Source of the DNA: Asterias rubens
Lineage: Eukaryota
DNA: 64,000 nucleotides
Assembly: GCF_902459465.1 (NCBI RefSeq)
Contig: NC_047082.1
Coordinates: forward strand, 6,262,001-6,326,000
Reading direction: 5' to 3'
Part shown: positions 1 to 64,000 of the stretch, piece after piece
Position numbering within the stretch: position 1 is the first letter of the stretch
Layout: each line of letters begins with the position of its first letter
Translations under genes and position numbers: made by a program
Notes under the pieces: model-generated
Seen by the model: the letters and a program-made list of their open reading frames with translations, nothing else
What the model was told of the DNA's origin: nothing
The model's database searches: none

Positions 1-480
1 ATAGAAAAACAATTGTTTTGTTATAAATAAGTGTAGATGCAGTGCTAAAAGACACATATAAAAAGGTAATGCAAAAAAATCCCTCTCAAGTCACATTAGT
101 TTATGTATCCCAACATAACAACTACCAGTGAACAAATTTAAACTAGTATGTTTTCATACGGGATTTGAGGCATGTTTTCACCGTTTTAGAAAATAGAGTT
201 TCTGTCTAGCGAGTTCCAAACTAATGTTGCCCAATGTAGGAGAGGGGATTTTTTGACAATGATTGACGTAATTTAATAAACCAGGTATGCAAATCTGGAA
301 AACCGTTATTTTTTTCAACAATAACACTGATTTGTAAAACTTTTTTTTGCACGAATGTACTTCAGCTTTAAATGACAGACATAATGAAATATTCCTGAAG
401 ATAAAACAAATGACAGCAATAGTAACCCTACCACACGCAACGTATTAGAAAACACAAACTTAAATACAGTGGTCGTTTAC

Positions 481-3400
481 CCAAGCACTTTGTGACTTTG
501 GTGTATTTGAGCTCGTCCATGTCTGGCCAGATAGTCTTGACGATATCTTCACCAGTTACTGCTGCTAAGGAGTTCAATCCAGACGATACCGTACTTTAAA
601 AAAAGGAAGAGAAAAACAGGAATTTACAGTGCCTCAAAACAGAAAGTTATTGATTGCTAGCTGTCTGTGTCCGTTAACTTTTATTTTAGAATGCTACCTG
701 TCAGTTCGTGGCTCTACATCTCCGACTCCCGGGTGAGTATTTTCCTCTTGTTAGAACCAATATCTGAGTGCCAGATATTGGCACTAGGTTTGAGTGGTAC
801 TATCTCCGAGTGCTAACTGTTAGTTCCCGACAGTGGAACTATACTATGAGTGTAGCCGTCAAGGCCTGAAATTGGGCACCACATCTTTCAATGCTATCTG
901 TCAGTGCCCGACATTATTATAATATATATTGCTATATGGCACTGCCTGTTAATAACTTTGGTACTTTATATCTCTGAGTGATATAGCTATCACGGTGCAT
1001 TCACAGACTCCCAAATCGCTACAAAATGTCACTTTCATAATACGCTCATATTGTGGCATTTAGGTCTATATTCTGCAACTTCACATTGGCCAATTGGAAG
1101 GCTCAGCAATGTGTAACTGAATCAGTGATATGAAAATTTGACAAAAATGTAAGCGTGTTTGCGTACGTACCTAAGAGCAGCACTGAAGACAGCAGAAACC
1201 AATAGACCTGGTAGACCAGGGCTGGTGTGAAATAGGTCCATCAGAAAGTAGGGAATCAACTGCAGTGTTGTTAATCAAAAAGTACATTTAATCTGTGTAG
1301 GCCTACACGTATTGTCTCACCACTTGCCTCTTTGCATGCTGTACCCGAAATCATAATCTCAACCAGAAGCTTACAGTTTTAGTGGCAGGCTCTAAATCCA
1401 AATTAGTCCAACAAGGTCCAATAAAAGTCCTCTAAGATATTGGGGCCATCATTGCTGAAGTGCGATCTTGGGTAAATCTGTGCTGGGCAGTGAGTGAATG
1501 CTAAGACTGGGCGAAGTTTGTTAGTTCGAACGGCGAGGCCTGCCTGGCATCGCCCACCATGGCTAAAACACTGGTTCTGACAATATTAACGTACAATGCA
1601 ATGCTACAATCTAAAATACTATCAACAAACAGCAAAGAAAAGAAGCAATAATTAAAAAATATTACCTGGTCGCTTGACTTCACAGATGTAAGTGTAAGTG
1701 GGTCACAGTTAGCATAGTTAGCATACATTACTAGCCCAGCTAAGCATGCAAGGCTAACTACTACCACCATACCAATAACAGCTAGCAACAGGGCACTGAA
1801 ATAAATTAGATAACACATTAATGTGGGTAATACATTCAATCCGGTATTAATACATCCATTTTAATCGTTTACTTTCTGATATAAGCAGACAATTCTAACA
1901 ATTTTATGTAAAAGGACCAAATTACTAATTCAACCATTAGGTGGTACAATGTCCACTGAGGTGTAACCGTCCATACTAAACGTGTAACTAACAGTTAAAA
2001 CTTTTAAATGTGCCGTTAAACGTGCATTGTGTTTTTCTTCCCAGAGAAGAAGTGTTTTTCTTGAGTAACTGAGTACTTTTAAATGTTGAAGAATGTATAA
2101 GTTATTTAATTGCAATGGGGGACAAAGCCTGCACTTCAAACCTGCGTGGTAGGAGATTCTGTCCACACGGAGATTTAGTCCCCCATTTATTAGCACACTG
2201 TGTATTCAAACGCGCCCTCTTACAGCCCATGTGAATTTCAAAAAAGGGGAACTCAATGATGAGGGTGGGAAATGCTTTGAAGATGAGTTTGTATTATGGT
2301 TATGAATGTGTTTAAACAATCGGTTGGTTTGGATTTTGATGTCATACTTATAAACAACATTGAACATTTGTCCCCTGGCTGCCATTGAAACATACGAAAA
2401 GACACTTACACTTGGGCCACAGGTTCTTTGCCGCATGTCAAGTAGCGTTGGACCTGTGCCTGGTTGACACAATAGACGGCTGACCAGGTGAAAGTGCCAC
2501 CAACCACTACAGACCAGAAGGTGTGACGGACTGTAGGATCTGGGTCGAAACTAAACAACAAAATATGATTAAACCAATCCATTAAAACCATGACAGACTG
2601 AGTCAAAATTTCGTTCACATGAAATAGCAACAGTTATTATGCATGTAAATATAAATATAGAAAAATTAGGATAACTGTAATTATGTTGTATTTTCATGGC
2701 AAATCAGCACAACTCTAAAACAATGGATTTTACAAACAAATAAGAAATTCGTTTGGTAAAATGTGGGCGCTTTGAATAATGTGCAGGACTCGAACTATAG
2801 CCGTGACCTAATTGGTGGCTACTACTGTCTGCGTCATCATGCGTTGAGGGTTGAGGTATAGGACGTTCTTAGCAACACACTTAGCAACAGCCATAGCCAT
2901 ATATGTAGAGCCAATCCGCATACTGCCCAAATCGGGAACTCGGTCTCGTGATGTGATTTGAAGGGCCGGCATCAACTTGATTAGTAAAACACCTACAGGC
3001 GGATTTTTAAGCAAACCTTCATTTAAGTTGTCGACCAGACTTTTACATAATACCAAGTCGTTATAGAAAACTATGTAATAAATGTAGTTATTAAAGGTAC
3101 TGTACACTATAGTGGTAATTACTCAAAATAATTGTTAGCACACAAACTTACTTGGTATAACGAGCATACGAGAGCTGTTGATAGTATAAACATTGTGAGA
3201 AACAGCTCCCGCTGAAGTAAAACGTAGTTTTTGGAAAGAGGTATTTTTTCACTAAATTATTTGTTTAGAAGACTTCAGCATGAAGCCATTTATTATATTT
3301 CTGAAAGCATACAAAGAAGTTCAACATAGGTGTTTTTCTTTCATTAATCTCTTGCAACTTCAATGAGCAATTGAGATCAAATTTTCACAGGTTTGTAACT

Positions 3401-6400
3401 GTATGTGTTTTGTGGGGTGCACCGAGTGAGAATACTTGTCTTAGAAAATTATCAAAAGGTGTCCAGTGTCTGTTGTTAAAATTACTCACTTAAAGAAGTC
3501 GATGCGTCCTCCTTTCTCGGCTATTGACCAGACCTCTCCCATGCCTCCAGCCCGAATGCTGCCAGCAATGATAAGGGCAAGGAAACCACTCATCATGATA
3601 GTTACTTGAAACACATCAGTCCACAACACAGCTTTCATTCCACCCTTCAGTCAAGACAAATTAAAACAGTTTTTACAAAATATCATAACAAATGCTGAAC
3701 GGTGTTATGGATTTATAAGTTTCGGCCAAAATGTGGAAAACCTTAATAGTACGGGCCGATACTGTCTTTGTAGTTGTGCATCATTTTGGGGAAAATGGTA
3801 TAGTATAAACATGCACCGGTCAAACACTGGTTTTGTGGCACACCATTGACAATATTGAATAAAATCTGCATTGGGTTTTGTAGCGTTACATCATTTTGTG
3901 GGCCAATACTTGCTTGTAGCTACACACAATTTCGGCAAATATAGCAAATCTTTTCTGGGCAAAAACGTTTTTTTGTTGTTTTGCAGGACACCATTTAATT
4001 TGGCAAAATGGTAGAAAACCCCTATTGGGCCAATACTGGTTTTGTAGCGCAAACTATTTGGGGAAACTGGTAAACGACCTCTATTGTGCGAATACTGGTT
4101 TTGTAGCTGCACACCATTTGGTCAAATTATATAGAAAACCTGGGCCCATACTGGTTTTGTAGCGGCAAAATGGTAAAAAAAAAACTTTTCTGGCTGTAGG
4201 CTGTTTGTATTGTGTGTTTATCTAGTAGTATTTATAATCACGTGTGTATGTTTATCTAAGGGTGCAATTAGTAGTAGATTTAATTAATTATCGTTGTAAT
4301 TCCTTGTTGAATATCAATCGGTTATGTGTTTGTTACCCCATCATGCATTTACCGTGTAGCAGGGCAGAGTCGAGCTAAGATAAAACAAACGTTTGCGCTA
4401 AACGTCGCTCTTTCGTCGAATTTAATCACCATTTTCCGGTTATTTGAGTTCGACACGGTAAAAGTGCGACATTCAGCGCGAACGTCGCTGAACTTACAAT
4501 TGTTGTGTAAAATGTACACACAAGTCCAATGGCAATGACCGAACCCCACAGATCCAGCCCAGTAACTGTATAAAGGCAAAAATAATCAGTTATCGTTCTT
4601 GGTCCATACAATTAATTAATCTTTAGCAAATAGATACAATAATTCCGAGAACAAACTAGCAATACAAAATAATAAATTGATGTCTGACAATGTTCAATGT
4701 TTGCATACAATCTTGATGTTCTTATTACGAAGGTGTAGTTAGCGTATATAAATGTAGAGTAATAGACAACAAACATCAGTATCCCAAAACCAGTGATGAG
4801 AGTAATTGCTCACAAAAAAAGGTCTGAAACTACATGTAGGATACAAATTCTGCTGATAAACGTTGAAATTACTGAGTTATAGATTCCACTGAGCTCTTAG
4901 GAACAGTGTTCTCAGCACTTGAAAAGTAGATCAATTGTTATATTGTGGAAAAAGTAACGGCTAATTTTCGTCACCAGACTGACTTAATTCAGATAAAAAG
5001 TCTGACAAATCTGATCCCTGCAAAACGTGCATTTAAGTTTATAAACTCTCAAAATGAGAAATTCAAGGTATAAAGACATACCCTTTCTAACTAATTGCAC
5101 TGTTTTCAGTTGAGTTGGTATACTACTCGAGTAGGCTTCACCGAGAACGGTACCGGGTCCAAAATAGACTTGATTTCAAAAGTAGACTTGATTTCAAGTC
5201 TGAGACCGTGATTATTTCTCTGCATCAGCCACACAGAATTCACCCGCAGATTAACTATAACTTGCTCTAACTCGCAGTCTCCAATGACAGAGGTTAATCT
5301 GCGCTATTTCATCAGGCCACAATGTTGGTTTTCGGGAAGACTAAAAAGCCACGACCACAGACAGTCCAGGTCCAAAGTACCCTGATACCCGAACACATTC
5401 ATAAAGCCTGGTTGCACCATCGAACCTGACCTTACCGCGAACTTCATTAATATTATCGGGTTCAAAGTTGGTCAACCTTTAATACTGCGGATTGGGAAAG
5501 AAAAAGACTTCGTATACAATAGTCTTACCTGCACTTAAAGCAAGAGCCGGCGCATAGATTACAATGCCCATGTAGATGACCTGGGGAAACGGGCGAAGAA
5601 CACGTAATTATCAGTCTCATGTAAATATTATGGGTAACGAATTACAGGTGTTTGCATCAGCTATATAATGTTAGCACAGCCCCCCCCCCCCTCCACACCC
5701 CTGGTGCCTAAATTTGAAATCTGGACTAGTAAACTAATTAATCGTCAAATGTAACTTGTATCAGCTATAATGTGTGAAATGTTTATAACTATTGTTCCAT
5801 TTTATCACAGACATTCAGACAATTGCTTTTTGGGAGCCACTTCAGATTATCTCAGAAAAACTAGTGAATGGTATAACAAGAGCACTGAAGGGTGATCTTG
5901 TTTAGAGAAAGGCAAACATAAACTACTAGAGTTTTACGTTGTTATCATCACATTGTACCCCTAAATGATTCACTAGTTTCGTCGCTGTTTTTAATCATTG
6001 CATTTCATTTTGATTATTCTAGCCGTCATACCAAGAACTCCCATTACCAAGAATTTCATGGAAGGAAGTTTCAGATTTAGATGTGAGAGGAAAAAAACAC
6101 CACATAAATATTTTAGGGCCGTGTATAGTGTATTAACCAACAGAATTTCCTTTGCAAGAAAACTTGCAATACTTCCAAAGAAAGTCAATGTATACACACA
6201 ATGTCAACACACAAAATTCAAATGATTTATTGTGTTGGATTTATTGAAAAGGTATACGTGCCGACTCCATGGCGTCGAAAGCTTTTCAGGGACAACGTAT
6301 GGATACTTGGTACGTAGGCTAAACAAGAAAAGAACTAAGGTAAATTCTGCTAGATCTTACCATTTGTAGAAAGAAGGTCAGCATACCACATATTCGCATG

Positions 6401-9400
6401 ACCTTATTGAACCTCAGCTCCAGATACTGTGCATGGGAATTGAACAATATAAAAGTAGGCTATGTCAAATGAAGGACAATGCAAAAAACTATATAGAATT
6501 GCGATTCAACACATGGTGTGATACCTACTGGATGGAAATATTTACTTGTTATCAACTCCATATTACAGTATCCCCTGAAAAGTCTCTTTAGTTTTATTAT
6601 TACGACCTGCGTTATGAGAATTGTTTTCTTGTCACGTTGAAATAACCAGTATAGGAAATTCTTGACGAAACATACAAATATTGTAAAACATTTTTTTTCT
6701 TTAATATCCGACAACCAATATGACGAAACTGTTAAAGATTGAAAATAATATGATCTTGTTGTTGATGGTGGAAAACTTGTTGTGTGATTCATTTATTATC
6801 TATTGTGTTTTCTGCCTCTCTCTCCCTGGTCTCTATTATTTCCATTTGACTGCTTCAGTTGAATGGGTTTTGTCATTTAGCCTTCAAAAACGACTCTGTT
6901 ATTATTAAAGTTGAAATATCAGGCCAATAATCATGCTTTGAATCTTAACAACAGGAGCCAAACCTGTCTAATAAAATCAGTCATAATGTCACGCGCACTC
7001 ACAGACAAGGTTGATTATGGTTATTGATTATAATGTTATTGATAATTTAAAGGGAAGGTACACGTTTGGTAATTACTCAAAACAAATATTAACTTAAAAC
7101 TGACTTGGTAACAAGCATTGGAGAGCTGTTGATAGTATAAAACATTGTGGGAAACGACTCCCTCTGAAGTAACGTAGTTTTTGAGAAAGAGGTAATTTCT
7201 CACTAAAATATTAAAAGACTTCTATCTAGAAGTCTTTTTTCCTAGCACGAAACACACAAAATCGTCCAACAAGGGTGTTTTTCTTTCATTTTTTCTCGCA
7301 ACTTCGATGACTAATTGAGCCCCAAATTTCACAGGCTTGTTATTTTATGCTTAGCTAGATGGGATACACCAAGTGAGAACACTGGTTTTTGACAATTACC
7401 AATAGTGTACCTTCCCTTTAAGGATAGGAACGAATATGAGTACTCATTCAAACACCCACACATTTAACCGAAATAATTATTAACGTAATAATACTATCGC
7501 AAATACATAATGATTCAGATACCCATAATCCGGAGGTCGTTGGTTCAAGTCCTGCTCAGTGACAGGCGCGTGGTTGTACAAAAATGGATATATTGAAAAG
7601 AACAACAAGATATATATATCGGTGTAGAAACAAAATTAATTGAATTTTCTGGGAATTCAATAACTGAAAGGATCTACACCACCACCACCACAAAAAGAAT
7701 GTAGAAATAAAAACATTGCAGTTTTCTTTTTCCTATTTCCAAATCCAAGGTTTGGTTTTAGGTGTTTGGATATGTTTTTCTCTCATCTTCTTTTTGTTTC
7801 AGGGGTGTTTTCCCCTTGGAGGCCGGCCTCACAGAAACTGAAAACAGCACAAGGAATACAATGGCTTAATCATAACATACGTTCGCATTTACTTCTAGGG
7901 AAAATGTGAATATACAGAATGTATTTTCGTGCCTTTTTATAATTTGACCACTCAAGATGATTGTTATTCAAATGATTACTATTTTGTTACTGTAATTTTG
8001 GCCGTTGGCCACGAATGTAAAAAGAAACAAACCATCTATCTATCTATCTAACTAAATAGTATACACTGAGCTAATTTTTCTCGGATGTTTCTGTATGCAT
8101 GCATCAAAACCACCATGGTAAGAGTACGTTGTCATAAATTTCAAGAAAAACATATGTTTACATTTGATGTCCCGATTTTACTTTACCTTGATTGCGTGAT
8201 CCAGATCCTAAACCTGACCATAGTTTTAGTAGGCCAGCCAAAGTGTGAAATTACACTCTGGACGCTAAGTTTGTTAATGGCTGGCATCCATGCTAGATGT
8301 ATAGATCATGGACTCGGGAAGACGATTAGGGTGGATGCCCAGCTTGATTTTGAATGTTAAGGTCATTTTGGGGTCAAAAGGAAAAAAAGGGTCAAAAAAC
8401 AATATTTTCAAAATCTGTGTCAAATTTAATCACATTTGATAGATCTATCCATAAAATGTATTTTTAACTTTATGTTGATATTACAAACCTATGTAATTAA
8501 CGAATAAACTTTGACCTTGTACACAAATGTATAGCAAAACAAAGTGTATAAGTGTGATTATCTTGAAAAGGGTACATTTTGAGTACACCAATTGTTTTTT
8601 TCACTCCCCATCCTCATTGGTGCATATTATTGGTTTCAAACAACTTTTTTTGAAAGGTATAAATATACCCAGGCAGTTTTTGAGAATAAAACAAAAATTC
8701 AAGTACCACCTTCATGTGGGGTAATAACGACTCATTTTAAGGTCAACATTTCAAATAAGACAAACATTTTGCATGTTATAAATGTTCACAAAATTTAACC
8801 CCGAGTGATATAGGATATAAATAGACGTAAATATTCTACGCAGACATTTCGTCCTTTGACATGTTTCAGAAATTTTGCAGGATACATCTTTCGTAGCTGA
8901 ACGATTAAACACAATCCATCCGTACATCCGTTAAAAATATTTAATTTAATTATCAGGAAGTTTTTTTTCGAGAAAATGTTGTCTACCTGTACGTGCACGA
9001 CCGCATTATTTGTATTGTCGATCGACGGACGGGAACATTCGCCGTACGTGCATTCAATCTGGACAACGTATACACCTTAAACAGGAGTGTCGGAACAGGT
9101 GTGCCGGAACAGGTGTGCCGGTGTGGCGGTTTCAACTTTCCGCTGTGTTCAGTTTTCCGAATGACCAAATACGGTAGCATTACGTCATGCGATGCCTGCG
9201 CACAGCAAGCGAAAGTAGTCCATTTTTAGTGCCGTATTGAGTCATCCGTTACCCTCCGGTAGCTGTCATGGCGGCGTCCACGAGTCGAGTACAACTAGCG
9301 GCAAACGCGCGTGGATCGTATGAGTTGTTTTTTATGCAAGCAGAGTGTGACCTGCCTAAGTTGTACACATGAATACATGTCAAGATGGGGCAAGAGATTA

Positions 9401-12400
9401 TGTGACTACACAGAAAAGAATCGTAATGAACAATTTGGGGTCACTGCTCAGAGAACTAAATTACTCGCCAGGGTACTCGCGGCGGTATCTGACAGGTCAC
9501 CCGGAAAACTGAACACGCCGGAAAGCTAAAACCGTTCGAACAACGTGTTGATATGTCCGACTACATCACCCGGAAAACTGAACACGGCGGAAGACTGAAA
9601 CCGCCACACCGGAACATAAATGTGTAACCTTACCGATGTATTGGTTTTGAACTGCGAACTTTAATGCGCCTCGAGAATGGAGTGGAATGAGATTAATATG
9701 GTTTGCGGTAACACCACATTTGTATGTACTTGCCAGGTAGAGTTTGTTCTTAGAGAACTGTCTTGCTTTATTCTACTACCACGGAGAAGATTGTTCGGGT
9801 GTTCGGAAGACTTATCAGTTCTAAAAAGAACTGTCCTGCTTATTAACTATTACCCAGGCGAATGGTATAGAAAATAGGCTGGGACTACTACTTAAAGCTT
9901 ATAGGATCGTAATTAACTGTTCTACCGCGGAGTCAGTTCTTAAATAATATTGGTCTCAACGTTTCGAATGAGATTACTTCCAAAAAGAGTTTAAAATTAC
10001 TTGTAGGTTAATTCTTAAAAAAAATGTTAAACTGTTTAACTTTTAACTGTTTTAAAGCATTTAATTTGTAACACATTTCCCTTTCGTTTAACCTTTACAC
10101 CGATGTGTGTTAGCATTTTATACTCATTACTTTCCGAGTTCTGTGAAAACATCACAGGCATCTATTCAGGTGGGATTTGAGCCAACGACCCTTGTCAACC
10201 TAGAGCAGATGTATTACCAATTAGACTACCTAAATTGCCAGGTAGATAGAGATAATAGATGTTAAATTTGCATCGGGGATAGTACTGTATACTCAGTACT
10301 TTCCCGAGTCATGTGAAAAAATATCACAGGCATGTTACTCGGGTGGGATTCGAACCCACGACCCTTGCAATTCTAGAGCAGTGTCTTACCAACTAGACAA
10401 CTGAGGATGTTCCTGGCAGCTAGAGGCAGTTCGAATCTAGGTAGATAGAGGTTTAGGCAGCCGGTACCGCCGCAAACATTCCATATATTTGTTGTTGTCA
10501 AATTGATGATCACGCAATTGTTCTGATAATACAGAGTATTCGAGATTTGGAAAGAATTACCTTCCGCGGTACCTGACACTAGAGATCAATTGTTGCATCT
10601 GGAAAAGTGCTCAGAAAGTGATAAAAGCATGAAACTTGGCACAAGTATTCTTCAACCCATACTGATTATTTTTAGGGGTAGACCCATTAAAAAGGTGCAT
10701 TTTCCTTAGCAACTGTTGCTAGGTAACACTTTTACCCTAGCAACGGCACTTTTAAGCCTCCCTAGTGCACCCGGATGACTTTGTTCCATGTTACAGGACA
10801 TTATAGCTATCATTAGACATGTTTCAAAGACAATCAGTGTCATCAGGAGACAACACAATGCTACAAGTGTCACCAGAAAACAAAACAAACGTTTGTTTTG
10901 TTGCTACAAACTTAGTAGTTTGAATAGTAAGCGATAATGTTATCCCGGGATGCATAACAACACGAATCCAACCCTGTGGTCCGTTCTCTATGATCCAACT
11001 AATCACCTATTAAATTCAATGCAACAACATAGTCAAAAGCCACCCATTCAAAAACGTTCGTTATCTTTACTGAAGAAAATCTTGTGTAAATTTGCTAAAA
11101 CGGCTTCTTAGTTTGCTTCAGACACTATAAAAATGGCAGACATCAAAGGTAGTCACGATATGAAAACGTTTGTGGTAACACCATGAAATGACCATCTCTT
11201 TACGAGTTGGGTGGTTCGGAAAAGAACCGTTGGTTTCACCGTCGGTTTCACCGTTGGTGAGTATAAACCAACGGTTCTTTTCAGAACCACCCCTACACAT
11301 TAAGAGATAGTCATTGCATTGTGTTACCACAAACCTTTCCATATCGTCCACCATGCAAAGTTTAAAATCCTACCTAAAGGTATTAATCACATCACTAAAT
11401 TGTCAAACGAACAAAGTTTCAATCCCTAATTCTAAAACTGACGTTATTAGATAAAGTGCATTAGCCAATAGTATGACTATAGTTGTGGGCTCCGCAACCT
11501 TTAGTCAGGAAGAGCATCACATAGACCATGTAGTAGCGCTTGCTGGTATTTCTGAATATAATTGATTCTCCTCTCAAACATGGCCGATGGAAAACTGTTT
11601 CAGCAAAGAATCGTTATGTATAATGAAATAGAGCAAAACGCTTGAAGATATCCAGTGTGTTCATGAACCACTCCCACCACTTTGACGGAACATTCTGAAG
11701 CTGTGTGAAAATAAGTGCTGAGATCTTTAATTTTTAATTCTATAAAGGAAAAAAGGGAAATAAAAGGGTATAATAAAATAACTTGTGTTTCTGAAAGCTT
11801 AACTCCGGGATATGTGTGTGTATATATTTGTGCCTACTGGTTTTTTTTACCAATGTATTTTTGACAAATATAATAATAATTTCTTGTTTAATATCCTTTT
11901 CTTGGTTAACTTCTACTTTATGTAATTTTTTTAACATATGATGTTGACATGTGCAGTTCAGTTTTTAACTGCGAGACATGTTTTAATAAACCATTTTTGA
12001 ACTGAATTGAATATACTCCGTGGAACCGTGGAACCAGGCATGAGCTAAAACTATAGACGTTATGAACTGTGACATTACATGCCACTATAAGCCTGGACTT
12101 CCAGCAGGCATGATTTTTATACAGCTCAATGGAAGACAAATACAATATTGTAGGGAAGTTGCAAAGTCCAATTTGTATCAACTTTTCTATATGATAAAAA
12201 GGGGGTACGTCTCGAAACTGGTTCAGCTGTTAAAACTCTTGATTTATGAGGAGATTATGACACACAATGTTAACTTTCAAATATGACCAGTTCAGTATTT
12301 GGCTTGGAAGAAAGACCCCAAAATTTACTAGTTATGTCGCGCATAATGTAAAAAAGGGTTAACCTCTGTTTCTTTTTTGGTAATACAACATATCGCCAAT

Positions 12401-13694
12401 GCAGCAATATCCCTCCGATACTGTCTTGATATTTGTTTACATTAATTTCAGTAATGTGTGCCTCCTTTCCTCATGTCGTCATATAATATGAAACTGATTT
12501 CCATGATGACCGCAACGAAGTAGCGTAACAAAAATATAAATAATGTTTTAAACAATAGCTGCAAATTATAGTGACATGCAAAATGGCAATAGATAATGTT
12601 ATAGCGATACGCATGCGGCATGCGCGATAATTGGGCCCTGGGAAAACAGTAGGAACATTATCGGGCTGACCTACACACTACCTACCACATCACATATAGG
12701 CGTTGTACACCTTTCGGGCTATGCTATCACAAATGTATTTGTTTTCTTCCAAGTGCAAACACATCGGAAATAAAGCATGGCTGACGGGTACGCACACGGC
12801 AATTTGAGTAAGGGAAATCAATTTTAGACTTTGAACAACACTGTTCACAGGTTAAGGGGAACTTATGAGCATTCCCCGTAAAAACGTAAGACCCCTCGAC
12901 CCCCTACGTAGGTTTGCCTGTTCGAAGCGATTGCCACAGAAAGTTCATCAACTGTGCGTCTGGTAGAGCGTAGGTTTCACATCCACACCACAACTAGCCT
13001 TTAGTCAAGGCGCACGCGGCACGCCGGATGGCACGCACAACCCCAAAAATGTAACGCACGAAAAAAGACTAGCGAAGCGCATTTACCAACTCGTTTGTGG
13101 CCTTATGTTTTTCTTTACATTTGCCAACGATTTTGGTGGGAGAAAATGTAATGCATAATGCATTAGCGTGGTGAGTTGCTGGCCAATAAGAAGCCACAAT
13201 TACTTGCATGACGTCACAAGAACGTTCGATGCAAATTCGTTACATTTTCTCCCACCAAAATCGTTGGCAAATGTAAAGAAAAACATAAGGCCCCCCCCAA
13301 AAAAAAAAAAAAAAAACGAGTTGGTAAAGGCTGGACTTATTCTTACCTCAAATGCGCTTGTCACATCCAGCCTAAAAAATATTGGCAAGAAACACCTGGA
13401 CGTAAAGAACCCAGCAGCGATGTAGGCGAATCCGTACAGCCAAAACATACAGCCGTGAGTGTAGTTCTCTGCCGGTGTTCCCAGGAAGGTTATTGCCGAG
13501 ATGAAGCTGGCTACTAGGGACACTGCAACAGGAATTGGACTCATATTGCGATCAGCCATCAGAAACTCCTTGGTGGTTTTCTGCTTTCCTCCGGTCAGGG
13601 CATGGTAGACACCAATAGCGCTAGATACTAACAGAACACACGCAAATACGGCATAGTCGGCAGCGCCGAACACTCTCATTTCTTCGGCAACCAT
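481..13694 (-). CDS. SLC5 sodium:solute symporter (SMCT/SLC5A8-A12, SMVT, NIS group); multi-exon, 3' end outside window
   Basis: GT-AG exons with compatible phases: 13347-13694 ([10 protein letters not shown]...GGKQKTT...TSAFE), 6361-6426 (YLELRFNK), 5529-5580 ([17 protein letters not shown]), 4498-4565 (VTGLDLWGS), 3490-3644 ([13 protein letters not shown]), 2410-2550 ([12 protein letters not shown]...VNQAQVQRY), 1666-1795 (CDPL...DQ), 1171-1259 (LIPY...PGLPGL), 481-593 ([14 protein letters not shown]). Hallmark SLC5A5/6/8/12 motifs; exact orthologue not resolvable. Confidence 0.93.
3091..3472. mobile_element. TTAA-flanked non-autonomous DNA transposon (Kolobok-like MITE), degenerate copy
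   Basis: Starts TTAAAGGTAC...GGTAATTACTCAAAA and shares the internal sequence of the 7047, 29123, 41275, 42822 and 60156 copies; right end degenerate. Confidence 0.7.
3750..4175. repeat. Degenerate ~55-65 bp tandem repeat
   Basis: Recurrent core GGGCCAATACTGGTTTTGTAGC followed by ATTTGG/AAAATGG in about 6-7 diverged units. Confidence 0.6.
7047..7421. mobile_element. TTAA-flanked Kolobok-like MITE
   Basis: TTAA-AGGGAAGGTACAC ... GTGTACCTTCCCT-TTAA terminal inverted repeats. TTAA target with RR...YY termini fits Kolobok rather than piggyBac (CCC termini). Confidence 0.8.
9040..9660. repeat. Degenerate inverted-repeat (foldback) element
   Basis: CCGGTGTGGCGGTTTCA...GTGTTCAGTTTTCCG at about 9118-9160 is the reverse complement of CCGGAAAACTGAACAC...AAACCGCCACACCGG at about 9570-9615; a second direct copy lies at about 9500. 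Outer limits uncertain. Confidence 0.5.
10095..10480 (-). mobile_element. Two tandem copies of a tRNA-derived repeat unit
   Basis: Minus-strand tRNA-like heads at about 10165-10230 and 10338-10405 (A box TCTAGTTGG, B box GGTTCGAATCC) sit in shared flanks (ACACCGATGTGTGTTAGCA..., GCAGCTAGAGGCAGTTCGA). Same unit at about 35185-35510. Confidence 0.7.
11169..11335. mobile_element. Short hairpin MITE
   Basis: GTTTGTGGTAACAC...GTGTTACCACAAAC termini with imperfect pairing along the whole ~165 bp. Confidence 0.65.
12995..13331. mobile_element. Truncated palindromic MITE (TAGCC...GGCTA family)
   Basis: TAGCCTTTAGTCAAGGCGCACGCGGCAC left arm matches the full copy at 27577-28021. The central part is in the opposite orientation and the outer right arm is missing. 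Confidence 0.75.
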
Positions 13695-15720
13695 GTTTAC
13701 AACTCGTAATAGACGTGACTTCCGTGCGTTTAATTCAACTGCTTGACGTGCCTGGGCCAGCTGAGAAGTGAACAACTATGGATCAGTTGTTGGTGGGCAA
13801 AAGAAAGCACCAGCTGTAGGTTCGCTCCCTACACCCCTGGTACGTACTGTGTGTGCTTTCACCCAAATCACCCACACAGCCAACCACGCATCACTGATTA
13901 TCAGAAGTTTGATTATCGGCCAAACCACTGCGATTTCAACATACTCGACAAAGAATCAAACAGTTTTCAGACACCTTTCAAAGTTTGACCTAGTTCCAAC
14001 AAGATCTATGTTCGGTGAAAACAAACGTAGAACCCTCCGACCCACAGCTTAATGCATTTACCATGATGGGTCAAAGGTGGCACTGCACATGCAGTTAGCT
14101 GCTGTTTTTCATGTTCGTGGTTTTTTTTAATGGAAACTCACTGCCAAAACCGAACTCAAAGTGTACCGAACGCCAAGTTCAGCTGCATTTAACTATAGCA
14201 AGTGCACATACCGTTACAAACTCGGGTGCATGTCGCATTCCTAAAAGGGAACGTTTTAAAATATCGTTAAAACCTCGGCTAAATTGACTACAACGGATCC
14301 GCCAAATCTGTAAAAAGTTAACAATAGCCTAATAGTGTTGATTTCACGTCCCACTGGCTCGTTCAATACACCACAAACACAAACTAAACCGAATGGAACT
14401 GTGTGTGAGAATTGTTCTGTGATTTTGCGACTGCACATTTATTATATTTCAAGGCTCTCTGTGGATTTGCATAATGCCGTTTGCCGATCGTATGGTGGCC
14501 CTGAAGGGACAATGAACATAACATTGACTTCAACATTCCGTTGTCCTCCACTTTCACACCTAAATAAGTATCTTTGTAGAATCCCACTTCGCCGAAAAAA
14601 AACCTCCGGGGAATTCAACTCTTGATGGCAAACTTGCCATTAGTGAAAGAGACAGCTACATGTTTGTTCCACTTTCAACAATAAGTGTTGTTTAGAATAT
14701 GTCTTTGAAAAGAACACAAAATATAAACTACGAATACTTTTAAGTAAAATAACGTTAACTCATACGAAGCATTGGGTGGCTAAGTTGTTGATGTTTTTGT
14801 TTCACTTTAACGGATACAAACTACACGGATTGTGGTTTTGTAAACGTTTTTGAAACCGTTTATCTGTCTCGATTGACTCGAGTGAAGATGATCAGATCGT
14901 ACTCAGTGAATAGCGCCCTCTTGCTTTCACATCATGTTTCGGGAATTGCGTTTTTTTAGCGGCCGGTAAAAACAGAGGGAAATGTAAAGTATGTCATGAG
15001 GTCATTTCCAAGGTTATCATTGTTCAAGAAGCTCATACTGAATGTTCAGACCCGCTCGTCTGACATTAAAGTAAGCCATTAGTTTATAGCTACAATATCT
15101 TTCACGGTTGAACTTTAAAGAGTTTCAAATGAACACGGGTCTTTGCACTTTCCATAAACATCTGATGACGTTGTAAATCTGATACTGCGAACATTAGACA
15201 AACCGATTTTGAAACAATATTTCCGCAAATTTTACCGCAAAACATGTGCATCAACTCAAATATAAAAACATTGTTTTTAGCGAGCCGCTAGCTGACGGCT
15301 GACGCCCGGATTTTGAATGTTTTTAATAAGCAATGTTTTGCTTTTTGTGGTTAGGGAATTAGGTAGGTTTAATGGTCCCTTTCCATGCCATGCCTTTCAC
15401 CCCTGTGGAACCCGATTTAAAACCCGGTTCGAACCCCGCCTAAGATTGGAACCTTGCATGTAGGTTTCAGTCCCAAACGAGTTTTCTTCCAAGACTTAAA
15501 ACTTTCTTCTTTTTTTTCCGATGTATTCTGTTATTGGGGCTTCTTGATGTCGTTGGATGCATGTGTAAATAAATAACAAAGTGAAAATAATTAAGAGCCT
15601 TGCTCGATCAATGCAATTTAAAAAAAAAAAATCTTAAAGGCACTTTCTGTTACGACCGGAAGGTATAAGTCTCGTGACTTTCCGTCAAGAGTAAAAAAAA
15701 AACAAAACACGAAGGTCTGT

Positions 15721-16110
15721 TTAAAGGAACACGTTGCCTTGGATCGGACGAGTTGGTCGTTGAAAAGCGTTTGAAACCGTTTGTTAATAAATGCAAATGG
15801 TTAGATAGATAATTTAAAAGTAGAATATAATGATCCACACAAATTTGCCTCGAAATTGCGTGGTTTTCCTTTTACTTCGCGAACTAACACGGTCGGCCAT
15901 TTATTGGAGTCAAAATTTTGACTCCCATAAATGGCCGACCGTGTTAGTCGACGAGATAAAAGGAAAACCAGGCGATTTCGAGGCATATTTGTGTAAATCA
16001 TTGTATTCTACTTTTACAACATCTTTCAAACCATATACATTTTATAACAAACGGTTACAAACGCTTTTTATAGACCAACTCGACCGATCCAAGGCAACGT
16101 GTTCCTTTAA
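15721..16110. mobile_element. Fully palindromic TTAA-flanked MITE (Kolobok-like, second family)
   Basis: TTAAAGGAACACGTTGCCTTGGATCGG ... CCGATCCAAGGCAACGTGTTCCTTTAA; the inverted symmetry runs to the centre GAGTCAAAATTTTGACTC (about 15915). Confidence 0.85.
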
Positions 16111-16575
16111 ACTCCATCAATTCCCGCATAATGCCATAACGTCGTCATCTATTGTTGCAGACTTTTAGTGCACAGACCCTGCGGCTAAAGTCATTCATCT
16201 TGATTTCGCCTGGCCCGTAAATTTGCAAAAGGTTCAATTGTTAGTTTGAATGAGAAAGGACATTATTTAAGGCTCAGACAGAGAATCGCGAATCGATGAT
16301 AAAGTCATTGTGCGTGTTGATTGTTTTACACATGACTCGGGAGTAATTTACACACATCGGTGTATGGGGGTAAAAGTCAATATATAATAATTTCTCGGAT
16401 TTTGAATCTTAACTCAAATTCACTCGTTACATGTTGACCATGCTGTATTACACATTAGTTTTCCGTACGTCCCTTTTTCGAGGGGTGGGGGAGGGGGTGC
16501 TTGTGAACACTCTTAACGTCATTCGCACACATTTACAACCTCCCTGTTTGTACTAACACGGGTTCATCAGTATGA

Positions 16576-17125
16576 AGGTCATACGTCTTATTACAGGTCA
16601 TACATCATATTACAGGTCATACGTCATATTAAAGGTCATACGTCATAGTAAAGGTCATACGTCATGATACAGGTCATACGTCATATTGCAGGTCATATGT
16701 CATATTACAGGTCATACGTCAAGGTCATACGTCATATTAAAGGTCATACATCATATTAAAGGTCATACGTCATATTACAGGTCATACGTTATATAACAGG
16801 TCATACATCATATTACAGGTCATACATCATATTAAATGTCATACGTCATATTACAGGTCATACATCATATAACAGGTCATAGGTCATATTACAGGTCATA
16901 CGTCTTAGTACAGGTATTACGCCATATTACAGGTCATACGTCATATTTAAGGTCATACCCCATATAACACAAAAGTCGTTTGTCATATTACAGGTCATAC
17001 GTCATATTAAAGGTCATTTGTCATACAACACAGGTCATCCGTCATATTACAGGTCATAACTCATACAACACAGGTCATACGTCATGTTAGAGGTCATACG
17101 TCATATTAAAGGTCATAAAGGTCAC
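16576..17125. repeat. 20-bp minisatellite (AGGTCATACGTCATATTACA)n
   Basis: Roughly 27 units with point variants, visible directly. Confidence 0.9.
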
Positions 17126-17937
17126 ACTATATTATTGTTCTGTTCGAGCAGGTTCTAAAAGACCCATTCAATCTATGCTAATGGTGAGACAAGAAATGCA
17201 ATCTGTAGCCATGGGGTTGAAGGTGAATTTGTCGACGTGTCTGTCTGTACTTGTACAATAACTATAGTGCATTCCAACAATTAATAGGCTGATGCATTCC
17301 AACAATGAATAGGCTGAAACAGCGGTCAGTGATTGAAACAAACAGCGAGTGTGTAGTTAGCATTATAGCATCTAAACTATCCTCGGTTTCAGGCGTTACA
17401 GGTAGGACCCACCCGTTTACCAGTATCAGCTTTCACTGACGGTGTTGAAGTAGAAACTGCCGATTTCGAAGCAGTGGTTCCCAAGAAGGCAACATTTCAG
17501 ACAGACTGTTGTGCCAAAAATGTGTTGTTTTTGATGATTGTATCTGATGATCTGACCAACAATCTGGGTGTTGTTGGAGCGCTTTCCCAGTGAAAACGTA
17601 CAACCTATGATCGTTGAACTACTGCACAGCAAAGCGGACACACAATGGGTTGTTTTTTGTACATGACTGCATGTCCCCATGAAAAGCATGGCCATTGACC
17701 TCAACTTGAGAAGTAACCTGTCATATAGATTGTCTTAACACCTGCAGCCACATCTGCCGGGGGAGGCTGAAACAGCAAACAGTTGTTTTTTTGCTTCCCT
17801 CTTTAGTAATAGCAAATTTACGATTTCAGTAGTTTTTTCCATAGAATATTATAATGCAATGATTAATTTAGCAAATGATACAATAAAACACCCACAAGTC
17901 TGTATTGTTATAGAGGGCCCTGTCACTTGAGGTAACT

Positions 17938-18154
17938 TTTACAAGCAACCTAAAGGCAAACGCAGTGCTTTACATGAGCAACCTAAAGGCAAACACGCAG
18001 TGCTTTACATGAGCAACCTAAAGGCAAACACGCAGTGCTTTACATGAGCAACCTAAAGGCAAACACGCAGTGCTTTACATGAGCAACCTAAAGGCAAACA
18101 CGCAGTGCTTTACATGAGCAACCTAAAGGCAAACACGCAGTGCTTTACATGAGC
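17938..18154. repeat. 35-bp tandem repeat, ~6 copies
   Basis: Unit GAGCAACCTAAAGGCAAACACGCAGTGCTTTACAT, nearly identical copies. Confidence 0.9.
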
Positions 18155-18439
18155 ACTTCGGTGTCACACCAATAGATTTTCAAACAATGTCAAACGAACC
18201 CAAAGAAAAAATTGTGAATTCAAATATGAAGCCTTTATTTCATTGAGATGGCCTGGAACTGGTTGTCTATAAAAAGTGCCTCGTGATTTACTAGTTAGAC
18301 TCATCATAAAAACTCATATTAAGCGGGCTTTCTGTGCTTTTTAATGTTAGGTCTGAAGTAAAATAAAAACTCGATAACTTAAAAGAAACACTCTATTGTA
18401 TAATAATGTGGTTAAGGATAACAATATTAACAACTTCAC

Positions 18440-18784
18440 CTCGAAAGCACTGGTAACCCGCAGACGGTAGAATATAGGAAGGAAACATCGAGATGTCCAG
18501 AGACCAGTGAGAATGTAGCTAGGTGCATAAAGCCAATACATGCAGCCATGGATGTAGTTCTCAGCCGGTGTCCCTAGGAAGGTGATTGCAGATATGAAAC
18601 TAGCAACCAAGGAAATCGACACAGGTATTGGATTCATGTTGCGATTTGCCATGAGGAATTCATTGGTTGTTTTCTGCTTGCCACCGGTGCATGCATGGTA
18701 TACGCCAATACCGCACGCTACCATCAGGGTACAGGCACATACTGCGTAATCCGCCGGCTGAAATGTTGTATTTACTTCAGACAT
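18440..18784 (-). CDS. Second copy of the SLC5 first coding exon (exon 1b; N-terminal TM segments)
   Basis: Open frame MSEVNTTF...TSAFE followed by a GTGAAG donor in phase 0, the same boundary as the 13347 exon. About 78% aa identity (82/105 from ADY onward) to the 13347-13694 exon. Acceptor-like ttccacAG at 18829-18831. Confidence 0.88.
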
Positions 18785-19052
18785 TTTGCTCTACGATGCT
18801 TTGGCCTTCGTGAAATTGTTGAAGCAACCTGTGGAATAAATGAGACAAACAAATGAACAATTGTCTGCCCAATATGTTTCGTTATAATACATTTCAGCAA
18901 TAATCCGATTTATCGGAATTACATTATTTCATCGATAAGTCAAACACAAACAGCAAGAGTCCACGGAGGCCATGGTAGTGCCAAGCGCGTGCACGTGTTT
19001 TATACAATGTGTCTTGCGATTATATGCCGGCTGCCATACATTTAAACCATAG

Positions 19053-19666
19053 TGTGATGAATCAATATTTTATGATACCCATGGGCATTTCGTTAATTAC
19101 GGTGATAAAAAGTTTGTTGAATGACTTTGGTAAACGATAGAGGGCGCCATTGTACTTAAACGGTAGTCGCACGGATACAAATGTCAAGGATGTAAAAAGG
19201 CATAACTTTTTGGATTATTTTATCTGAGAAAGAATTTGGGTCTCAATCTTGTCTTTATTCTTGTATGTAATGTAATTGTACCCGTTATTACAAATATTCA
19301 CTATGCTATTTTCAATATTCAGCTCATTATAGGTGAGTTTGGTAATTAATCAGTGTGTAGCGTAGTAATTTTAGCCGGGTTAGGCGGAGGGGTCTATTTG
19401 TTGCGTCCTTTTTCGTTGTTGGTCTCTAAATGAGTGTCACGTATGACAATGATGAGAGGGTAAAATCCAACATTCGGGGTGGAGGAAGAAGTTGGAGAGA
19501 CCCGCTCATGGAGCCAGTTTGATTGCCAATAAATAGAGGAACGGATCGGTTGGTTTTCTTCGGATGGTGAATAAATCTGTCAGCAGAGTAACGTATCAGT
19601 GAGCAACCCAAAAACAAGGTGTCAGGCCTTCCTTAATTGTCTCCGGACTGATAACAAAACACTACA
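19053..19666 (+). repeat. 5' LTR (614 bp)
   Basis: TGTGATGAAT...ACACTACA; differs from the 3' LTR at one position I could find (G19284 vs A26809); AATAAA at about 19528 and 19570. Confidence 0.96.
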
Positions 19667-19670
19667 AATT

Positions 19671-19687
19671 TGGTAACACGGATGGGG
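19671..19687 (+). promoter_or_regulatory. Primer-binding site
   Basis: TGGTAACACGGATGGGG, 4 nt after the LTR end, complementary to a tRNA 3' end CCCCAUCCGUGUUACCA. tRNA identity unverified (Leu-like is a guess). Confidence 0.7.
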
Positions 19688-20172
19688 TTGCTTTAATCTG
19701 CTGCTTTGCTGGTTGTCGTCCAGTACATTGAGGGCATTGGCCGAGTTCTGAAGAGGGAGTGAGGATCCAAGTGGAGGACAGCGACTGGAATAGCCTGTGG
19801 CAGTGCAAGTGGAGAAGCCCGGTGGCGGTAGTGCTGTTGGACCCTTTTGGAGCTACGAACTCAACCTTTACATGTGCATGTACATGTGAAATCTAATGAC
19901 TCTGAACTGAACTGGACTGAACTGGTTGATCAGCAGTGAGGTGGGATTATGCGATTCAATTCGCACATTGTTGGTAGGATTTAGATAGGCCTATATATAG
20001 TTTGTTAGTCAGTAAATATTACCTGATAATGTATAGGTGTTAGTTTTATTCCTAGTGAAAACCAACCGGTCCTGTTGAAGCAAATTTACCTGGGTTTAGG
20101 TGTTTATGACTTAATTTTGATTGTACAAATTGGTTAGCCTTCAATAACTGAATCATAATTTCTTGACTCACA

Positions 20173-21279
20173 ATGGCCGTACCAGAGGCTGATCTTGTGA
20201 CGCGCTTGGTCGCAGGGCTGACCGAGGCACTTCGGCAAGATAAACCGAAGAATGTCATTCAGAGGCCCTTGAAGTTGGGTAAATACTATGGTAGGCCTAG
20301 TAAACCGGGAGATCCGACCATTATTGAATGGCTTGAAGATGCAGAGGTTTATCTGCAACAATGTCGTATCCCTGAGGTAGATAGGGCTAAAGTGGTTGTC
20401 CACCACCTCGCGGGTGTTGCTCGCGATGAGATCAAATGCCACAATGAGAATGTAACGGGTGACTATGCAGCGCTAAAAAAACTCCTTCGGCGTCAGTTTG
20501 GGGCAGAGGAGTCAGTACAGGCCCTGCAGAAGGCCTTTTTTGAAAGACGGCAAAGGGAAGACGAATCCCTTATGGATTTTTCCCGCTCGCTCATGCGAAT
20601 GCATGATCGGATTTTAGAGGTTGCTACAGAAACAGAGAAAGATGCATTGAAGGGTTTGAGAGATAGGGTTTTGATTGGGCAGTTTGTGGCGGGCGCAAGG
20701 AATCAAGGTGTCAGGCTTGAGCTGAGGCGCTTAGAGTTGGCTGAACCGGATCAGGATTTTACCGAAATGAGGGATTCAGCTCGCGAGTTGTTCAGAGATC
20801 TAGAGGAGTACCCTCGGGGTTCTCGACGTGGTGCAAGTGTGCACTTGCATCACCTAGGTACAGAAAATGATCTGAATAGTGACGAGCCAGTGGCTGATGC
20901 TAATGTTAGCATTAACCAAGTAGTTAACAAGTCCCAAGGGGACACACAGTTGCAAACAGTGTTGCAACAACAACAAGAGATTCTTAAATGTATGCAAACA
21001 CAGCAAGAAACTCTTTGCAAACAGCAGGAACAGATAACTACGCTTATGCAAGCAGTGGTGAAACAAAGTGGGACGGTAACTAGCCAGGGCATGTATGAAG
21101 GCTCAGGAAGGCGGCAGGACAGGCCCCCGATTCGCTGTTTTTATTGTAAACGCCCAGGTCACATGAAGCATGAGTGTAAACTTCGTATGGCTCACGAAAA
21201 AGCGAATGGGGGGCAAGGGCAGGCTATGGGAGATGCACAAAACACAGGGTCGGGAAACCAGACTTCTCTGCCACTGTAG
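20173..21279 (+). CDS. gag: Gag (capsid region resembling PNMA-type gags, plus CCHC zinc knuckle), 368 aa
   Basis: WLEDAEVYL...HHLAGVARDEIK capsid-like region, Q-rich coiled segment, CFYCKRPGHMKHEC (CX2CX4HX4C). Confidence 0.93.
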   Translation: MAVPEADLVTRLVAGLTEALRQDKPKNVIQRPLKLGKYYGRPSKPGDPTIIEWLEDAEVYLQQCRIPEVDRAKVVVHHLAGVARDEIKCHNENVTGDYAALKKLLRRQFGAEESVQALQKAFFERRQREDESLMDFSRSLMRMHDRILEVATETEKDALKGLRDRVLIGQFVAGARNQGVRLELRRLELAEPDQDFTEMRDSARELFRDLEEYPRGSRRGASVHLHHLGTENDLNSDEPVADANVSINQVVNKSQGDTQLQTVLQQQQEILKCMQTQQETLCKQQEQITTLMQAVVKQSGTVTSQGMYEGSGRRQDRPPIRCFYCKRPGHMKHECKLRMAHEKANGGQGQAMGDAQNTGSGNQTSLPL

Positions 21280-21284
21280 GCCGA

Positions 21285-24200
21285 GTGACAGAGGAACAAT
21301 CTGGAAAGGCCTCACCAGTTGGAAGTGTAACAGAGAAGTCTTATGAAGACATACTAACCAGTCTAGTAAAAGAGAGCCCCAAGGCTCATATTGCTTTGGC
21401 TGGAGTGCCAGTGGAATGTATCCTCGATACCGGGGCAGAGACTTCTCTGATTAGCGCCTCTTTTTATAGGGATCACCTTGCAGGGAAATTGAGTGGAGTC
21501 AAAACTCTAGGTACTTACCTGCGTGTGTTTGGGGCAGGGAATAGTGAGGTACCAATTGAGGGGTACATACATGCCCCACTGATGGTACATAACCAGACTA
21601 TTGATGCACATTTTTTGGTGGTCAAAGAATTTCCTAAGGGTGAGGCAGGGAATCATAAAAGTTTTCCAGTATTGTTGGGTTGCAATGTCCTTCATAAGCT
21701 GAAGGATATAGAGGTTGATTTAGAACAAAAAGATGCAGATGCATGGACAATGGCCATTAATTGGTATAGTCTGACTAAAAACCCAGTAGTTGAGGGGTCA
21801 CATGGGGCAAATAAGTGTGTACGGGACCCACTGGGTGCTCGTACAGGTAGAAATCCAGTACATTTGTTGCCTAGGGAAGTGCGTAGTATAACCTGCTATG
21901 TTCAGGCTAATCAAAGTAGCCTTGACGGGCAAACTGTCCTTGTTGAGGGTCTATCTAGCTGTGCAGATAGTGGAGGTCAAACCAGTAACATAGATGGAAA
22001 TTGCCGCGTTTACGATCTGTGTACAGTAGTTAGTGGTAGAACTGTAAATGTGTTGGTAGCGAATGTAGGGATGCGGGTGATTGAATTGTCCCCACACACA
22101 AAGCTTGCTTACGTGACTGAGGTATCCTCAAAGACAAATGTTGCACTTGAGACGGGTGTGGATTGTGTTCATGTTGTAGTGAATCATTGTCTGTCAGAGT
22201 CTGGGGAATATTTAGACACTGGTCGTACTGAGGGAGCCCCTGGTGTCGATTCCAATGAGTTAGACATTGAGATGGGGGATGCTGTAGAGTCACGGGCAAG
22301 AGAGTTGTATGTGTTTGAGGATGGGTCAGAGTACCAACTTCCTTATGGATTAAGTCTTGATTTATGCGCTGATTTGTGTAAGGAAGACCAGGACAAAATT
22401 GTGCAATTAATTCAGAAACATGATAAGGTGTTCTCGCGGAATTCGTTGGATTTAGGACTTTGTGATAAGGTTCCCCACAAGATTGACACTACTGATGATA
22501 AATCAATTAGCCAGCCTTACAGACGAATTCCGCCGCAACATTTTAGAGAAGTTAGGGAATTACTCCAGAAGTTTCTTGATCAAGGTATCATACAAAAGAG
22601 TAAAAGCCCCTATGCCAGCCCCATTGTATTGGTCCAAAAGAAGGATGGGTCGCTAAGGATTTGTGTTGATTATAGGAGGCTTAATGCCAAAACAGTACGA
22701 GACTCATTTCCATTGCCTCGTATCGAGGAGTCGCTGGAGGCGCTCCAGGGTGCAAGGTACTTTTCTTCATTAGATTTAGCCCATGGATACCATCAGGTTG
22801 TAATGGACTCAGAATCAATAAGTAAAACTGCATTCAGAGTACCTTTTGGGCTGTTCGAATATACGAGAATGCCGTTCGGGCTGGTAAATGCCCCTGGAAC
22901 CTTTCAGAGAGTGATGGAGATGTGCCTTGGTGACTTGAATTTATCAGAGCTTTTAATCTATTTAGATGACATCCTGGTATATTCCTCTACGGTACAGGAA
23001 CACATAGATAGGCTTGACAGAGTCTTCACTAGATTGGCAGATTTTGGACTTAAGTTCAAGGGTGCAAAGTGCAAGTTATTTCGTAGGCATGTGTCTTACT
23101 TAGGACATGTGGTAGGGCCAGAGGGTGTTGCAGTAGACAATGACAAGATTAAGAGAATTGAGGATTGGCCAATACCTAAGACAGGGGCACAATTGCGGTC
23201 ATTTCTTGGTCTGGCCGGTTATTACCGGCGCTTTGTACCCGGCTTTTCAAAAATTGCCGCACCCTTGCATGCTTTAGTGCCCTCATTGGCTAAGGGAAAT
23301 TCGAGATCCAAACCTTCGCCATTTTGTTGGAGTTCTGAGGCACAGGTGGCCTTTGATACATTAAAGCAGACCTTGACGCAAGCACCAGTGCTTGCATATC
23401 CAGATTTTTCTAGGCCATTTGTGTTGGAGATAGATGCCTCCTTGCAGGGTTTAGGAGCTTGTTTAGCTCAGTGCGACAAGGAAGGCAAGAGACATCCAGT
23501 TGCATTTGCTAGTCGGGGGCTGAGGGGGGCTGAAGCTAGGTACCCCGATTTTAGTTCTTTTAAGTTGGAGCTTTTGTCCCTAAAATGGGCTGTGGTTGAT
23601 AAATTTAGAGATTATCTCCTTGGGGTACCATTTACAGTGCTAACAGATAATAACCCCTTATCTTATCTACAGACAGCTAAGTTGGGCGCATGTGAAATGC
23701 GCTGGATAGCACAACTTGCAGCTTTTACCTTTGATGTGAAATTTAGATCAGGGGCTAGTAATCGTGTAGCGGATGCACTAAGTCGCAACCCAAGTCACTC
23801 ACTAACAGGGGAAGTTGAGGAAATACTGCAATGTAAGGTCCACTCCACAGTGGTTCCATTGCAACATATAGAGGTACATAAGGTATTAACTTCTCATGAT
23901 ACAAAGGCTGGACCTCCACAGGTTAAGTGTCAATCAGGTATTTTCCCATCGTGGACACCAGAGCAGCTGTCTGCCCTACAAAGGGCTGATCCAGTGCTGA
24001 AGTGTATCTGGGAACGTTGGGATCAAGGTTGGAAACCGAATGAAGTTTTTCAGGCTGAAAGGGAGGAGCCAGTAGAAATCAAATCGTGGTTGTGGCAGTG
24101 GCCCAGGTTCATAGAAAAGGATGGTGTTTTACATCGTCGTGTCATGGACCCATTGCATGGTGAACTAGATCAAGTACTGATGCCCACAAGTTTACAACAG

Positions 24201-25199
24201 AGGGTGTTAGAGGGTTGTCATGATGGGTGGGGGCATCAAGGTGTTGTGAGAACGTGTGCCCTCCTGAGGCGGCGGGTGTTTTGGCCCAAAATGGCTGGTT
24301 CAGTGCGTCGGCATATCGGTCATTGTGAACAATGTGTAATCTCTAAGGCGTCAGAGCCTCAAGCAAAAGTGCCAATGCGGCACCTTTTAGCATTTCGACC
24401 ACTCGAAGTGCTAGCCATAGATTTTGTCAAAATTGATCGAGGGGCAGGAGGCTATGAGGATGTTCTGGTCATGACCGACATCTATACAAAATTTGTACAG
24501 GCATATCCGTGTAAGGATCAACATGCAGTAACTGTTGCCAAAGTCTTGAGGAATCAGTGGTTTTCCAAATATGGAATACCTTGTCGTTTGCACAGCGACC
24601 AGGGTCGGAATTTTGAAGGGGAAGTTGTGAGGGAATTGTGTGCATTGTACGGCATGAAAAAGACCAGAACAACTCCTTACCACCCCGAGGGGAACGCTCA
24701 AACAGAGCGCTTCAACCGGACTCTGTTTGGACTCATTAAGTCCATGGATGAGCGGGATAGGCGGAGGTGGCCTGACCTTTTACAGCACCTTGTATTTGTG
24801 TATAATGCTACTCCGCATTGCACCACTGGAGTAGCGCCGTATTTGCTTATGTTTGGTAGGGAACCATTGATACCTCTAGACCAGATGTTGGGGAGAACTG
24901 ATAACGATTGGGATCAAGATTTTGTCAGAGAACAATCTTCTTTGCTCTCTAGAGCTAGTGAGTTAGTAAAGGAACGAGTAGCAAAAAGCTGCAATCGCAA
25001 CAAGGCTACTTATGATAGGAAAGTAAAACCTAGCAAACCTATTGAGATTGGGTCCCATGTTCTACTCAGAAAATGCGCATTCAAGGGACGCCACAAACTG
25101 GCTGACAAGTTTGAAAGAGACCCATATGTGGTCGTTTGGATAAATGAGCATAGCGATGTATTTCGTATCCGTCCCTTGAAGGGGGCCCAGAAAGAGTAG
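21285..25199 (+). CDS. pol: Pol polyprotein (protease, RT, RNase H, integrase); -1 frame relative to gag
   Basis: Protease ILDTGAETS; RT CVDYRRLN, LPRIEE, YLDD; RNase H EIDAS...ELL...TDNNPL...ADALSR; integrase HDGWGH/CEQC and AIDF-HSDQG-TERFNRTL. The frame is open upstream through the GGGAAAC slip site at 21252. Confidence 0.96.
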   Translation: MTEEQSGKASPVGSVTEKSYEDILTSLVKESPKAHIALAGVPVECILDTGAETSLISASFYRDHLAGKLSGVKTLGTYLRVFGAGNSEVPIEGYIHAPLMVHNQTIDAHFLVVKEFPKGEAGNHKSFPVLLGCNVLHKLKDIEVDLEQKDADAWTMAINWYSLTKNPVVEGSHGANKCVRDPLGARTGRNPVHLLPREVRSITCYVQANQSSLDGQTVLVEGLSSCADSGGQTSNIDGNCRVYDLCTVVSGRTVNVLVANVGMRVIELSPHTKLAYVTEVSSKTNVALETGVDCVHVVVNHCLSESGEYLDTGRTEGAPGVDSNELDIEMGDAVESRARELYVFEDGSEYQLPYGLSLDLCADLCKEDQDKIVQLIQKHDKVFSRNSLDLGLCDKVPHKIDTTDDKSISQPYRRIPPQHFREVRELLQKFLDQGIIQKSKSPYASPIVLVQKKDGSLRICVDYRRLNAKTVRDSFPLPRIEESLEALQGARYFSSLDLAHGYHQVVMDSESISKTAFRVPFGLFEYTRMPFGLVNAPGTFQRVMEMCLGDLNLSELLIYLDDILVYSSTVQEHIDRLDRVFTRLADFGLKFKGAKCKLFRRHVSYLGHVVGPEGVAVDNDKIKRIEDWPIPKTGAQLRSFLGLAGYYRRFVPGFSKIAAPLHALVPSLAKGNSRSKPSPFCWSSEAQVAFDTLKQTLTQAPVLAYPDFSRPFVLEIDASLQGLGACLAQCDKEGKRHPVAFASRGLRGAEARYPDFSSFKLELLSLKWAVVDKFRDYLLGVPFTVLTDNNPLSYLQTAKLGACEMRWIAQLAAFTFDVKFRSGASNRVADALSRNPSHSLTGEVEEILQCKVHSTVVPLQHIEVHKVLTSHDTKAGPPQVKCQSGIFPSWTPEQLSALQRADPVLKCIWERWDQGWKPNEVFQAEREEPVEIKSWLWQWPRFIEKDGVLHRRVMDPLHGELDQVLMPTSLQQRVLEGCHDGWGHQGVVRTCALLRRRVFWPKMAGSVRRHIGHCEQCVISKASEPQAKVPMRHLLAFRPLEVLAIDFVKIDRGAGGYEDVLVMTDIYTKFVQAYPCKDQHAVTVAKVLRNQWFSKYGIPCRLHSDQGRNFEGEVVRELCALYGMKKTRTTPYHPEGNAQTERFNRTLFGLIKSMDERDRRRWPDLLQHLVFVYNATPHCTTGVAPYLLMFGREPLIPLDQMLGRTDNDWDQDFVREQSSLLSRASELVKERVAKSCNRNKATYDRKVKPSKPIEIGSHVLLRKCAFKGRHKLADKFERDPYVVVWINEHSDVFRIRPLKGAQKE

Positions 25200-25474
25200 T
25201 TAATAGAAAACTCTTGCGGTTAGATCCCTTTGCAGAAAGTGACACAGAAAATGAGAGTGATGAGTCTGATGGAGATTCAGATTGGGAGGTCCTACACACT
25301 GAGCCTTCAGGGGATCAGTCTCTGGTTCAAGATTTACAGGGCGTGAGCAATGTAGAAGTAGGGGAGCCCCCAAGTTTACATTGCCCTGCATCTGAGCACC
25401 TAAGAAGTTCTCAACGAACTACAAGGGGTAAACACAGCAATCCATTCAGATTGCCCTGTTCAGCTATTAAGTGA
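25178..25474 (+). CDS. Frameshifted C-terminal tail of integrase
   Basis: The -1 frame reads EGGPERVVNRKLLRLDPF...acidic...RRTTRGKHSNP-like tail, the expected continuation of VFRIRP; implies a 1-nt deletion near 25175-25180. Confidence 0.7.
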   Translation, partial: EGGPERVVNRKLLRLDPFAESDTENESDESDGDSDWEVLHTEPSGDQSLVQDLQGVSNVEVGEPPSLHCPASEHLRSSQRTTRGKHSNPFRLPCSAIK

Positions 25475-25725
25475 TTTGTCTTTACTCTGGTGGCGGGGGT
25501 TCTCAGTGATTGCAGAAGGTCAGGGAGTTGTCTTGCTGGAAAGACTTGGGGCATCCAGTTTCCGCAATGGCACACCTTACTGTAGGGCACCACTGGGTAT
25601 TCTGGCTACCAGTGGACTGACATGGGTGTTAGGAAATTGTGTAAATTTGTAATTGATTAAGTGGTAAAGGAGTGGGTTGATAGGGCTTCCTCCCCCTTTT
25701 GTAGTATTGTGTTCTTAAACGGAAA

Positions 25726-26307
25726 ATGAGTTTTGTCCTTTTTGGGCACAGTTTTGTTAAACGCTTGAAAAGGAAGCGAGGTTCTCAGTTTAAAATTGAG
25801 TTACAGAGTAAGGTAGTTCCTGTTACATGTATTGGTGAGGGCGGTCTCACTTTAAGTAGGATTCGGGCAAGGCCGAGGAAGTATTATGAATATTTACGGC
25901 AGGCAAATCCTTTAGTTTTAATTATTGACTTGGGTACAAATGATTTGTGTTCTAAAAATGTTAATCCAAACCAAGTGCATTCTTCACTCTGTGACTTTGT
26001 GTATGAGTTACCCAAGAGGGGTATTAACCCAGAGGTAATAGTGTTTCTGCCAGTACTCCCTAGGACAGGAGGTTTACGGGGTGGTCAGGTCTCACTCGAA
26101 GAATTTAATGATCGAGCAGAGAGATTTAATGATCTTATTCAGCAGTCGACCTTTGTGGAAGACCAATGGTGGTTGTGGGAGCACAGAGGGTTAAAGAACT
26201 CTCGGTATAACCTTGATGGGGTCCACCTGAACACTTCGGGAATGGCACTGTATGAGAAAACGCTTCGTCAGATAACAAAGTACTTTGAATCTCGCATATG
26301 GGCATAA
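25726..26307 (+). CDS. SGNH/GDSL hydrolase (esterase) ORF3 in the env position, 193 aa
   Basis: Block I VLFGHSF (nucleophile Ser), block II GEGG, block III LGTNDL, block V DGVHLN. Intact ATG-to-TAA ORF inside the LTR boundaries. Confidence 0.9.
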   Translation: MSFVLFGHSFVKRLKRKRGSQFKIELQSKVVPVTCIGEGGLTLSRIRARPRKYYEYLRQANPLVLIIDLGTNDLCSKNVNPNQVHSSLCDFVYELPKRGINPEVIVFLPVLPRTGGLRGGQVSLEEFNDRAERFNDLIQQSTFVEDQWWLWEHRGLKNSRYNLDGVHLNTSGMALYEKTLRQITKYFESRIWA

Positions 26308-26564
26308 TTAATGTCAGATGATAATATGCTAATTGTGTTTTCTTGTAGGTTTAAAGAAAAACAAAAAGTTTGGTTAAATACATGTAACTTTTGTTCAAAT
26401 ATTTTCTCTGTTCTATAAAGCAAATATGGGTTGGTGCGAGAAAGATGGTATACATATTGTATTTTGGTGATTAGTATGATTCGCTTATTTGTAAGATTAA
26501 GGGGAACATTTTTATCCTCATGTGATGCTGAATCATTCAATCGATCCTCAGGAGTTGATCGAAC

Positions 26565-26577
26565 TAGTAGGGGAGAA
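26565..26577 (+). promoter_or_regulatory. Polypurine tract
   Basis: (T)AGTAGGGGAGAA immediately before the TGT of the 3' LTR. Confidence 0.8.
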
Positions 26578-27191
26578 TGTGATGAATCAATATTTTATGA
26601 TACCCATGGGCATTTCGTTAATTACGGTGATAAAAAGTTTGTTGAATGACTTTGGTAAACGATAGAGGGCGCCATTGTACTTAAACGGTAGTCGCACGGA
26701 TACAAATGTCAAGGATGTAAAAAGGCATAACTTTTTGGATTATTTTATCTGAGAAAGAATTTGGGTCTCAATCTTGTCTTTATTCTTGTATGTAATGTAA
26801 TTGTACCCATTATTACAAATATTCACTATGCTATTTTCAATATTCAGCTCATTATAGGTGAGTTTGGTAATTAATCAGTGTGTAGCGTAGTAATTTTAGC
26901 CGGGTTAGGCGGAGGGGTCTATTTGTTGCGTCCTTTTTCGTTGTTGGTCTCTAAATGAGTGTCACGTATGACAATGATGAGAGGGTAAAATCCAACATTC
27001 GGGGTGGAGGAAGAAGTTGGAGAGACCCGCTCATGGAGCCAGTTTGATTGCCAATAAATAGAGGAACGGATCGGTTGGTTTTCTTCGGATGGTGAATAAA
27101 TCTGTCAGCAGAGTAACGTATCAGTGAGCAACCCAAAAACAAGGTGTCAGGCCTTCCTTAATTGTCTCCGGACTGATAACAAAACACTACA
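26578..27191 (+). repeat. 3' LTR (614 bp)
   Basis: Matches 19053-19666 except one base; followed by the ATAG target duplication. Confidence 0.96.
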
Positions 27192-27244
27192 ATAGCAAAA
27201 TAAATACACTCATGTTGGTGATGTGATATTTACTTACTAAGTGG

Positions 27245-27440
27245 TAGCCTTGTCCAAGGCTCTTTACGCAAGCACCGGCCCGCTCTGACTTCACGAAATG
27301 CATAGATACTATACCGCACGGCACGTAACAGTACTTGATACCGCGGGGTCGAAGCATGGCTTTCGAGGTATCAACGAGGCTATGCATTTCGTGAAGTCAG
27401 AGCGGGCCGGTGCTTGCGTAAAGAGCCTTGGACAAGGCTA
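27245..27440. mobile_element. MITE with ~60-bp terminal inverted repeats (TAGCC...GGCTA)
   Basis: TAGCCTTGTCCAAGGCTCTTTACGCAAGCACCGGCCCGCTCTGACTTCACGAAATGCATAG and its exact reverse complement ending at 27440. Confidence 0.85.
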
Positions 27441-27576
27441 ACTAAGTGGCGGCCGCCAAATAAGAGCTAGACAAATAATCACGCACTTTTCAAAAAAAAT
27501 AGTTTACCTGTGTCCTTTCCCGGTTCCAAACGACACTACCCGGCACGCGATATCTTTTCCCGCTCGGATCAAACCC

Positions 27577-28021
27577 TAGCCTTTAGTCAAGGCGCACGCG
27601 GCACACCGGATAGCACGCACAGCCCCAAAAATGTAACACACGAAAAAAGACTATCACCGCGAGCGGCGAAGCCGCGAAGCGCCTTTACCAACTCGTTTTG
27701 GGGGCCTTATGTTTTTCTTTACATTTGCCAACGATTTTGGTGGGAGAAAATGTAACGAATTTGCATCGAACGTTCTTGTGACGTCATGCAAGTAATAGTG
27801 GCTTCTTATTGGTCAGCAACTCACCACGCTAATGCATTATGCATTACATTTTCTCCCACCAAAACCGTGGAAAATGTAAAGAAAAACATTAGGCCCCAAA
27901 ACCGAGTTGGTAAAGGCGCTTCGCGGATTTGCCGCTTGCGGTGATAGTCTGTTTTCGTGCGTTACATTTTTGGGGTTGTGCGTGCCATCCGGTGTGCCGC
28001 GTGCGCCTTGACTAATGGCTA
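27577..28021. mobile_element. Palindromic MITE (TAGCC...GGCTA family), full copy
   Basis: Long imperfect inverted arms TAGCCTTTAGTCAAGGCGCACGCGGCAC...GTGCCGCGTGCGCCTTGACTAATGGCTA; partial copy at 12995-13331. Confidence 0.85.
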
Positions 28022-29122
28022 ATCAAACCCGGACTATTCGTACGAGCCTGACGCATCAGTAGAGCTATAATGGTCAACGTCCTTTATGCGACACGACGTG
28101 TTAGTGTGTGGATCCTTCAATAGTGACCTTAACTCTTTAACAGCAACAGGTCAAAGTTTGCATTGCTCTTTTAAGTGAGTTAAATCGTATTCACAGTGAA
28201 GGAATTAGACCACTTGTGTAGCGTGGGAATAAAAGGGAGTGCAACGAGAGTGCCCTCGGCGATCTAGTGGGTACTCACATTCACTGATCACAGACAACTG
28301 ATTTAAAGCCATTGGACACTGGACATTGGTTCACAGATTTACAAATAACTTACAGGGTTTACAGACTTATTATTATTATTCCATCAAATACTCAATTTTT
28401 GAGAAAACATTAAAATAATCATCAATTCTCGATATCGAGAATTACGGATTTATTTTAAACACACGTCATGACACGGCGAAACGTGCGGAAACAAGGGTGG
28501 GTTTACCCGTTATTTTCTCCCGACTCCGATGACCGATTGAACCTAAATGTTCACAGGTTTGTTATTTTATATATAAGTTGTGATACACGAAGTGTGGGCC
28601 TTTGGACAATACTGTTTACCGATGTTTTGCGATTGCTTTACGGAACACGATATAAAAAATGCATCTCCTTCTTTCAGATGGGTTTGAGGAACACAGGGTA
28701 AACAAACATATCCCCTCCCATTTTGTGGTCGGGTTTGAGGAACAAAGATACAACAAAATCTCCTATCGTTATAAAACAGAAACAAACAAGCATTTGTTTT
28801 ATAAAACCTGTTAAAGATGGATGATATGTCCACCATGACCAAATTCAAATAAGATCAACTTAAGTTTGACTCTTTATTTGTTTGTTTCTTGCTGTGTTTA
28901 GTTATTATTTTGTCAAAATTTTGTAGTTCCCCACCCCTGCATTTTTTTAAGGCACCCTTGCATGTTCGGAGCCATTATATAAAACATGGGTCATACTCAA
29001 ATGCGATACGAATGTTGACGACACCAAATCGCATCGAATAATTCGCATCAGTTGACTTGTGCTCAACTCTGAGCCATGGACGTCAACATTCGAATCGCAT
29101 TCGCAGGAAGTATGCACCAAGC

Positions 29123-29934
29123 TTAAAGGCAGTGGACACTAATGGTAATTACTCAAAAACATTATCAGCATATAACCTCACTTGGTAAAGAGTAATGGGG
29201 AGAGGTTGATAGTATAAAACATTGTGAGAAACGGCTCCCTCTAAAGTGACGTAGTTTTCGAGAACGTAGTAATTTTCGACGAGTTTCATTTCGAGACCTC
29301 AAGTTTAGAATTTGATGTCTCGAAATCAAGCATCTGAAAGCACACAACTTCGTGTGACAAGGTTTTTTTTTCTTTCATAATTATCTCACAACTCCGACGA
29401 CCAATCGAGCTCAAATTTTCAGTTTTGTTATTTTATGCACATGTTGAGATACACCAAGTGAGAAGACTTGTCTTTGAAGTGTCGTGGCCGAGCGGTTAAG
29501 AGCACCGAATTTAAACTATGGTGTTTTTGATCAGCAGAGTGTGGGTTCGAATCCCCAGCCGTGACACTTGTGTCCTTAAGCAAGACATTTAACCATTGCT
29601 TCGTCCTTCGGATGGGACGTAAAGCCGTTGGTCCCATGTGTTGTGTAACGCATGTAAAAGAACCCAGTGCACTTTTCGAAAAGAGAAGGGGGTCGCCCCG
29701 GTGTTCCTGGCTGTGGCTGCTGTATGCGCCGTAGCACCTTGTAAACCCTTATAAAGTGCTAAATAATTGGGTCTCAAAATTCATCACTGCAATTACCCAT
29801 CTTTCTAAAAGTGTGTATATACTCAGCGCCTTGAGTACCTTGTTTGGTAGATGCGTGTGCTATATAAGACTTTACTATTATTATTATTATTATTATTATT
29901 TGACAATATTATCAATAGTGTCCAGAGTCTTTAA
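29123..29934. mobile_element. Kolobok-like MITE interrupted by a SINE
   Basis: TTAAAGGCAGTGGACACT left end; the sequence breaks at GTCTTTGA (29477), resumes TTTGACAAT (29899) and ends GTGTCCAGAGTCTTTAA. Confidence 0.8.
29478..29900 (+). mobile_element. tRNA-derived SINE with Deu-type core and L2-like (TTA)n tail
   Basis: A box TGGCCGAGCGG, B box GGTTCGAATCC, core CGGATGGGACGTAAAGCCG...AAAAGAACCC...CGAAAAGAGAAGGGG, 3' GCTATATAAGACTTTAC(TAT)n; apparent TTTGA duplication on both sides. Confidence 0.8.
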
Positions 29935-30307
29935 AGGGTATGGGTACTTTTTGCAGGACAAAACCCCAAATGTCCACAGATTTACGTTAAACTTACATGG
30001 TGTGAAGATAATGATGGTAGGAAGCAGCCCTGAAAATATTACTTGATGAGGTGCCGTAGTTTTTGAGAAATGAGTAAAACAATGTCATGAAAATAATTTT
30101 CGTCTTAGTAATAATTAGACGAAAATTACTTTAGCGTGTAAAAACGTATTTTCATAACATTGTTTTACTCAATTCTCAAAAACTTCAGCACCTCAACATC
30201 TAATATTTTAAGGTGCGCTTTCTACTATCTATCTTAAAACGGTGTAAGTTTAATGTAAATATGCGGCCATTTTGTTTTGTGTCACAACAAGTACCCAAAT
30301 CCTTTAA
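29931..30307. mobile_element. TTAA-flanked MITE (third family) sharing its left TTAA with the preceding MITE
   Basis: TTAAAGGGTATGGGTACTT ... AAGTACCCAAATCCTTTAA. Confidence 0.75.
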
Positions 30308-30722
30308 TGCTGACTGGTGAAGATTGTTTTTCTTTTCAAAAATGTGTGTAAGTCTGCATCATTCCGCGAGAATGTACTCTCGATGGATTCCAGAATGGGT
30401 CTTGAGGTTAGTTGTTATTTCTTTCATTTGCTAAGAATCCGGCAAGGATCTAAACAACACTTGAAATTTGTCAAAGTGGTCTTCAAAAGAGGTACATTTA
30501 TGATAAAGCTTGACTGTTAACTGGTTCATAGACCAATGATTGATACGACAGAGCACCTAAGGGGGGGGGGGGCATCTGAGGGAAAACCCCACAAAGATCA
30601 CGATGAGACCGAACCAGAGACACTTGGTAGGATGTAAATTGAAAAGAACGCTTCTTTTCGTTGGCTATCGTCGGACATAGTTCCAAATTCAATTACTTCC
30701 TTCTTCAAATTAATGATATAGC

Positions 30723-30970
30723 CGAGCGACGCGACGGCGATGTGACAGGCGCCGCAGCAGGTGACGCATCGGCGATGTGACGGGCGAAACAGCAGGCGAC
30801 GCGACGGCGATGTGACGGGCGACGCAGCAGGCGACGCAACGGCGATGTGACGGGCGACGCAGCATGCAGGCGACGCAAAGGCGATGTGACAGTCGAAGCA
30901 GTATGCGACGCAAAGGCGATGTGACAGTCGAAGCAGCATGCAACGCAAAGGCGATGTGACGGGCGACACG
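30723..30970. repeat. GC-rich ~30-35 bp tandem repeat (GCGACGCAAAGGCGATGTGAC core)
   Basis: About 7-8 diverged units, CpG-rich relative to the flanks. Confidence 0.8.
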
Positions 30971-32584
30971 GCACAATTATTATTAATTAAAACATTTCTG
31001 AAGTTAGAATTGAATGTTTGTTATAAACAACAAACTACGTTCTGAGGACACATGTTTAAAAGAGCCTTACAATTGGTAATCCAAAGTTGGGTTTGTAAAA
31101 ATTTATATCATTTGAATCAGACGCATTTTTTGACAAAAAGCAGTAAAATGGAATTCTTCTTTTATGTTGTCGAGTCGAAGCCTATGAAGCTGTTACGTGT
31201 TGAAACAAAGCCAGTCCAATTTCATGGGCTCTGGTTGAACAACCCCCACAAGACTCGAAAGAGGAAGAACATTGCTATAACAACATTTCACAACCGGAAG
31301 TGTTGAATGACCTAGGTTAGGTAACCCATTGTGAAGAAAGTCATCGGCGACACGTTTTTCCGCCTTAGACAAGGCCACGGTAACACAAGTGTTCAATGTC
31401 GTCATCTTGGTCTGAGATCGCGGTTATTCGATCCTCAGCATCAGCCGCGAAAATCACCCCAACATTATTATCTATCACGCACACCCGCCCTGCACCAACT
31501 CGCAATCTCATAGACTTATGAAGGAGGTTAATCTGCAAGAGGGCACTAATATATTATTGGCTATCGGGTAGACTAAAAGCCTCGATCGCAGCCTTCAAAC
31601 CAAGTCTACGGTTCCTAAGCACTATTACACATTTGTTTTTACACGCGTCGGAATTTGTTGCATTGTTTAGATGGTGTTTACGTTGGCACTGGTATATGCT
31701 AACTACGTGAATAGTTCTTTCTGATATCAATCTTCTAGCAAGACCAATGTGGTTGAATTAATCTTTTATAACAACAATATTAGTATGAATCAGTGCGGTA
31801 CATTTGTGCTTTGTCTACGCAGGTTGACTGTTATTTTTTAACCATATAAAAAATGTAGTTTCAGATTTTTCCCAGAAAACTTGTGGAGTATGTTCGACAT
31901 CCTTTCGAAAACAGTTGTTTTGGGTATCACTATCAAGTATAGTTTCTCTTCATTAAAATGAACTTGTTGCTATTTCATTCTCAGCACAAGCTCTACTAAA
32001 GCTGGCCGGGGGTCATCGGCCTAAGAAATTAGGCTTTAACACAATTATACTTTATTGTTTTTTTGCATTCTATAAAGTTATCTATACTACTATGAGCTGC
32101 ACAACTCAGTTTTACATACATTTGTACGCGAACGAAGCCCATAGTAACTTGTTTAGCACAAAGATACATACTTTGGCTTGCAAATCAAACTTTCGTTGCT
32201 TTTATCGAATCATAGCGAAACAATTCGCCATCACTTTCTGCATGGAAAAGAAGGCTCGCCGACTGTGTTTGTGAACGTGAACTAGTAACATATTGGTATT
32301 AGAAATCAATAAGTGATGGATTTATACTGTTATTTTGCTAATCTAAAATAAAAATAAAAAACTTTATTACTATAACACTAGAGGCTTTACGAACAACTAT
32401 AACTAAATAAATACATACAAATCTAGTTTGAGTTGTGAATACTCAAGAATGATCTTTCCGACAGCTGACACAGCTAGTCACTGCCATGTGGCACCTCTGT
32501 AATAGCAGTCTGGGAAATCGTTGCACTCGGGTTATGAAGCCTTGTTTTCCCAGCATTGTAAAGTCTAATAAACCTCAGGGTTAC

Positions 32585-32750
32585 ACACCGATATTCCGAC
32601 ACCCCAATGTATTTCCCTATTCCTCACCCTACAAACCCTAACCCAAACTCAACCCTCACCCTACAAACCCTAACCCAAACTCAACCCTAGCAGGCAAATC
32701 TTGAGGGGTTGTCGAAATATTGGGTTGTCGGATTTTAGAGCTGTCATCAA
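32585..32750. repeat. Small element with a duplicated CCTCACCCTACAAACCCTAACCCAAACTCAAC unit
   Basis: Two 32-bp copies flanked by short inverted motifs (ATATTCCGACACCCC / GGGTTGTCGAAATAT). Confidence 0.55.
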
Positions 32751-33681
32751 ACCTCAGCGGGGCTAGAGATGTTCGTGCCTTACAACAAGTAGAAAAAAAA
32801 TATTTGATATTTTTCCCATCTGGCAGTTTTTAAGAATGAATAGGCCTTATTAGAATTGCAATGAAAACCAACTAGATCATGGCATCCTTGAGCTTGTTAA
32901 TTCGCCTATTTTTGTGAATTGTTTCCTGTTAACCATCATGGCGTACAGCAGTTGAAAGCTTATTCCCTCCTCTTCATATGGTAAATATTTCGAAATAATC
33001 GCTTGTTTGTGGGCTCAGCACCTCGGCTGTCAGTTCGATGTATAGGCCTATACATTACTTTGTGTTTCACTTCGCAAATAAACTTGACATTTGTATACTA
33101 AGCATTATATCGACAATTCCAAGTTTTTGAGATATAAGTACCCATTTCTAAAACATAGCCATATCATTTTCTTTCTCCCCTTGTTTCGACCAAGTTGTTT
33201 GCGACCGTTTACCTAGTTACGGAGTGACCCAGTGAGGACTTGCTCAGTATGTAAAACGCGGTCGAACCACCATGTAACGGTTCCCTTTTGTTAAGGTATT
33301 CGTTTTCACTCGTGGTGGTGTGATGACAACGGATATGTTGTTTAGAGGGAGCGTGCCGTACACTATTCACCGCTCTCGAACAACGGCTGCTGCAATCAAC
33401 AATAAAAAAGAATAGTAATAATAAAAAAAAACGAACAACGAATTCCCTCTTGACATGAGCCAAAATCGATCCGATCTCATTTCTGACACGGAGCTACAAC
33501 GAACAACTGGCAACACAAAATTGATGGGAAAGAAATAAGAGAATGGATAAAAATGACAACTGTGGGAGACAGGATGCTTAAATTATCGTTACTTTGTATA
33601 TACACTGTAGCAAGCAATACTTTTTTTATTGTAGTGTGCACAAAGTGACAGCCGTCCTGTGCCGAAGACGTTACGATTGTG

Positions 33682-33840
33682 TACGAATACCCATGTGGAC
33701 AGACAGCGGCGGGGTTTTTCGTATTCACTTTAGCTTCTGGACCCCAGTAAGCACTAAAATTACGAATACCCATGTGGACAGACAGCGGCGGGGTTTTTCG
33801 TATTCACTTTAGCTTCTGGACCCCAGCAAGCACTAAAATT
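33682..33840. repeat. Local ~90-bp direct duplication
   Basis: TACGAATACCCATGTGGACAGACAGCGGCGGGGTTTTTCGTATTCACTTTAGCTTCTGGACCCCAG occurs twice. Confidence 0.8.
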
Positions 33841-35184
33841 CATTAACGTTTAGTATTCATATGATGGGCCCTGATCAGCAGCAAATGTATTTTGCATAAA
33901 GCGGTATAAAGCAGGTAAAAGCCTCTATTCACTGGTGAAGCACCAAAGAACAGCCTCATTTTTTAATAACGTAGTTTACATCAAAATGGCTGCCACACTT
34001 TGCCGAAGACGATACTCTTGGAAAGACAGCAGCGGTTTTGTCGCGACAGGGAAATCCAAAGAAATGTTCACCCAGAGTCAAGGTATAATAGAAATCAGCC
34101 GCAAACTATTTTGTGATTGGTTGATGACTGTCTTGCTGGGTGAATTGGAGTACCAAACCGAACATAGGCAACATAATATCTTATGGGGGCCATAAACGTT
34201 GCTGTTCGTTAAAAAATTACGAAACAAAATCAGTAAAATTTAATTTGGTTGGTAGCCAACGGTTCTGGAGGTTCAAATACGAGCGAGACTTGCACGTATA
34301 TATTGCACAGTGTATGAACGCATGCAAAACGAATGTTAATGGCAGCTACATATCATGTTTCTTTCCACAACACGGTAGACCGTGTCGGGCGCGTTTTATT
34401 GACAGTCTATTTCGGCAGGTTTCTACATTTTTGTTTGAGGATTTGTGTTTGTGTTTTTTGTTGGGGTTTGGGGATTTTCTTCTCTTTGTAAGGTAAAATT
34501 GTGGTTGTCTTTTCTTCAGTCGGTGCACAATAGAACAAGCATGATGATTGGTGTATCTGTCGGTTATGCGGCCATTTATGTTTATATAGTTATCTGTAAG
34601 TTTGGTTGTTATTTAATGTGTATGTCTTTTTATGTGTCGATCTACTTTAACTTGTTGGTCAGGTTATCTGATGTTTGTGTTATTTCTTGGTCGTTTTGAC
34701 AATGTGTGTTGGTGTTGTTTAATGTGGGCTTTCCCCTTCTTTAGAATGCCGAGGGTAAAGTAATCAGAACTCAGTCTTCCCCACAAGAATCAGGAAGCAT
34801 TGAGTATCGGTACAGCACAACATATAACATTTTCCCCAGATGCCTTTTTATTGCACATTTTTAAAACGAAAGTTGAATTTTCGGCTGCAGCATAAGTTAT
34901 AACACTTCCGTTTTGAATCATATGACCTTAAGTAATGCGTAATAGCTGGAACTATGTTCACATTATGTTTATATTCAAATCACTGCCACATGAATTGAGA
35001 TTTTACGAAAACGTGGTCATTGACTATCCTGGCACCTCTGAACAATGGCAAAGTGCAATAATGAAGGCTTTGTTTTATGCCTGGCTTTACCACCACTGGT
35101 GGCACCCTTCCGGCTGACATTGTTTCTAAACTTCGTCCCGACATTGTCATAATCAATACCCAAACAAAACATGTCCATATTAAT

Positions 35185-35510
35185 TTTGGTTTTTACCCAT
35201 ACACCGATGTGTGTTAGCACCGTATACCCAGTATTTTCCCGGGTCCTGTGTAAAACATATATCACGGGCATGTAACTCGGGTGTGATTCGAACCCACGAC
35301 CCTTGCAATTCTAGGGCAGTGTCTTACTAACCAACTAGACTACCGAGGTTGCCCGGCAGCTAGAGGCAGTTCGATCCTATGTTTTGGCAGCGGGTTCCGC
35401 AACGGTATAACAGATGTTAAATTTGCATCGGGGATAAAGAATATTAATTTGATTTTTACCCATACACCCGATGTGTGTTAGCACTGTATACTCAGTACCT
35501 TCCCGAGTCC
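35185..35510 (-). mobile_element. tRNA-derived repeat unit (about 1.3 tandem copies)
   Basis: Same unit as 10095-10480; the head restarts at about 35455 (TTTTTACCCATACACCCGATGTGTGTTAGCA). Confidence 0.7.
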
Positions 35511-35539
35511 CGTGATGAAAAAGTAACACAGGCATGTTA

Positions 35540-37968
35540 CCCGAGTAACATACAACTCGTTGGTTTGTGGTTCTGTATTACTCGTTGGGTCGGGTTCCAT
35601 TCCACATTGGTTTGGGGTTACATACTACTCACTGGTTTGGGGTTCCATACCTGTGGTTCGGGGTTCAAAATTACTCGTTGGTTCTGGGTTCCATATTACT
35701 CGTTGGTTGTGGGTTCCGTACTACAAATTGGTTTGGGGTTCCGTACTAAACGTTGGTCTGGGGTTCCATACTAAACGTTGGTTTGGGGTTCCATACTAAA
35801 CGTTGGTTTGGGGTTCCGTACGAAACGTTGGTTTGGGGTTCCATACTAAACGTTGGTTTGGGGTTCCGTACTAAACGTTGGTTTTGGGGTTCCATACTAA
35901 ACGTTGGTTTGGGGTTCCATACTAAACGTTGGTTTGGGGTTCCATACTAAACGTTGGTTTAGGGTTCCATACTAAACGTTGGTTTGGGGTTCCATACTAA
36001 ACGTTGGTTTGGGGTTCCATACTAAACGTTGGTTTGGGGTTCCATACTAATTGGTTTTGGGTTCCGTACTAAACGTTGGTTTGGGTTTCCATACTAAACG
36101 TTGCTTTAGGGTTCCATACTAAACGTTGGTTTGGGGTTCCGTACTAAACGTTGGTTTGGGTTCCAGTCTACTTGTTGGTTCGGTGTTCCGTATTACTCGC
36201 TGGTTCTGGGTTCTATACTACTCACTGGTTTGGGATTCCATACTACGGCTCATGGACGAAAACACCAACAGTATAATGCCAACTTGGTAGCTGACATTTC
36301 ACAAAATGGGTACCTTACTGTAAACCTACACCAATATGGAATGCTCACCTCGTTGGTTTGGGGTTCTGTATTACTCGTTGGTCTGGGTTCCGTATAACTC
36401 GTTGGTTTGGGGTTCCATACTACGCGTTGGTTTGTGGTTCCGTATTACTCGTTGGTTTGGGGTACCGTATTACTCGTTGGTTTGGGGTTCCGTATTACTC
36501 GTTGGTTTGGGGTTCCGTATTACTCGTTGGTTTGGGGTTCCATACTACTCGTTGGTTTGGGGTTTCGTATTACTCGTTGGTCTGGGGTTTCGTACTTCTC
36601 GTTGGTTTGGGGTTCCGTATCACTCATTGGTCTGGGGTTTCGTACTCCTCGTTGGTTTGGGGTTCCGTATTACTCGTTGGTTTGGGTTCCAGTCTACTTG
36701 TTGGTTCGGTGTTCCGTATTACTCGCTGGTTCTGGGTTCTATACTACTCACTGGTTTGGGATTCCTTACTACGGCTCATGGACGAAAACACCAACAGTAT
36801 AATGCCAACTTGGTAGCTGACATTTCACAAAATGGGTACAACTTACTGTAAACCTACACCAATATGGAATGCTCACCTCGTTGGGTTGGGGTTCTGTATT
36901 ACTCGTTGGTCTGGGTTCCGTATAACTCGTTGGTTTGGGGTTCCATACTACTCGTTGGTTTGTGGTTCCGTATTACTCGTTGGTTTGGGGTACCGTATTA
37001 CTCGTTGGTTTGGGGTTCCGTATTACTCGTTGGTTTGGGGTTCCGTATTACTCGTTGGTTTGGGGTTCCATGCTACTCGTTGGTTTGGGGTTTCGTATTA
37101 CTCGTTGGTCTGGGGTTTCGTACTTCTCATTGGTTTGGGGTTCCGTATCACTCATTGGTCTGGGGTTTCGTACTCCTCGTTGGTTTGGGGTTCCGTATTA
37201 CTCATTGGTCTGGGGTTCCGTACTACTAGTTGGTTTGGGGTTCCGTATTACTCATTGGTCTGGGGTTTCGTACTACTCGTTGGTCTGGGGTTTCGTACTT
37301 CTCGTTGGTTTGGGGTTCCGTACTTCTAGTTGGTGTGGGGTTCCGTATTACGCGTTGGTCTTTGGTTCCATATTACTCTTTGGTTTGTGGCTCCGTATTA
37401 CTCGTTGGTTTGGGGTTCCATACTACTCGTTGGTCTGGGGTACCGTATTGCTCGTTGGTTTAGGGTTCCCTATTACTCGTTGGTTTGGGGTTCCGTATTA
37501 CTCGTTGGTCTGGGGTTCCGTATTACTCGTTGGTCTTGGGTTCCGTATTACTCAATGGTCTAGGGTTTCGTACTACTCGTTGGTTTGGGGTTCCATATTA
37601 CTCGTTGGTCTTGGGTTCCGTACTACTCATTGGTCTGGGGTTTCGTACTACTCGTTGGTTTGGGGTTCCGTATTACTCTTTGGTTTGGGATGCTATACTA
37701 CTCGATGGTTTGGGGTTCCGTATTATTACTTGTTGGTTTATGGTTACATACTACTCTTTGTTTGGGATTCAATACTGCTTGTTGGTTTGGGGTTCCGCAT
37801 TACTCATTGGTCTTGAGTTCCGTACTACTCGTTGGTTTTGGGGTTCCGCATTACTCATTGGTCTGGAGTTCCATACTACTCGTTGGTTTTGGGTTCCATA
37901 TAACATGTTGGTCTGGGGTTCCGTACTACAATTTGATTTGGGGTTCCGTACTACCAATTGGTTTAGGG
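35540..37968. repeat. 25-bp minisatellite (TGGTTTGGGGTTCCGTATTACTCGT)n with sub-arrays and a ~526-bp higher-order duplication
   Basis: Period 25 read directly (e.g. 36481/36506/36531); variant GGTTCCATACTAAACGTT block at about 35725-36150; a non-repeat insert at about 36245-36345 is duplicated at about 36771-36873; orphan units at 39410-39465. Confidence 0.92.
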
Positions 37969-39409
37969 CAGTGATTTAGCTAGGATTTGAAAAGTGGGAG
38001 TGCAAAATGAAAAACAGGGAGTGCAATATTTTTAGAGTCCAAAATTTGTGTGCGAAGCACACAACACGAGCGCGCAGCGCGAAGTCCCTTACGGCCGGGG
38101 TCCAGGGCCCGCTTCAGGGCCCTGGGAGCTCTGGGTACTTTAGAAGCTCTGTGGTGGTCTCTGATGCATTTATGACACCTATTTTTCCAGGTAGAAGTGA
38201 GCTACTTTTGTGTGATTTTTCCTTTTTTATAATAGGTTTAAGGGAAAATAAGGAATGTAAAGCTCAAACAATTTTGGGTTCGCCTGCGATTTTGTTACAA
38301 TTCCGGAAAAAGAAAGGGGGAAAAAATAATAGTAATAACATTTTTTTTTTTTTTTGACGATCTTATCCCTTATTTCTGCCCTTGAAAATGCTTTTTTTTC
38401 TCACCAAAAACCATTTTTATAGGTTCTTGATTTGAAATTCGGTTGTGTAAAAGAAATTCTTTTGCAATTAAATGTTTGTGATTTTAACGATCCGTCGGCG
38501 ACGCACATTTTAAAATATATATAGGCCTATATATTTGGCGAGAGCGACGTGTTTTTGTGAAAGAGGTTGTTATTCAGCATAGGGTATAACTGGAACGAGG
38601 TTGAGATTAGACCCCAACATAGAAATAGAACCAATGAAGAAAGCACGTCGTCCGGACGTACAGTGTGTTCGCTGGTTCCCAATACATCTTTCGCTGGTTG
38701 TGAGGCAATAACAGGTACCAGTTTACCATGGCCTGCCGGCGATCTCAGATTCGTGCCGCGCCGCTCATTGGTTCGTGTGCAAACCTGCACGTACACAGTA
38801 CACAGTACACATGGTGCAAACACGTGCATTGTTTTTTCAGTAGACTTTCAAAAGTCTCCACACGTGTTATCTTTGCTGCACCAGCAAGCGCATTACACGC
38901 AAACATTATTGAACGTACCACTATAAACGAAGCAAGGAATGAGGCAAGTTTATACATCTGTCGCTGCTGCTGCATGCATGCGCGATGCCAGGAAGACAAC
39001 AAGCCGTAAATTGGGCCAGCTGCTGGACGGCAATTTATTGTTTAGGTGCCGGTATTTCATGAACGACGTGTGGGGATCCGCGATAATAACAATTACAAAG
39101 GTAAACTTACATTGTCCGACTAGAGAAGAGGGATTAGAGAAATCCAAATGTATACCCCCAAAAACCTACCCCCCGAATTTTATTGCAAATTCACATCGAA
39201 CTCGGAGACCACAATTTTGAAAGGAAAAAAACCGGAATTCCGGTTTAACCCGGAAGATTCTCAAGCCTGATATCTAGATTACACAAACGTATAATTAAAT
39301 AGTGCACGGCTAGATTTACACCGCCAGGCCGTGCTTGAAAAAATAGGCCGTGATTTCACAAAACTGGCCGTGCAAAACACGGGTGCACGGCTCGCTAGCT
39401 AAAACGCTG
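37969..39409. mobile_element. Non-autonomous hAT-type element (1441 bp) inserted in the minisatellite
   Basis: TIRs CAGTGATTTAGCTAG / CTAGCTAAAACGCTG (13/15 match); exact 8-bp target duplication GTTTAGGG (37961-37968, 39410-39417). No intact transposase. Confidence 0.85.
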
Positions 39410-40220
39410 GTTTAGGGTTCCATACTACTCGTTGGTTTGGGGTTCTGTATTACTCGTTGGGTCTCGGTCCACTGTTTGATATGAAGGATCGCATTGGTCG
39501 CCTTTTTTATCGCATTTGTTATATGGTTTCGCAAATGAAAAGTATAAGGAATGGCTCTTATAAACGAAGCAAATAAATCCAAGATTATGGTATACTGAGT
39601 CGTTATTCACCAGTCTTTTCAGAACTAACACTTCTCAATTTGCACATGGTGAAAACTGCAATTGATCAAGCTTTTAGTTATAAAAAAAAGTGGGCGAAAT
39701 TTATTTGTAAACGGCACAAAAACATGCCAGTTAGTGCCACTTTATACGTTTGAGCTCGTGAAAATGCTGTTTCCAGTAAACAGGTCTACTGGAAAGGTTA
39801 CAATAAAGGTCTTATAGTATGCCCGTTGAACATCCATACACGGACACGCAGTGCTGTAAAGTGGTAAACATATCGATGCTGTAGTCACGAAGCAATCCAT
39901 AGAGCAAACCGTGAGCTTATAGTTTAGAGATTACAGGTGGTTGTAACCCTGAGTATAAGAAAATCAATAATGATCATTGCACAACAATAGAATACCTATA
40001 GAGGAAAGACCAGGGGTCTGTGCACAAACTGAATGGATGTAGATTGCAACAATGCGCAGCCAAACCCAGTCTGCTTTGGTTGAGCCCACTAAATACTGAG
40101 TAGGCATATTTTGGGTTTAGCGGCAAAATGCACCTGTTGGTTTTCCTTCTACTTGTGCAGTTTTTCAGTTGAACCTCCTGTCAGCATGCCCCGCCCCCCC
40201 CAGGGGTCCACTGGTCAAAT

Positions 40221-40942
40221 TAATAATATTAATATAATAATAATAAAACATTTATATAGCGCCAAATCCATTAAAAATGCTCCCAGGCGCTTTTACAACA
40301 AGAACATTTTAACTACAAAAACTAAATAATAAAAAGGTCCAAAATTAAGATCCATAAAATATGATCATAAAACAATAAAGGTACATGTACAAGTAAAAAG
40401 ATGAATATATAATTAATCAAACACATCTAGTAAACGCCACCGATGTTTTTGTTTTGATCCAGTAAAAAACACAACAATAATTATGATAATAACAATTATA
40501 AAAACCGCAACAATGATATGAGGCAGCAGGGCAGTAAGAACATAGAAAAATACTTTAAGTTAAAAATGCTTCCCTAAAAAGATGTGTCTTAAGCCCAGAT
40601 TTAAAGCTGCAGAGGGAGTTTTCCTCCCTGAGACAAGCATTTAGCTGGTTCCACAGACGAGGTGCTATTGCAGAGAAAGCTCTCTGCAATATCTGAGGAT
40701 GAACGTGTGGTCCTATGTGAAGTTGAGTTAACCGTCAGCAATAGTTCACAAAGATAGCCTGGAGCTAGACTGTTTAAACATTTAAAAACTAGCAGACAAA
40801 TTTTATAAATTGTACGATACTTTACCGGAAGCCAGTGCAATTTTATGAGAACAGGGATAAGATCAAATTTTCTAGTACCTGTAAGAATTCTAGCTGCACA
40901 ATTTTGGACACGTTGTAGAGGTGCAATCGTAGTCAGGTGCAA
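40221..40942 (-). mobile_element. L2/CR1-clade LINE 3' fragment
   Basis: LQRVQNCAARILTG...LHWLPVKYRTIYKICLLVFKCLNSLAPGYL is the C-terminal ORF2 signature; 3' end GGCGCTATATAAATG(TTA)n; internally deleted. Confidence 0.88.
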
Positions 40943-41274
40943 ATTTTAGTCAGAATCAACGACCAGTCGATTTATACCCAAAATAGTATGGCTGCCTGGC
41001 TTGTGTTGTGGATTGCTTACCACTGCTACATGCAAACCTCTGAATTTCAGGATTGAAATCTGTCTGTGATTTGATGGCTGACAACAATATCGTTGAATCT
41101 TGGATAATGTTAAAGTAATTTGTTTGGTCAAAAATACTGAATTAAAAACTTGTAATGACATGCATGGTTGTTTTCTCTAGTAGTACTAAAATTAAATATT
41201 ATAAGTCTTCGGTGTTCGGTATATTGGTGCATAACCCGACCGTGGAGGTAGACCTCCGTGACCCAAACAGGCAC

Positions 41275-41657
41275 TTAAAGCCAGTGGACACTATTGGTAA
41301 AATGTCAAAGACCAGTCTTCTCACTTGCTGTATCTCAACATATGCATAAAATAACAAACCTGTGAAAATTTAAGCTCGATTGGTCGTCGGAGTTGCGAGA
41401 TAACTATGAAAGAAAAAAGCACCCTTGTCACACGAAGTTGTGTGCTTTCAGATGCTTGATTTCGGGACCTCAAATTCTTGAGGTCTCGAAATCAAATTTG
41501 TGGAAAATTACTTCTTTCTCAAAAACTACTCCACTTCAGAGGGAGCTGTTTCTCACAATGTTTTATACTACCAACCTCTCCCCATTACTCGTTACCAAGT
41601 GAGGTTTTATGCTGATAATTATTTTGAGTAATTACCAATAGTGTCCACTGCCTTTAA
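41275..41657. mobile_element. Kolobok-like TTAA MITE
   Basis: TTAAAGCCAGTGGACACTATTGG ... CCAATAGTGTCCACTGCCTTTAA. Confidence 0.85.
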
Positions 41658-41719
41658 TGGCTGATGGGTGCCAAGGTAATAAGCAAGGCTAGCGTCAGAC
41701 TGAAAGACATATGTACCGT

Positions 41720-41772
41720 AAGAATAACAGGACAATTGCACGAAAGTTTCGTGCAATTGTCCTGTTATTCTT
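41720..41772. repeat. Perfect palindrome, 26-bp arms with 1-nt spacer
   Basis: AAGAATAACAGGACAATTGCACGAAA-G-TTTCGTGCAATTGTCCTGTTATTCTT. Confidence 0.95.
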
Positions 41773-42821
41773 GTTTTGTTTACCACAAGTGGATTTAGTG
41801 TTTTGTGTTTCCGAGTGTAATTTTGAAAGTACTTTGTGTAAAGAGGACCACAATGGAAGTAAATTTGTTTAGCTTTTGCGATATCCTCGACAATCTCAGA
41901 GTGTCTTTTCTGTATTTTAAAGAATTCTGTGGAGATTGTCTAATTAACAAACAAACAAACAAAAACACCTTGCAGTTAGTATATTAGTTGGTGACCTCAC
42001 ACTAAATACGGACCAGTGAAAAACATGGCGGACTGCTGCAGCTAACATGACTCGTCCCTGTATTGTACGATGTATAATAGTGACAAGTCCATGGTAGTAC
42101 CCATTCAACACGTGACTGTACCACGCCACATTGCTCTGTTGAACCCTGGAGGTTTATTCCCACCTCCATGGTTAAACCGAAGCATTATACATGCATTCAA
42201 CACCTACGAAGTTTAATTCGTTTGAAATTTGTTTGTATTCACAAGATGAATCCATATTTTGCTTATCGTGGTTTAATCGTTACATGGTTATTACTTACCG
42301 GTTCCGAACGAAAACGTCGCAGCAACTTCAGTACAGTTAACACAGCGCAAGGAAAAGGTCACAACAAGTTGTCTTTCCAACAGCTGTGTCACACAAAGGC
42401 GCACGAAGAACGTCAGATACCATACTTTTTGAAGGGGCAATCCAATTCAAGGACACGCGAACCAGGATACGAGGTCACTGTATTAATATATGGGGCGGGG
42501 CATAGAAAAGCTTGGACATCTGACGTCACACTTCGAGGCTCGTGATTAAAATATCATTATTATGGATGTACATTGTAAGGTAATACATGTATGTACTGTA
42601 TACATGTATGTTGTATCAATGACATTGCTGCTTCCGTAAAACCAATACATTACATGTTTTTTAAGAGGCAGCTCTGACACGATACTGTAGTCTTGTTTGG
42701 CGACGCTGTTTGTTTGTATTTTTCACCGGTAGATGGCGCACAACGACTGTTGAATACATTAATACGTGGAATAGCAAAAAATTACCCTTAGTTTGAGTGG
42801 GGAAATGTGCAATTTTTGATA

Positions 42822-43175
42822 TTAAAGACAGTTGGCACTATTGGTAATTACTAACAAATAATTATTAGCATAACACCTTACTTGGTAACGAGTATGGGGA
42901 GAGGTTGACAGTCAAAATAAATGTGAGAAATGGAAGTAATTTTCCACGAATTTGATTTCGAGACCTCAGATTTAGAATTTTTGAGGTCTTGAAATTCAAG
43001 CGTCTGAAAGCACAAACTTTGTTTAAGGGTGTTTTTTTCTTTCTTCATTATTATCTCGCAACTTCGACGACCGATTGAGCTCAAATGTTCACAGGTTTGA
43101 AATGTTATGCATATGTTGAGATACACCAACTATGAAGGCTAGTCTTTGACAATTACCAGTGTCCAGTGTCTTTAA
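42822..43175. mobile_element. Kolobok-like TTAA MITE
   Basis: TTAAAGACAGTTGGCACTATTGG ... GTGTCCAGTGTCTTTAA with the shared internal sequence. Confidence 0.8.
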
Positions 43176-44002
43176 TAGCGTCGTGATGAAATCAAATAAA
43201 TTTGGCTAACATTGGCAAGGGGAACCTTAACTACTAAATGTTATCAAACAAAAAGATACTTTGAAGTGTGCCATTTAAAAACTCGAACAGAGGTTGACAA
43301 AATAGTGTGCGTACAACAACAAGTCTACATTAACCAGAAGCATTCTGAAATGTGTATACATGTGAAGAACATAATTACATTTTATTCAAAGAATTACAGG
43401 TTGTTGTGCACACAGTATATGATTTTGTTGTGACACTAGGATCCGGGAAACAAAGTCATCTCTTTGGACAGTTGGAACAATAATTGTACCCCAATGGTCC
43501 TAGCTCTATGCCCAAACAAAGTCAATTACAATCTGCCTTCCGATAGCGCAAAGGTTGGTCCAAAAAATTGTTTTGAGATGGACTCTCCAGCATGTAAACT
43601 TTTTCCTTGGAGGCTCGGAGGGTTAAATTAACAAATATAGCCAACCAATGTGTAAAGAATCCTCATTGAAGTCGGAGTTTAAATTTTGAAGGATTAACAG
43701 CTACAAACAAACAAACAATCTTTGTATGCAGTTGAAGGACATTGTGATCAGGGTTAATGGTCTGTAAGACCTTTCTCGGACAAGCAAAATTGTCGTTTTT
43801 GCTTTCGTTGTTTTCCTGCAACGTGAGCAACTGAGCCAAAAGTTTCACAGATTTGTTGTTTTAAGCATAATGATGGAATACACCGAGGTATTTGACAATT
43901 ATCAGTTCATACACAAATAGTTAGGTTTGTTTGAGAATTGTATGTTCTTCAAACCAACGAAAGCAAAACCGACAATTTTACCTGTCCGAGAAAGGTCTTA
44001 TT

Positions 44003-44490
44003 CCCTGGGTCGACCCCGGTCTGCCCCGGTACGTTCGAATAGCTTTGATGGGGCTCACCCGGGCCAGCCCCCAGTGCCCTGCTTGTTGAGTAGGTCATTT
44101 GGGGTGACCTGGGGTGCATGCCGTCACAACGAGAGGGTCAGTGTGGTCGTTCGATTAGCTCTTGTCAGGGGCTCACCCGAGTGAGTACCGCGAGGTCGAC
44201 CCAGAGAAGCTTATTATCGAACTCACCCTATATATTGGGTGCGTTCGTTTAGCTTCCCTGGGTCGACCCCGGTGTGTGAATGGTTTTTTTTTCCAGGACG
44301 AACGTGTGCAGATAATTACCCACGTTCGTCCTGGAAAAAAAAAACGCCACACACCGGGGTCGACCCAGGGAAGCTATACGAACGCACCCATAATATGACC
44401 TAGGTGAGCCCCCTTGAGTGACGTCAAAAGCTATTCGAACGCACTGGGGCAGACCGGGAATGACCCAGGGAAGCTAAACGAACGCACACT
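44003..44490. mobile_element. Nested inverted-repeat MITE (inner copy 44237-44389)
   Basis: GGGTGCGTTCGTTTAGCTTCCCTGGGTCGACCCCGG arms occur in both an inner and an outer pair. Confidence 0.7.
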
Positions 44491-45183
44491 GTAAAGGTAA
44501 TTTATTCAATTGATCTCAGCTGGACCATGATGGCGCACTTCTGACAGTATTGCCACTCGAAGAGAATACCTTTCCCAAACCTAGTCTTGGGCGCCGGATT
44601 TGGCTTTAGTATACGTTTAATGTTCGAAACAACTTTAGACAGAGCCGACAGACTGCATATTTAATACAGTTATTCTTTAATATAATCCTCAGCACAGGCA
44701 CTTCACTTAAATGTTAAAACTAATCCTAATCCCACTAACTTTACTCTAAATGTTTATACTGTCCTTATGCATTGACTTCATCCATAAAGAGTTAAACATT
44801 GTGATGAGTTTATGGATGTGCTGTCACATTTTAGCCGAGGGCACTTTACTGACAAGATGTCGTATGAAGTTCTGTTAATTACTTTATACATTGGAAAATC
44901 CAACTTGCAGACAAAGCAATTTTCAAGAAAATCAATTACTTTCTAAAATTATAAAAAACAGCTTGTTATACAAAAAGCGTTTCTTGACTTATTACCACGT
45001 GACAAAAATCTAAGTTCACATTGCGCAGAAGTATGTGTTCACACCACAAAATGGCAATGTATTGGTTTGCGATTATTTAATTCAAGTTACATGTAAAGAT
45101 TGGTGAGCGGCGGTATATTCTCATGTATGAGACTTGACATCGTCTATGTTGCCTTCATATTATTGTTGTTTAGCTATTTTGCC

Positions 45184-45550
45184 TTAAAGTCACCTGGAAT
45201 GTCAAAATAAAGCCTGCCGTCGATTTCACAAAGAGTTAGGACTCGTCTTATCTCGAGTTAGGACGAGTAACTCGTCCTAACTTAGGATTAATTTTAAGGT
45301 CTGGGTGCTACAGTGCAGGGTTGGGACTCGTCCTAAGTCCTAAGATGTGTCTCTAATAATGTGTTTTGATGAGTGGAATGTGAATAAACAGTTAACTAAG
45401 GTTCTAAAAAATTAGTTCTTATCTTATTTACAAATTTAAGAGCAGGCCCCGACCCGAGAAGAAATGGTTTCATTGTTACTGAGCATATACTGTTATAATT
45501 GAAAAAATAAAATAAAAATCAATTTCCAGGTGACTTTAAGGTGACTTTAA
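45184..45550. mobile_element. TTAAAGTCACCTGGA-type MITE with a nested GATTTCACAAA/GTCCTAAG element
   Basis: TTAAAGTCACCTGGA ... TCCAGGTGACTTTAA ends; inner about 45215-45345 is rich in GTTAGGAC/GTCCTAAC repeats. A related fragment lies at about 56690-56790. Confidence 0.65.
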
Positions 45551-45817
45551 AAGTAATATTCACTGTTAATTTTAAAGACGGTGTGACGTCCGAAAATGGC
45601 ATAACATTGGTTGCTACTGCTATAGTAAAGGAGGGAAATTATTTTGGGGATTGTGGAGGGCAGTAAATTTAAAATTAGACATCACCACAACTTATTCTGC
45701 TTCGCTGATAATCACTAATCATATCTGTGGAGTTATTAAATAATCTAGCAATCCATTCTCAATTCATTATGTTGTCAATTCGGCCGTTTCTCCAGCGGTT
45801 TGTTCTTTTGTATGTTG

Positions 45818-46002
45818 TCAGTTGTTGAAATAATAACAAGAACTATCCATCGGGATATCCTTTTTATCAGCTTCCTCACAATGACGTCATTGATTTGGCA
45901 GAGCTGCTCTTTGCTGCTGCGTCCAAGTCGTACATTGAAGGAGCGGCATCTAGGCTCATCCCGGCACGCTGAGCCACACGCAACCACGCCCTTGATCGGT
46001 AC
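45818..46002 (-). pseudogene. Disabled PAN/apple domain continuing the lectin gene
   Basis: In frame after the TAG: VPIKGVVACGSACRDEPRCRSFN...LCQIND. A 1-nt shift near 45878 restores EEADKKDIPMDSSCYYFNN-stop. Confidence 0.75.
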
Positions 46003-46560
46003 CTACTCGATGACATGACCGGTCAGGCAGTGGGATGCGAAGCGGCCGTTGGTGTCTGCTTGCAGGCAGTGCAGACGGATATGCGGGGTGGTTGGTGCGA
46101 CGGCAGGTCGCTGGCAGACCACGTATTTTGGCCAGATACAAGTATTATCACTCCAGCGACCATTGAAATCAGGATTCATGAACGCGCAATCTTCACCCCC
46201 TGCATTGTTGGGTTCTCCTGGATACCAGTTGAAGAAACTACATTCTTCACCCCCGTCACCAGGCTGCAACCACTTGCCTTCTTCCTCCTTGTCAGTACAG
46301 CCGATATAAACTGCTTCTGAATCAACTGCATTGACCAACTCCCAGATAAATAGATGCTCTTGGAGTGAAGTAGGGACTGCCACACGGCTTCTCATGTCGG
46401 TACATGTGATGTCTGCGTCATCAAAAGTCATTCTCTCCATCACTGACTTGTAGCATGACTCGCCAAATATAACCCACTCGGAGGGGCAGATCAAATCTTC
46501 ATTGCAGCTCGATACCAAGAAATAAAAGGCAACTGCGAAAAGTAAAACTAAAGTTTTCAT
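46003..46560 (-). CDS. Secreted C-type lectin (signal peptide plus CTLD with EPN motif), intronless, ending at a premature TAG
   Basis: MKTLVLLFAVAFYFLVSS signal; CPSEW...SCY; YIGCTDKEEEGKW; NWYPGEPNN...EDCA...GRWSDNTC...VVCQ. Confidence 0.9.
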   Translation of the reverse strand: MKTLVLLFAVAFYFLVSSCNEDLICPSEWVIFGESCYKSVMERMTFDDADITCTDMRSRVAVPTSLQEHLFIWELVNAVDSEAVYIGCTDKEEEGKWLQPGDGGEECSFFNWYPGEPNNAGGEDCAFMNPDFNGRWSDNTCIWPKYVVCQRPAVAPTTPHIRLHCLQADTNGRFASHCLTGHVIE

Positions 46561-47679
46561 GATTGACAATAAAGGAGAAATTTTGCAGGCAACGCTAGAA
46601 AACTCCAACTTGCATGAACAACGCTTTGCCTACTCTGGTATCAACAGGTAAACAGTTGACTTAAATAAAACAATTAAGCATCTGAGGTTTTCAAATCTCA
46701 GCGTCACGTTGCTATGGTGATCCAATTGTATTATTTTCCAGCAGTTCTGATCCTAATCTGTCGATTCAAAGGCAGGATACTCAAAAAAGGTTACTCAAAA
46801 AGAAATTACGTATTTGTAATCGTATTTGCACAATCATCATTGTGTATCGCATCGCAGAGACGTGTGGACGCATTGATAGAAGAGATCGATACAACCAAAC
46901 CCAAGACCAAGTGCTCGATCGTATTAAAAATTAAAAATTTAAAATACGTCTCCGAGGTAAACGAATACGTTCCTTAAGTCATTGGTTCTCAATACATGCC
47001 ACTTCATCCTCTGGGTTTAATAAACACTCCATCCAACCAACCTGTACAGTGTCATAACTCGACATTTCCATTGGGATTGGGACTGGGTCTGGGGAACGGG
47101 GTAGTGGAACCCGCAGTGCCCCAGTGGCTTAGCATTTGCATGTTTGGAGGTATAAATCAGGCAGTGGTGCCAACGGCAAGCTCATCCTCTTTGCAGCACC
47201 ATTACCAGTGTGGAAGCTACAACTGGTAATTTTTAAAGGCCAAGCAAGTTATAAGGAACGACTTAAGTGGGCCAGCATTCCCATTCAATCCTCAACCTTT
47301 GCCAAATTTCAATGGTCTCACATTGTTTTTGTCTTCCCCTTAATAAAAAAAATAAGTTAGGTCCCTTTTCCGGCCATGTGTCCATCTCCAATGTTTACCT
47401 TTTGGCTTGGTGCCGTAACGTTTTGCCTATATTCATATCAATTGATTCACCACATTTCGTTCTCTGTTGGGCACTCAATAAATGATTTCATAAAATGGCT
47501 ACAATTAGCAGACATTTATTATTTACGACAATTGCTGATACAGTTCAAATTCAAGATTGTTATAAGTTACAAAAAGTTAAACTGAACATAGTAGGCCTAT
47601 ATCTAAAACAAAATCATTACAAACGGTTCTGAATTGAAATTTAGCATTTTTTTTAATGAAGAGGGAGGGCATAATGTGA

Positions 47680-48398
47680 TGACGTTAACGTTCATTTGGT
47701 TAGTGGACATCACCTGGTAACCACTGTTAAGTGAAGTGGTGACGTTAACGTTCATTTGGTTAGTGGACATCACCTGGTAACCACTGTTAAGTGAAGTGGT
47801 GACGTTAACGTTCATTTGGTTAGTGGACATCACCTGGTAACCACTGTTAAGTGAAGTGGTGACGTTAACGTTCATTTGGTTAGTGGACATCACCTGGTAA
47901 CCACTGTTAAGTGAAGTGGTGACGTTAACGTTCATTTGGTTAGTGGACATCACCTGGTAACCACTGTTAAGTGAAGTGGTGACGTTAACGTTTATTTGGT
48001 TAGTGGACATCACCTGGTAACCACTGTTAAGTAAAGTGGTGACGTTAACGTTCATTTGGTTAGTGGACATCACCTGGTAACCACTGTTAAGTGAAGTGGT
48101 GACGTTAACGTTCATTTGGTTAGTGGACATCACCTGGTAACCACTGTTAAGTGAAGTGGTGACGTTAACGTTCATTTGGTTAGTGGACATCACCTGGTAA
48201 CCACTGTTAAGTGAAGTGGTGACGTTAACGTTCATTTGGTTAGTGGACATCACCTGGTAACCACTGTTAAGTGAAGTGGTGACGTTAACGTTCATTTGGT
48301 TAGTGGACATCACCTGGTAACCACTGTTAAGTGAAGTGGTGACGTTAACGTTCATTTGGTAAGTGGACATCACCTGGTAACCACTGTTAAGTGAAGTG
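47680..48398. repeat. 60-bp tandem repeat, 12 near-identical copies
   Basis: Unit GACGTTAACGTTCATTTGGTTAGTGGACATCACCTGGTAACCACTGTTAAGTGAAGTGGT; three single-base variants seen. Confidence 0.97.
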
Positions 48399-49684
48399 AT
48401 TGCTTGTTAAAATTGTCACTTCCATACAAATGATGTGTGTCAAAAAAACACTACCGACAAACGGCTTTATAAAACTGGGGCGTAGGCTTAAACCCTTGGT
48501 AAATGCATTGAAATTGTGTATACAGCATTCCTAAAAAATAATGCAACAAAATATGTTTTCTGAGTGTTTTAATATAACCATCAATTTCATCGTTAATTCA
48601 GATTCGTTTTCAGTACAACAATTTTCTTTCAAGTACTCCTGTGTTGCATTTGAATTAATACATTATTTTTGAAGGCATATCAAATAAATGCATAAGCTTA
48701 TTTTATTTTTGCATAATAATATACATACAATTAAAGAAAACGTTCTGCACAGTGATCGAAATACTCACATGATAACTTTCAGTCAAATCAAGGATAAAGT
48801 TATGAAAACAGACAGTATGATATGTTTCATAATAATAAACTAAATACATGTATATTCTTTAAATGTTATTCATTCTTTAAAAATGCTAAAATTAAACAAA
48901 ATTAAAATTAGTCTTTTAATTTACTTCCAACAATTAAATCCACACAAAGTGTAATGCATGAGAATTGCAAGACACAGCTATTTACAAATTAATTTGTTTG
49001 ATTAAATAGTAGGCCTAAAGTCTATGTGTCCTACTTTCTAAAAGCAAAAATTAATCAATGCAAATACAGTTAGAGTCTGATAGAATGATTGTACATTCAG
49101 TTGCGTTATTCTGCTCACGCGTAGAGTTCCTGAGTTTGACCTCATTGGTATTCAGGTCAGATACAGAACATATCTCAAGAAGGGTGTGCCAAAAGCAGCA
49201 AATTATTACGCAGCTCGGATCCTAAAATATAAATCTTTGAATTGTTCATCCGAGTCAGAGTAGGCCCAACTACAAAGAAAAATGTGGATATTTATTTCAG
49301 ATTATTTTATTCAAATGTACACAAAATAAATTAAATCAGACCCTGTAGTGAGTTAAAAACAAACTGAAACAATAATTTTATTCTCAAAATTGTCAAGAAT
49401 TGTTTTGTCTAACCATTGTGCCAATTGACAAGTAACAGAGTGCACCGTTTCTGTCAGACGACGTCCCCCGATAGCAAATATACATATCCAGTTATTAAAT
49501 GAAACCAGTCGAAACAATATCATCTTCCCAAAAACTCAAATACTTTTCGGATAAATAAGACACTTTTTATTAACAATAACAAAAGTACGATCGTCTTACA
49601 AAGTAGACCACTTTCTATCATTCCTTGACCGATCGTTATGGTACCAGCTTCCACAAGGAACCAGTTGATGGGGGGGGGGGGGGT

Positions 49685-52600
49685 CTAAAGGTTTGCGTAC
49701 AAAGCGTTAACGCCCAAATACATCTGTAAGGCCTCGTATATAAACTCGTACTGCTCCTGAACGAAACGAAAAAGAGAGAAAAGAAAAAATAATACCCTGA
49801 ACTAGAGGTACATATACAATTTTTGTTTACTACAAAAACAAGGTGTTCGTGGTGAGTGAGTGAATGAATTGGTGACAACATTTTACCTCATCAATCCAAT
49901 GACTGGTTACGGAGTTATGATTTTTTTACAAATTAAACACCAACTTCCGGTTTGCATTGGAGAAAAGGTCAAATAGGGGTTACTTTTTATGTAGCGCGTG
50001 ATAAGTTTATTAAGACCTTTTAAATGATGGATGGGTTGTAAAAATCCAATATTTGGTTTAGAAGTTATGGTTTGTTCAAATATAAAGTTTCAACTTCCGT
50101 TTTGAACCGGAAGGTACTGTCAAATGAGGTCACACTTGGTAGCGTTGGTGATGTCTTTTGAGTTCTATCTTTTGACGTATAGATGATAAAAATCAAATCA
50201 TGTGGTTTAGGATTTTTTTATTTTTCAAACATTATATATCAATTTCCAACTTTAACTGGAAGTCAAGGTCAAACAGGGTCGCATATTGTATAGCACGTGA
50301 TAAGTCTATTAAGACCTTTCAGATGATGCATAGATTGAAAAAATCCAATGTATGGTTCAGATGTTATGATTTTTTTTCAAATATTAAACATCCGGTTTGA
50401 ACCGGAAGACAATTTTGTCAGGTCACAAATTATAGCGTTAGTAATGTTTTTCAAAGCCTTATCTGACGACGTTCAGATAATAAACAACTAATTTCTGGTT
50501 CTGGGGTAATATTTTTTCAAATAATTAACTGCATCTTCCTGTTTAACTGGAGGTCAAGGTTTAATAGTCAATGTTGTGTATCGTTTCTTAAGTTGTTACA
50601 TACCTACCCAATGACGTATAAATATATAAAAAATCAAATGTGTGGTTGTGAAATTATTTTTCTTTGACCAATTATTTTCAACCTCTGGTTTGAACAAGAA
50701 GCCAAGTTTAAACTGATTTCATTTGTGTAGATCCTGACTAGTTCATTAAAACCTTTCAGCTGATGTATGACTTGTAAACATTTTATAATTATGTGATGGA
50801 CTATCTGAAGGTGTATAATGTATCTTATAACATCAATGCATATGTATTCCTACTTGTAGTTTTGGTGCGAGACGTTGTTCATTATTACTCAACTACTGCG
50901 ATTCACCGCGATTCACTCAGCGCTCGATGTTACTAAAAACGTTACAGCGCCCTCTTTCGCTGGACTAAAGAGAGCACTTTTGGGAATTCCCGCGCTTGCA
51001 CTGCATAGCGTACATAGCGTGCGTTGTTGATCAAAATGGGGTAAACGCGTGGGTCAACAGGTGCTTTGACGTCCCTTTTCGACTGATGTAAACGTCCAAA
51101 TTTTGTTATTTCTGTGCAAAAGATTGAGCGGGATTGTTGTTTTACAATCTGAAACAAAAATTACGTTGAAATGATCAGTAGTTTTAAAAACATGAATACG
51201 ATAAGATTTTATGAAATTTTCAAATTTTGTTTTGCACTAGAAGTATTAAAAATATTTTACGTGTTCTGTGAAGCATTTGTCCAACTTTTAATGATCTATC
51301 CGATGATGTGTAGATTGTCAAAATCCGATTCATAGTTTTTGAGTTATGATTTTTACAAATATTAAACTTTGATCTAACGTAATTCAATTCCCGATGACGT
51401 CATAATGACGTAATTAAGTATGTGTTGTCTTGATACTGAGGTTCAACTATCTGTTGAGTTTCAACATTCCATTCAATCTCAATCTTGAGTTATTCCGTAG
51501 AAAAGCTCGAAAGTTGTTTTTTGACGAAAAAAACCCGAAGGTGAACTTCGACCCAGGGTAACGACCCGGATGCTAAGGTCGTACGATTTTGGCGTTAACT
51601 TTTCAAATGTTGCCCCAGTCTTGGTCTATGAGATGCGAAAACCTTGAACATCATAGCTTTCATATTCGTTGAGACTTTAAAAACCCTGTAATTTGACACC
51701 TAATGACGTCATCATGACGTAATGAAAACTGTGCCGTCTTCGTATTGAGGTTCAATTGTCTGGTGAGTTTCAAGGTTCAGTTTGGCTTGAATCTTGAGTT
51801 ATGCTGTAGATAAGAGTTGACGGGAAGAAGAAGGAAGATGGAGAAGAGAAAAAAAACAGAGCAATAACAATAGGTGTTCGTGCATCAGCACGAACACCTA
51901 AAAAAGAATATTTCCATCAGACTGTGCACACTTTTTGATAATGAGTTTACATGCATTGACCTTATCTAGAAAATATGGGTACTGTTGCCTTTTGAGATCA
52001 TGTAGCCTGCTCGGATCAGGCTGACACACCCGCTTTAAGAACAATCTTAGCTCAGTGTATAATTTGTGTTTTGCTGTTTAGCAGAAAATGTTGCTTAATT
52101 ACTTACTGCTAAGCCGCAAATACAGGGATACCAGTTAAGAGGGTACATATGCAAAAACTGAACTTTGGGAGGTAACCATTTTCCGATAAGCAAAATTGGC
52201 CAATGGTGTCCGTAGGCTGCCAGATGCGTTTGAGGAACAGAGACTGGCCGCATATGGAAAACTCGGCTGCCAAAGTATACCAGAGTAAACTCGGCATAAT
52301 GTCCTAACGGTTAAGTCAGCTTATCTATAAGTACACTCAAAGCACACTCTGCTCCCCTAAGATGCAATGTTCGAATGGTAAACTCAGCTTACATGTGACT
52401 GCACCAATTTATGCAGTACACTTTGCTCGTCATGATGCAATGTTCGAATGGTAAACTCAGCTTACCTGTGACTGCACCAATCCATGAAGTACACTTTGCT
52501 CGTCATGATGCAATGTCCTAATGGTAAAGTCAGCTTACCTGTGACTGCACCAATCGATAAAGTACATTTTGCAATAATGAGACGATGCCCCAATGGTAAG

Positions 52601-55600
52601 TCAGCTTACCTGTGACTGCACCAATCGATGAAGTACACTTTGCCATATGAGACGATGCCCCAATGGTAAAGTCAGCTTACCTGTGACTGCACCAATCCAT
52701 GAAGTACACTTTGCCATATGAGACGATGCCCCAATAGTAAAGTCAACTTACCTGTGACTGCACCACTCCATGAAGTACACTTTGCCATATGAGACGATGC
52801 CCCAATAGTAAAGTCAACTTACCTGTGACTGCACCAATCCATGACAAGAGACTCTGAGTTTCTGGACTGTCTGGAAGACATCCACTTTATTTTCAACTTC
52901 TAGTCTCTCTATGACGTTAAGGAGGGCACAGAATGTTCCACTGACGCCCTCACCATCACTGTTAAGAACAAAACCATTACATCATTCGAAAGAGGTGTAC
53001 ACAGATGATTGGGGTTTTCTAAAACGCAAATAAAACTATCAGCCTCTATCTTATTCTTACTGTAAATTTTATTGTGTTTTCTTTTCTGATTAAATCTGGA
53101 TCATGAATAAGAAGTTACTGTTTATTTTCAATTGGAACTTTACGAACCAATAACAATTAGGATTACAAGTTGTTGCTTTGATTCCGAATATATCAATAAA
53201 AGGATTGGACTGATGTGATCGACGTTTAAAGGAGGTGATGTGGTTGAAAAATAGTTGAAAAATTAACAAGTTACTCTCTCAGCCCACCACATTTTCCCAA
53301 ATTCATTTTTATGGGTTCTTGTAGTATGCATTACATTTGTAAAAGAAAGGACACAAAATCTCTAATATGTTTGAAACTTAACGAGTTGTTGGATTGTGTT
53401 TTTCTTTAAAACTAGCGGAAGAAAATGACCAAACATCATACATGCACTGAATTGTAATTCGGTCATCCTTATGCTCGAGTTGCCACTCTTTAACGGCTGT
53501 AACCAATTCCACGATGGATTTGGGTGATGATGGTATTCCACCTACGGGCCAGTTCAGGAGTTGAAGGTGGCAAATCAGACGGGATTCCTGTGTATCAATG
53601 GCAAGAATGAAACCAAATCTTAAAAACTTCTGCAATTAGAAAGTCAGTCAGTGCAAACACACTGTATCCTGTTTGTGTAATGTGTATATGCCGTTGTAGC
53701 CATGCCTCAAATGATTCATGTAACATTAGTTTCAGTAGGTATAACAGTTCTGCCATTTAAGCAAGCACAGACCTGTAGTGAACTCGTTTTCTTTCTAAAA
53801 AACAACTTTTTGCACTGATATGAACATTAATTTGTACAGTTAACAGTGGAAAATCTTAAAAACTATTGGAAACTTTCGAAGGGACACTTAGCCTTGCTCA
53901 AGGCAATCGCATTGTTCAGTCCGAAAAAAAACCGCCGTAAACCCACAAAATACACACTCTGCGTAATTGAGTACCGCATCGCACGACCCACCCGCATACA
54001 GAGGCGTGGCGCAAATAAAATAAAATTAAACAAAGATAATTCAAACAAATCCATTGCCTTGCTCGAGGCTAGACAAGGCAAAATGCAACAGCGAGAGGCC
54101 TTTAATTCCATTGCCTTGCTCGAAGCTAAACAAGGCAAAATGCAACAGCGAGAGGCCTTTAATTCCAGTGTTTTTTAAGTAATTATTCAAACCGTATAAT
54201 TTGTATATCCAAGCATGGTACGCTGTGGGAGTACATTTTCCAGGGAAGTTTTAAAAGCCACCACTTCTTACTCCATGTCTGAATAAGTGGCTACGACTTG
54301 GTCGTTTAACCTGCACATCACAAAATTAGGTACCCCTTATAATTAGTAACATCATCGGCAACAGCCAGAACCACAGTGATAAACTCTTACAGTATTAAGC
54401 CATAACTGAAGTACTGGCTGCGGCTATGGCTTCATCTTTATCTGAGCATGTGATTGAGCATAGGATTCATACAGCAACCCCATTTGCAACAGCCACAGCC
54501 GCAGTGACCAGTTGAGACAGCCTTAAGCCATATCTTAAGTAGAGGTTGAGGCTACCGCTTAATCTTTACCTGAGCATACACTGAAGCTAGGATACCCATA
54601 GCAACACCACTAGCGACAGCCACATCCGCAGTGACCAGTTGAGACAGCCTTAAGCCATATCTTAAGTAGAGGTTGAGGCTACCGCTTAATCTTTACCTGA
54701 GCATACACTGAAGCTAGGATACCCATAGCAACACCATTAGCAACAGCCACATCCGCAGTGACCAGTTGAGACAGCCTTAAGCCATATCTTATTAAATAGA
54801 GGTTGCGGCTACCGCTCAATCATTACCTGAACATGCACTAAAGCATAAGATACCCATAACAACACCATTAGCAACAGCCAAAGTCGCAGCCGCAGTAACT
54901 TATCTAGACAGCCTTGGTTTGACACAATGCACGGTTTTAAAGAATTATTCTAGCTTGATACCTGATTATCCTTGTTGGCCAGGTATAGGTAGCGTATGAT
55001 GATGTTTGGTCCCACTTTATCGGTAGACTGTAGAGTAACTGTCAGATTGCCATATGATGCAGAGTCTCTCTCTGGCCAATACTTGACACACGTATGTGGG
55101 AAGGAAAACAAGTAGAGATAATGATTAAGATATAAACATGCGCAAAACAAATGAGTTTTTAAAAGTAAAAATGTTCTTATAAAATACAGTAGACTTTCGA
55201 AATTAATTTTCCAAGCAACACTTTTATGATCCAGTAATCCATCATTTCATATTGATCAGCCTTTGTCACCACTTTGGTCCTAATGGTTCACAGCCACCTA
55301 CTTTTTCTGGATCATTCCCTTAATCCCTTTACCCTCTGTTATTTTTCTATAAATGGATATGTATTTGTTCGTACTTATTTATGCCATTATTATGAGTAGG
55401 GTAGATGGCCTTAGCTTTCGGTCCAAACCAGGGTTTGGTCTGAGTCTCTCCCACACATTGTAGCCCACATCTCTTACATGGTATGACATAAACTACTTTG
55501 GGTGTGCTACATTGGGAGTCGGTATTAAATGTAGATATTTTTAATGATCAAATTAATTTCAATTTGTTTTTAAGTACAACTACTTCTACTCACGTGGTCT

Positions 55601-57397
55601 TTTTTCTCTAGTGTATTCAACATGACGATACAAGTTGACTTGTAGTCATATACCATTCTCCACATGTCACTGATGGTGTGGGATAAGGGCATTGAGGTAG
55701 TAACGTACTGTCCCTTGTAGCTAGGACTCTTTCAAATTGGAAGACAAAGTTGTTACGATTCAAGCCCAGCTTTTACGGAGAGTGTATCATTGTTTTCCAA
55801 AAAAAATACAAACATTATTAATTTCAGATGTGAACATTTCTCTGAGGATTGGTTCCGGTATGCTTTTTAAAACCAGTCAGCTTTCATATGAAAATAAAAC
55901 TGTGGAGAATTGCTACTGGTATGACTTTTCAGTGACCTTGAAGATCGAAATATTTCTCTAGTGGTTGAGTTTTTAAGAAGGAACAACAAAAATCACCCAA
56001 GTATGTTACCTACATTGAGGAAGCAGGCATTGATGTGGTTGTTGTATCCATGTTTTCCTGATGTCATCAACTGAGGTCGGTACAGATCAACTTAAAAAAT
56101 ATAAAGTTGATGACATTAATTTCACCGTTTGGTGCTTCACTAGATCCTTCAGTGAGGCCTACATATATCATGCCTTGAGCTGGTTCAACCAAGCTTTAAA
56201 TTGGTGACAGTGTGGTTGAAAAAGATATCCCGCCACCCTGGCGTAGGTTTTATAGCAACACCTTTTAAAGTGTTAATAAATACTGCTGGGAGAATAACTT
56301 TAGTTTGTTTCAGTTTGGTAGATAAAGAAAGCTGCTTTGCTATTATAAACAGCACAACCTTTCCTTGAGAGGTCACTATAAAATGAATCAAACCTCACCT
56401 GGTAGTTTGCCTGGAAATCTATTTTTCTTAACGTTGTCTGGTAGCCAACCTCCTTTAAATATGTCAGGGTTCGGAATGTTGGTGACCAAGTTTAGATTCT
56501 GTATCAAGACAACCAGAATGATTCGGTTATTATGTAATGCATCTTACCACATGACTATTAGAGATGGGTTTGTTGGAAAAACTGTGCAGCACTTTCTCTT
56601 AAAATTTTGCGCCTCGATTGACGCCACGAACAGCACCCTCTCGGCTCGGGGTCTACTCTCAAATTTGTAAATAAGATAAAAAAAATTTTTAGAACCGTAG
56701 TTAACAGTTCATACACAAACCACTCATCAAAACACAAATATTCGTGACAAGCGCTTTATTTTGACAAAATACCACTTCCAGGTGACTTTACAATTGTGCA
56801 AGCATACATCAATGCATCATGGCATTTCGTGAATTTCCTATTAGCCAAATTAAATCTCTGAACATCCTCTCTTTGTATAGTGGTTTTACTGTGACTTTAA
56901 TCGGTCATTTACGTAAATGGATTATAAGCATTCTTGAAGTTTCCCCAGACAACTGTTATGCCCAGGCTACTGGGGTGGTAGCCAATTCTCAAACGGGAAC
57001 TGGCCTCATTTTGTGGTTTTAAGACAGATGATAATATGATCAGGGCTCCGTGAAGTTGGAGGTTCGGTTTGAGTACTTATACCAGTTTTTGACTGTTATT
57101 CCAAGGGCTTGCTCCACTAGTAGGAATCCCCTAAACACTGTGCCACCCATTGTCATCGCTTCGACAACCTCTAGACCCCGGTTCCTACTTCCTGCAAATG
57201 CGAATGTTGACGTCACAGGGCCGTGTTTGTAGCGAATGTTTCGCAGGAATTGAGCACAATTCAACTGCTTCGAATTATTCGTTGCGAATTTGTGACGTCT
57301 TAATGCTACTCTCACACTTGGACGAATATTCTTGCGGATATGAATATTTGAAATTCGCGATGATTTCGCCCGAAAGTTGCGATTTGATAGTGAATAT

Positions 57398-57489
<92 letters not shown>

Positions 57490-60400
57490 GACTTGTAATG
57501 CGCACATATCCACCCTGCTTGGTGTTCAAGGCGTGTTCTTGGTCGTCCTTAAACCTCTCCTTACTAATATCTAACACATAATACCAATGCTTACAAAAGT
57601 CGACGGCGAATGACGTCTTCGCAACATTCGGTGAAATTTAGAAACCGGTTTCTAAATTGACCGATCTTTGTAAGGAGGTGGGTAATAATTTGTGAACGTT
57701 CCGAATTTGTTACCCACGCTTAGGAAGACACGGCGAATGTTGCGAAGTGTGAGCGATTGTCAAATATTTCCTTCCGTTAGCATATTCGCCGTGTGAGAAC
57801 AGCATAAATTGAGGGGGCGAACGACTTGTGAATGTAGTGAATATGTTACCAACGCTTATGAAGACACGGCGAATGTTGCCAAGTTTGAGCGATTGTTAAA
57901 TATTTCCATTCGCTAGCATATTCTCCGAGTGAGTTGAGGGCAACTCAATTCAGTGCGAGTTTCGTTGCGAATATGTGACGTCAACATTCGTATCGCATTC
58001 GCAGGAAGTATTGCTACTCTCACACTAGGGAAAATAAGCTAGCGATTGGACTTACAAAATGGAACTATTTGACATTCGCTCAAACTTCGCAACATTCGTC
58101 GTGTTTCGTAAGCATTGGTAACAATTTCGGAACGTTCACTAGTCATTCTTTACCTCTTTTCGAAGATCACTCAATCAAAATGTGGCAAATATTCTTGCGA
58201 ATAAAATTGTTTACATTCGCGGTGAATTCGCCAAACAATTGCGATTGGGTGGTGAATATTTTCATCTTGGTCACCCCTCGGTCGTCCCTCGACCTCTCCT
58301 TAACAATATATGACCAATGCTTGACAATGCTAGCCAATGCCTTACAAATAGGCAACGAACGTTGCGCACGTCGCGACTGAGCTTACCAACAATTTCAAAC
58401 AAGTAAAGCCAATGTCTTACCATCGTTGCCAATGTCTTGCTATTTTCTGACTAATTTCCGAACAATGGATTACGCGGCCGCGATTGCTATAAGTACAGGG
58501 GCAAATCTCGCTCTGGCCCGCGAAGGTTACAGACGTCTTACAGGTGCCTTTACGAACGTTGCCAACGCTCACGCATGCTTACAGACGTCAACAATGGCTT
58601 ACCAATGCTAACGAATGTCAAGGCGAATGACCGTCTTCACAACATTCGCTGAAATTAACAAACCGGTTTGTAAATTGACCGATCTTCGTAAGGAGATGGG
58701 GCGTGAACGAAGACACGGCGAATGTTGCAAAGTATGAGCGATTGTCAAATATTTTCATTCGTAAGCACATTCACTCTAATATTATTCGCAACAGTTTGAA
58801 ACAGCATTGGGAAGCGCTTTTTAATTTCAGCGAATGTTGCGAAGACAGTCATTCGCCGTAGATTTTAGTAAGCATTGGTAGCCATTAGTAACGTTGGTAA
58901 AGCGTGCGTAAGCGTTGGCAACTTTCGTAAGCTATTGTAAGGCATTGGCAATCATTGGCTAGCATTGTTAAGCATTCGTAAAAAATCGTAACATATTGGT
59001 ACGGACAGGTCATGGGGTGACCGAGGGCGACGTGAAAATATTCACTATCAATTCGCAAATTTTGGGCGAATTCACCGCGAATTTCAAATATCCATATTCG
59101 CAAGAATCTTCGCCCAAGTGTGAGAGAAGCATATGAACCGGGCTTTGCACGTAAATATGATTCACATTCGCATTCGCATGATGTTGAACCGGGCTTTACT
59201 TTGAATGCACATTGACGCCAACAGTACTCGGCACTATAGACCCACATACATCTTGCAGTTAACACAAACTAGTGTAAAATCTCGCTCAGCATAATGAGCG
59301 TTTCTTGCAAGCAGTCAAGTGCATTGGACTATAATGTGTAATACCAATTAGTGATAATAATATGAGGTGCTTTGAGGGGTCTACTTTGGCTAAAAAGCGC
59401 ACAACAACGTCACATGGTTTTATTACAGAACCACATTATCATGACTCACCTCATAATCAAACAGAAACCCATTGCCTTTTTTGTATGTTTCCTTCTTCTT
59501 TTTGCTGACATAATCGTCGAACTCTGACAAGAGAATCGGGATAGGAGCAGTAAACTGTTTCTTCTTAACCAAGATCTTCGGTCTGGCTGGTGCAGTGGCT
59601 GATGCCGTGGCTGGTGAAGTGGCTGGTGAATTGGCTGGTGCCGTGGCTTGTGAAGTGGCTGGTGAATTGGCTGGTGCCGTAGCTGGTGTGGTGGCTGGTG
59701 CAGTGGCTGGTGAAGTGGCTGGTGAAATGGCTGGTGCCGTGGCTCGTGCAGTGCTCATTGTGGTATCAGCAATAACGTCATAGGTAACATCACTCGTTGG
59801 ATGTTCTAGTCCTGAAGAAAGGTTGTCATTGCTTAATACTCGCATCCCTGCTGTAACAACAATTACTGTGAAGATTTCAACAAAAAGCATGTACAGAAAT
59901 TGTGTATAATATTTGTACTATTTGATCAAACTTGTATAGTTTATGGATCAAAGTTTTTCGCAACGATGCCAACAACAACATAATGTTTAAAAGGGTCAAT
60001 AGTTTAATAGAACATCCAACATTTGAATCGTGTTAATAGTAGAAAATGCAAGGCTTACCATTTGAATGTTACCGGGGGGTGACAATCATTGCTGGAATAA
60101 GGGTATGTAACTAAGATCAAAACGTTAAGATGTAAAAGTGATGACGTTCCAACTTTTAAAGGCAGTGGACGCTATTGGTCATTACTCAAAATAATGATGG
60201 CATAAAACCTTAACTGTTGACGAGTAATGGGGAGAGGTTGATGGAATAAAACATTGTGAGAAACGGCTCCCTCTGAAGTGCCATAGTTTTAGAGAAAGAC
60301 GTAATTTTCCACGAATTTGATTTCGAGACCTCACATTTAGAACTTGAGGTCTCGAAATCAATCACCTAAACGCACACAACTTCGTGTGACAATGGTGTTT

Positions 60401-63400
60401 TTTATTCTTCATTATTATCTCGCAAGTTCGATGACCAATTGAGCTCAAATTTTCACAGGTTTGTTATTTTATGCTTATGTTGAGATACACCAACTGTGAA
60501 GGCTAGTCTTTGACAATTACCAATAGTGTCCACTGTCTTTAAGCAACTCCTGGAACTCTAAATTTCAATGAGCTTCTGCTGAACTGTATACTCAGCTTTA
60601 GATAAAGTAGACGGAGGACCAGGGTTTCTTTGTAATCTGATGACAAAAACAGCAACACTCGCAGAGGTTTTAAAGGCCTGAACCTGGAAACAAGGTTATA
60701 AACGTCCAACGTCCCATCCTTACTAACACATCTGCACATGTTTTCTTTTTAAACTAAAGGATTGCAGAATGTGTTAATATTGTGACTTGCCATTAACAGC
60801 GTTGAAATGCATACCTTCCCCTGAGCTACGGTTAAGTGTTCTCTTCCGTCTGTCAAAGATAAAGTAAAACAGGAAAAAGAAAGAAAACAATTACGTGTCA
60901 CTCAGCAACGATTAGTTGCAGTTCTTAGATAATTTATGCATTGTAAATGGTTCATCACTACCACTGCTCACAGGAAAAAGCTAAATAGCATATGAGTTAA
61001 AGTAAATTGGTTAGCAGGAATATTTTACTTAAAAGTTTTTGCGAACATTTCATATAGAGTTGTCTATGTCCAATTTTTTTTAATTAAAAGCCCCAGATAA
61101 ATATGAAAGCAGCATAAGGCTATGTAAATATGAAACTTCAAATGAACCAACTGTAACGGGCATCCTGTCCTGCTTGTTTCTGCCAAATGTGTAAAGCAGT
61201 ATTGTTTTTATTTGAACGAATGTCCCTCTCATCGAGGAAATGACAAACAAATGAGACTGTAGTAATTACCTTTTTTTGAAGATCAAAGCCGATATAACAC
61301 AAATCACGACAAGTAACATCAATGGGCCAACAATTGCAGCTACCAGTGGAATTTCACTTTGCGGAACTGCCAAAGACATTGTTATGTAATGTTTGTACTG
61401 AATTAAATCAGATGTTCCAACCAAATTCTCAATTTTATGGAAATAAAGTTCACATGAGTTGACTTTGACAGTATTTGGGGTTAATTGCACTTTGAGGCAC
61501 TGCCAAAAAAGATAACAATGTTTAAGTTTTGAAAGTTATCTATTGTTGTTGACATTGACGTTGAGCTAACATTTTCGACGTCGAGTGAAAAAATGTCGCA
61601 AATAATAATATGACACTGAAAACAACCCGTGCAGGATTCCAAATTAAGTTTTTTTTTTCGAAAAGCTGGCCGCCTAGTTTTGTAAATTTGTCAGTAAAGA
61701 ACAAACATTGCATGATAACTGCATTACAAACTTTTCTTTATATCCATAGTATGGAAACTCATAAATTATCATTAGTACTTAATGAAGGAACCACTCATTA
61801 TTGTTCCTCTTCATGCTTCACTTTAAAACAACCTGGGATGCTTTAAAGCAGAATTGCTACAATATGATCAATATTGGGCAGTTAATTACCTTGAACTCTG
61901 AGCGGTTCACTCCACTTAACAGCATAAGTCTACAACGAAAATTGAGAGATAACAACACATTAAACAGACCAAAAGCTTGCGCGAGCCGGGTGACGTAGCA
62001 ACTGTCTTGATAGTCTTGCGAATTCAAATGTAAGCGTTTTACTTGTTTTCAAGTTTTAGTGTTACACTGCCTCAACACTGCCTTAACTTTATGGACCAAT
62101 CTCCCAGAACAGTTACAAAACATTGACTCAATTGTTAGTCCGCACTTATTTAACATTGAATTCATCCTGTTTTGTTTAGTACATCTTGTGTTCTATTGTG
62201 TTTTTTCTCTAGAGCGCTTAGAGACATGTTGAACAACTATGTGTTATGCTCTTTACACGAATGGTTAATTATTATGACTATTTTATAAATAAAAAAACAG
62301 ACGTCATACGGCTCACCGATTGAGAAGTCCTACTGACTGATCCTAGGTAGATGTCATACAGAGTGTTGCTTTCCAGGGGTTTGTTCACGTTATTTCCCAG
62401 TGTTTCTCCGTCACCCACAGTGAATGTTGCAGGGAGATCAGTCTTATGTATTTCTGCAGCTACATAATCAATAGCTGGTGCAGTGGATCCCATGGTGTCC
62501 CTTCTAGTGACTGTCCGTATACGGCGCACACCGATTTGAATGCCTCTACACAATGCACAAACATGTTCGTGAGTGAGCACTTCAGTTTTCATTAGTAAAA
62601 ACATTTCTAGAGTAAGGTAAATGTCCGCGCAAATTTAAACAAACAATTGAAGTGATGCTTCATAATTTTTAAACTCGAGTTATAACGAGTCAAAAAGTAT
62701 ACGGTTCATTTGGAGTAATTTATTTGTCTGCTGTGGAAGAATAAATCATATTTGAATGGATGGTACGACCTCTACTATTCATTTGCTTGGACTTCATGAA
62801 GTTCTTGCCAGGTGAAGTCCTTTTTGGACATTCATACGATTTTATGTGTTCTTTAATTGTATCTTGAAGATGCCTTTGGGGCTTGTTTTGAATAAGTTTG
62901 TTTTTATGATTGAAACAATTAATAAACAAATTTATATTTAAAAAAAAAAAAATACACATAGGAAACTTCAAGTTAATGCAACACTATACAAGAGTGCACA
63001 ATAATCAGGCAAATTATTAGAAATGAATTCAGTGCTGATTGACCGACCTTAAACTTGGATTCAGATCTATTAATAACACCTTACCAAGATTAACAAAGAA
63101 CAAGGCTGACCTCAAACTTGCATCATTTCTACTTACGTAATGTATTTTGAGGAGGATGGAAGGTTCACAGCAATAGTGACTGTGGAAGAAGTCAAATGTG
63201 AGATATCGTTTTTGGAAAGCTGGGTCGGAGCAGAAAGATCTGTAAAGTCAAAGAAAAAATGTAGTTTTACCAAGGAAACATTCTTTATTTAAAGCATCAT
63301 AAGAGAGCATCTCAAAATTCAAATGGTTGGACTGTTTTAATTTGATCGGTGAGTATTCTAGAGTGTGTATATATTCCGTTAAACTGGTAGTTTCTATCAC

Positions 63401-63722
63401 CAACATGTGTTAATCCAAATCTCATAAAGAAACTAAATTACTCAAGTAAGAGTGTTATAATTACATAAAATCGTTTCACTTAAATGTTCACTTAATTTTT
63501 ACTTCCGAAAATACCTGTTTCAACTGCAGTAAATGTGTCCATTATTGTTTTCTCTCCAACACCAACACTGTTGAAACCTTCCAGTAAGAAATCATATTTT
63601 GTGGAGGGTTCTAAACCACTTATGTTGCGGTGCATATCTGATGGTTCTATATCAACCGTCTCGAATGAGTTGGTTGGACTGAAGTTGGCGTCATAAGGTT
63701 TTTCCAGCACCCTGTATGAGAG
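49685..63722 (-). CDS. Receptor-type protein tyrosine phosphatase (FN3 repeats, TM, single D2-like PTP domain); 5' part outside window
   Basis: Phase-compatible exons: 63515-63722 (FN3), 63137-63239, 62317-62545 (YVAAEI...FTVGDGETLGN...NKPL), 61890-61929, 61270-61366 (TM), 60815-60849, 59450-59850 (ends GFLFDYE), 56399-56498 (KKNRF), 56014-56090 (HINAC), 55594-55728 (DMWRMVYDY), 54962-55081/55093 (YWPE), 53442-53587 (NWPV), 52823-52958 (DGEGVSGTFCA), 49685-49756 (EQYEFIY...stop). Confidence 0.9.
49900..51900. mobile_element. Composite repeat with ~148-bp degenerate internal units and a terminal hairpin (Helentron/HINE-like)
   Basis: CTTCCGGTTTGAACCGGAAG-type motifs at about 148-bp spacing (49943-50690); duplicated block at 51390-51500 and 51700-51810; hairpin TAGGTGTTCGTGC-ATCA-GCACGAACACCTA at 51871-51900. 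Family assignment is inference. Confidence 0.5.
52364..52842. repeat. ~71-73 bp tandem repeat, ~7 copies, each containing the exon end and splice donor of the PTP exon 52823-52958
   Basis: CTTACCTGTGACTGCACCAATC (minus strand GATTGGTGCAGTCACAG|GTAAG) recurs at about 52388, 52463, 52534, 52605, 52676, 52747 and 52818. Confidence 0.92.
54350..54915. repeat. 127-bp tandem repeat, ~4 copies
   Basis: GTGACCAGTTGAGACAGCCTTAAGCC at 54504, 54631 and 54758, with degenerate flanking units. Confidence 0.88.
57175..59200. mobile_element. Nest of foldback/MITE-like elements rich in CGAA/TTCG motifs
   Basis: GCTACTCTCACACTTGG (about 57305) and CCAAGTGTGAGAGAAGC (about 59115) form an inverted pair; ACTTCCTGC...GCAGGAAGT inverted pair at 57187/58005; internal direct and inverted blocks at 57610-57680, 58630-58700 and 58820-58860. 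A related short copy lies at 28985-29120. Confidence 0.65.
57401..57570 (-). repeat. (AAT)29 microsatellite forming the tail of a short non-LTR 3' fragment
   Basis: The minus strand reads ...GTGCGCATTACAAGTC(TTA)n, a LINE/SINE-type 3' end. Confidence 0.8.
59587..59750 (-). repeat. 12-bp coding repeat (4-aa A/T/S/P units) inside the PTP juxtamembrane exon
   Basis: GTGGCTGGT core repeated; translates ATAPAISPATSPATAPATTPATAPANSP... Confidence 0.85.
60156..60542. mobile_element. Kolobok-like TTAA MITE
   Basis: TTAAAGGCAGTGGAC ... GTGTCCACTGTCTTTAA. Confidence 0.85.
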
Positions 63723-64000
63723 CTGTATAATGTTTGTAAAATGGGGAAACACACTTATTATAGATATATATACTTTCACACTCGCTATAGAAGTAAATTA
63801 AGTTGAGGTTCCTAGCAAATTTTAATTATGTTTAAAGGAAATTGAACTGAAGGTTAAAAACAATTGTTACTTTGGTTTAAAGTTTGGTTTGGTTTTAGTC
63901 TGTTGTCTGTCTTGTCCTGTATGGCATTCTCAAATCAAGCAAATGCTTACCGGGGATTGCCACCATTTATCTTACTCTGTCCTTTTTCTACTATTATTAT

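Follow-up and report, generated by a model that had tools for sequence, protein, structure and literature searches.

How a single transporter body comes to be preceded by two homologous first coding exons, and whether both contribute to functional proteins, is the question raised by the locus examined here, which lies on the minus strand of a 64,000-nucleotide stretch of Asterias rubens DNA (NC_047082.1, positions 6,262,001 to 6,326,000; hereafter the window). Our answer, to which we assign a probability of roughly 90%, is that this SLC5A8-like gene gives rise to two full-length proteins, through the use of either of two first coding exons, the products of an ancient duplication, in combination with a shared body. 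Both isoforms are already present in the public RefSeq annotation of the locus, where they were reached by a protein search with a full-length homologue (P0014). Isoform X1 (XP_033644941.1) carries the proximal exon and isoform X2 (XP_033644942.1) the distal exon, here termed exon 1 and exon 1'. Each maps to the minus strand of the genome without mismatch, and exact peptide mapping resolves each into 15 coding exons, of which the first alone differs. The proteins are 629 and 628 residues long, their divergence being confined to residues 1-116, a region that runs from the start codon through helices TM0-TM2. No RefSeq isoform contains both first exons, and when the 115-residue distal exon served as query against the protein collection, the matches were genomic intron read-through ORFs only, with no spliced fragments among them.

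Judged by similarity, the protein is best placed in the SLC5 / sodium:solute symporter family, on the SLC5A8 (sodium-coupled monocarboxylate transporter) branch, and is nearer to SMCT1, SMVT and NIS than to the SGLTs. Positions 1-67 of the SSF profile (Pfam PF00474) are matched by both first exons above the gathering score, and the remainder of the profile is matched, via homologues, by the exons of the body. When isoform X1 is compared with PDB sequences, the nearest solved structure is that of human SMCT1 (7SL9; E = 4.7e-172, with the alignment extending across residues 9-559), ahead of SMVT (3.2e-158), NIS (2.3e-141) and vSGLT (1e-31).

The proximal exon encodes TM0-TM2 in 116 codons (CDS 13694..13347), beginning with an ATG at 13694 and ending in TSAFE at 13347, where GTAAGA follows in phase 0; its peptide is identical to residues 1-116 of XP_033644941.1, and its transcribed 5' part reaches to at least 13752 (run X6 record 23). 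The distal exon encodes the same three helices in 115 codons (CDS 18784..18440), from an ATG at 18784 to TSAFE at 18440, followed in phase 0 by GTGAAG, and its peptide is identical to residues 1-115 of XP_033644942.1. It also includes a 5'UTR portion (18829..18785), with an acceptor AG immediately upstream of 18829. Two contigs (run X3 record 13 and run X4 record 21) cover the interval 18440-18829 exactly and carry additional letters at either end. That they break precisely at 18829, continuing for 17 and 144 letters, demonstrates use of this acceptor, and the distal exon is accordingly preceded by an upstream non-coding exon spliced at that position. A preliminary description of the locus, made from the DNA sequence alone, had recognized both open first exons and their TSAFE|GT ends in phase 0, as we confirm. 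A very high-copy repeat occupies 15720-16110, between the two exons. A candidate plus-strand terminal exon (contig pieces 19053-19329; AG at 19051-19052) was rejected, as it proved to belong to a full-length LTR retrotransposon, of which it is the 5' LTR.

The body common to both isoforms starts with exon 2 (6426..6361, YLELRF...FLQM), comprising 22 codons in phase 0 at both ends, preceded by CACAG at 6426 and followed by GTAAGA after 6361; by exact mapping it encodes residues 117-138 of X1 and 116-137 of X2. Thirteen further coding exons, likewise common to both, follow on the minus strand. Exons 3-9 fall within 482..5577, as located by exact peptide mapping and by tblastn with P0014, at the approximate positions 5577..5530, 4566..4498 and 3644..3492 (exons 3-5) and 2549..2409, 1794..1666, 1259..1173 and 595..482 (exons 6-9). 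The remaining six lie beyond the start of the window, extending to window coordinate -10410. The gene is part of a tandem SLC5 cluster, with the first exon of the next paralogue at -21579..-21911.

Contigs of RNA runs from two studies end exactly at the donors 13347 (run X3 record 7, run X4 record 15 and run X1 record 1) and 18440, in each case with 27 further letters, and an A. amurensis-like contig likewise ends at 13347 with 27 extra letters; the RNA nature of the runs is presumed, except for that of run X6, whose coverage is limited to the proximal exon. The 3' ends of the two first exons share only their final GAG, so that in a k=31 graph an overhang of 27 letters is to be expected where both enter a shared exon, whereas merging with unspliced RNA would give 28 letters, since intron 1 ends in CAG. 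From the length of the overhang and the RefSeq model, a junction of 18440 to 6426 is expected. The contigs of exon 1' in runs X3 and X4 extend these 27 letters past the donor with no earlier fork among the joints listed, contigs being prone to drop rare forms. Together with the exact mapping of X1 and X2 and the orthologous exons described below, these overhangs bear out the earlier proposal of alternative N-termini spliced to a common body.

The two first exons share 85 of 115 aligned residues, and at the nucleotide level they are similar (75.8% over 227 nt) in the coding part only, with no homology in the flanks. Comparison of these paralogues yields a pS of 0.77, reflecting saturated synonymous sites, and a pN of 0.167; among orthologous first exons pN/pS is 0.11-0.17, and orthologues of the distal exon are kept in four species at 0.11-0.14. 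In a tree of first exons, a distal-type clade comprising Asterias rubens, A. amurensis, Patiria and Acanthaster is supported at 100/99 and a proximal-type clade at 84/75, with all asteroid exons grouping together at 98/93. The genomic order of distal exon, proximal exon and exon 2 recurs in both Acanthaster and Patiria. The count of 10 synonymously differing codons in an identical 20-residue stretch, given in the preliminary description, was exactly right, and its view of an old duplication with purifying selection on both copies agrees with these values: the duplication is old, and both exon types have orthologues in A. amurensis, Patiria and Acanthaster, hence across sea-star orders, and are maintained under purifying selection. 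The two N-terminal modules have presumably been separate for some 200 million years, by our estimate.

The number of such first exons varies among relatives, with three in the Patiria locus, three to four in Acanthaster and five in Amphiura, and decayed copies (pseudo-exons) occur in Patiria and Acanthaster. In other echinoderm classes, hemichordates, amphioxus and a scallop, isoforms are annotated that differ at the N-terminus only (first 110-122 residues). A possible decayed third first exon of A. rubens at 9431..9095, in the place of the third exon of Acanthaster, was discarded; its weak protein similarity is equalled by 10% of Markov-shuffled introns, and neither blastn nor nhmmer gave a match for it.

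The residues that distinguish the two exon types bear on what the choice between them might accomplish. TM1, which bears the substrate/Na+ kink, is identical between isoforms, and the Thr of the kink is conserved (SMCT1 Thr70 corresponding to X1 Thr69). Differences fixed by exon type are found in TM0 (F17C, S24A and L33C) and in TM2 (F84Y, A90S and F/I97W), with a further one at F107Y. F84/Y83 aligns to SMVT Tyr99, a residue of the extracellular gate (PMC13454448). A90/S89 corresponds in the alignment to NIS Gly93. The side chain of that glycine position points into the substrate cavity, and its substitution alters iodide affinity and Na+/perchlorate stoichiometry (PMC6316985). Tuning of substrate or ion binding by exon choice, as suggested in the preliminary description, is plausible from these alignments, and the transport properties of the isoforms would be predicted to differ. 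Extending this notion, the SLC5A8-like genes of ambulacrarians, and perhaps those of amphioxus and some molluscs, may harbor an array in which interchangeable TM0-TM2 modules are born and lost, and which diversifies gating, affinity or Na+ coupling; the two sea-star types would have been functionally distinct since before the split of Forcipulatida and Valvatida, by way of the Phe/Tyr position matching SMVT Tyr99 and the Ala/Ser position matching NIS Gly93. We advance this broader proposal tentatively, at somewhat less than even odds.

A credible, if rather doubtful, alternative is that the isoforms are functionally equivalent, the two exons persisting through differently regulated promoters and their fixed differences being accidents of history. 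The isoforms could indeed be kinetically equivalent, considering that TM1 with its kink, along with the positions matching NIS Met90 and Gln94, is the same in both. Separate regulation is suggested by the ratio of distal to proximal contig depth, a weak measure, which shifts from run to run (316:58, 45:36 and 56:97). Against equivalence stand at least seven positions fixed differently between the types across two sea-star orders, two of which align to the gating or substrate-handling residues of SMVT and NIS, making a transport difference plausible.

As to how one or the other isoform is produced, the choice of transcription start is likely to be decisive. A distal start would yield a transcript in which the upstream non-coding exon is joined to the acceptor at 18829, giving isoform X2, and the proximal exon would be spliced out within the intron; initiation a short distance upstream of 13694 would yield isoform X1. 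In either case the first exon would be joined directly, in phase 0, to exon 2 at 6426 and thereby to the 13 shared coding exons. We infer that each first exon has a promoter of its own.

A different design, which we consider unlikely, would treat the exons as mutually exclusive cassettes lying behind one shared promoter and 5' non-coding exon, in the style of NKCC2 exon 4. The distal exon is itself internal, its acceptor at 18829 being used, and ahead of the proximal exon lies an acceptor-like pyrimidine tract with CAG (13753..13775, within the ORF 13200..13775), the sequence ttcacttctcag terminating at 13761. A hypothetical splice from exon 1' to this site would preserve the frame, which is open for 22 in-frame codons before the ATG. 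The A. amurensis-like contig, moreover, is uninterrupted from 13347, past 13761 and up to 14470, and this continuity indicates that transcription crosses sequence lying ahead of exon 1. Yet no contig of the RNA runs breaks at 13761, and the A. rubens contigs of the proximal exon fade out at 13721, 13729 and 13752, as they would near a transcription start. Thus, of the two acceptors proposed in the preliminary description, that at 18829 is substantiated by contig breaks, while that at 13761 is present in the sequence with no contig break to mark it. Nor could nonsense-mediated decay (NMD) enforce exclusivity in such a design, because joint inclusion of both exons stays in frame.

It is very improbable that the distal exon is merely a relic orphaned when part of the SLC5 cluster was duplicated in tandem, a pseudo-exon or an error of the gene model. 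Such relics are conceivable in a tandem SLC5 cluster, and the decayed copies in Patiria and Acanthaster attest to them, but the distal exon has an intact frame with an ATG and GT donor, is transcribed and precisely cut at both of its splice sites, is retained by orthologues in four species under the constraint noted above, and in run X1 exceeds the proximal exon in contig depth. The notion of two complete paralogous genes, one body being absent from the assembly, can be practically dismissed: we found nothing in its support, there being no second copy of exon 2 or later exons between the first exons (as previously claimed, and now confirmed in gap-free sequence) or upstream to 74 kb, and no runs of N in the 114 kb examined, the stretch between the exons included, while the independently assembled genomes of Acanthaster, Patiria and Amphiura also show a single exon 2 preceded by multiple first exons.

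The use of two first coding exons with one body offers a natural experiment, in which a single LeuT-fold body is combined with two TM0-TM2 bundles of long separate history. Comparison of the isoforms, or exchange of their fixed residues, could reveal the role of TM0 and TM2 in the gating, affinity and ion coupling of SMCT, NIS and SMVT transporters. To our knowledge, no alternative homologous first exons have been reported for vertebrate SLC5A8, and our search of the literature found no published description of first-exon duplication in an echinoderm SLC5 gene. The annotation of isoforms swapped at the N-terminus in echinoderms, hemichordates, amphioxus and a scallop, for which we likewise found no published account, suggests a recurrent evolutionary solution. 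The exon design itself is well known from other genes, of the UGT1A and NKCC2 kinds.

Among characterized transporters, human SMCT1 (SLC5A8) is the best structural match, with the Thr of the TM1 kink conserved. In architecture, the likeness to UGT1A and the clustered protocadherins drawn in the preliminary description is apt: these loci also have tandem homologous first exons, each with its own donor and start codon, that serve a single set of constant exons, in arrays that grow and decay by exon birth and death, as do the arrays of three to five copies, some of them pseudo-exons, in relatives of A. rubens. Unlike those systems, A. rubens has only two members, its distal exon is not a true first exon (a non-coding exon being spliced to it at 18829), and the variable part consists of three helices of a 13-helix core rather than a separate domain. 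NKCC2 (SLC12A1), which has a related LeuT-type fold, is likewise a cation-coupled transporter with duplicated alternative exons. Variants A, B and F of its exon 4 exchange TM2, with changes in ion affinities and tissue distribution (PMC2790964), and the isoform-specific residues of the starfish protein also cluster in TM2. Each NKCC2 exon is an internal, mutually exclusive unit of 96 bp, whereas the starfish unit is an entire first coding exon of about 345 bp that encodes TM0-TM2. Tandem duplicated exon substitutions in human genes are ancient, homologous and strongly conserved (PMC9741552); they resemble the present case in the age of the exon duplication, in the homology of the substituted isoforms and in the strength of conservation, the starfish example being distinct in that it concerns an echinoderm SLC5 gene and its first coding exon.

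The SLC5A8-like gene (a sodium-coupled monocarboxylate transporter) has two open, homologous first coding exons, 4.7 kb apart and both on the minus strand. The proximal exon (exon 1, 116 codons) runs from an ATG at 13694 to a last codon, closing the motif TSAFE, that ends at 13347 and is followed by GTAAGA; the distal exon (exon 1', 115 codons) runs from an ATG at 18784 to the same motif, ending at 18440 and followed by GTGAAG. By exact peptide mapping, the proximal exon supplies the start of isoform X1 (XP_033644941.1, 629 aa) and the distal one that of X2 (XP_033644942.1, 628 aa), and the two isoforms have in common exon 2 (6426..6361) and 13 further coding exons, extending to window position -10410. 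The preliminary description had proposed two N-termini on one body, a model that this mapping reveals to be already recorded in RefSeq. Its accompanying claim, that no copy of exon 2 or of a later exon lies between the first exons, is confirmed on gap-free sequence: a tblastn search of 114 kb, comprising the window with 40 kb on its left and 10 kb on its right and free of N runs, used as query a full-length Diadema (sea urchin) homologue (protein-collection entry P0014) and found body exons only downstream of the proximal exon; neither the interval between the first exons nor the sequence upstream of the distal exon contains any. Three A. rubens isoforms, named "sodium-coupled monocarboxylate transporter 1-like", fall in the 90% cluster of protein-collection entry P0217; the third, X3 (XP_033644943.1, 607 aa), is X1 with another last coding exon, at -7240..-7296 as against -10288..-10410 in X1 and X2. 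The next SLC5 paralogue starts at -21579..-21911. At least five SLC5A8-like genes are clustered at about 6.12-6.28 Mb of the contig (G000:C22), with first-exon matches to the Pfam sodium:solute symporter family (SSF, PF00474) at 6119452, 6139031, 6190358, 6240074 and 6275365; within this cluster, only the window's gene has two first exons at the Pfam threshold.

Both exons match SSF positions 1 to 63-67 above the gathering threshold and agree at 85 of 115 aligned residues. Their likeness as DNA is confined to the coding part (75.8% over 227 nt), the flanks showing no similarity when compared, and at their ends they have only the final GAG in common, a T/C difference lying immediately before it. 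A recount of one stretch of 20 identical residues gave exactly the 10 synonymous codon differences reported earlier, and the old duplication under purifying selection proposed on that basis is upheld by a saturated pS of 0.77 (pN 0.167) for the A. rubens pair, by pN/pS of 0.11-0.17 among orthologous first exons of both types, and by the recurrence of both N-terminus types among the isoforms annotated for A. amurensis, Patiria miniata and Acanthaster planci. A maximum-likelihood tree built from 46 first exons recovers as clades the distal type (support 100/99), the proximal type (84/75) and all asteroid exons together (98/93), and the four Amphiura exons as a separate clade (97/85). This topology and the presence of both types in relatives indicate that the duplication predates the Forcipulatida-Valvatida split, an event of roughly 200 million years ago; on this tree, it would be younger than the split from brittle stars, or the exons would have been homogenised there.

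The comparison of related loci suggested in the preliminary description likewise uncovered several first exons in each. Acanthaster (locus L036) has a distal-type copy at 10001-10345, two proximal copies at 16179-16532 and 20874-21224, and a fourth copy, cut off by a stop, at 22388-22642, with exon 2 at 28076. Patiria (L038) has copies at 13308-13652, 16160-16510 and 19955-20308, the third of which lacks a GT donor and carries a Gly-to-Asp change in the LGTPAE motif. Amphiura (L037) has five copies between 3888 and 20836, with exon 2 at 24886; a 5' truncation or frameshift affects two of them, and one is a recent 96% duplicate outside the called gene. These multiple and decayed copies show the design to be an array whose members are born and die, and A. 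rubens has its two-member version. At the level of annotation, isoform pairs that differ nowhere beyond their initial 110-122 residues are also recorded for Lytechinus, Antedon, Apostichopus, Glandiceps, Ptychodera, Branchiostoma and the scallop Ylistrum. A further A. rubens candidate at 9431-9095 (minus strand), situated where Acanthaster has its third first exon, was rejected: its weak resemblance to asteroid first exons, collinear at the protein level, is not significant, its score being equalled by 10% of shuffled introns, and a search for DNA-level matches to first exons found none.

Evidence on splicing comes from contigs of four sequencing runs placed on 13330-19329, of which run X6 is recorded as RNA and the others were presumed to be. 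Runs X3 and X4 (A. rubens) each contain one contig spanning exactly 13347-13721 or 13347-13729 and one spanning exactly 18440-18829, and every one of these has 27 more letters beyond the donor. A contig of run X1, whose coding differences T79I and A93G are those of the A. amurensis X1 protein, also stops at 13347 with 27 extra letters. In a 31-mer graph, where two paths run together into a single downstream exon, the contigs end 30 letters past the last differing base, and the overhang is 27 because the common GAG and 27 letters make 30. With intron 1 ending in CAG, convergence with unspliced RNA would leave 28 letters, and a fork at the donor would leave 0, as seen for the distal exon in run X1, where an unspliced contig is present. 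The overhang length, rather than the letters read, thus provides indirect but quantitative support for the joining of both exons to the same downstream sequence. Ratios of distal to proximal contig depth (316:58, 45:36 and 56:97 among runs) hint that the two exons are independently regulated, contig depth being a poor measure.

Splicing of either exon to exon 2 yields two complete transporters, a step we regard as demonstrated. The choice between them most likely reflects two transcription starts (a probability of roughly two in three), the distal exon receiving an upstream non-coding exon and the proximal exon being a true first exon. Of the two acceptors proposed earlier, that at 18829 stands, since distal contigs break there and carry 17 and 144 further letters, but at the acceptor-like site 13761 no contig of the four runs breaks. 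Proximal contigs instead taper off at 13721, 13729 and 13752, as would be expected close to a transcription start, and the A. amurensis-like contig continues unbroken to 14470. Alternatively, one 5' exon would serve both coding exons, these being mutually exclusive cassettes, and 13761 would be the proximal acceptor. The 22 codons from this site to the proximal ATG (13760-13695, minus strand) are open and in frame, so that exon 1' spliced to 13760 would encode tandemly duplicated TM0-TM2 (the first three membrane helices), much like the "AF" variant of NKCC2; no transcript with this junction was seen. A full-length Ty3/Gypsy-type LTR retrotransposon (19053-27190, plus strand) lies 224 nt upstream of the acceptor at 18829; the non-coding exon joined to that acceptor has to be located within this element or beyond it. 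The element has near-identical LTRs at 19053 and 26578 (7525 bp start to start) and ORFs for gag (368 aa, PNMA/Retrotrans_gag) and pol (1304 aa; RT, RNase H, integrase), accounts for the GC-skew block at 20-28 kb, is matched by long RNA-run contigs, and has at least 10 more paired copies elsewhere in the genome at 98-100% identity. Between the first exons lies a very high-copy repeat (15720-16110; a related fragment is found near 18245), palindromic in layout, with similar ORFs at 15801-16001 (minus) and 15830-16168 (plus); its summed contig depth in RNA-type runs is about 4x10^5, and 15720/15721 and 16110/16111 are fork points for many contigs.

The first exon encodes TM0, TM1 and TM2. Among solved structures, human SMCT1 comes closest (7SL9, E = 4.7e-172), and in ungapped alignment X1 residue n corresponds to SMCT1 n+1, NIS n+3 and SMVT n+15. 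In SMVT, TM0 is peripheral, packed on TM4, TM5 and TM8, and the TM1 kink holds the substrate carboxylate (PMC13454448); TM1 is the same in both isoforms, including the positions aligned to SMVT Phe79, Ala84 (SMCT1 Thr70) and Val88. The fixed differences that separate the two types throughout the asteroid sequences are R7T, V8T, F17C, S24A, L33C, F84Y, A90S and F107Y, with F/I97W as a further type difference. F84/Y83 aligns with Tyr99 of SMVT, which belongs to the extracellular gate (PMC13454448), and A90/S89 with NIS Gly93, where a non-glycine side chain projects into the substrate cavity and alters both the affinity for iodide and the Na+/perchlorate stoichiometry (PMC6316985). The precedent of NKCC2 A/B/F, in which a TM2 exon swap alters the affinities for ions and the tissue distribution (PMC2790964), suggests that gating, affinity or coupling may differ between the two isoforms.

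Full-text literature searches returned no paper on alternative first exons of SLC5A8-like genes, nor on the structure of this gene family in echinoderms; the isoforms themselves are already in RefSeq, and the design is already known from other genes. Like UGT1A and the protocadherins, the starfish gene has variable first exons, in the sense that several homologous exons precede one constant set and each is joined to the first constant exon. In functional flavour it is similar to NKCC2 and to tandem-duplicated exon substitution (PMC9741552).

Follow-up and report, generated by a model that had tools for sequence, protein, structure and literature searches.

The window analysed here, a 64-kb stretch of Asterias rubens DNA, carries the minus-strand gene LOC117304455, the product of which (XP_033644813.1, 1204 aa) is 100% identical over 399 aa to the exon model drawn from the window. 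The protein of this gene, P0017, was used for domain and exon mapping, and all exons given below lie on the minus strand. The gene runs on past 64000, and its first exon inside the window is an FN3 exon at 63515..63722 (208 nt, P0017 residues 568-636; exact protein-to-genome map and fn3 Pfam match). It is followed by an ectodomain exon at 63137..63239 (103 nt; exact protein-to-genome map), a membrane-proximal FN3 exon of the Fn3_PTPRU type at 62317..62545 (229 nt; protein map and Pfam), a 40-nt exon at 61890..61929 that precedes the transmembrane exon (protein map), and the transmembrane exon itself at 61270..61366 (97 nt; ...IPLVAAIVGPLMLLVVICVISALIFKKR), which was placed by the protein map and by RNA contig X1 record 6. 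A micro-exon of 35 nt coding for RKRTLNRSSGE (60815..60849) was located with the protein map and fits 35 unplaced letters of the same contig record. Rfam returned only a sub-threshold miRNA-like hairpin for the stretch 60156-60543, which has very high depth. The more distal ectodomain is coded outside the window and forms a Tie-like Ig-EGF-EGF-EGF head with Ig and EGF Pfam matches, where P0017 residues about 110-347 match residues 70-311 of Tie2 (2gy5, E 3.4e-37). The transmembrane exon (61366-61270), the FN3 exons and the family descent thus describe a single-pass membrane receptor with an adhesion-type extracellular region.

Exon A (59450..59865, 416 nt) codes for the juxtamembrane region, with a Pro/Ala/Thr/Ser coding repeat of 12/36 nt at 59584-59753, and then for N-terminal helices assigned to D1 (...KKKQFTAPIPILLSEFDDYVSKKKKETYKKGNGFLFDYE). 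An earlier note on this DNA had the exon end in phase 0 with ...GFLFDYE at 59450, which was confirmed (donor GTGAGT). It had the exon begin at 59850, the acceptor used in annotated isoform X2, but the RNA contigs and annotated isoform X1 use 59865; isoforms X2 and X3 come from alternative acceptors near 59850 and 59847. An intron of 2951 nt (56499..59449) then stands in place of eight D1 exons. The next exon, exon B (56399..56498), was correctly recognised as NLNLVT...KKNRFPGKLP; it is the first D2 exon, has 100 nt starting at 56498, and reads KNRF in place of KNRY. The second D2 exon (56014..56090, 77 nt) ends ...NHINACFLN, the third (55594..55728, 135 nt) reads YVTTSMP in place of YIATQGP/YIATQMP, and the fourth (54962..55081, 120 nt) has a shifted acceptor and no TCVE. 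The fifth (53442..53587, 146 nt) reads WPVGGIP in place of WPD and ends ...ITIQC, and the sixth (52823..52958, 136 nt) carries the P-loop QCIDGEGVSG, with His replaced by Gln, Arg by Val and Cys kept. The last exon (49685..49756, 69 nt plus stop; EQYEFIYEALQMYLGVNALYANL) closes with TAG at 49687-49685. The D2 exon lengths of the earlier note (77, 135, 146 and 136 nt) were correct but omitted the 100- and 120-nt exons. All exons after the intron have AG/GT sites and form a single continuous ORF to the stop. One annotated isoform, X4 (978 aa), ends two residues past exon B and lacks a PTP domain.

The direct splice from 59450 to 56498 was found in RNA contig X1 record 1 (388 nt, 0 mismatches) and in X4 record 15 (469 nt, from a sister species); support for the junction comes from RNA contigs only, as the raw X15 RNA reads hardly cover the exons. 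Both A. rubens and a sister species transcribe the gene and splice it without D1. The intron contains nested MITE-like inverted repeats at about 57178-59193 and a (TAA)30 run, and some stretches reach word depths in the thousands, so that its description as about two-thirds repeats was fair. As had been claimed, it holds no D1 exon: tblastn with four D1 queries (E<=10) found no D1 relic in the window intron, L002 or L003, and no D1-like coding sequence anywhere in the 64-kb window. The intron is collinear end to end with that at two A. amurensis loci, at about 92% identity and likewise with no D1 exons. At its 5' end the intron is homologous to the one that follows the helix exon in the paralogues (a 58-nt stretch is the sole blastn match to their 5-8 kb D1 region), and at its 3' end to the one that leads into their first D2 exon, where the likeness was seen by eye only.

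Pfam detected a single Y_phosphatase domain in P0017. From exon B onward this domain is 72-77% identical to the D2 of P0001, P0013 to P0016 and P0075, a level that reaches the C-terminus, and only 33-38% identical to the D1 of the same paralogues. In per-exon PDB searches, exons F and G fell in the D2 of every tandem chain, and P0001 was reached by searching representatives with exon F alone. Foldseek did not separate D1 from D2. In the phylogenetic tree the window clade was nested within the Asterias D2 clade (support 100/100), and constraining the domain to D1 cost 114 lnL and was rejected (AU test, p-AU 1e-59). The exon layout after the helix exon (100, 77, 135, 120, 146, 136 and 69 nt) follows that of the paralogues' D2 (100, 77, 135, 126, 146, 136 and 69) and not that of their D1 (88, 77, 37, 98, 126, 149, 136 and 150), as marked by an undivided 135, 146 instead of 149 and 100 instead of 88. 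The 45-residue segment that precedes the junction is of D1 type, with 33-37/45 identical to the paralogues' pre-D1 segment and 8-11/45 to pre-D2, so the D2 origin does not extend to the N-terminal helices. A membrane-proximal D1 with KNRY, WPD and HCX5R is absent, given the single domain, the direct junction and the lack of D1 in the window. Judging by these alignments, the surviving domain is chimeric, with the N-terminal helices of D1 and the core of D2. The loss of D1 and survival of a D2-type domain claimed in the earlier note are therefore supported, with the refinement that the helix exon is truly that of D1.

In the D2 core (KNRF, WPV and QCIDGEGVSG without the P-loop Arg in the motif table) the residues are those of a pseudophosphatase, the WPD Asp and P-loop Arg being substituted and the nucleophile Cys kept. 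It is not of the STYX type, since the P-loop Arg is replaced by Val and acidic D and E lie within the loop. The tandem relatives have an equally dead D2 next to an intact D1 (KNRY, WPD, HCS(A/T)GIGRTG). D2 was thus dead before D1 was lost, which leaves a protein without a catalytic site, and no catalytic activity is predicted for the product. The PTP fold is predicted to be retained: the AF2 model of the chimera has a pLDDT of 88.3 and a pTM of 0.88, with confident N-terminal helices, and Foldseek aligned it to solved PTP domains with TM 0.83-0.86. The acceptor of the fourth D2 exon lies 12 nt downstream of that in the tandem paralogues; the old cAG is now cAT, a GAG>AAG change made a new AG, and TCVE of the KC.xYWP motif is lost.

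Two readings in which no D1 was deleted were weighed against these data. Assembly collapse, or exon skipping at a locus that still bears D1 exons, could be suspected from the repeat-rich intron and its microsatellite, at which reads are cut. The same collinear intron is present at two loci of the independent A. amurensis assembly, which excludes both, and together with the spliced contigs of two species and the D1-free window makes such an artefact very improbable. A single-domain receptor PTP (R3-like or other) that degenerated in place, with nothing lost, would agree with the helix exon and the next exon being contiguous parts of one PTP fold, and with a membrane-proximal FN3 like those of other RPTPs. 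It was abandoned on the per-exon PDB searches and the paralogue alignment and is regarded as refuted, given the D2-level identity through to the C-terminus, the nesting in the D2 clade with D1 placement rejected, and a D1-type helix segment joined to a core of D2-type exon layout.

The gene is a full-length duplicate within a family of starfish receptor tyrosine phosphatases with tandem domains. A genomic deletion took from this copy eight exons, which code for the core of D1, the linker between D1 and D2 and the N-terminal helices that belong to D2. In the paralogue the missing segment is 861 nt (287 codons), eight exons between two phase-0 introns. The breakpoints fall in two phase-0 introns, one behind the helix exon of D1 (...FDYE) and one at the matching site of D2, ahead of NLNLVT...; short or weak flank matches limit their placement to these two parental introns. 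Because both introns share phase and position in the fold, a deletion exactly between them would, after splicing of the fused intron, stay in frame and leave a complete PTP fold. The deletion is common to the two A. amurensis loci and is therefore older than the species split. We hold this structural and evolutionary part of the explanation, a deleted D1 and a D2-core chimera, to be nearly certain.

The D2-only orthologues of A. amurensis stand beside tandem paralogues that indicate what was removed. P0017 and the tandem paralogue P0001 are 73-83% identical region by region over the whole length. The Asterias tandem paralogues with a Tie-type head are A. rubens XP_033636270.1 (P0075) and A. 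amurensis P0001, P0014, P0015 and P0016. Like the window gene, they have Ig, EGF-like repeats, FN3, a transmembrane segment, a Pro/Ala/Thr/Ser-rich juxtamembrane region, the helix exon and a dead D2, with equal D2 exon phases; they differ in that their eight D1 exons, with KNRY, WPD and HCS(A/T)GIGRTG intact, are all kept, whereas the window gene has none. Its D2 goes beyond theirs in Y>H, Q>S and the loss of TCVE. PTPRN and PTPRN2 (IA-2, R8) are also single-pass membrane proteins with one catalytically impaired PTP domain. In contrast to the window gene, the IA-2 domain is not known to derive from D2 or to have lost a D1, and its luminal domain and dense-core vesicle biology are unrelated. 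The best matches of exons F and G were the D2 halves, in every case, of RPTP alpha/epsilon, CD45 and LAR (6uzt, 2jjd, 1ygr and 1lar), on which the AF2 model superposes with TM 0.83-0.86; these D2 domains always stand behind a D1, and several keep Cys-X5-Arg, whereas the window gene has Val for Arg. Vertebrate PTPRU (R2B) is likewise an RPTP without catalytic activity (PMC7320164, as cited in PMC9640194), and according to PMC9640194 its D2 can recruit a substrate of an active paralogue, with competition or scaffolding proposed. Unlike the window gene, with its deleted D1 and Tie-like head, PTPRU keeps both domains, with a D1 that lost activity in situ, and its ectodomain is of the MAM-Ig-FN3 type. 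No description of a D2-only receptor PTP was found in a literature search, most subscription journals being outside its reach.

The product would be a membrane receptor that still engages the partners of its Tie-like ectodomain and D2 surface without dephosphorylation, and it most likely acts non-catalytically. It may compete for ligand with the tandem paralogues, and possibly with Tie-type kinases of similar ectodomain, or alternatively may keep the partners that bind D2 from reaching an active D1. The D2 of PTPRK and PTPRU can act as a stand-alone substrate-recruiting module (PMC9640194), and by analogy a scaffold, decoy or dominant-negative role is plausible. The best explanation as a whole, a D1-less receptor that acts non-catalytically, is given a probability of about 0.85. 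That a decoy or scaffold role is maintained, as against a tail in early decay, is possible at somewhat less than even odds. The more specific proposal of a maintained natural dominant-negative, which would bind the same ligand and D2 partners as the tandem paralogues without dephosphorylating and has the ectodomain type of Tie-like kinases, appears unlikely.

The data on selection bear on the contrary reading, in which the sole functional cytoplasmic module was deleted and D2 drifts neutrally, so that any function kept would sit in the Tie-like ectodomain or the gene would be turning into a pseudogene. With 13 amino-acid changes over 261 codons, the D2 core has a dN/dS of about 0.7-0.9 between A. 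rubens and A. amurensis, compared with 0.15-0.42 in the part of the ectodomain that lies in the window. On the D1-less stem, D2 acquired 13 nonsynonymous and 17 synonymous changes, a sign of long-term constraint as far as such counts can tell, while on the D1-less tips the counts were 12 and 4. At columns with at least 85% conservation among 50 tandem D2s, the D1-less genes have three core deviations each (four distinct positions), among them the near-invariant Gln of YIATQMP, changed independently, and the five closest tandem D2s have none. The tip ratio, the dN/dS, these lineage-specific changes with the TCVE loss through the acceptor shift, and the isoform X4 without a PTP domain fit relaxed constraint on the tail, within the limits of small counts. 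Against decay, two species keep an intact ORF and intact splice sites at three loci between them, transcripts are present with correct splicing, the stem ratio speaks for constraint, and good folding is predicted for the chimeric domain. The counts are also too small to reject an omega of about 0.3-0.5 firmly, and the tandem D2 evolves quickly as well (omega 0.63 for P0075 against P0014). P0014 served as the A. amurensis counterpart of P0075 and may not be its strict orthologue; P0015 has no locus on record. A decaying tail is thus a tentative alternative that has to be taken seriously, with the odds against it.

The stand-alone role of the D2 domains of receptor tyrosine phosphatases is a long-standing question. 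To our knowledge, the evidence on D2 alone so far rests on engineered constructs and on PTPRU, which still has both domains. The D1-less receptor is a rare natural 'regulatory domain only' version, in which the sole working enzyme domain has been cleanly lost. Its reach is limited, as the D1-less form is so far known from the genus Asterias alone, and its D2 may already have come under relaxed constraint. It is also an example of how conserved intron phase in a duplicated domain permits in-frame domain loss. As a clean natural construct, in an animal that has receptors of one family both with D1 and without it, it allows D2-dependent partners, ligand competition through the Tie-like ectodomain and selection on D2 after D1 loss to be compared directly. 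If the dominant-negative role were true, the receptor would tune a matched kinase/phosphatase receptor system, and an RPTP D2 would be shown to work autonomously when capped with the N-terminal helices of D1.

Minus-strand exons of the Asterias rubens gene LOC117304455 were read directly and then spliced by script, giving exons A (59865-59450, 416 nt), B (56498-56399, 100 nt), C (56090-56014, 77 nt), D (55728-55594, 135 nt), E (55081-54962, 120 nt), F (53587-53442, 146 nt), G (52958-52823, 136 nt) and H (49756-49685, 69 nt plus TAG). Borders were AG/GT throughout, and the single open frame of 399 residues was 100% identical to residues 806-1204 of XP_033644813.1 (1204 aa). Exact protein-to-locus mapping placed a 35-nt micro-exon (60849-60815), the transmembrane exon (61366-61270), both on the minus strand, and FN3 exons upstream of exon A. 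The protein had one Pfam Y_phosphatase match and its tandem relatives two; the window contained no N runs. According to the earlier note, this receptor appeared to have lost its membrane-proximal catalytic phosphatase domain (D1) at a phase-0 junction, and in the spliced exons A indeed ends ...GFLFDYE and B starts NLNLVT, both in phase 0.

Four sequencing runs were compared with positions 55550-61549. Transcript support for the 59450-to-56498 junction came from record 1 of contig run X1 (388 nt, 0 mismatches), which passes from 59653-59450 straight to 56498-56399, and from record 15 of contig run X4 (469 nt, another organism, 8 mismatches), which has the same join. Raw RNA reads of run X15 had almost no depth over these exons, and the junction is thus supported by contigs, not by read counts. 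Record 6 of X1 joins the transmembrane exon to exon A, here starting at 59865, through 35 letters in between; this fits the micro-exon and shows that 59865 is the main acceptor of exon A. The start at 59850 proposed earlier is the acceptor of annotated isoform X2. Annotated A. rubens isoform X4 (P0070, 978 aa) stops two residues past exon B, without a PTP domain. Annotated isoforms of the A. amurensis D1-less genes also lack this domain (P0064, checked; P0068 and P0069, judged by length).

Exon F alone (48 aa), searched against 1.84 billion representatives, retrieved the A. amurensis tandem paralogue P0001 (1459 aa, two PTP domains) and matched within its second domain (D2). From the junction to the C-terminus, window residues shared 72-77% identity with D2 of P0001 and of four further A. 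amurensis tandem paralogues, P0013-P0016, against 33-38% with their D1. Single-exon searches of solved structures placed exons F and G in the D2 half of every tandem chain matched (CD45, RPTP alpha, epsilon, sigma, zeta and LAR), and gave a mixed result for exon D. A 108-row tree covering D1 and D2 domains grouped the window domain with its two orthologues from A. amurensis, as a clade nested among the D2s of tandem paralogues from Asterias; in a careful 48-row tree this D1-less clade received support of 100/99 and the enclosing D2 clade 100/100. Forcing the three D1-less domains with D1 in the 48-row tree was 114 log-likelihood units worse (p-AU 1e-59). The method is able to separate the two cases, since the single PTP domain of Patiria miniata P0063 (1624 aa) grouped with D1. 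The D2 nesting, the rejected D1 placement and the identities bear out the D2-type identity claimed for the surviving domain. P0063, with D1 only, has the opposite architecture to the window gene.

Exon tables were obtained by exact mapping of proteins onto their loci. In P0001, a 284-nt helix exon ending ...GFLFDYE in phase 0 is followed by D1 exons of 88, 77, 37, 98, 126, 149, 136 and 150 nt (861 nt, 287 codons; the last ending ...QVEFE in phase 0) and by D2 exons of 100, 77, 135, 126, 146, 136 and 69 nt. The A. rubens tandem paralogue P0075 has a 338-nt helix exon with the same end and phase, and D1 and D2 exons patterned as in P0001. In the window gene the helix exon has 416 nt (exon A), D1 exons are absent, and the D2 exons measure 100, 77, 135, 120, 146, 136 and 69 nt. 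The 45 residues preceding the junction were identical to the paralogues' pre-D1 segment at 33-37 positions, versus 8-11 for the pre-D2 segment. The first bases of the A-to-B intron resemble the paralogues' intron following the helix exon, and its last 20 bases the intron preceding the 100-nt D2 exon. Taken together, the exon maps, pre-junction residues and intron flanks identify the window gene as a deletion derivative. Its breakpoints lie in two introns of equal phase at homologous sites in D1 and D2, and what survives is a chimeric domain, with D1 N-terminal helices on a D2 core, produced by intron-to-intron deletion. The statement that only D2 was kept thus applies to the domain core and fails for the N-terminal helices, which are D1-type. 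An AlphaFold2 model of residues 896-1204 (53 aligned sequences) was confident, including the two N-terminal helices (pLDDT 88.3, pTM 0.88), and superposed on solved PTP domains with TM 0.83-0.86.

An assembly artefact could mimic such a loss, the 2951-nt A-to-B intron being rich in repeats: nested inverted repeats span about 57178-59193, their arms reaching 98 nt with 89% complementarity, and there are a (TAA)30 run and several stretches with word depths in the thousands in the sequencing runs. The following results rule it out. Searched by tblastn with four D1 queries, at word size 2 and E up to 10, the window and the A. amurensis loci matched at their D2 exons only, in agreement with the claim that the intron holds no D1 exon. 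A. amurensis has two D1-less loci, L002 and L003, separated by about 90 kb on CP134971.1 (about 8.34-8.48 Mb). Their A-to-B introns align collinearly with the window intron along almost all of its length (about 92% identity), which excludes a collapse and shows that D2-only orthologues exist in this species; the deletion is therefore older than the divergence of A. rubens and A. amurensis. The tandem paralogues map to different chromosomes from the D1-less loci. The outer repeat arms are at 57303-57400 and 59035-59132, with abundant GCGAATG/CATTCGC motifs, and the repeats, common to the A. amurensis introns, resemble foldback or MITE insertions stacked on one another.

A Pro/Ala/Thr/Ser-rich 12/36-nt coding repeat, at 59584-59753 in the window, marks the juxtamembrane cytoplasmic exon and varies in length between loci: this exon measures 416 nt in the window, 524 nt in L002 (27271-27794), 467 nt in L003 (37344-37810) and 284-338 nt in tandem paralogues. 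A 71-nt tandem repeat at 52374-52844 (6.6 copies, 92% matches) starts within the last ~22 nt of exon G; each copy reproduces the exon end and GT donor (GGTGCAGTCACAG/GTAAGT), and as 71 is not a multiple of 3, the G-to-H intron (3066 nt; 1103 nt in L002) carries a row of potential out-of-frame alternative donors. A ~390-nt element (60156-60543) lies in the intron between micro-exon and exon A; its summed word depths run to millions in every contig run and to ~9,000-12,000x in raw RNA reads. Together with the many joints inside it and the loose ends at its edges, this marks it as a very high-copy interspersed repeat, which contains a hairpin at 60314-60362. Rfam gave nothing above threshold for this element, only a sub-threshold miRNA-like match.

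XP_033644813.1 is 73-83% identical to P0001 in each region. Residues ~110-347 of its head match the Tie2 ligand-binding region (2gy5, E 3.4e-37), and Pfam matches include Ig, EGF-like and FN3. Just downstream of the phosphatase gene, an ORF at 46006-46629 (minus strand) encodes a signal peptide and C-type-lectin-like sequence; a Lectin_C gene likewise follows both L002 and L003, so that the neighbourhood is conserved, and L002 has a Fibrinogen_C gene beyond it. Between phosphatase and lectin genes, a 267-aa open frame (47606-48406, minus strand) consists almost wholly of ~12 copies of a 21-residue unit (TSLNSGYQVMSTNQMNVNVT...), a 63-nt minisatellite open in one frame. Only one D1-less locus is annotated in A. 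rubens; A. amurensis has two, and a dS of 0.006 between the D2 parts of L002 and L003, against 0.033 for whole genes, suggests gene conversion.

The tandem paralogues' D1 carries KNRY, WPD, VHCS(A/T)GIGRTG and Q..QYEF, and their D2 KNRF, WPVG and IQCIDGEGASG, so that D2 was already dead in tandem receptors. The window domain shares the D2 states (KNRF, WPVG, IQCIDGEGVSG) and differs further in having NHINAC for NYINAC and YVTTSMP for YIATQMP (A. amurensis: YITTPMP). TCVE preceding YWP is missing; at exon E the former acceptor cAG has become cAT, and a new AG arose 12 nt downstream through a GAG-to-AAG change. Under the well-established PTP mechanism, a domain with neither P-loop Arg nor general acid would be expected to support neither catalysis nor STYX-like phosphate binding.

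NG86 dN/dS between A. rubens and A. amurensis was 0.15-0.42 in the ectodomain exons of the window and 0.7-0.9 in the D2 core (13 amino-acid changes in 261 codons); P0075 versus P0014 gave 0.63, tandem D2s of this family evolving fast too. Changes were polarised with three tandem D2s and single-step changes counted, yielding 13 nonsynonymous and 17 synonymous on the stem of the D1-less lineage, and 12 and 4 on the tips. Across 56 columns showing conservation in 85% or more of 50 tandem D2 domains, 0 deviations occurred in the five closest tandem D2s; the D1-less genes deviated at six each, three in the D1-derived helices (as expected) and three in the core, where four distinct positions were affected in all, some species-specific. 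The pattern suggests relaxed constraint on D2 following D1 loss, but the counts are small, the deletion may fall anywhere along the stem, and the fast evolution of tandem D2s weakens the contrast.

Transcripts, trees, exon maps and the A. amurensis loci support the structural reading that D1 was lost and the D2 core kept. No description of a receptor PTP keeping only D2 was found in the literature searched, the coverage of which was incomplete; the D1-less receptor, a receptor pseudophosphatase already present in automatic annotation, is as far as we found without prior description. The D2 pseudophosphatase domain of PTPRK is necessary and sufficient for Afadin binding, and D2 of its inactive paralogue PTPRU can also recruit Afadin (PMC9640194). 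Of the scaffold, decoy or dominant-negative roles proposed earlier, a decoy or scaffold role is inferred from this analogy. The remaining D2 may instead be a decaying tail after D1 loss, and the present data are compatible with both; a non-catalytic receptor serving as decoy or scaffold appears somewhat more likely.
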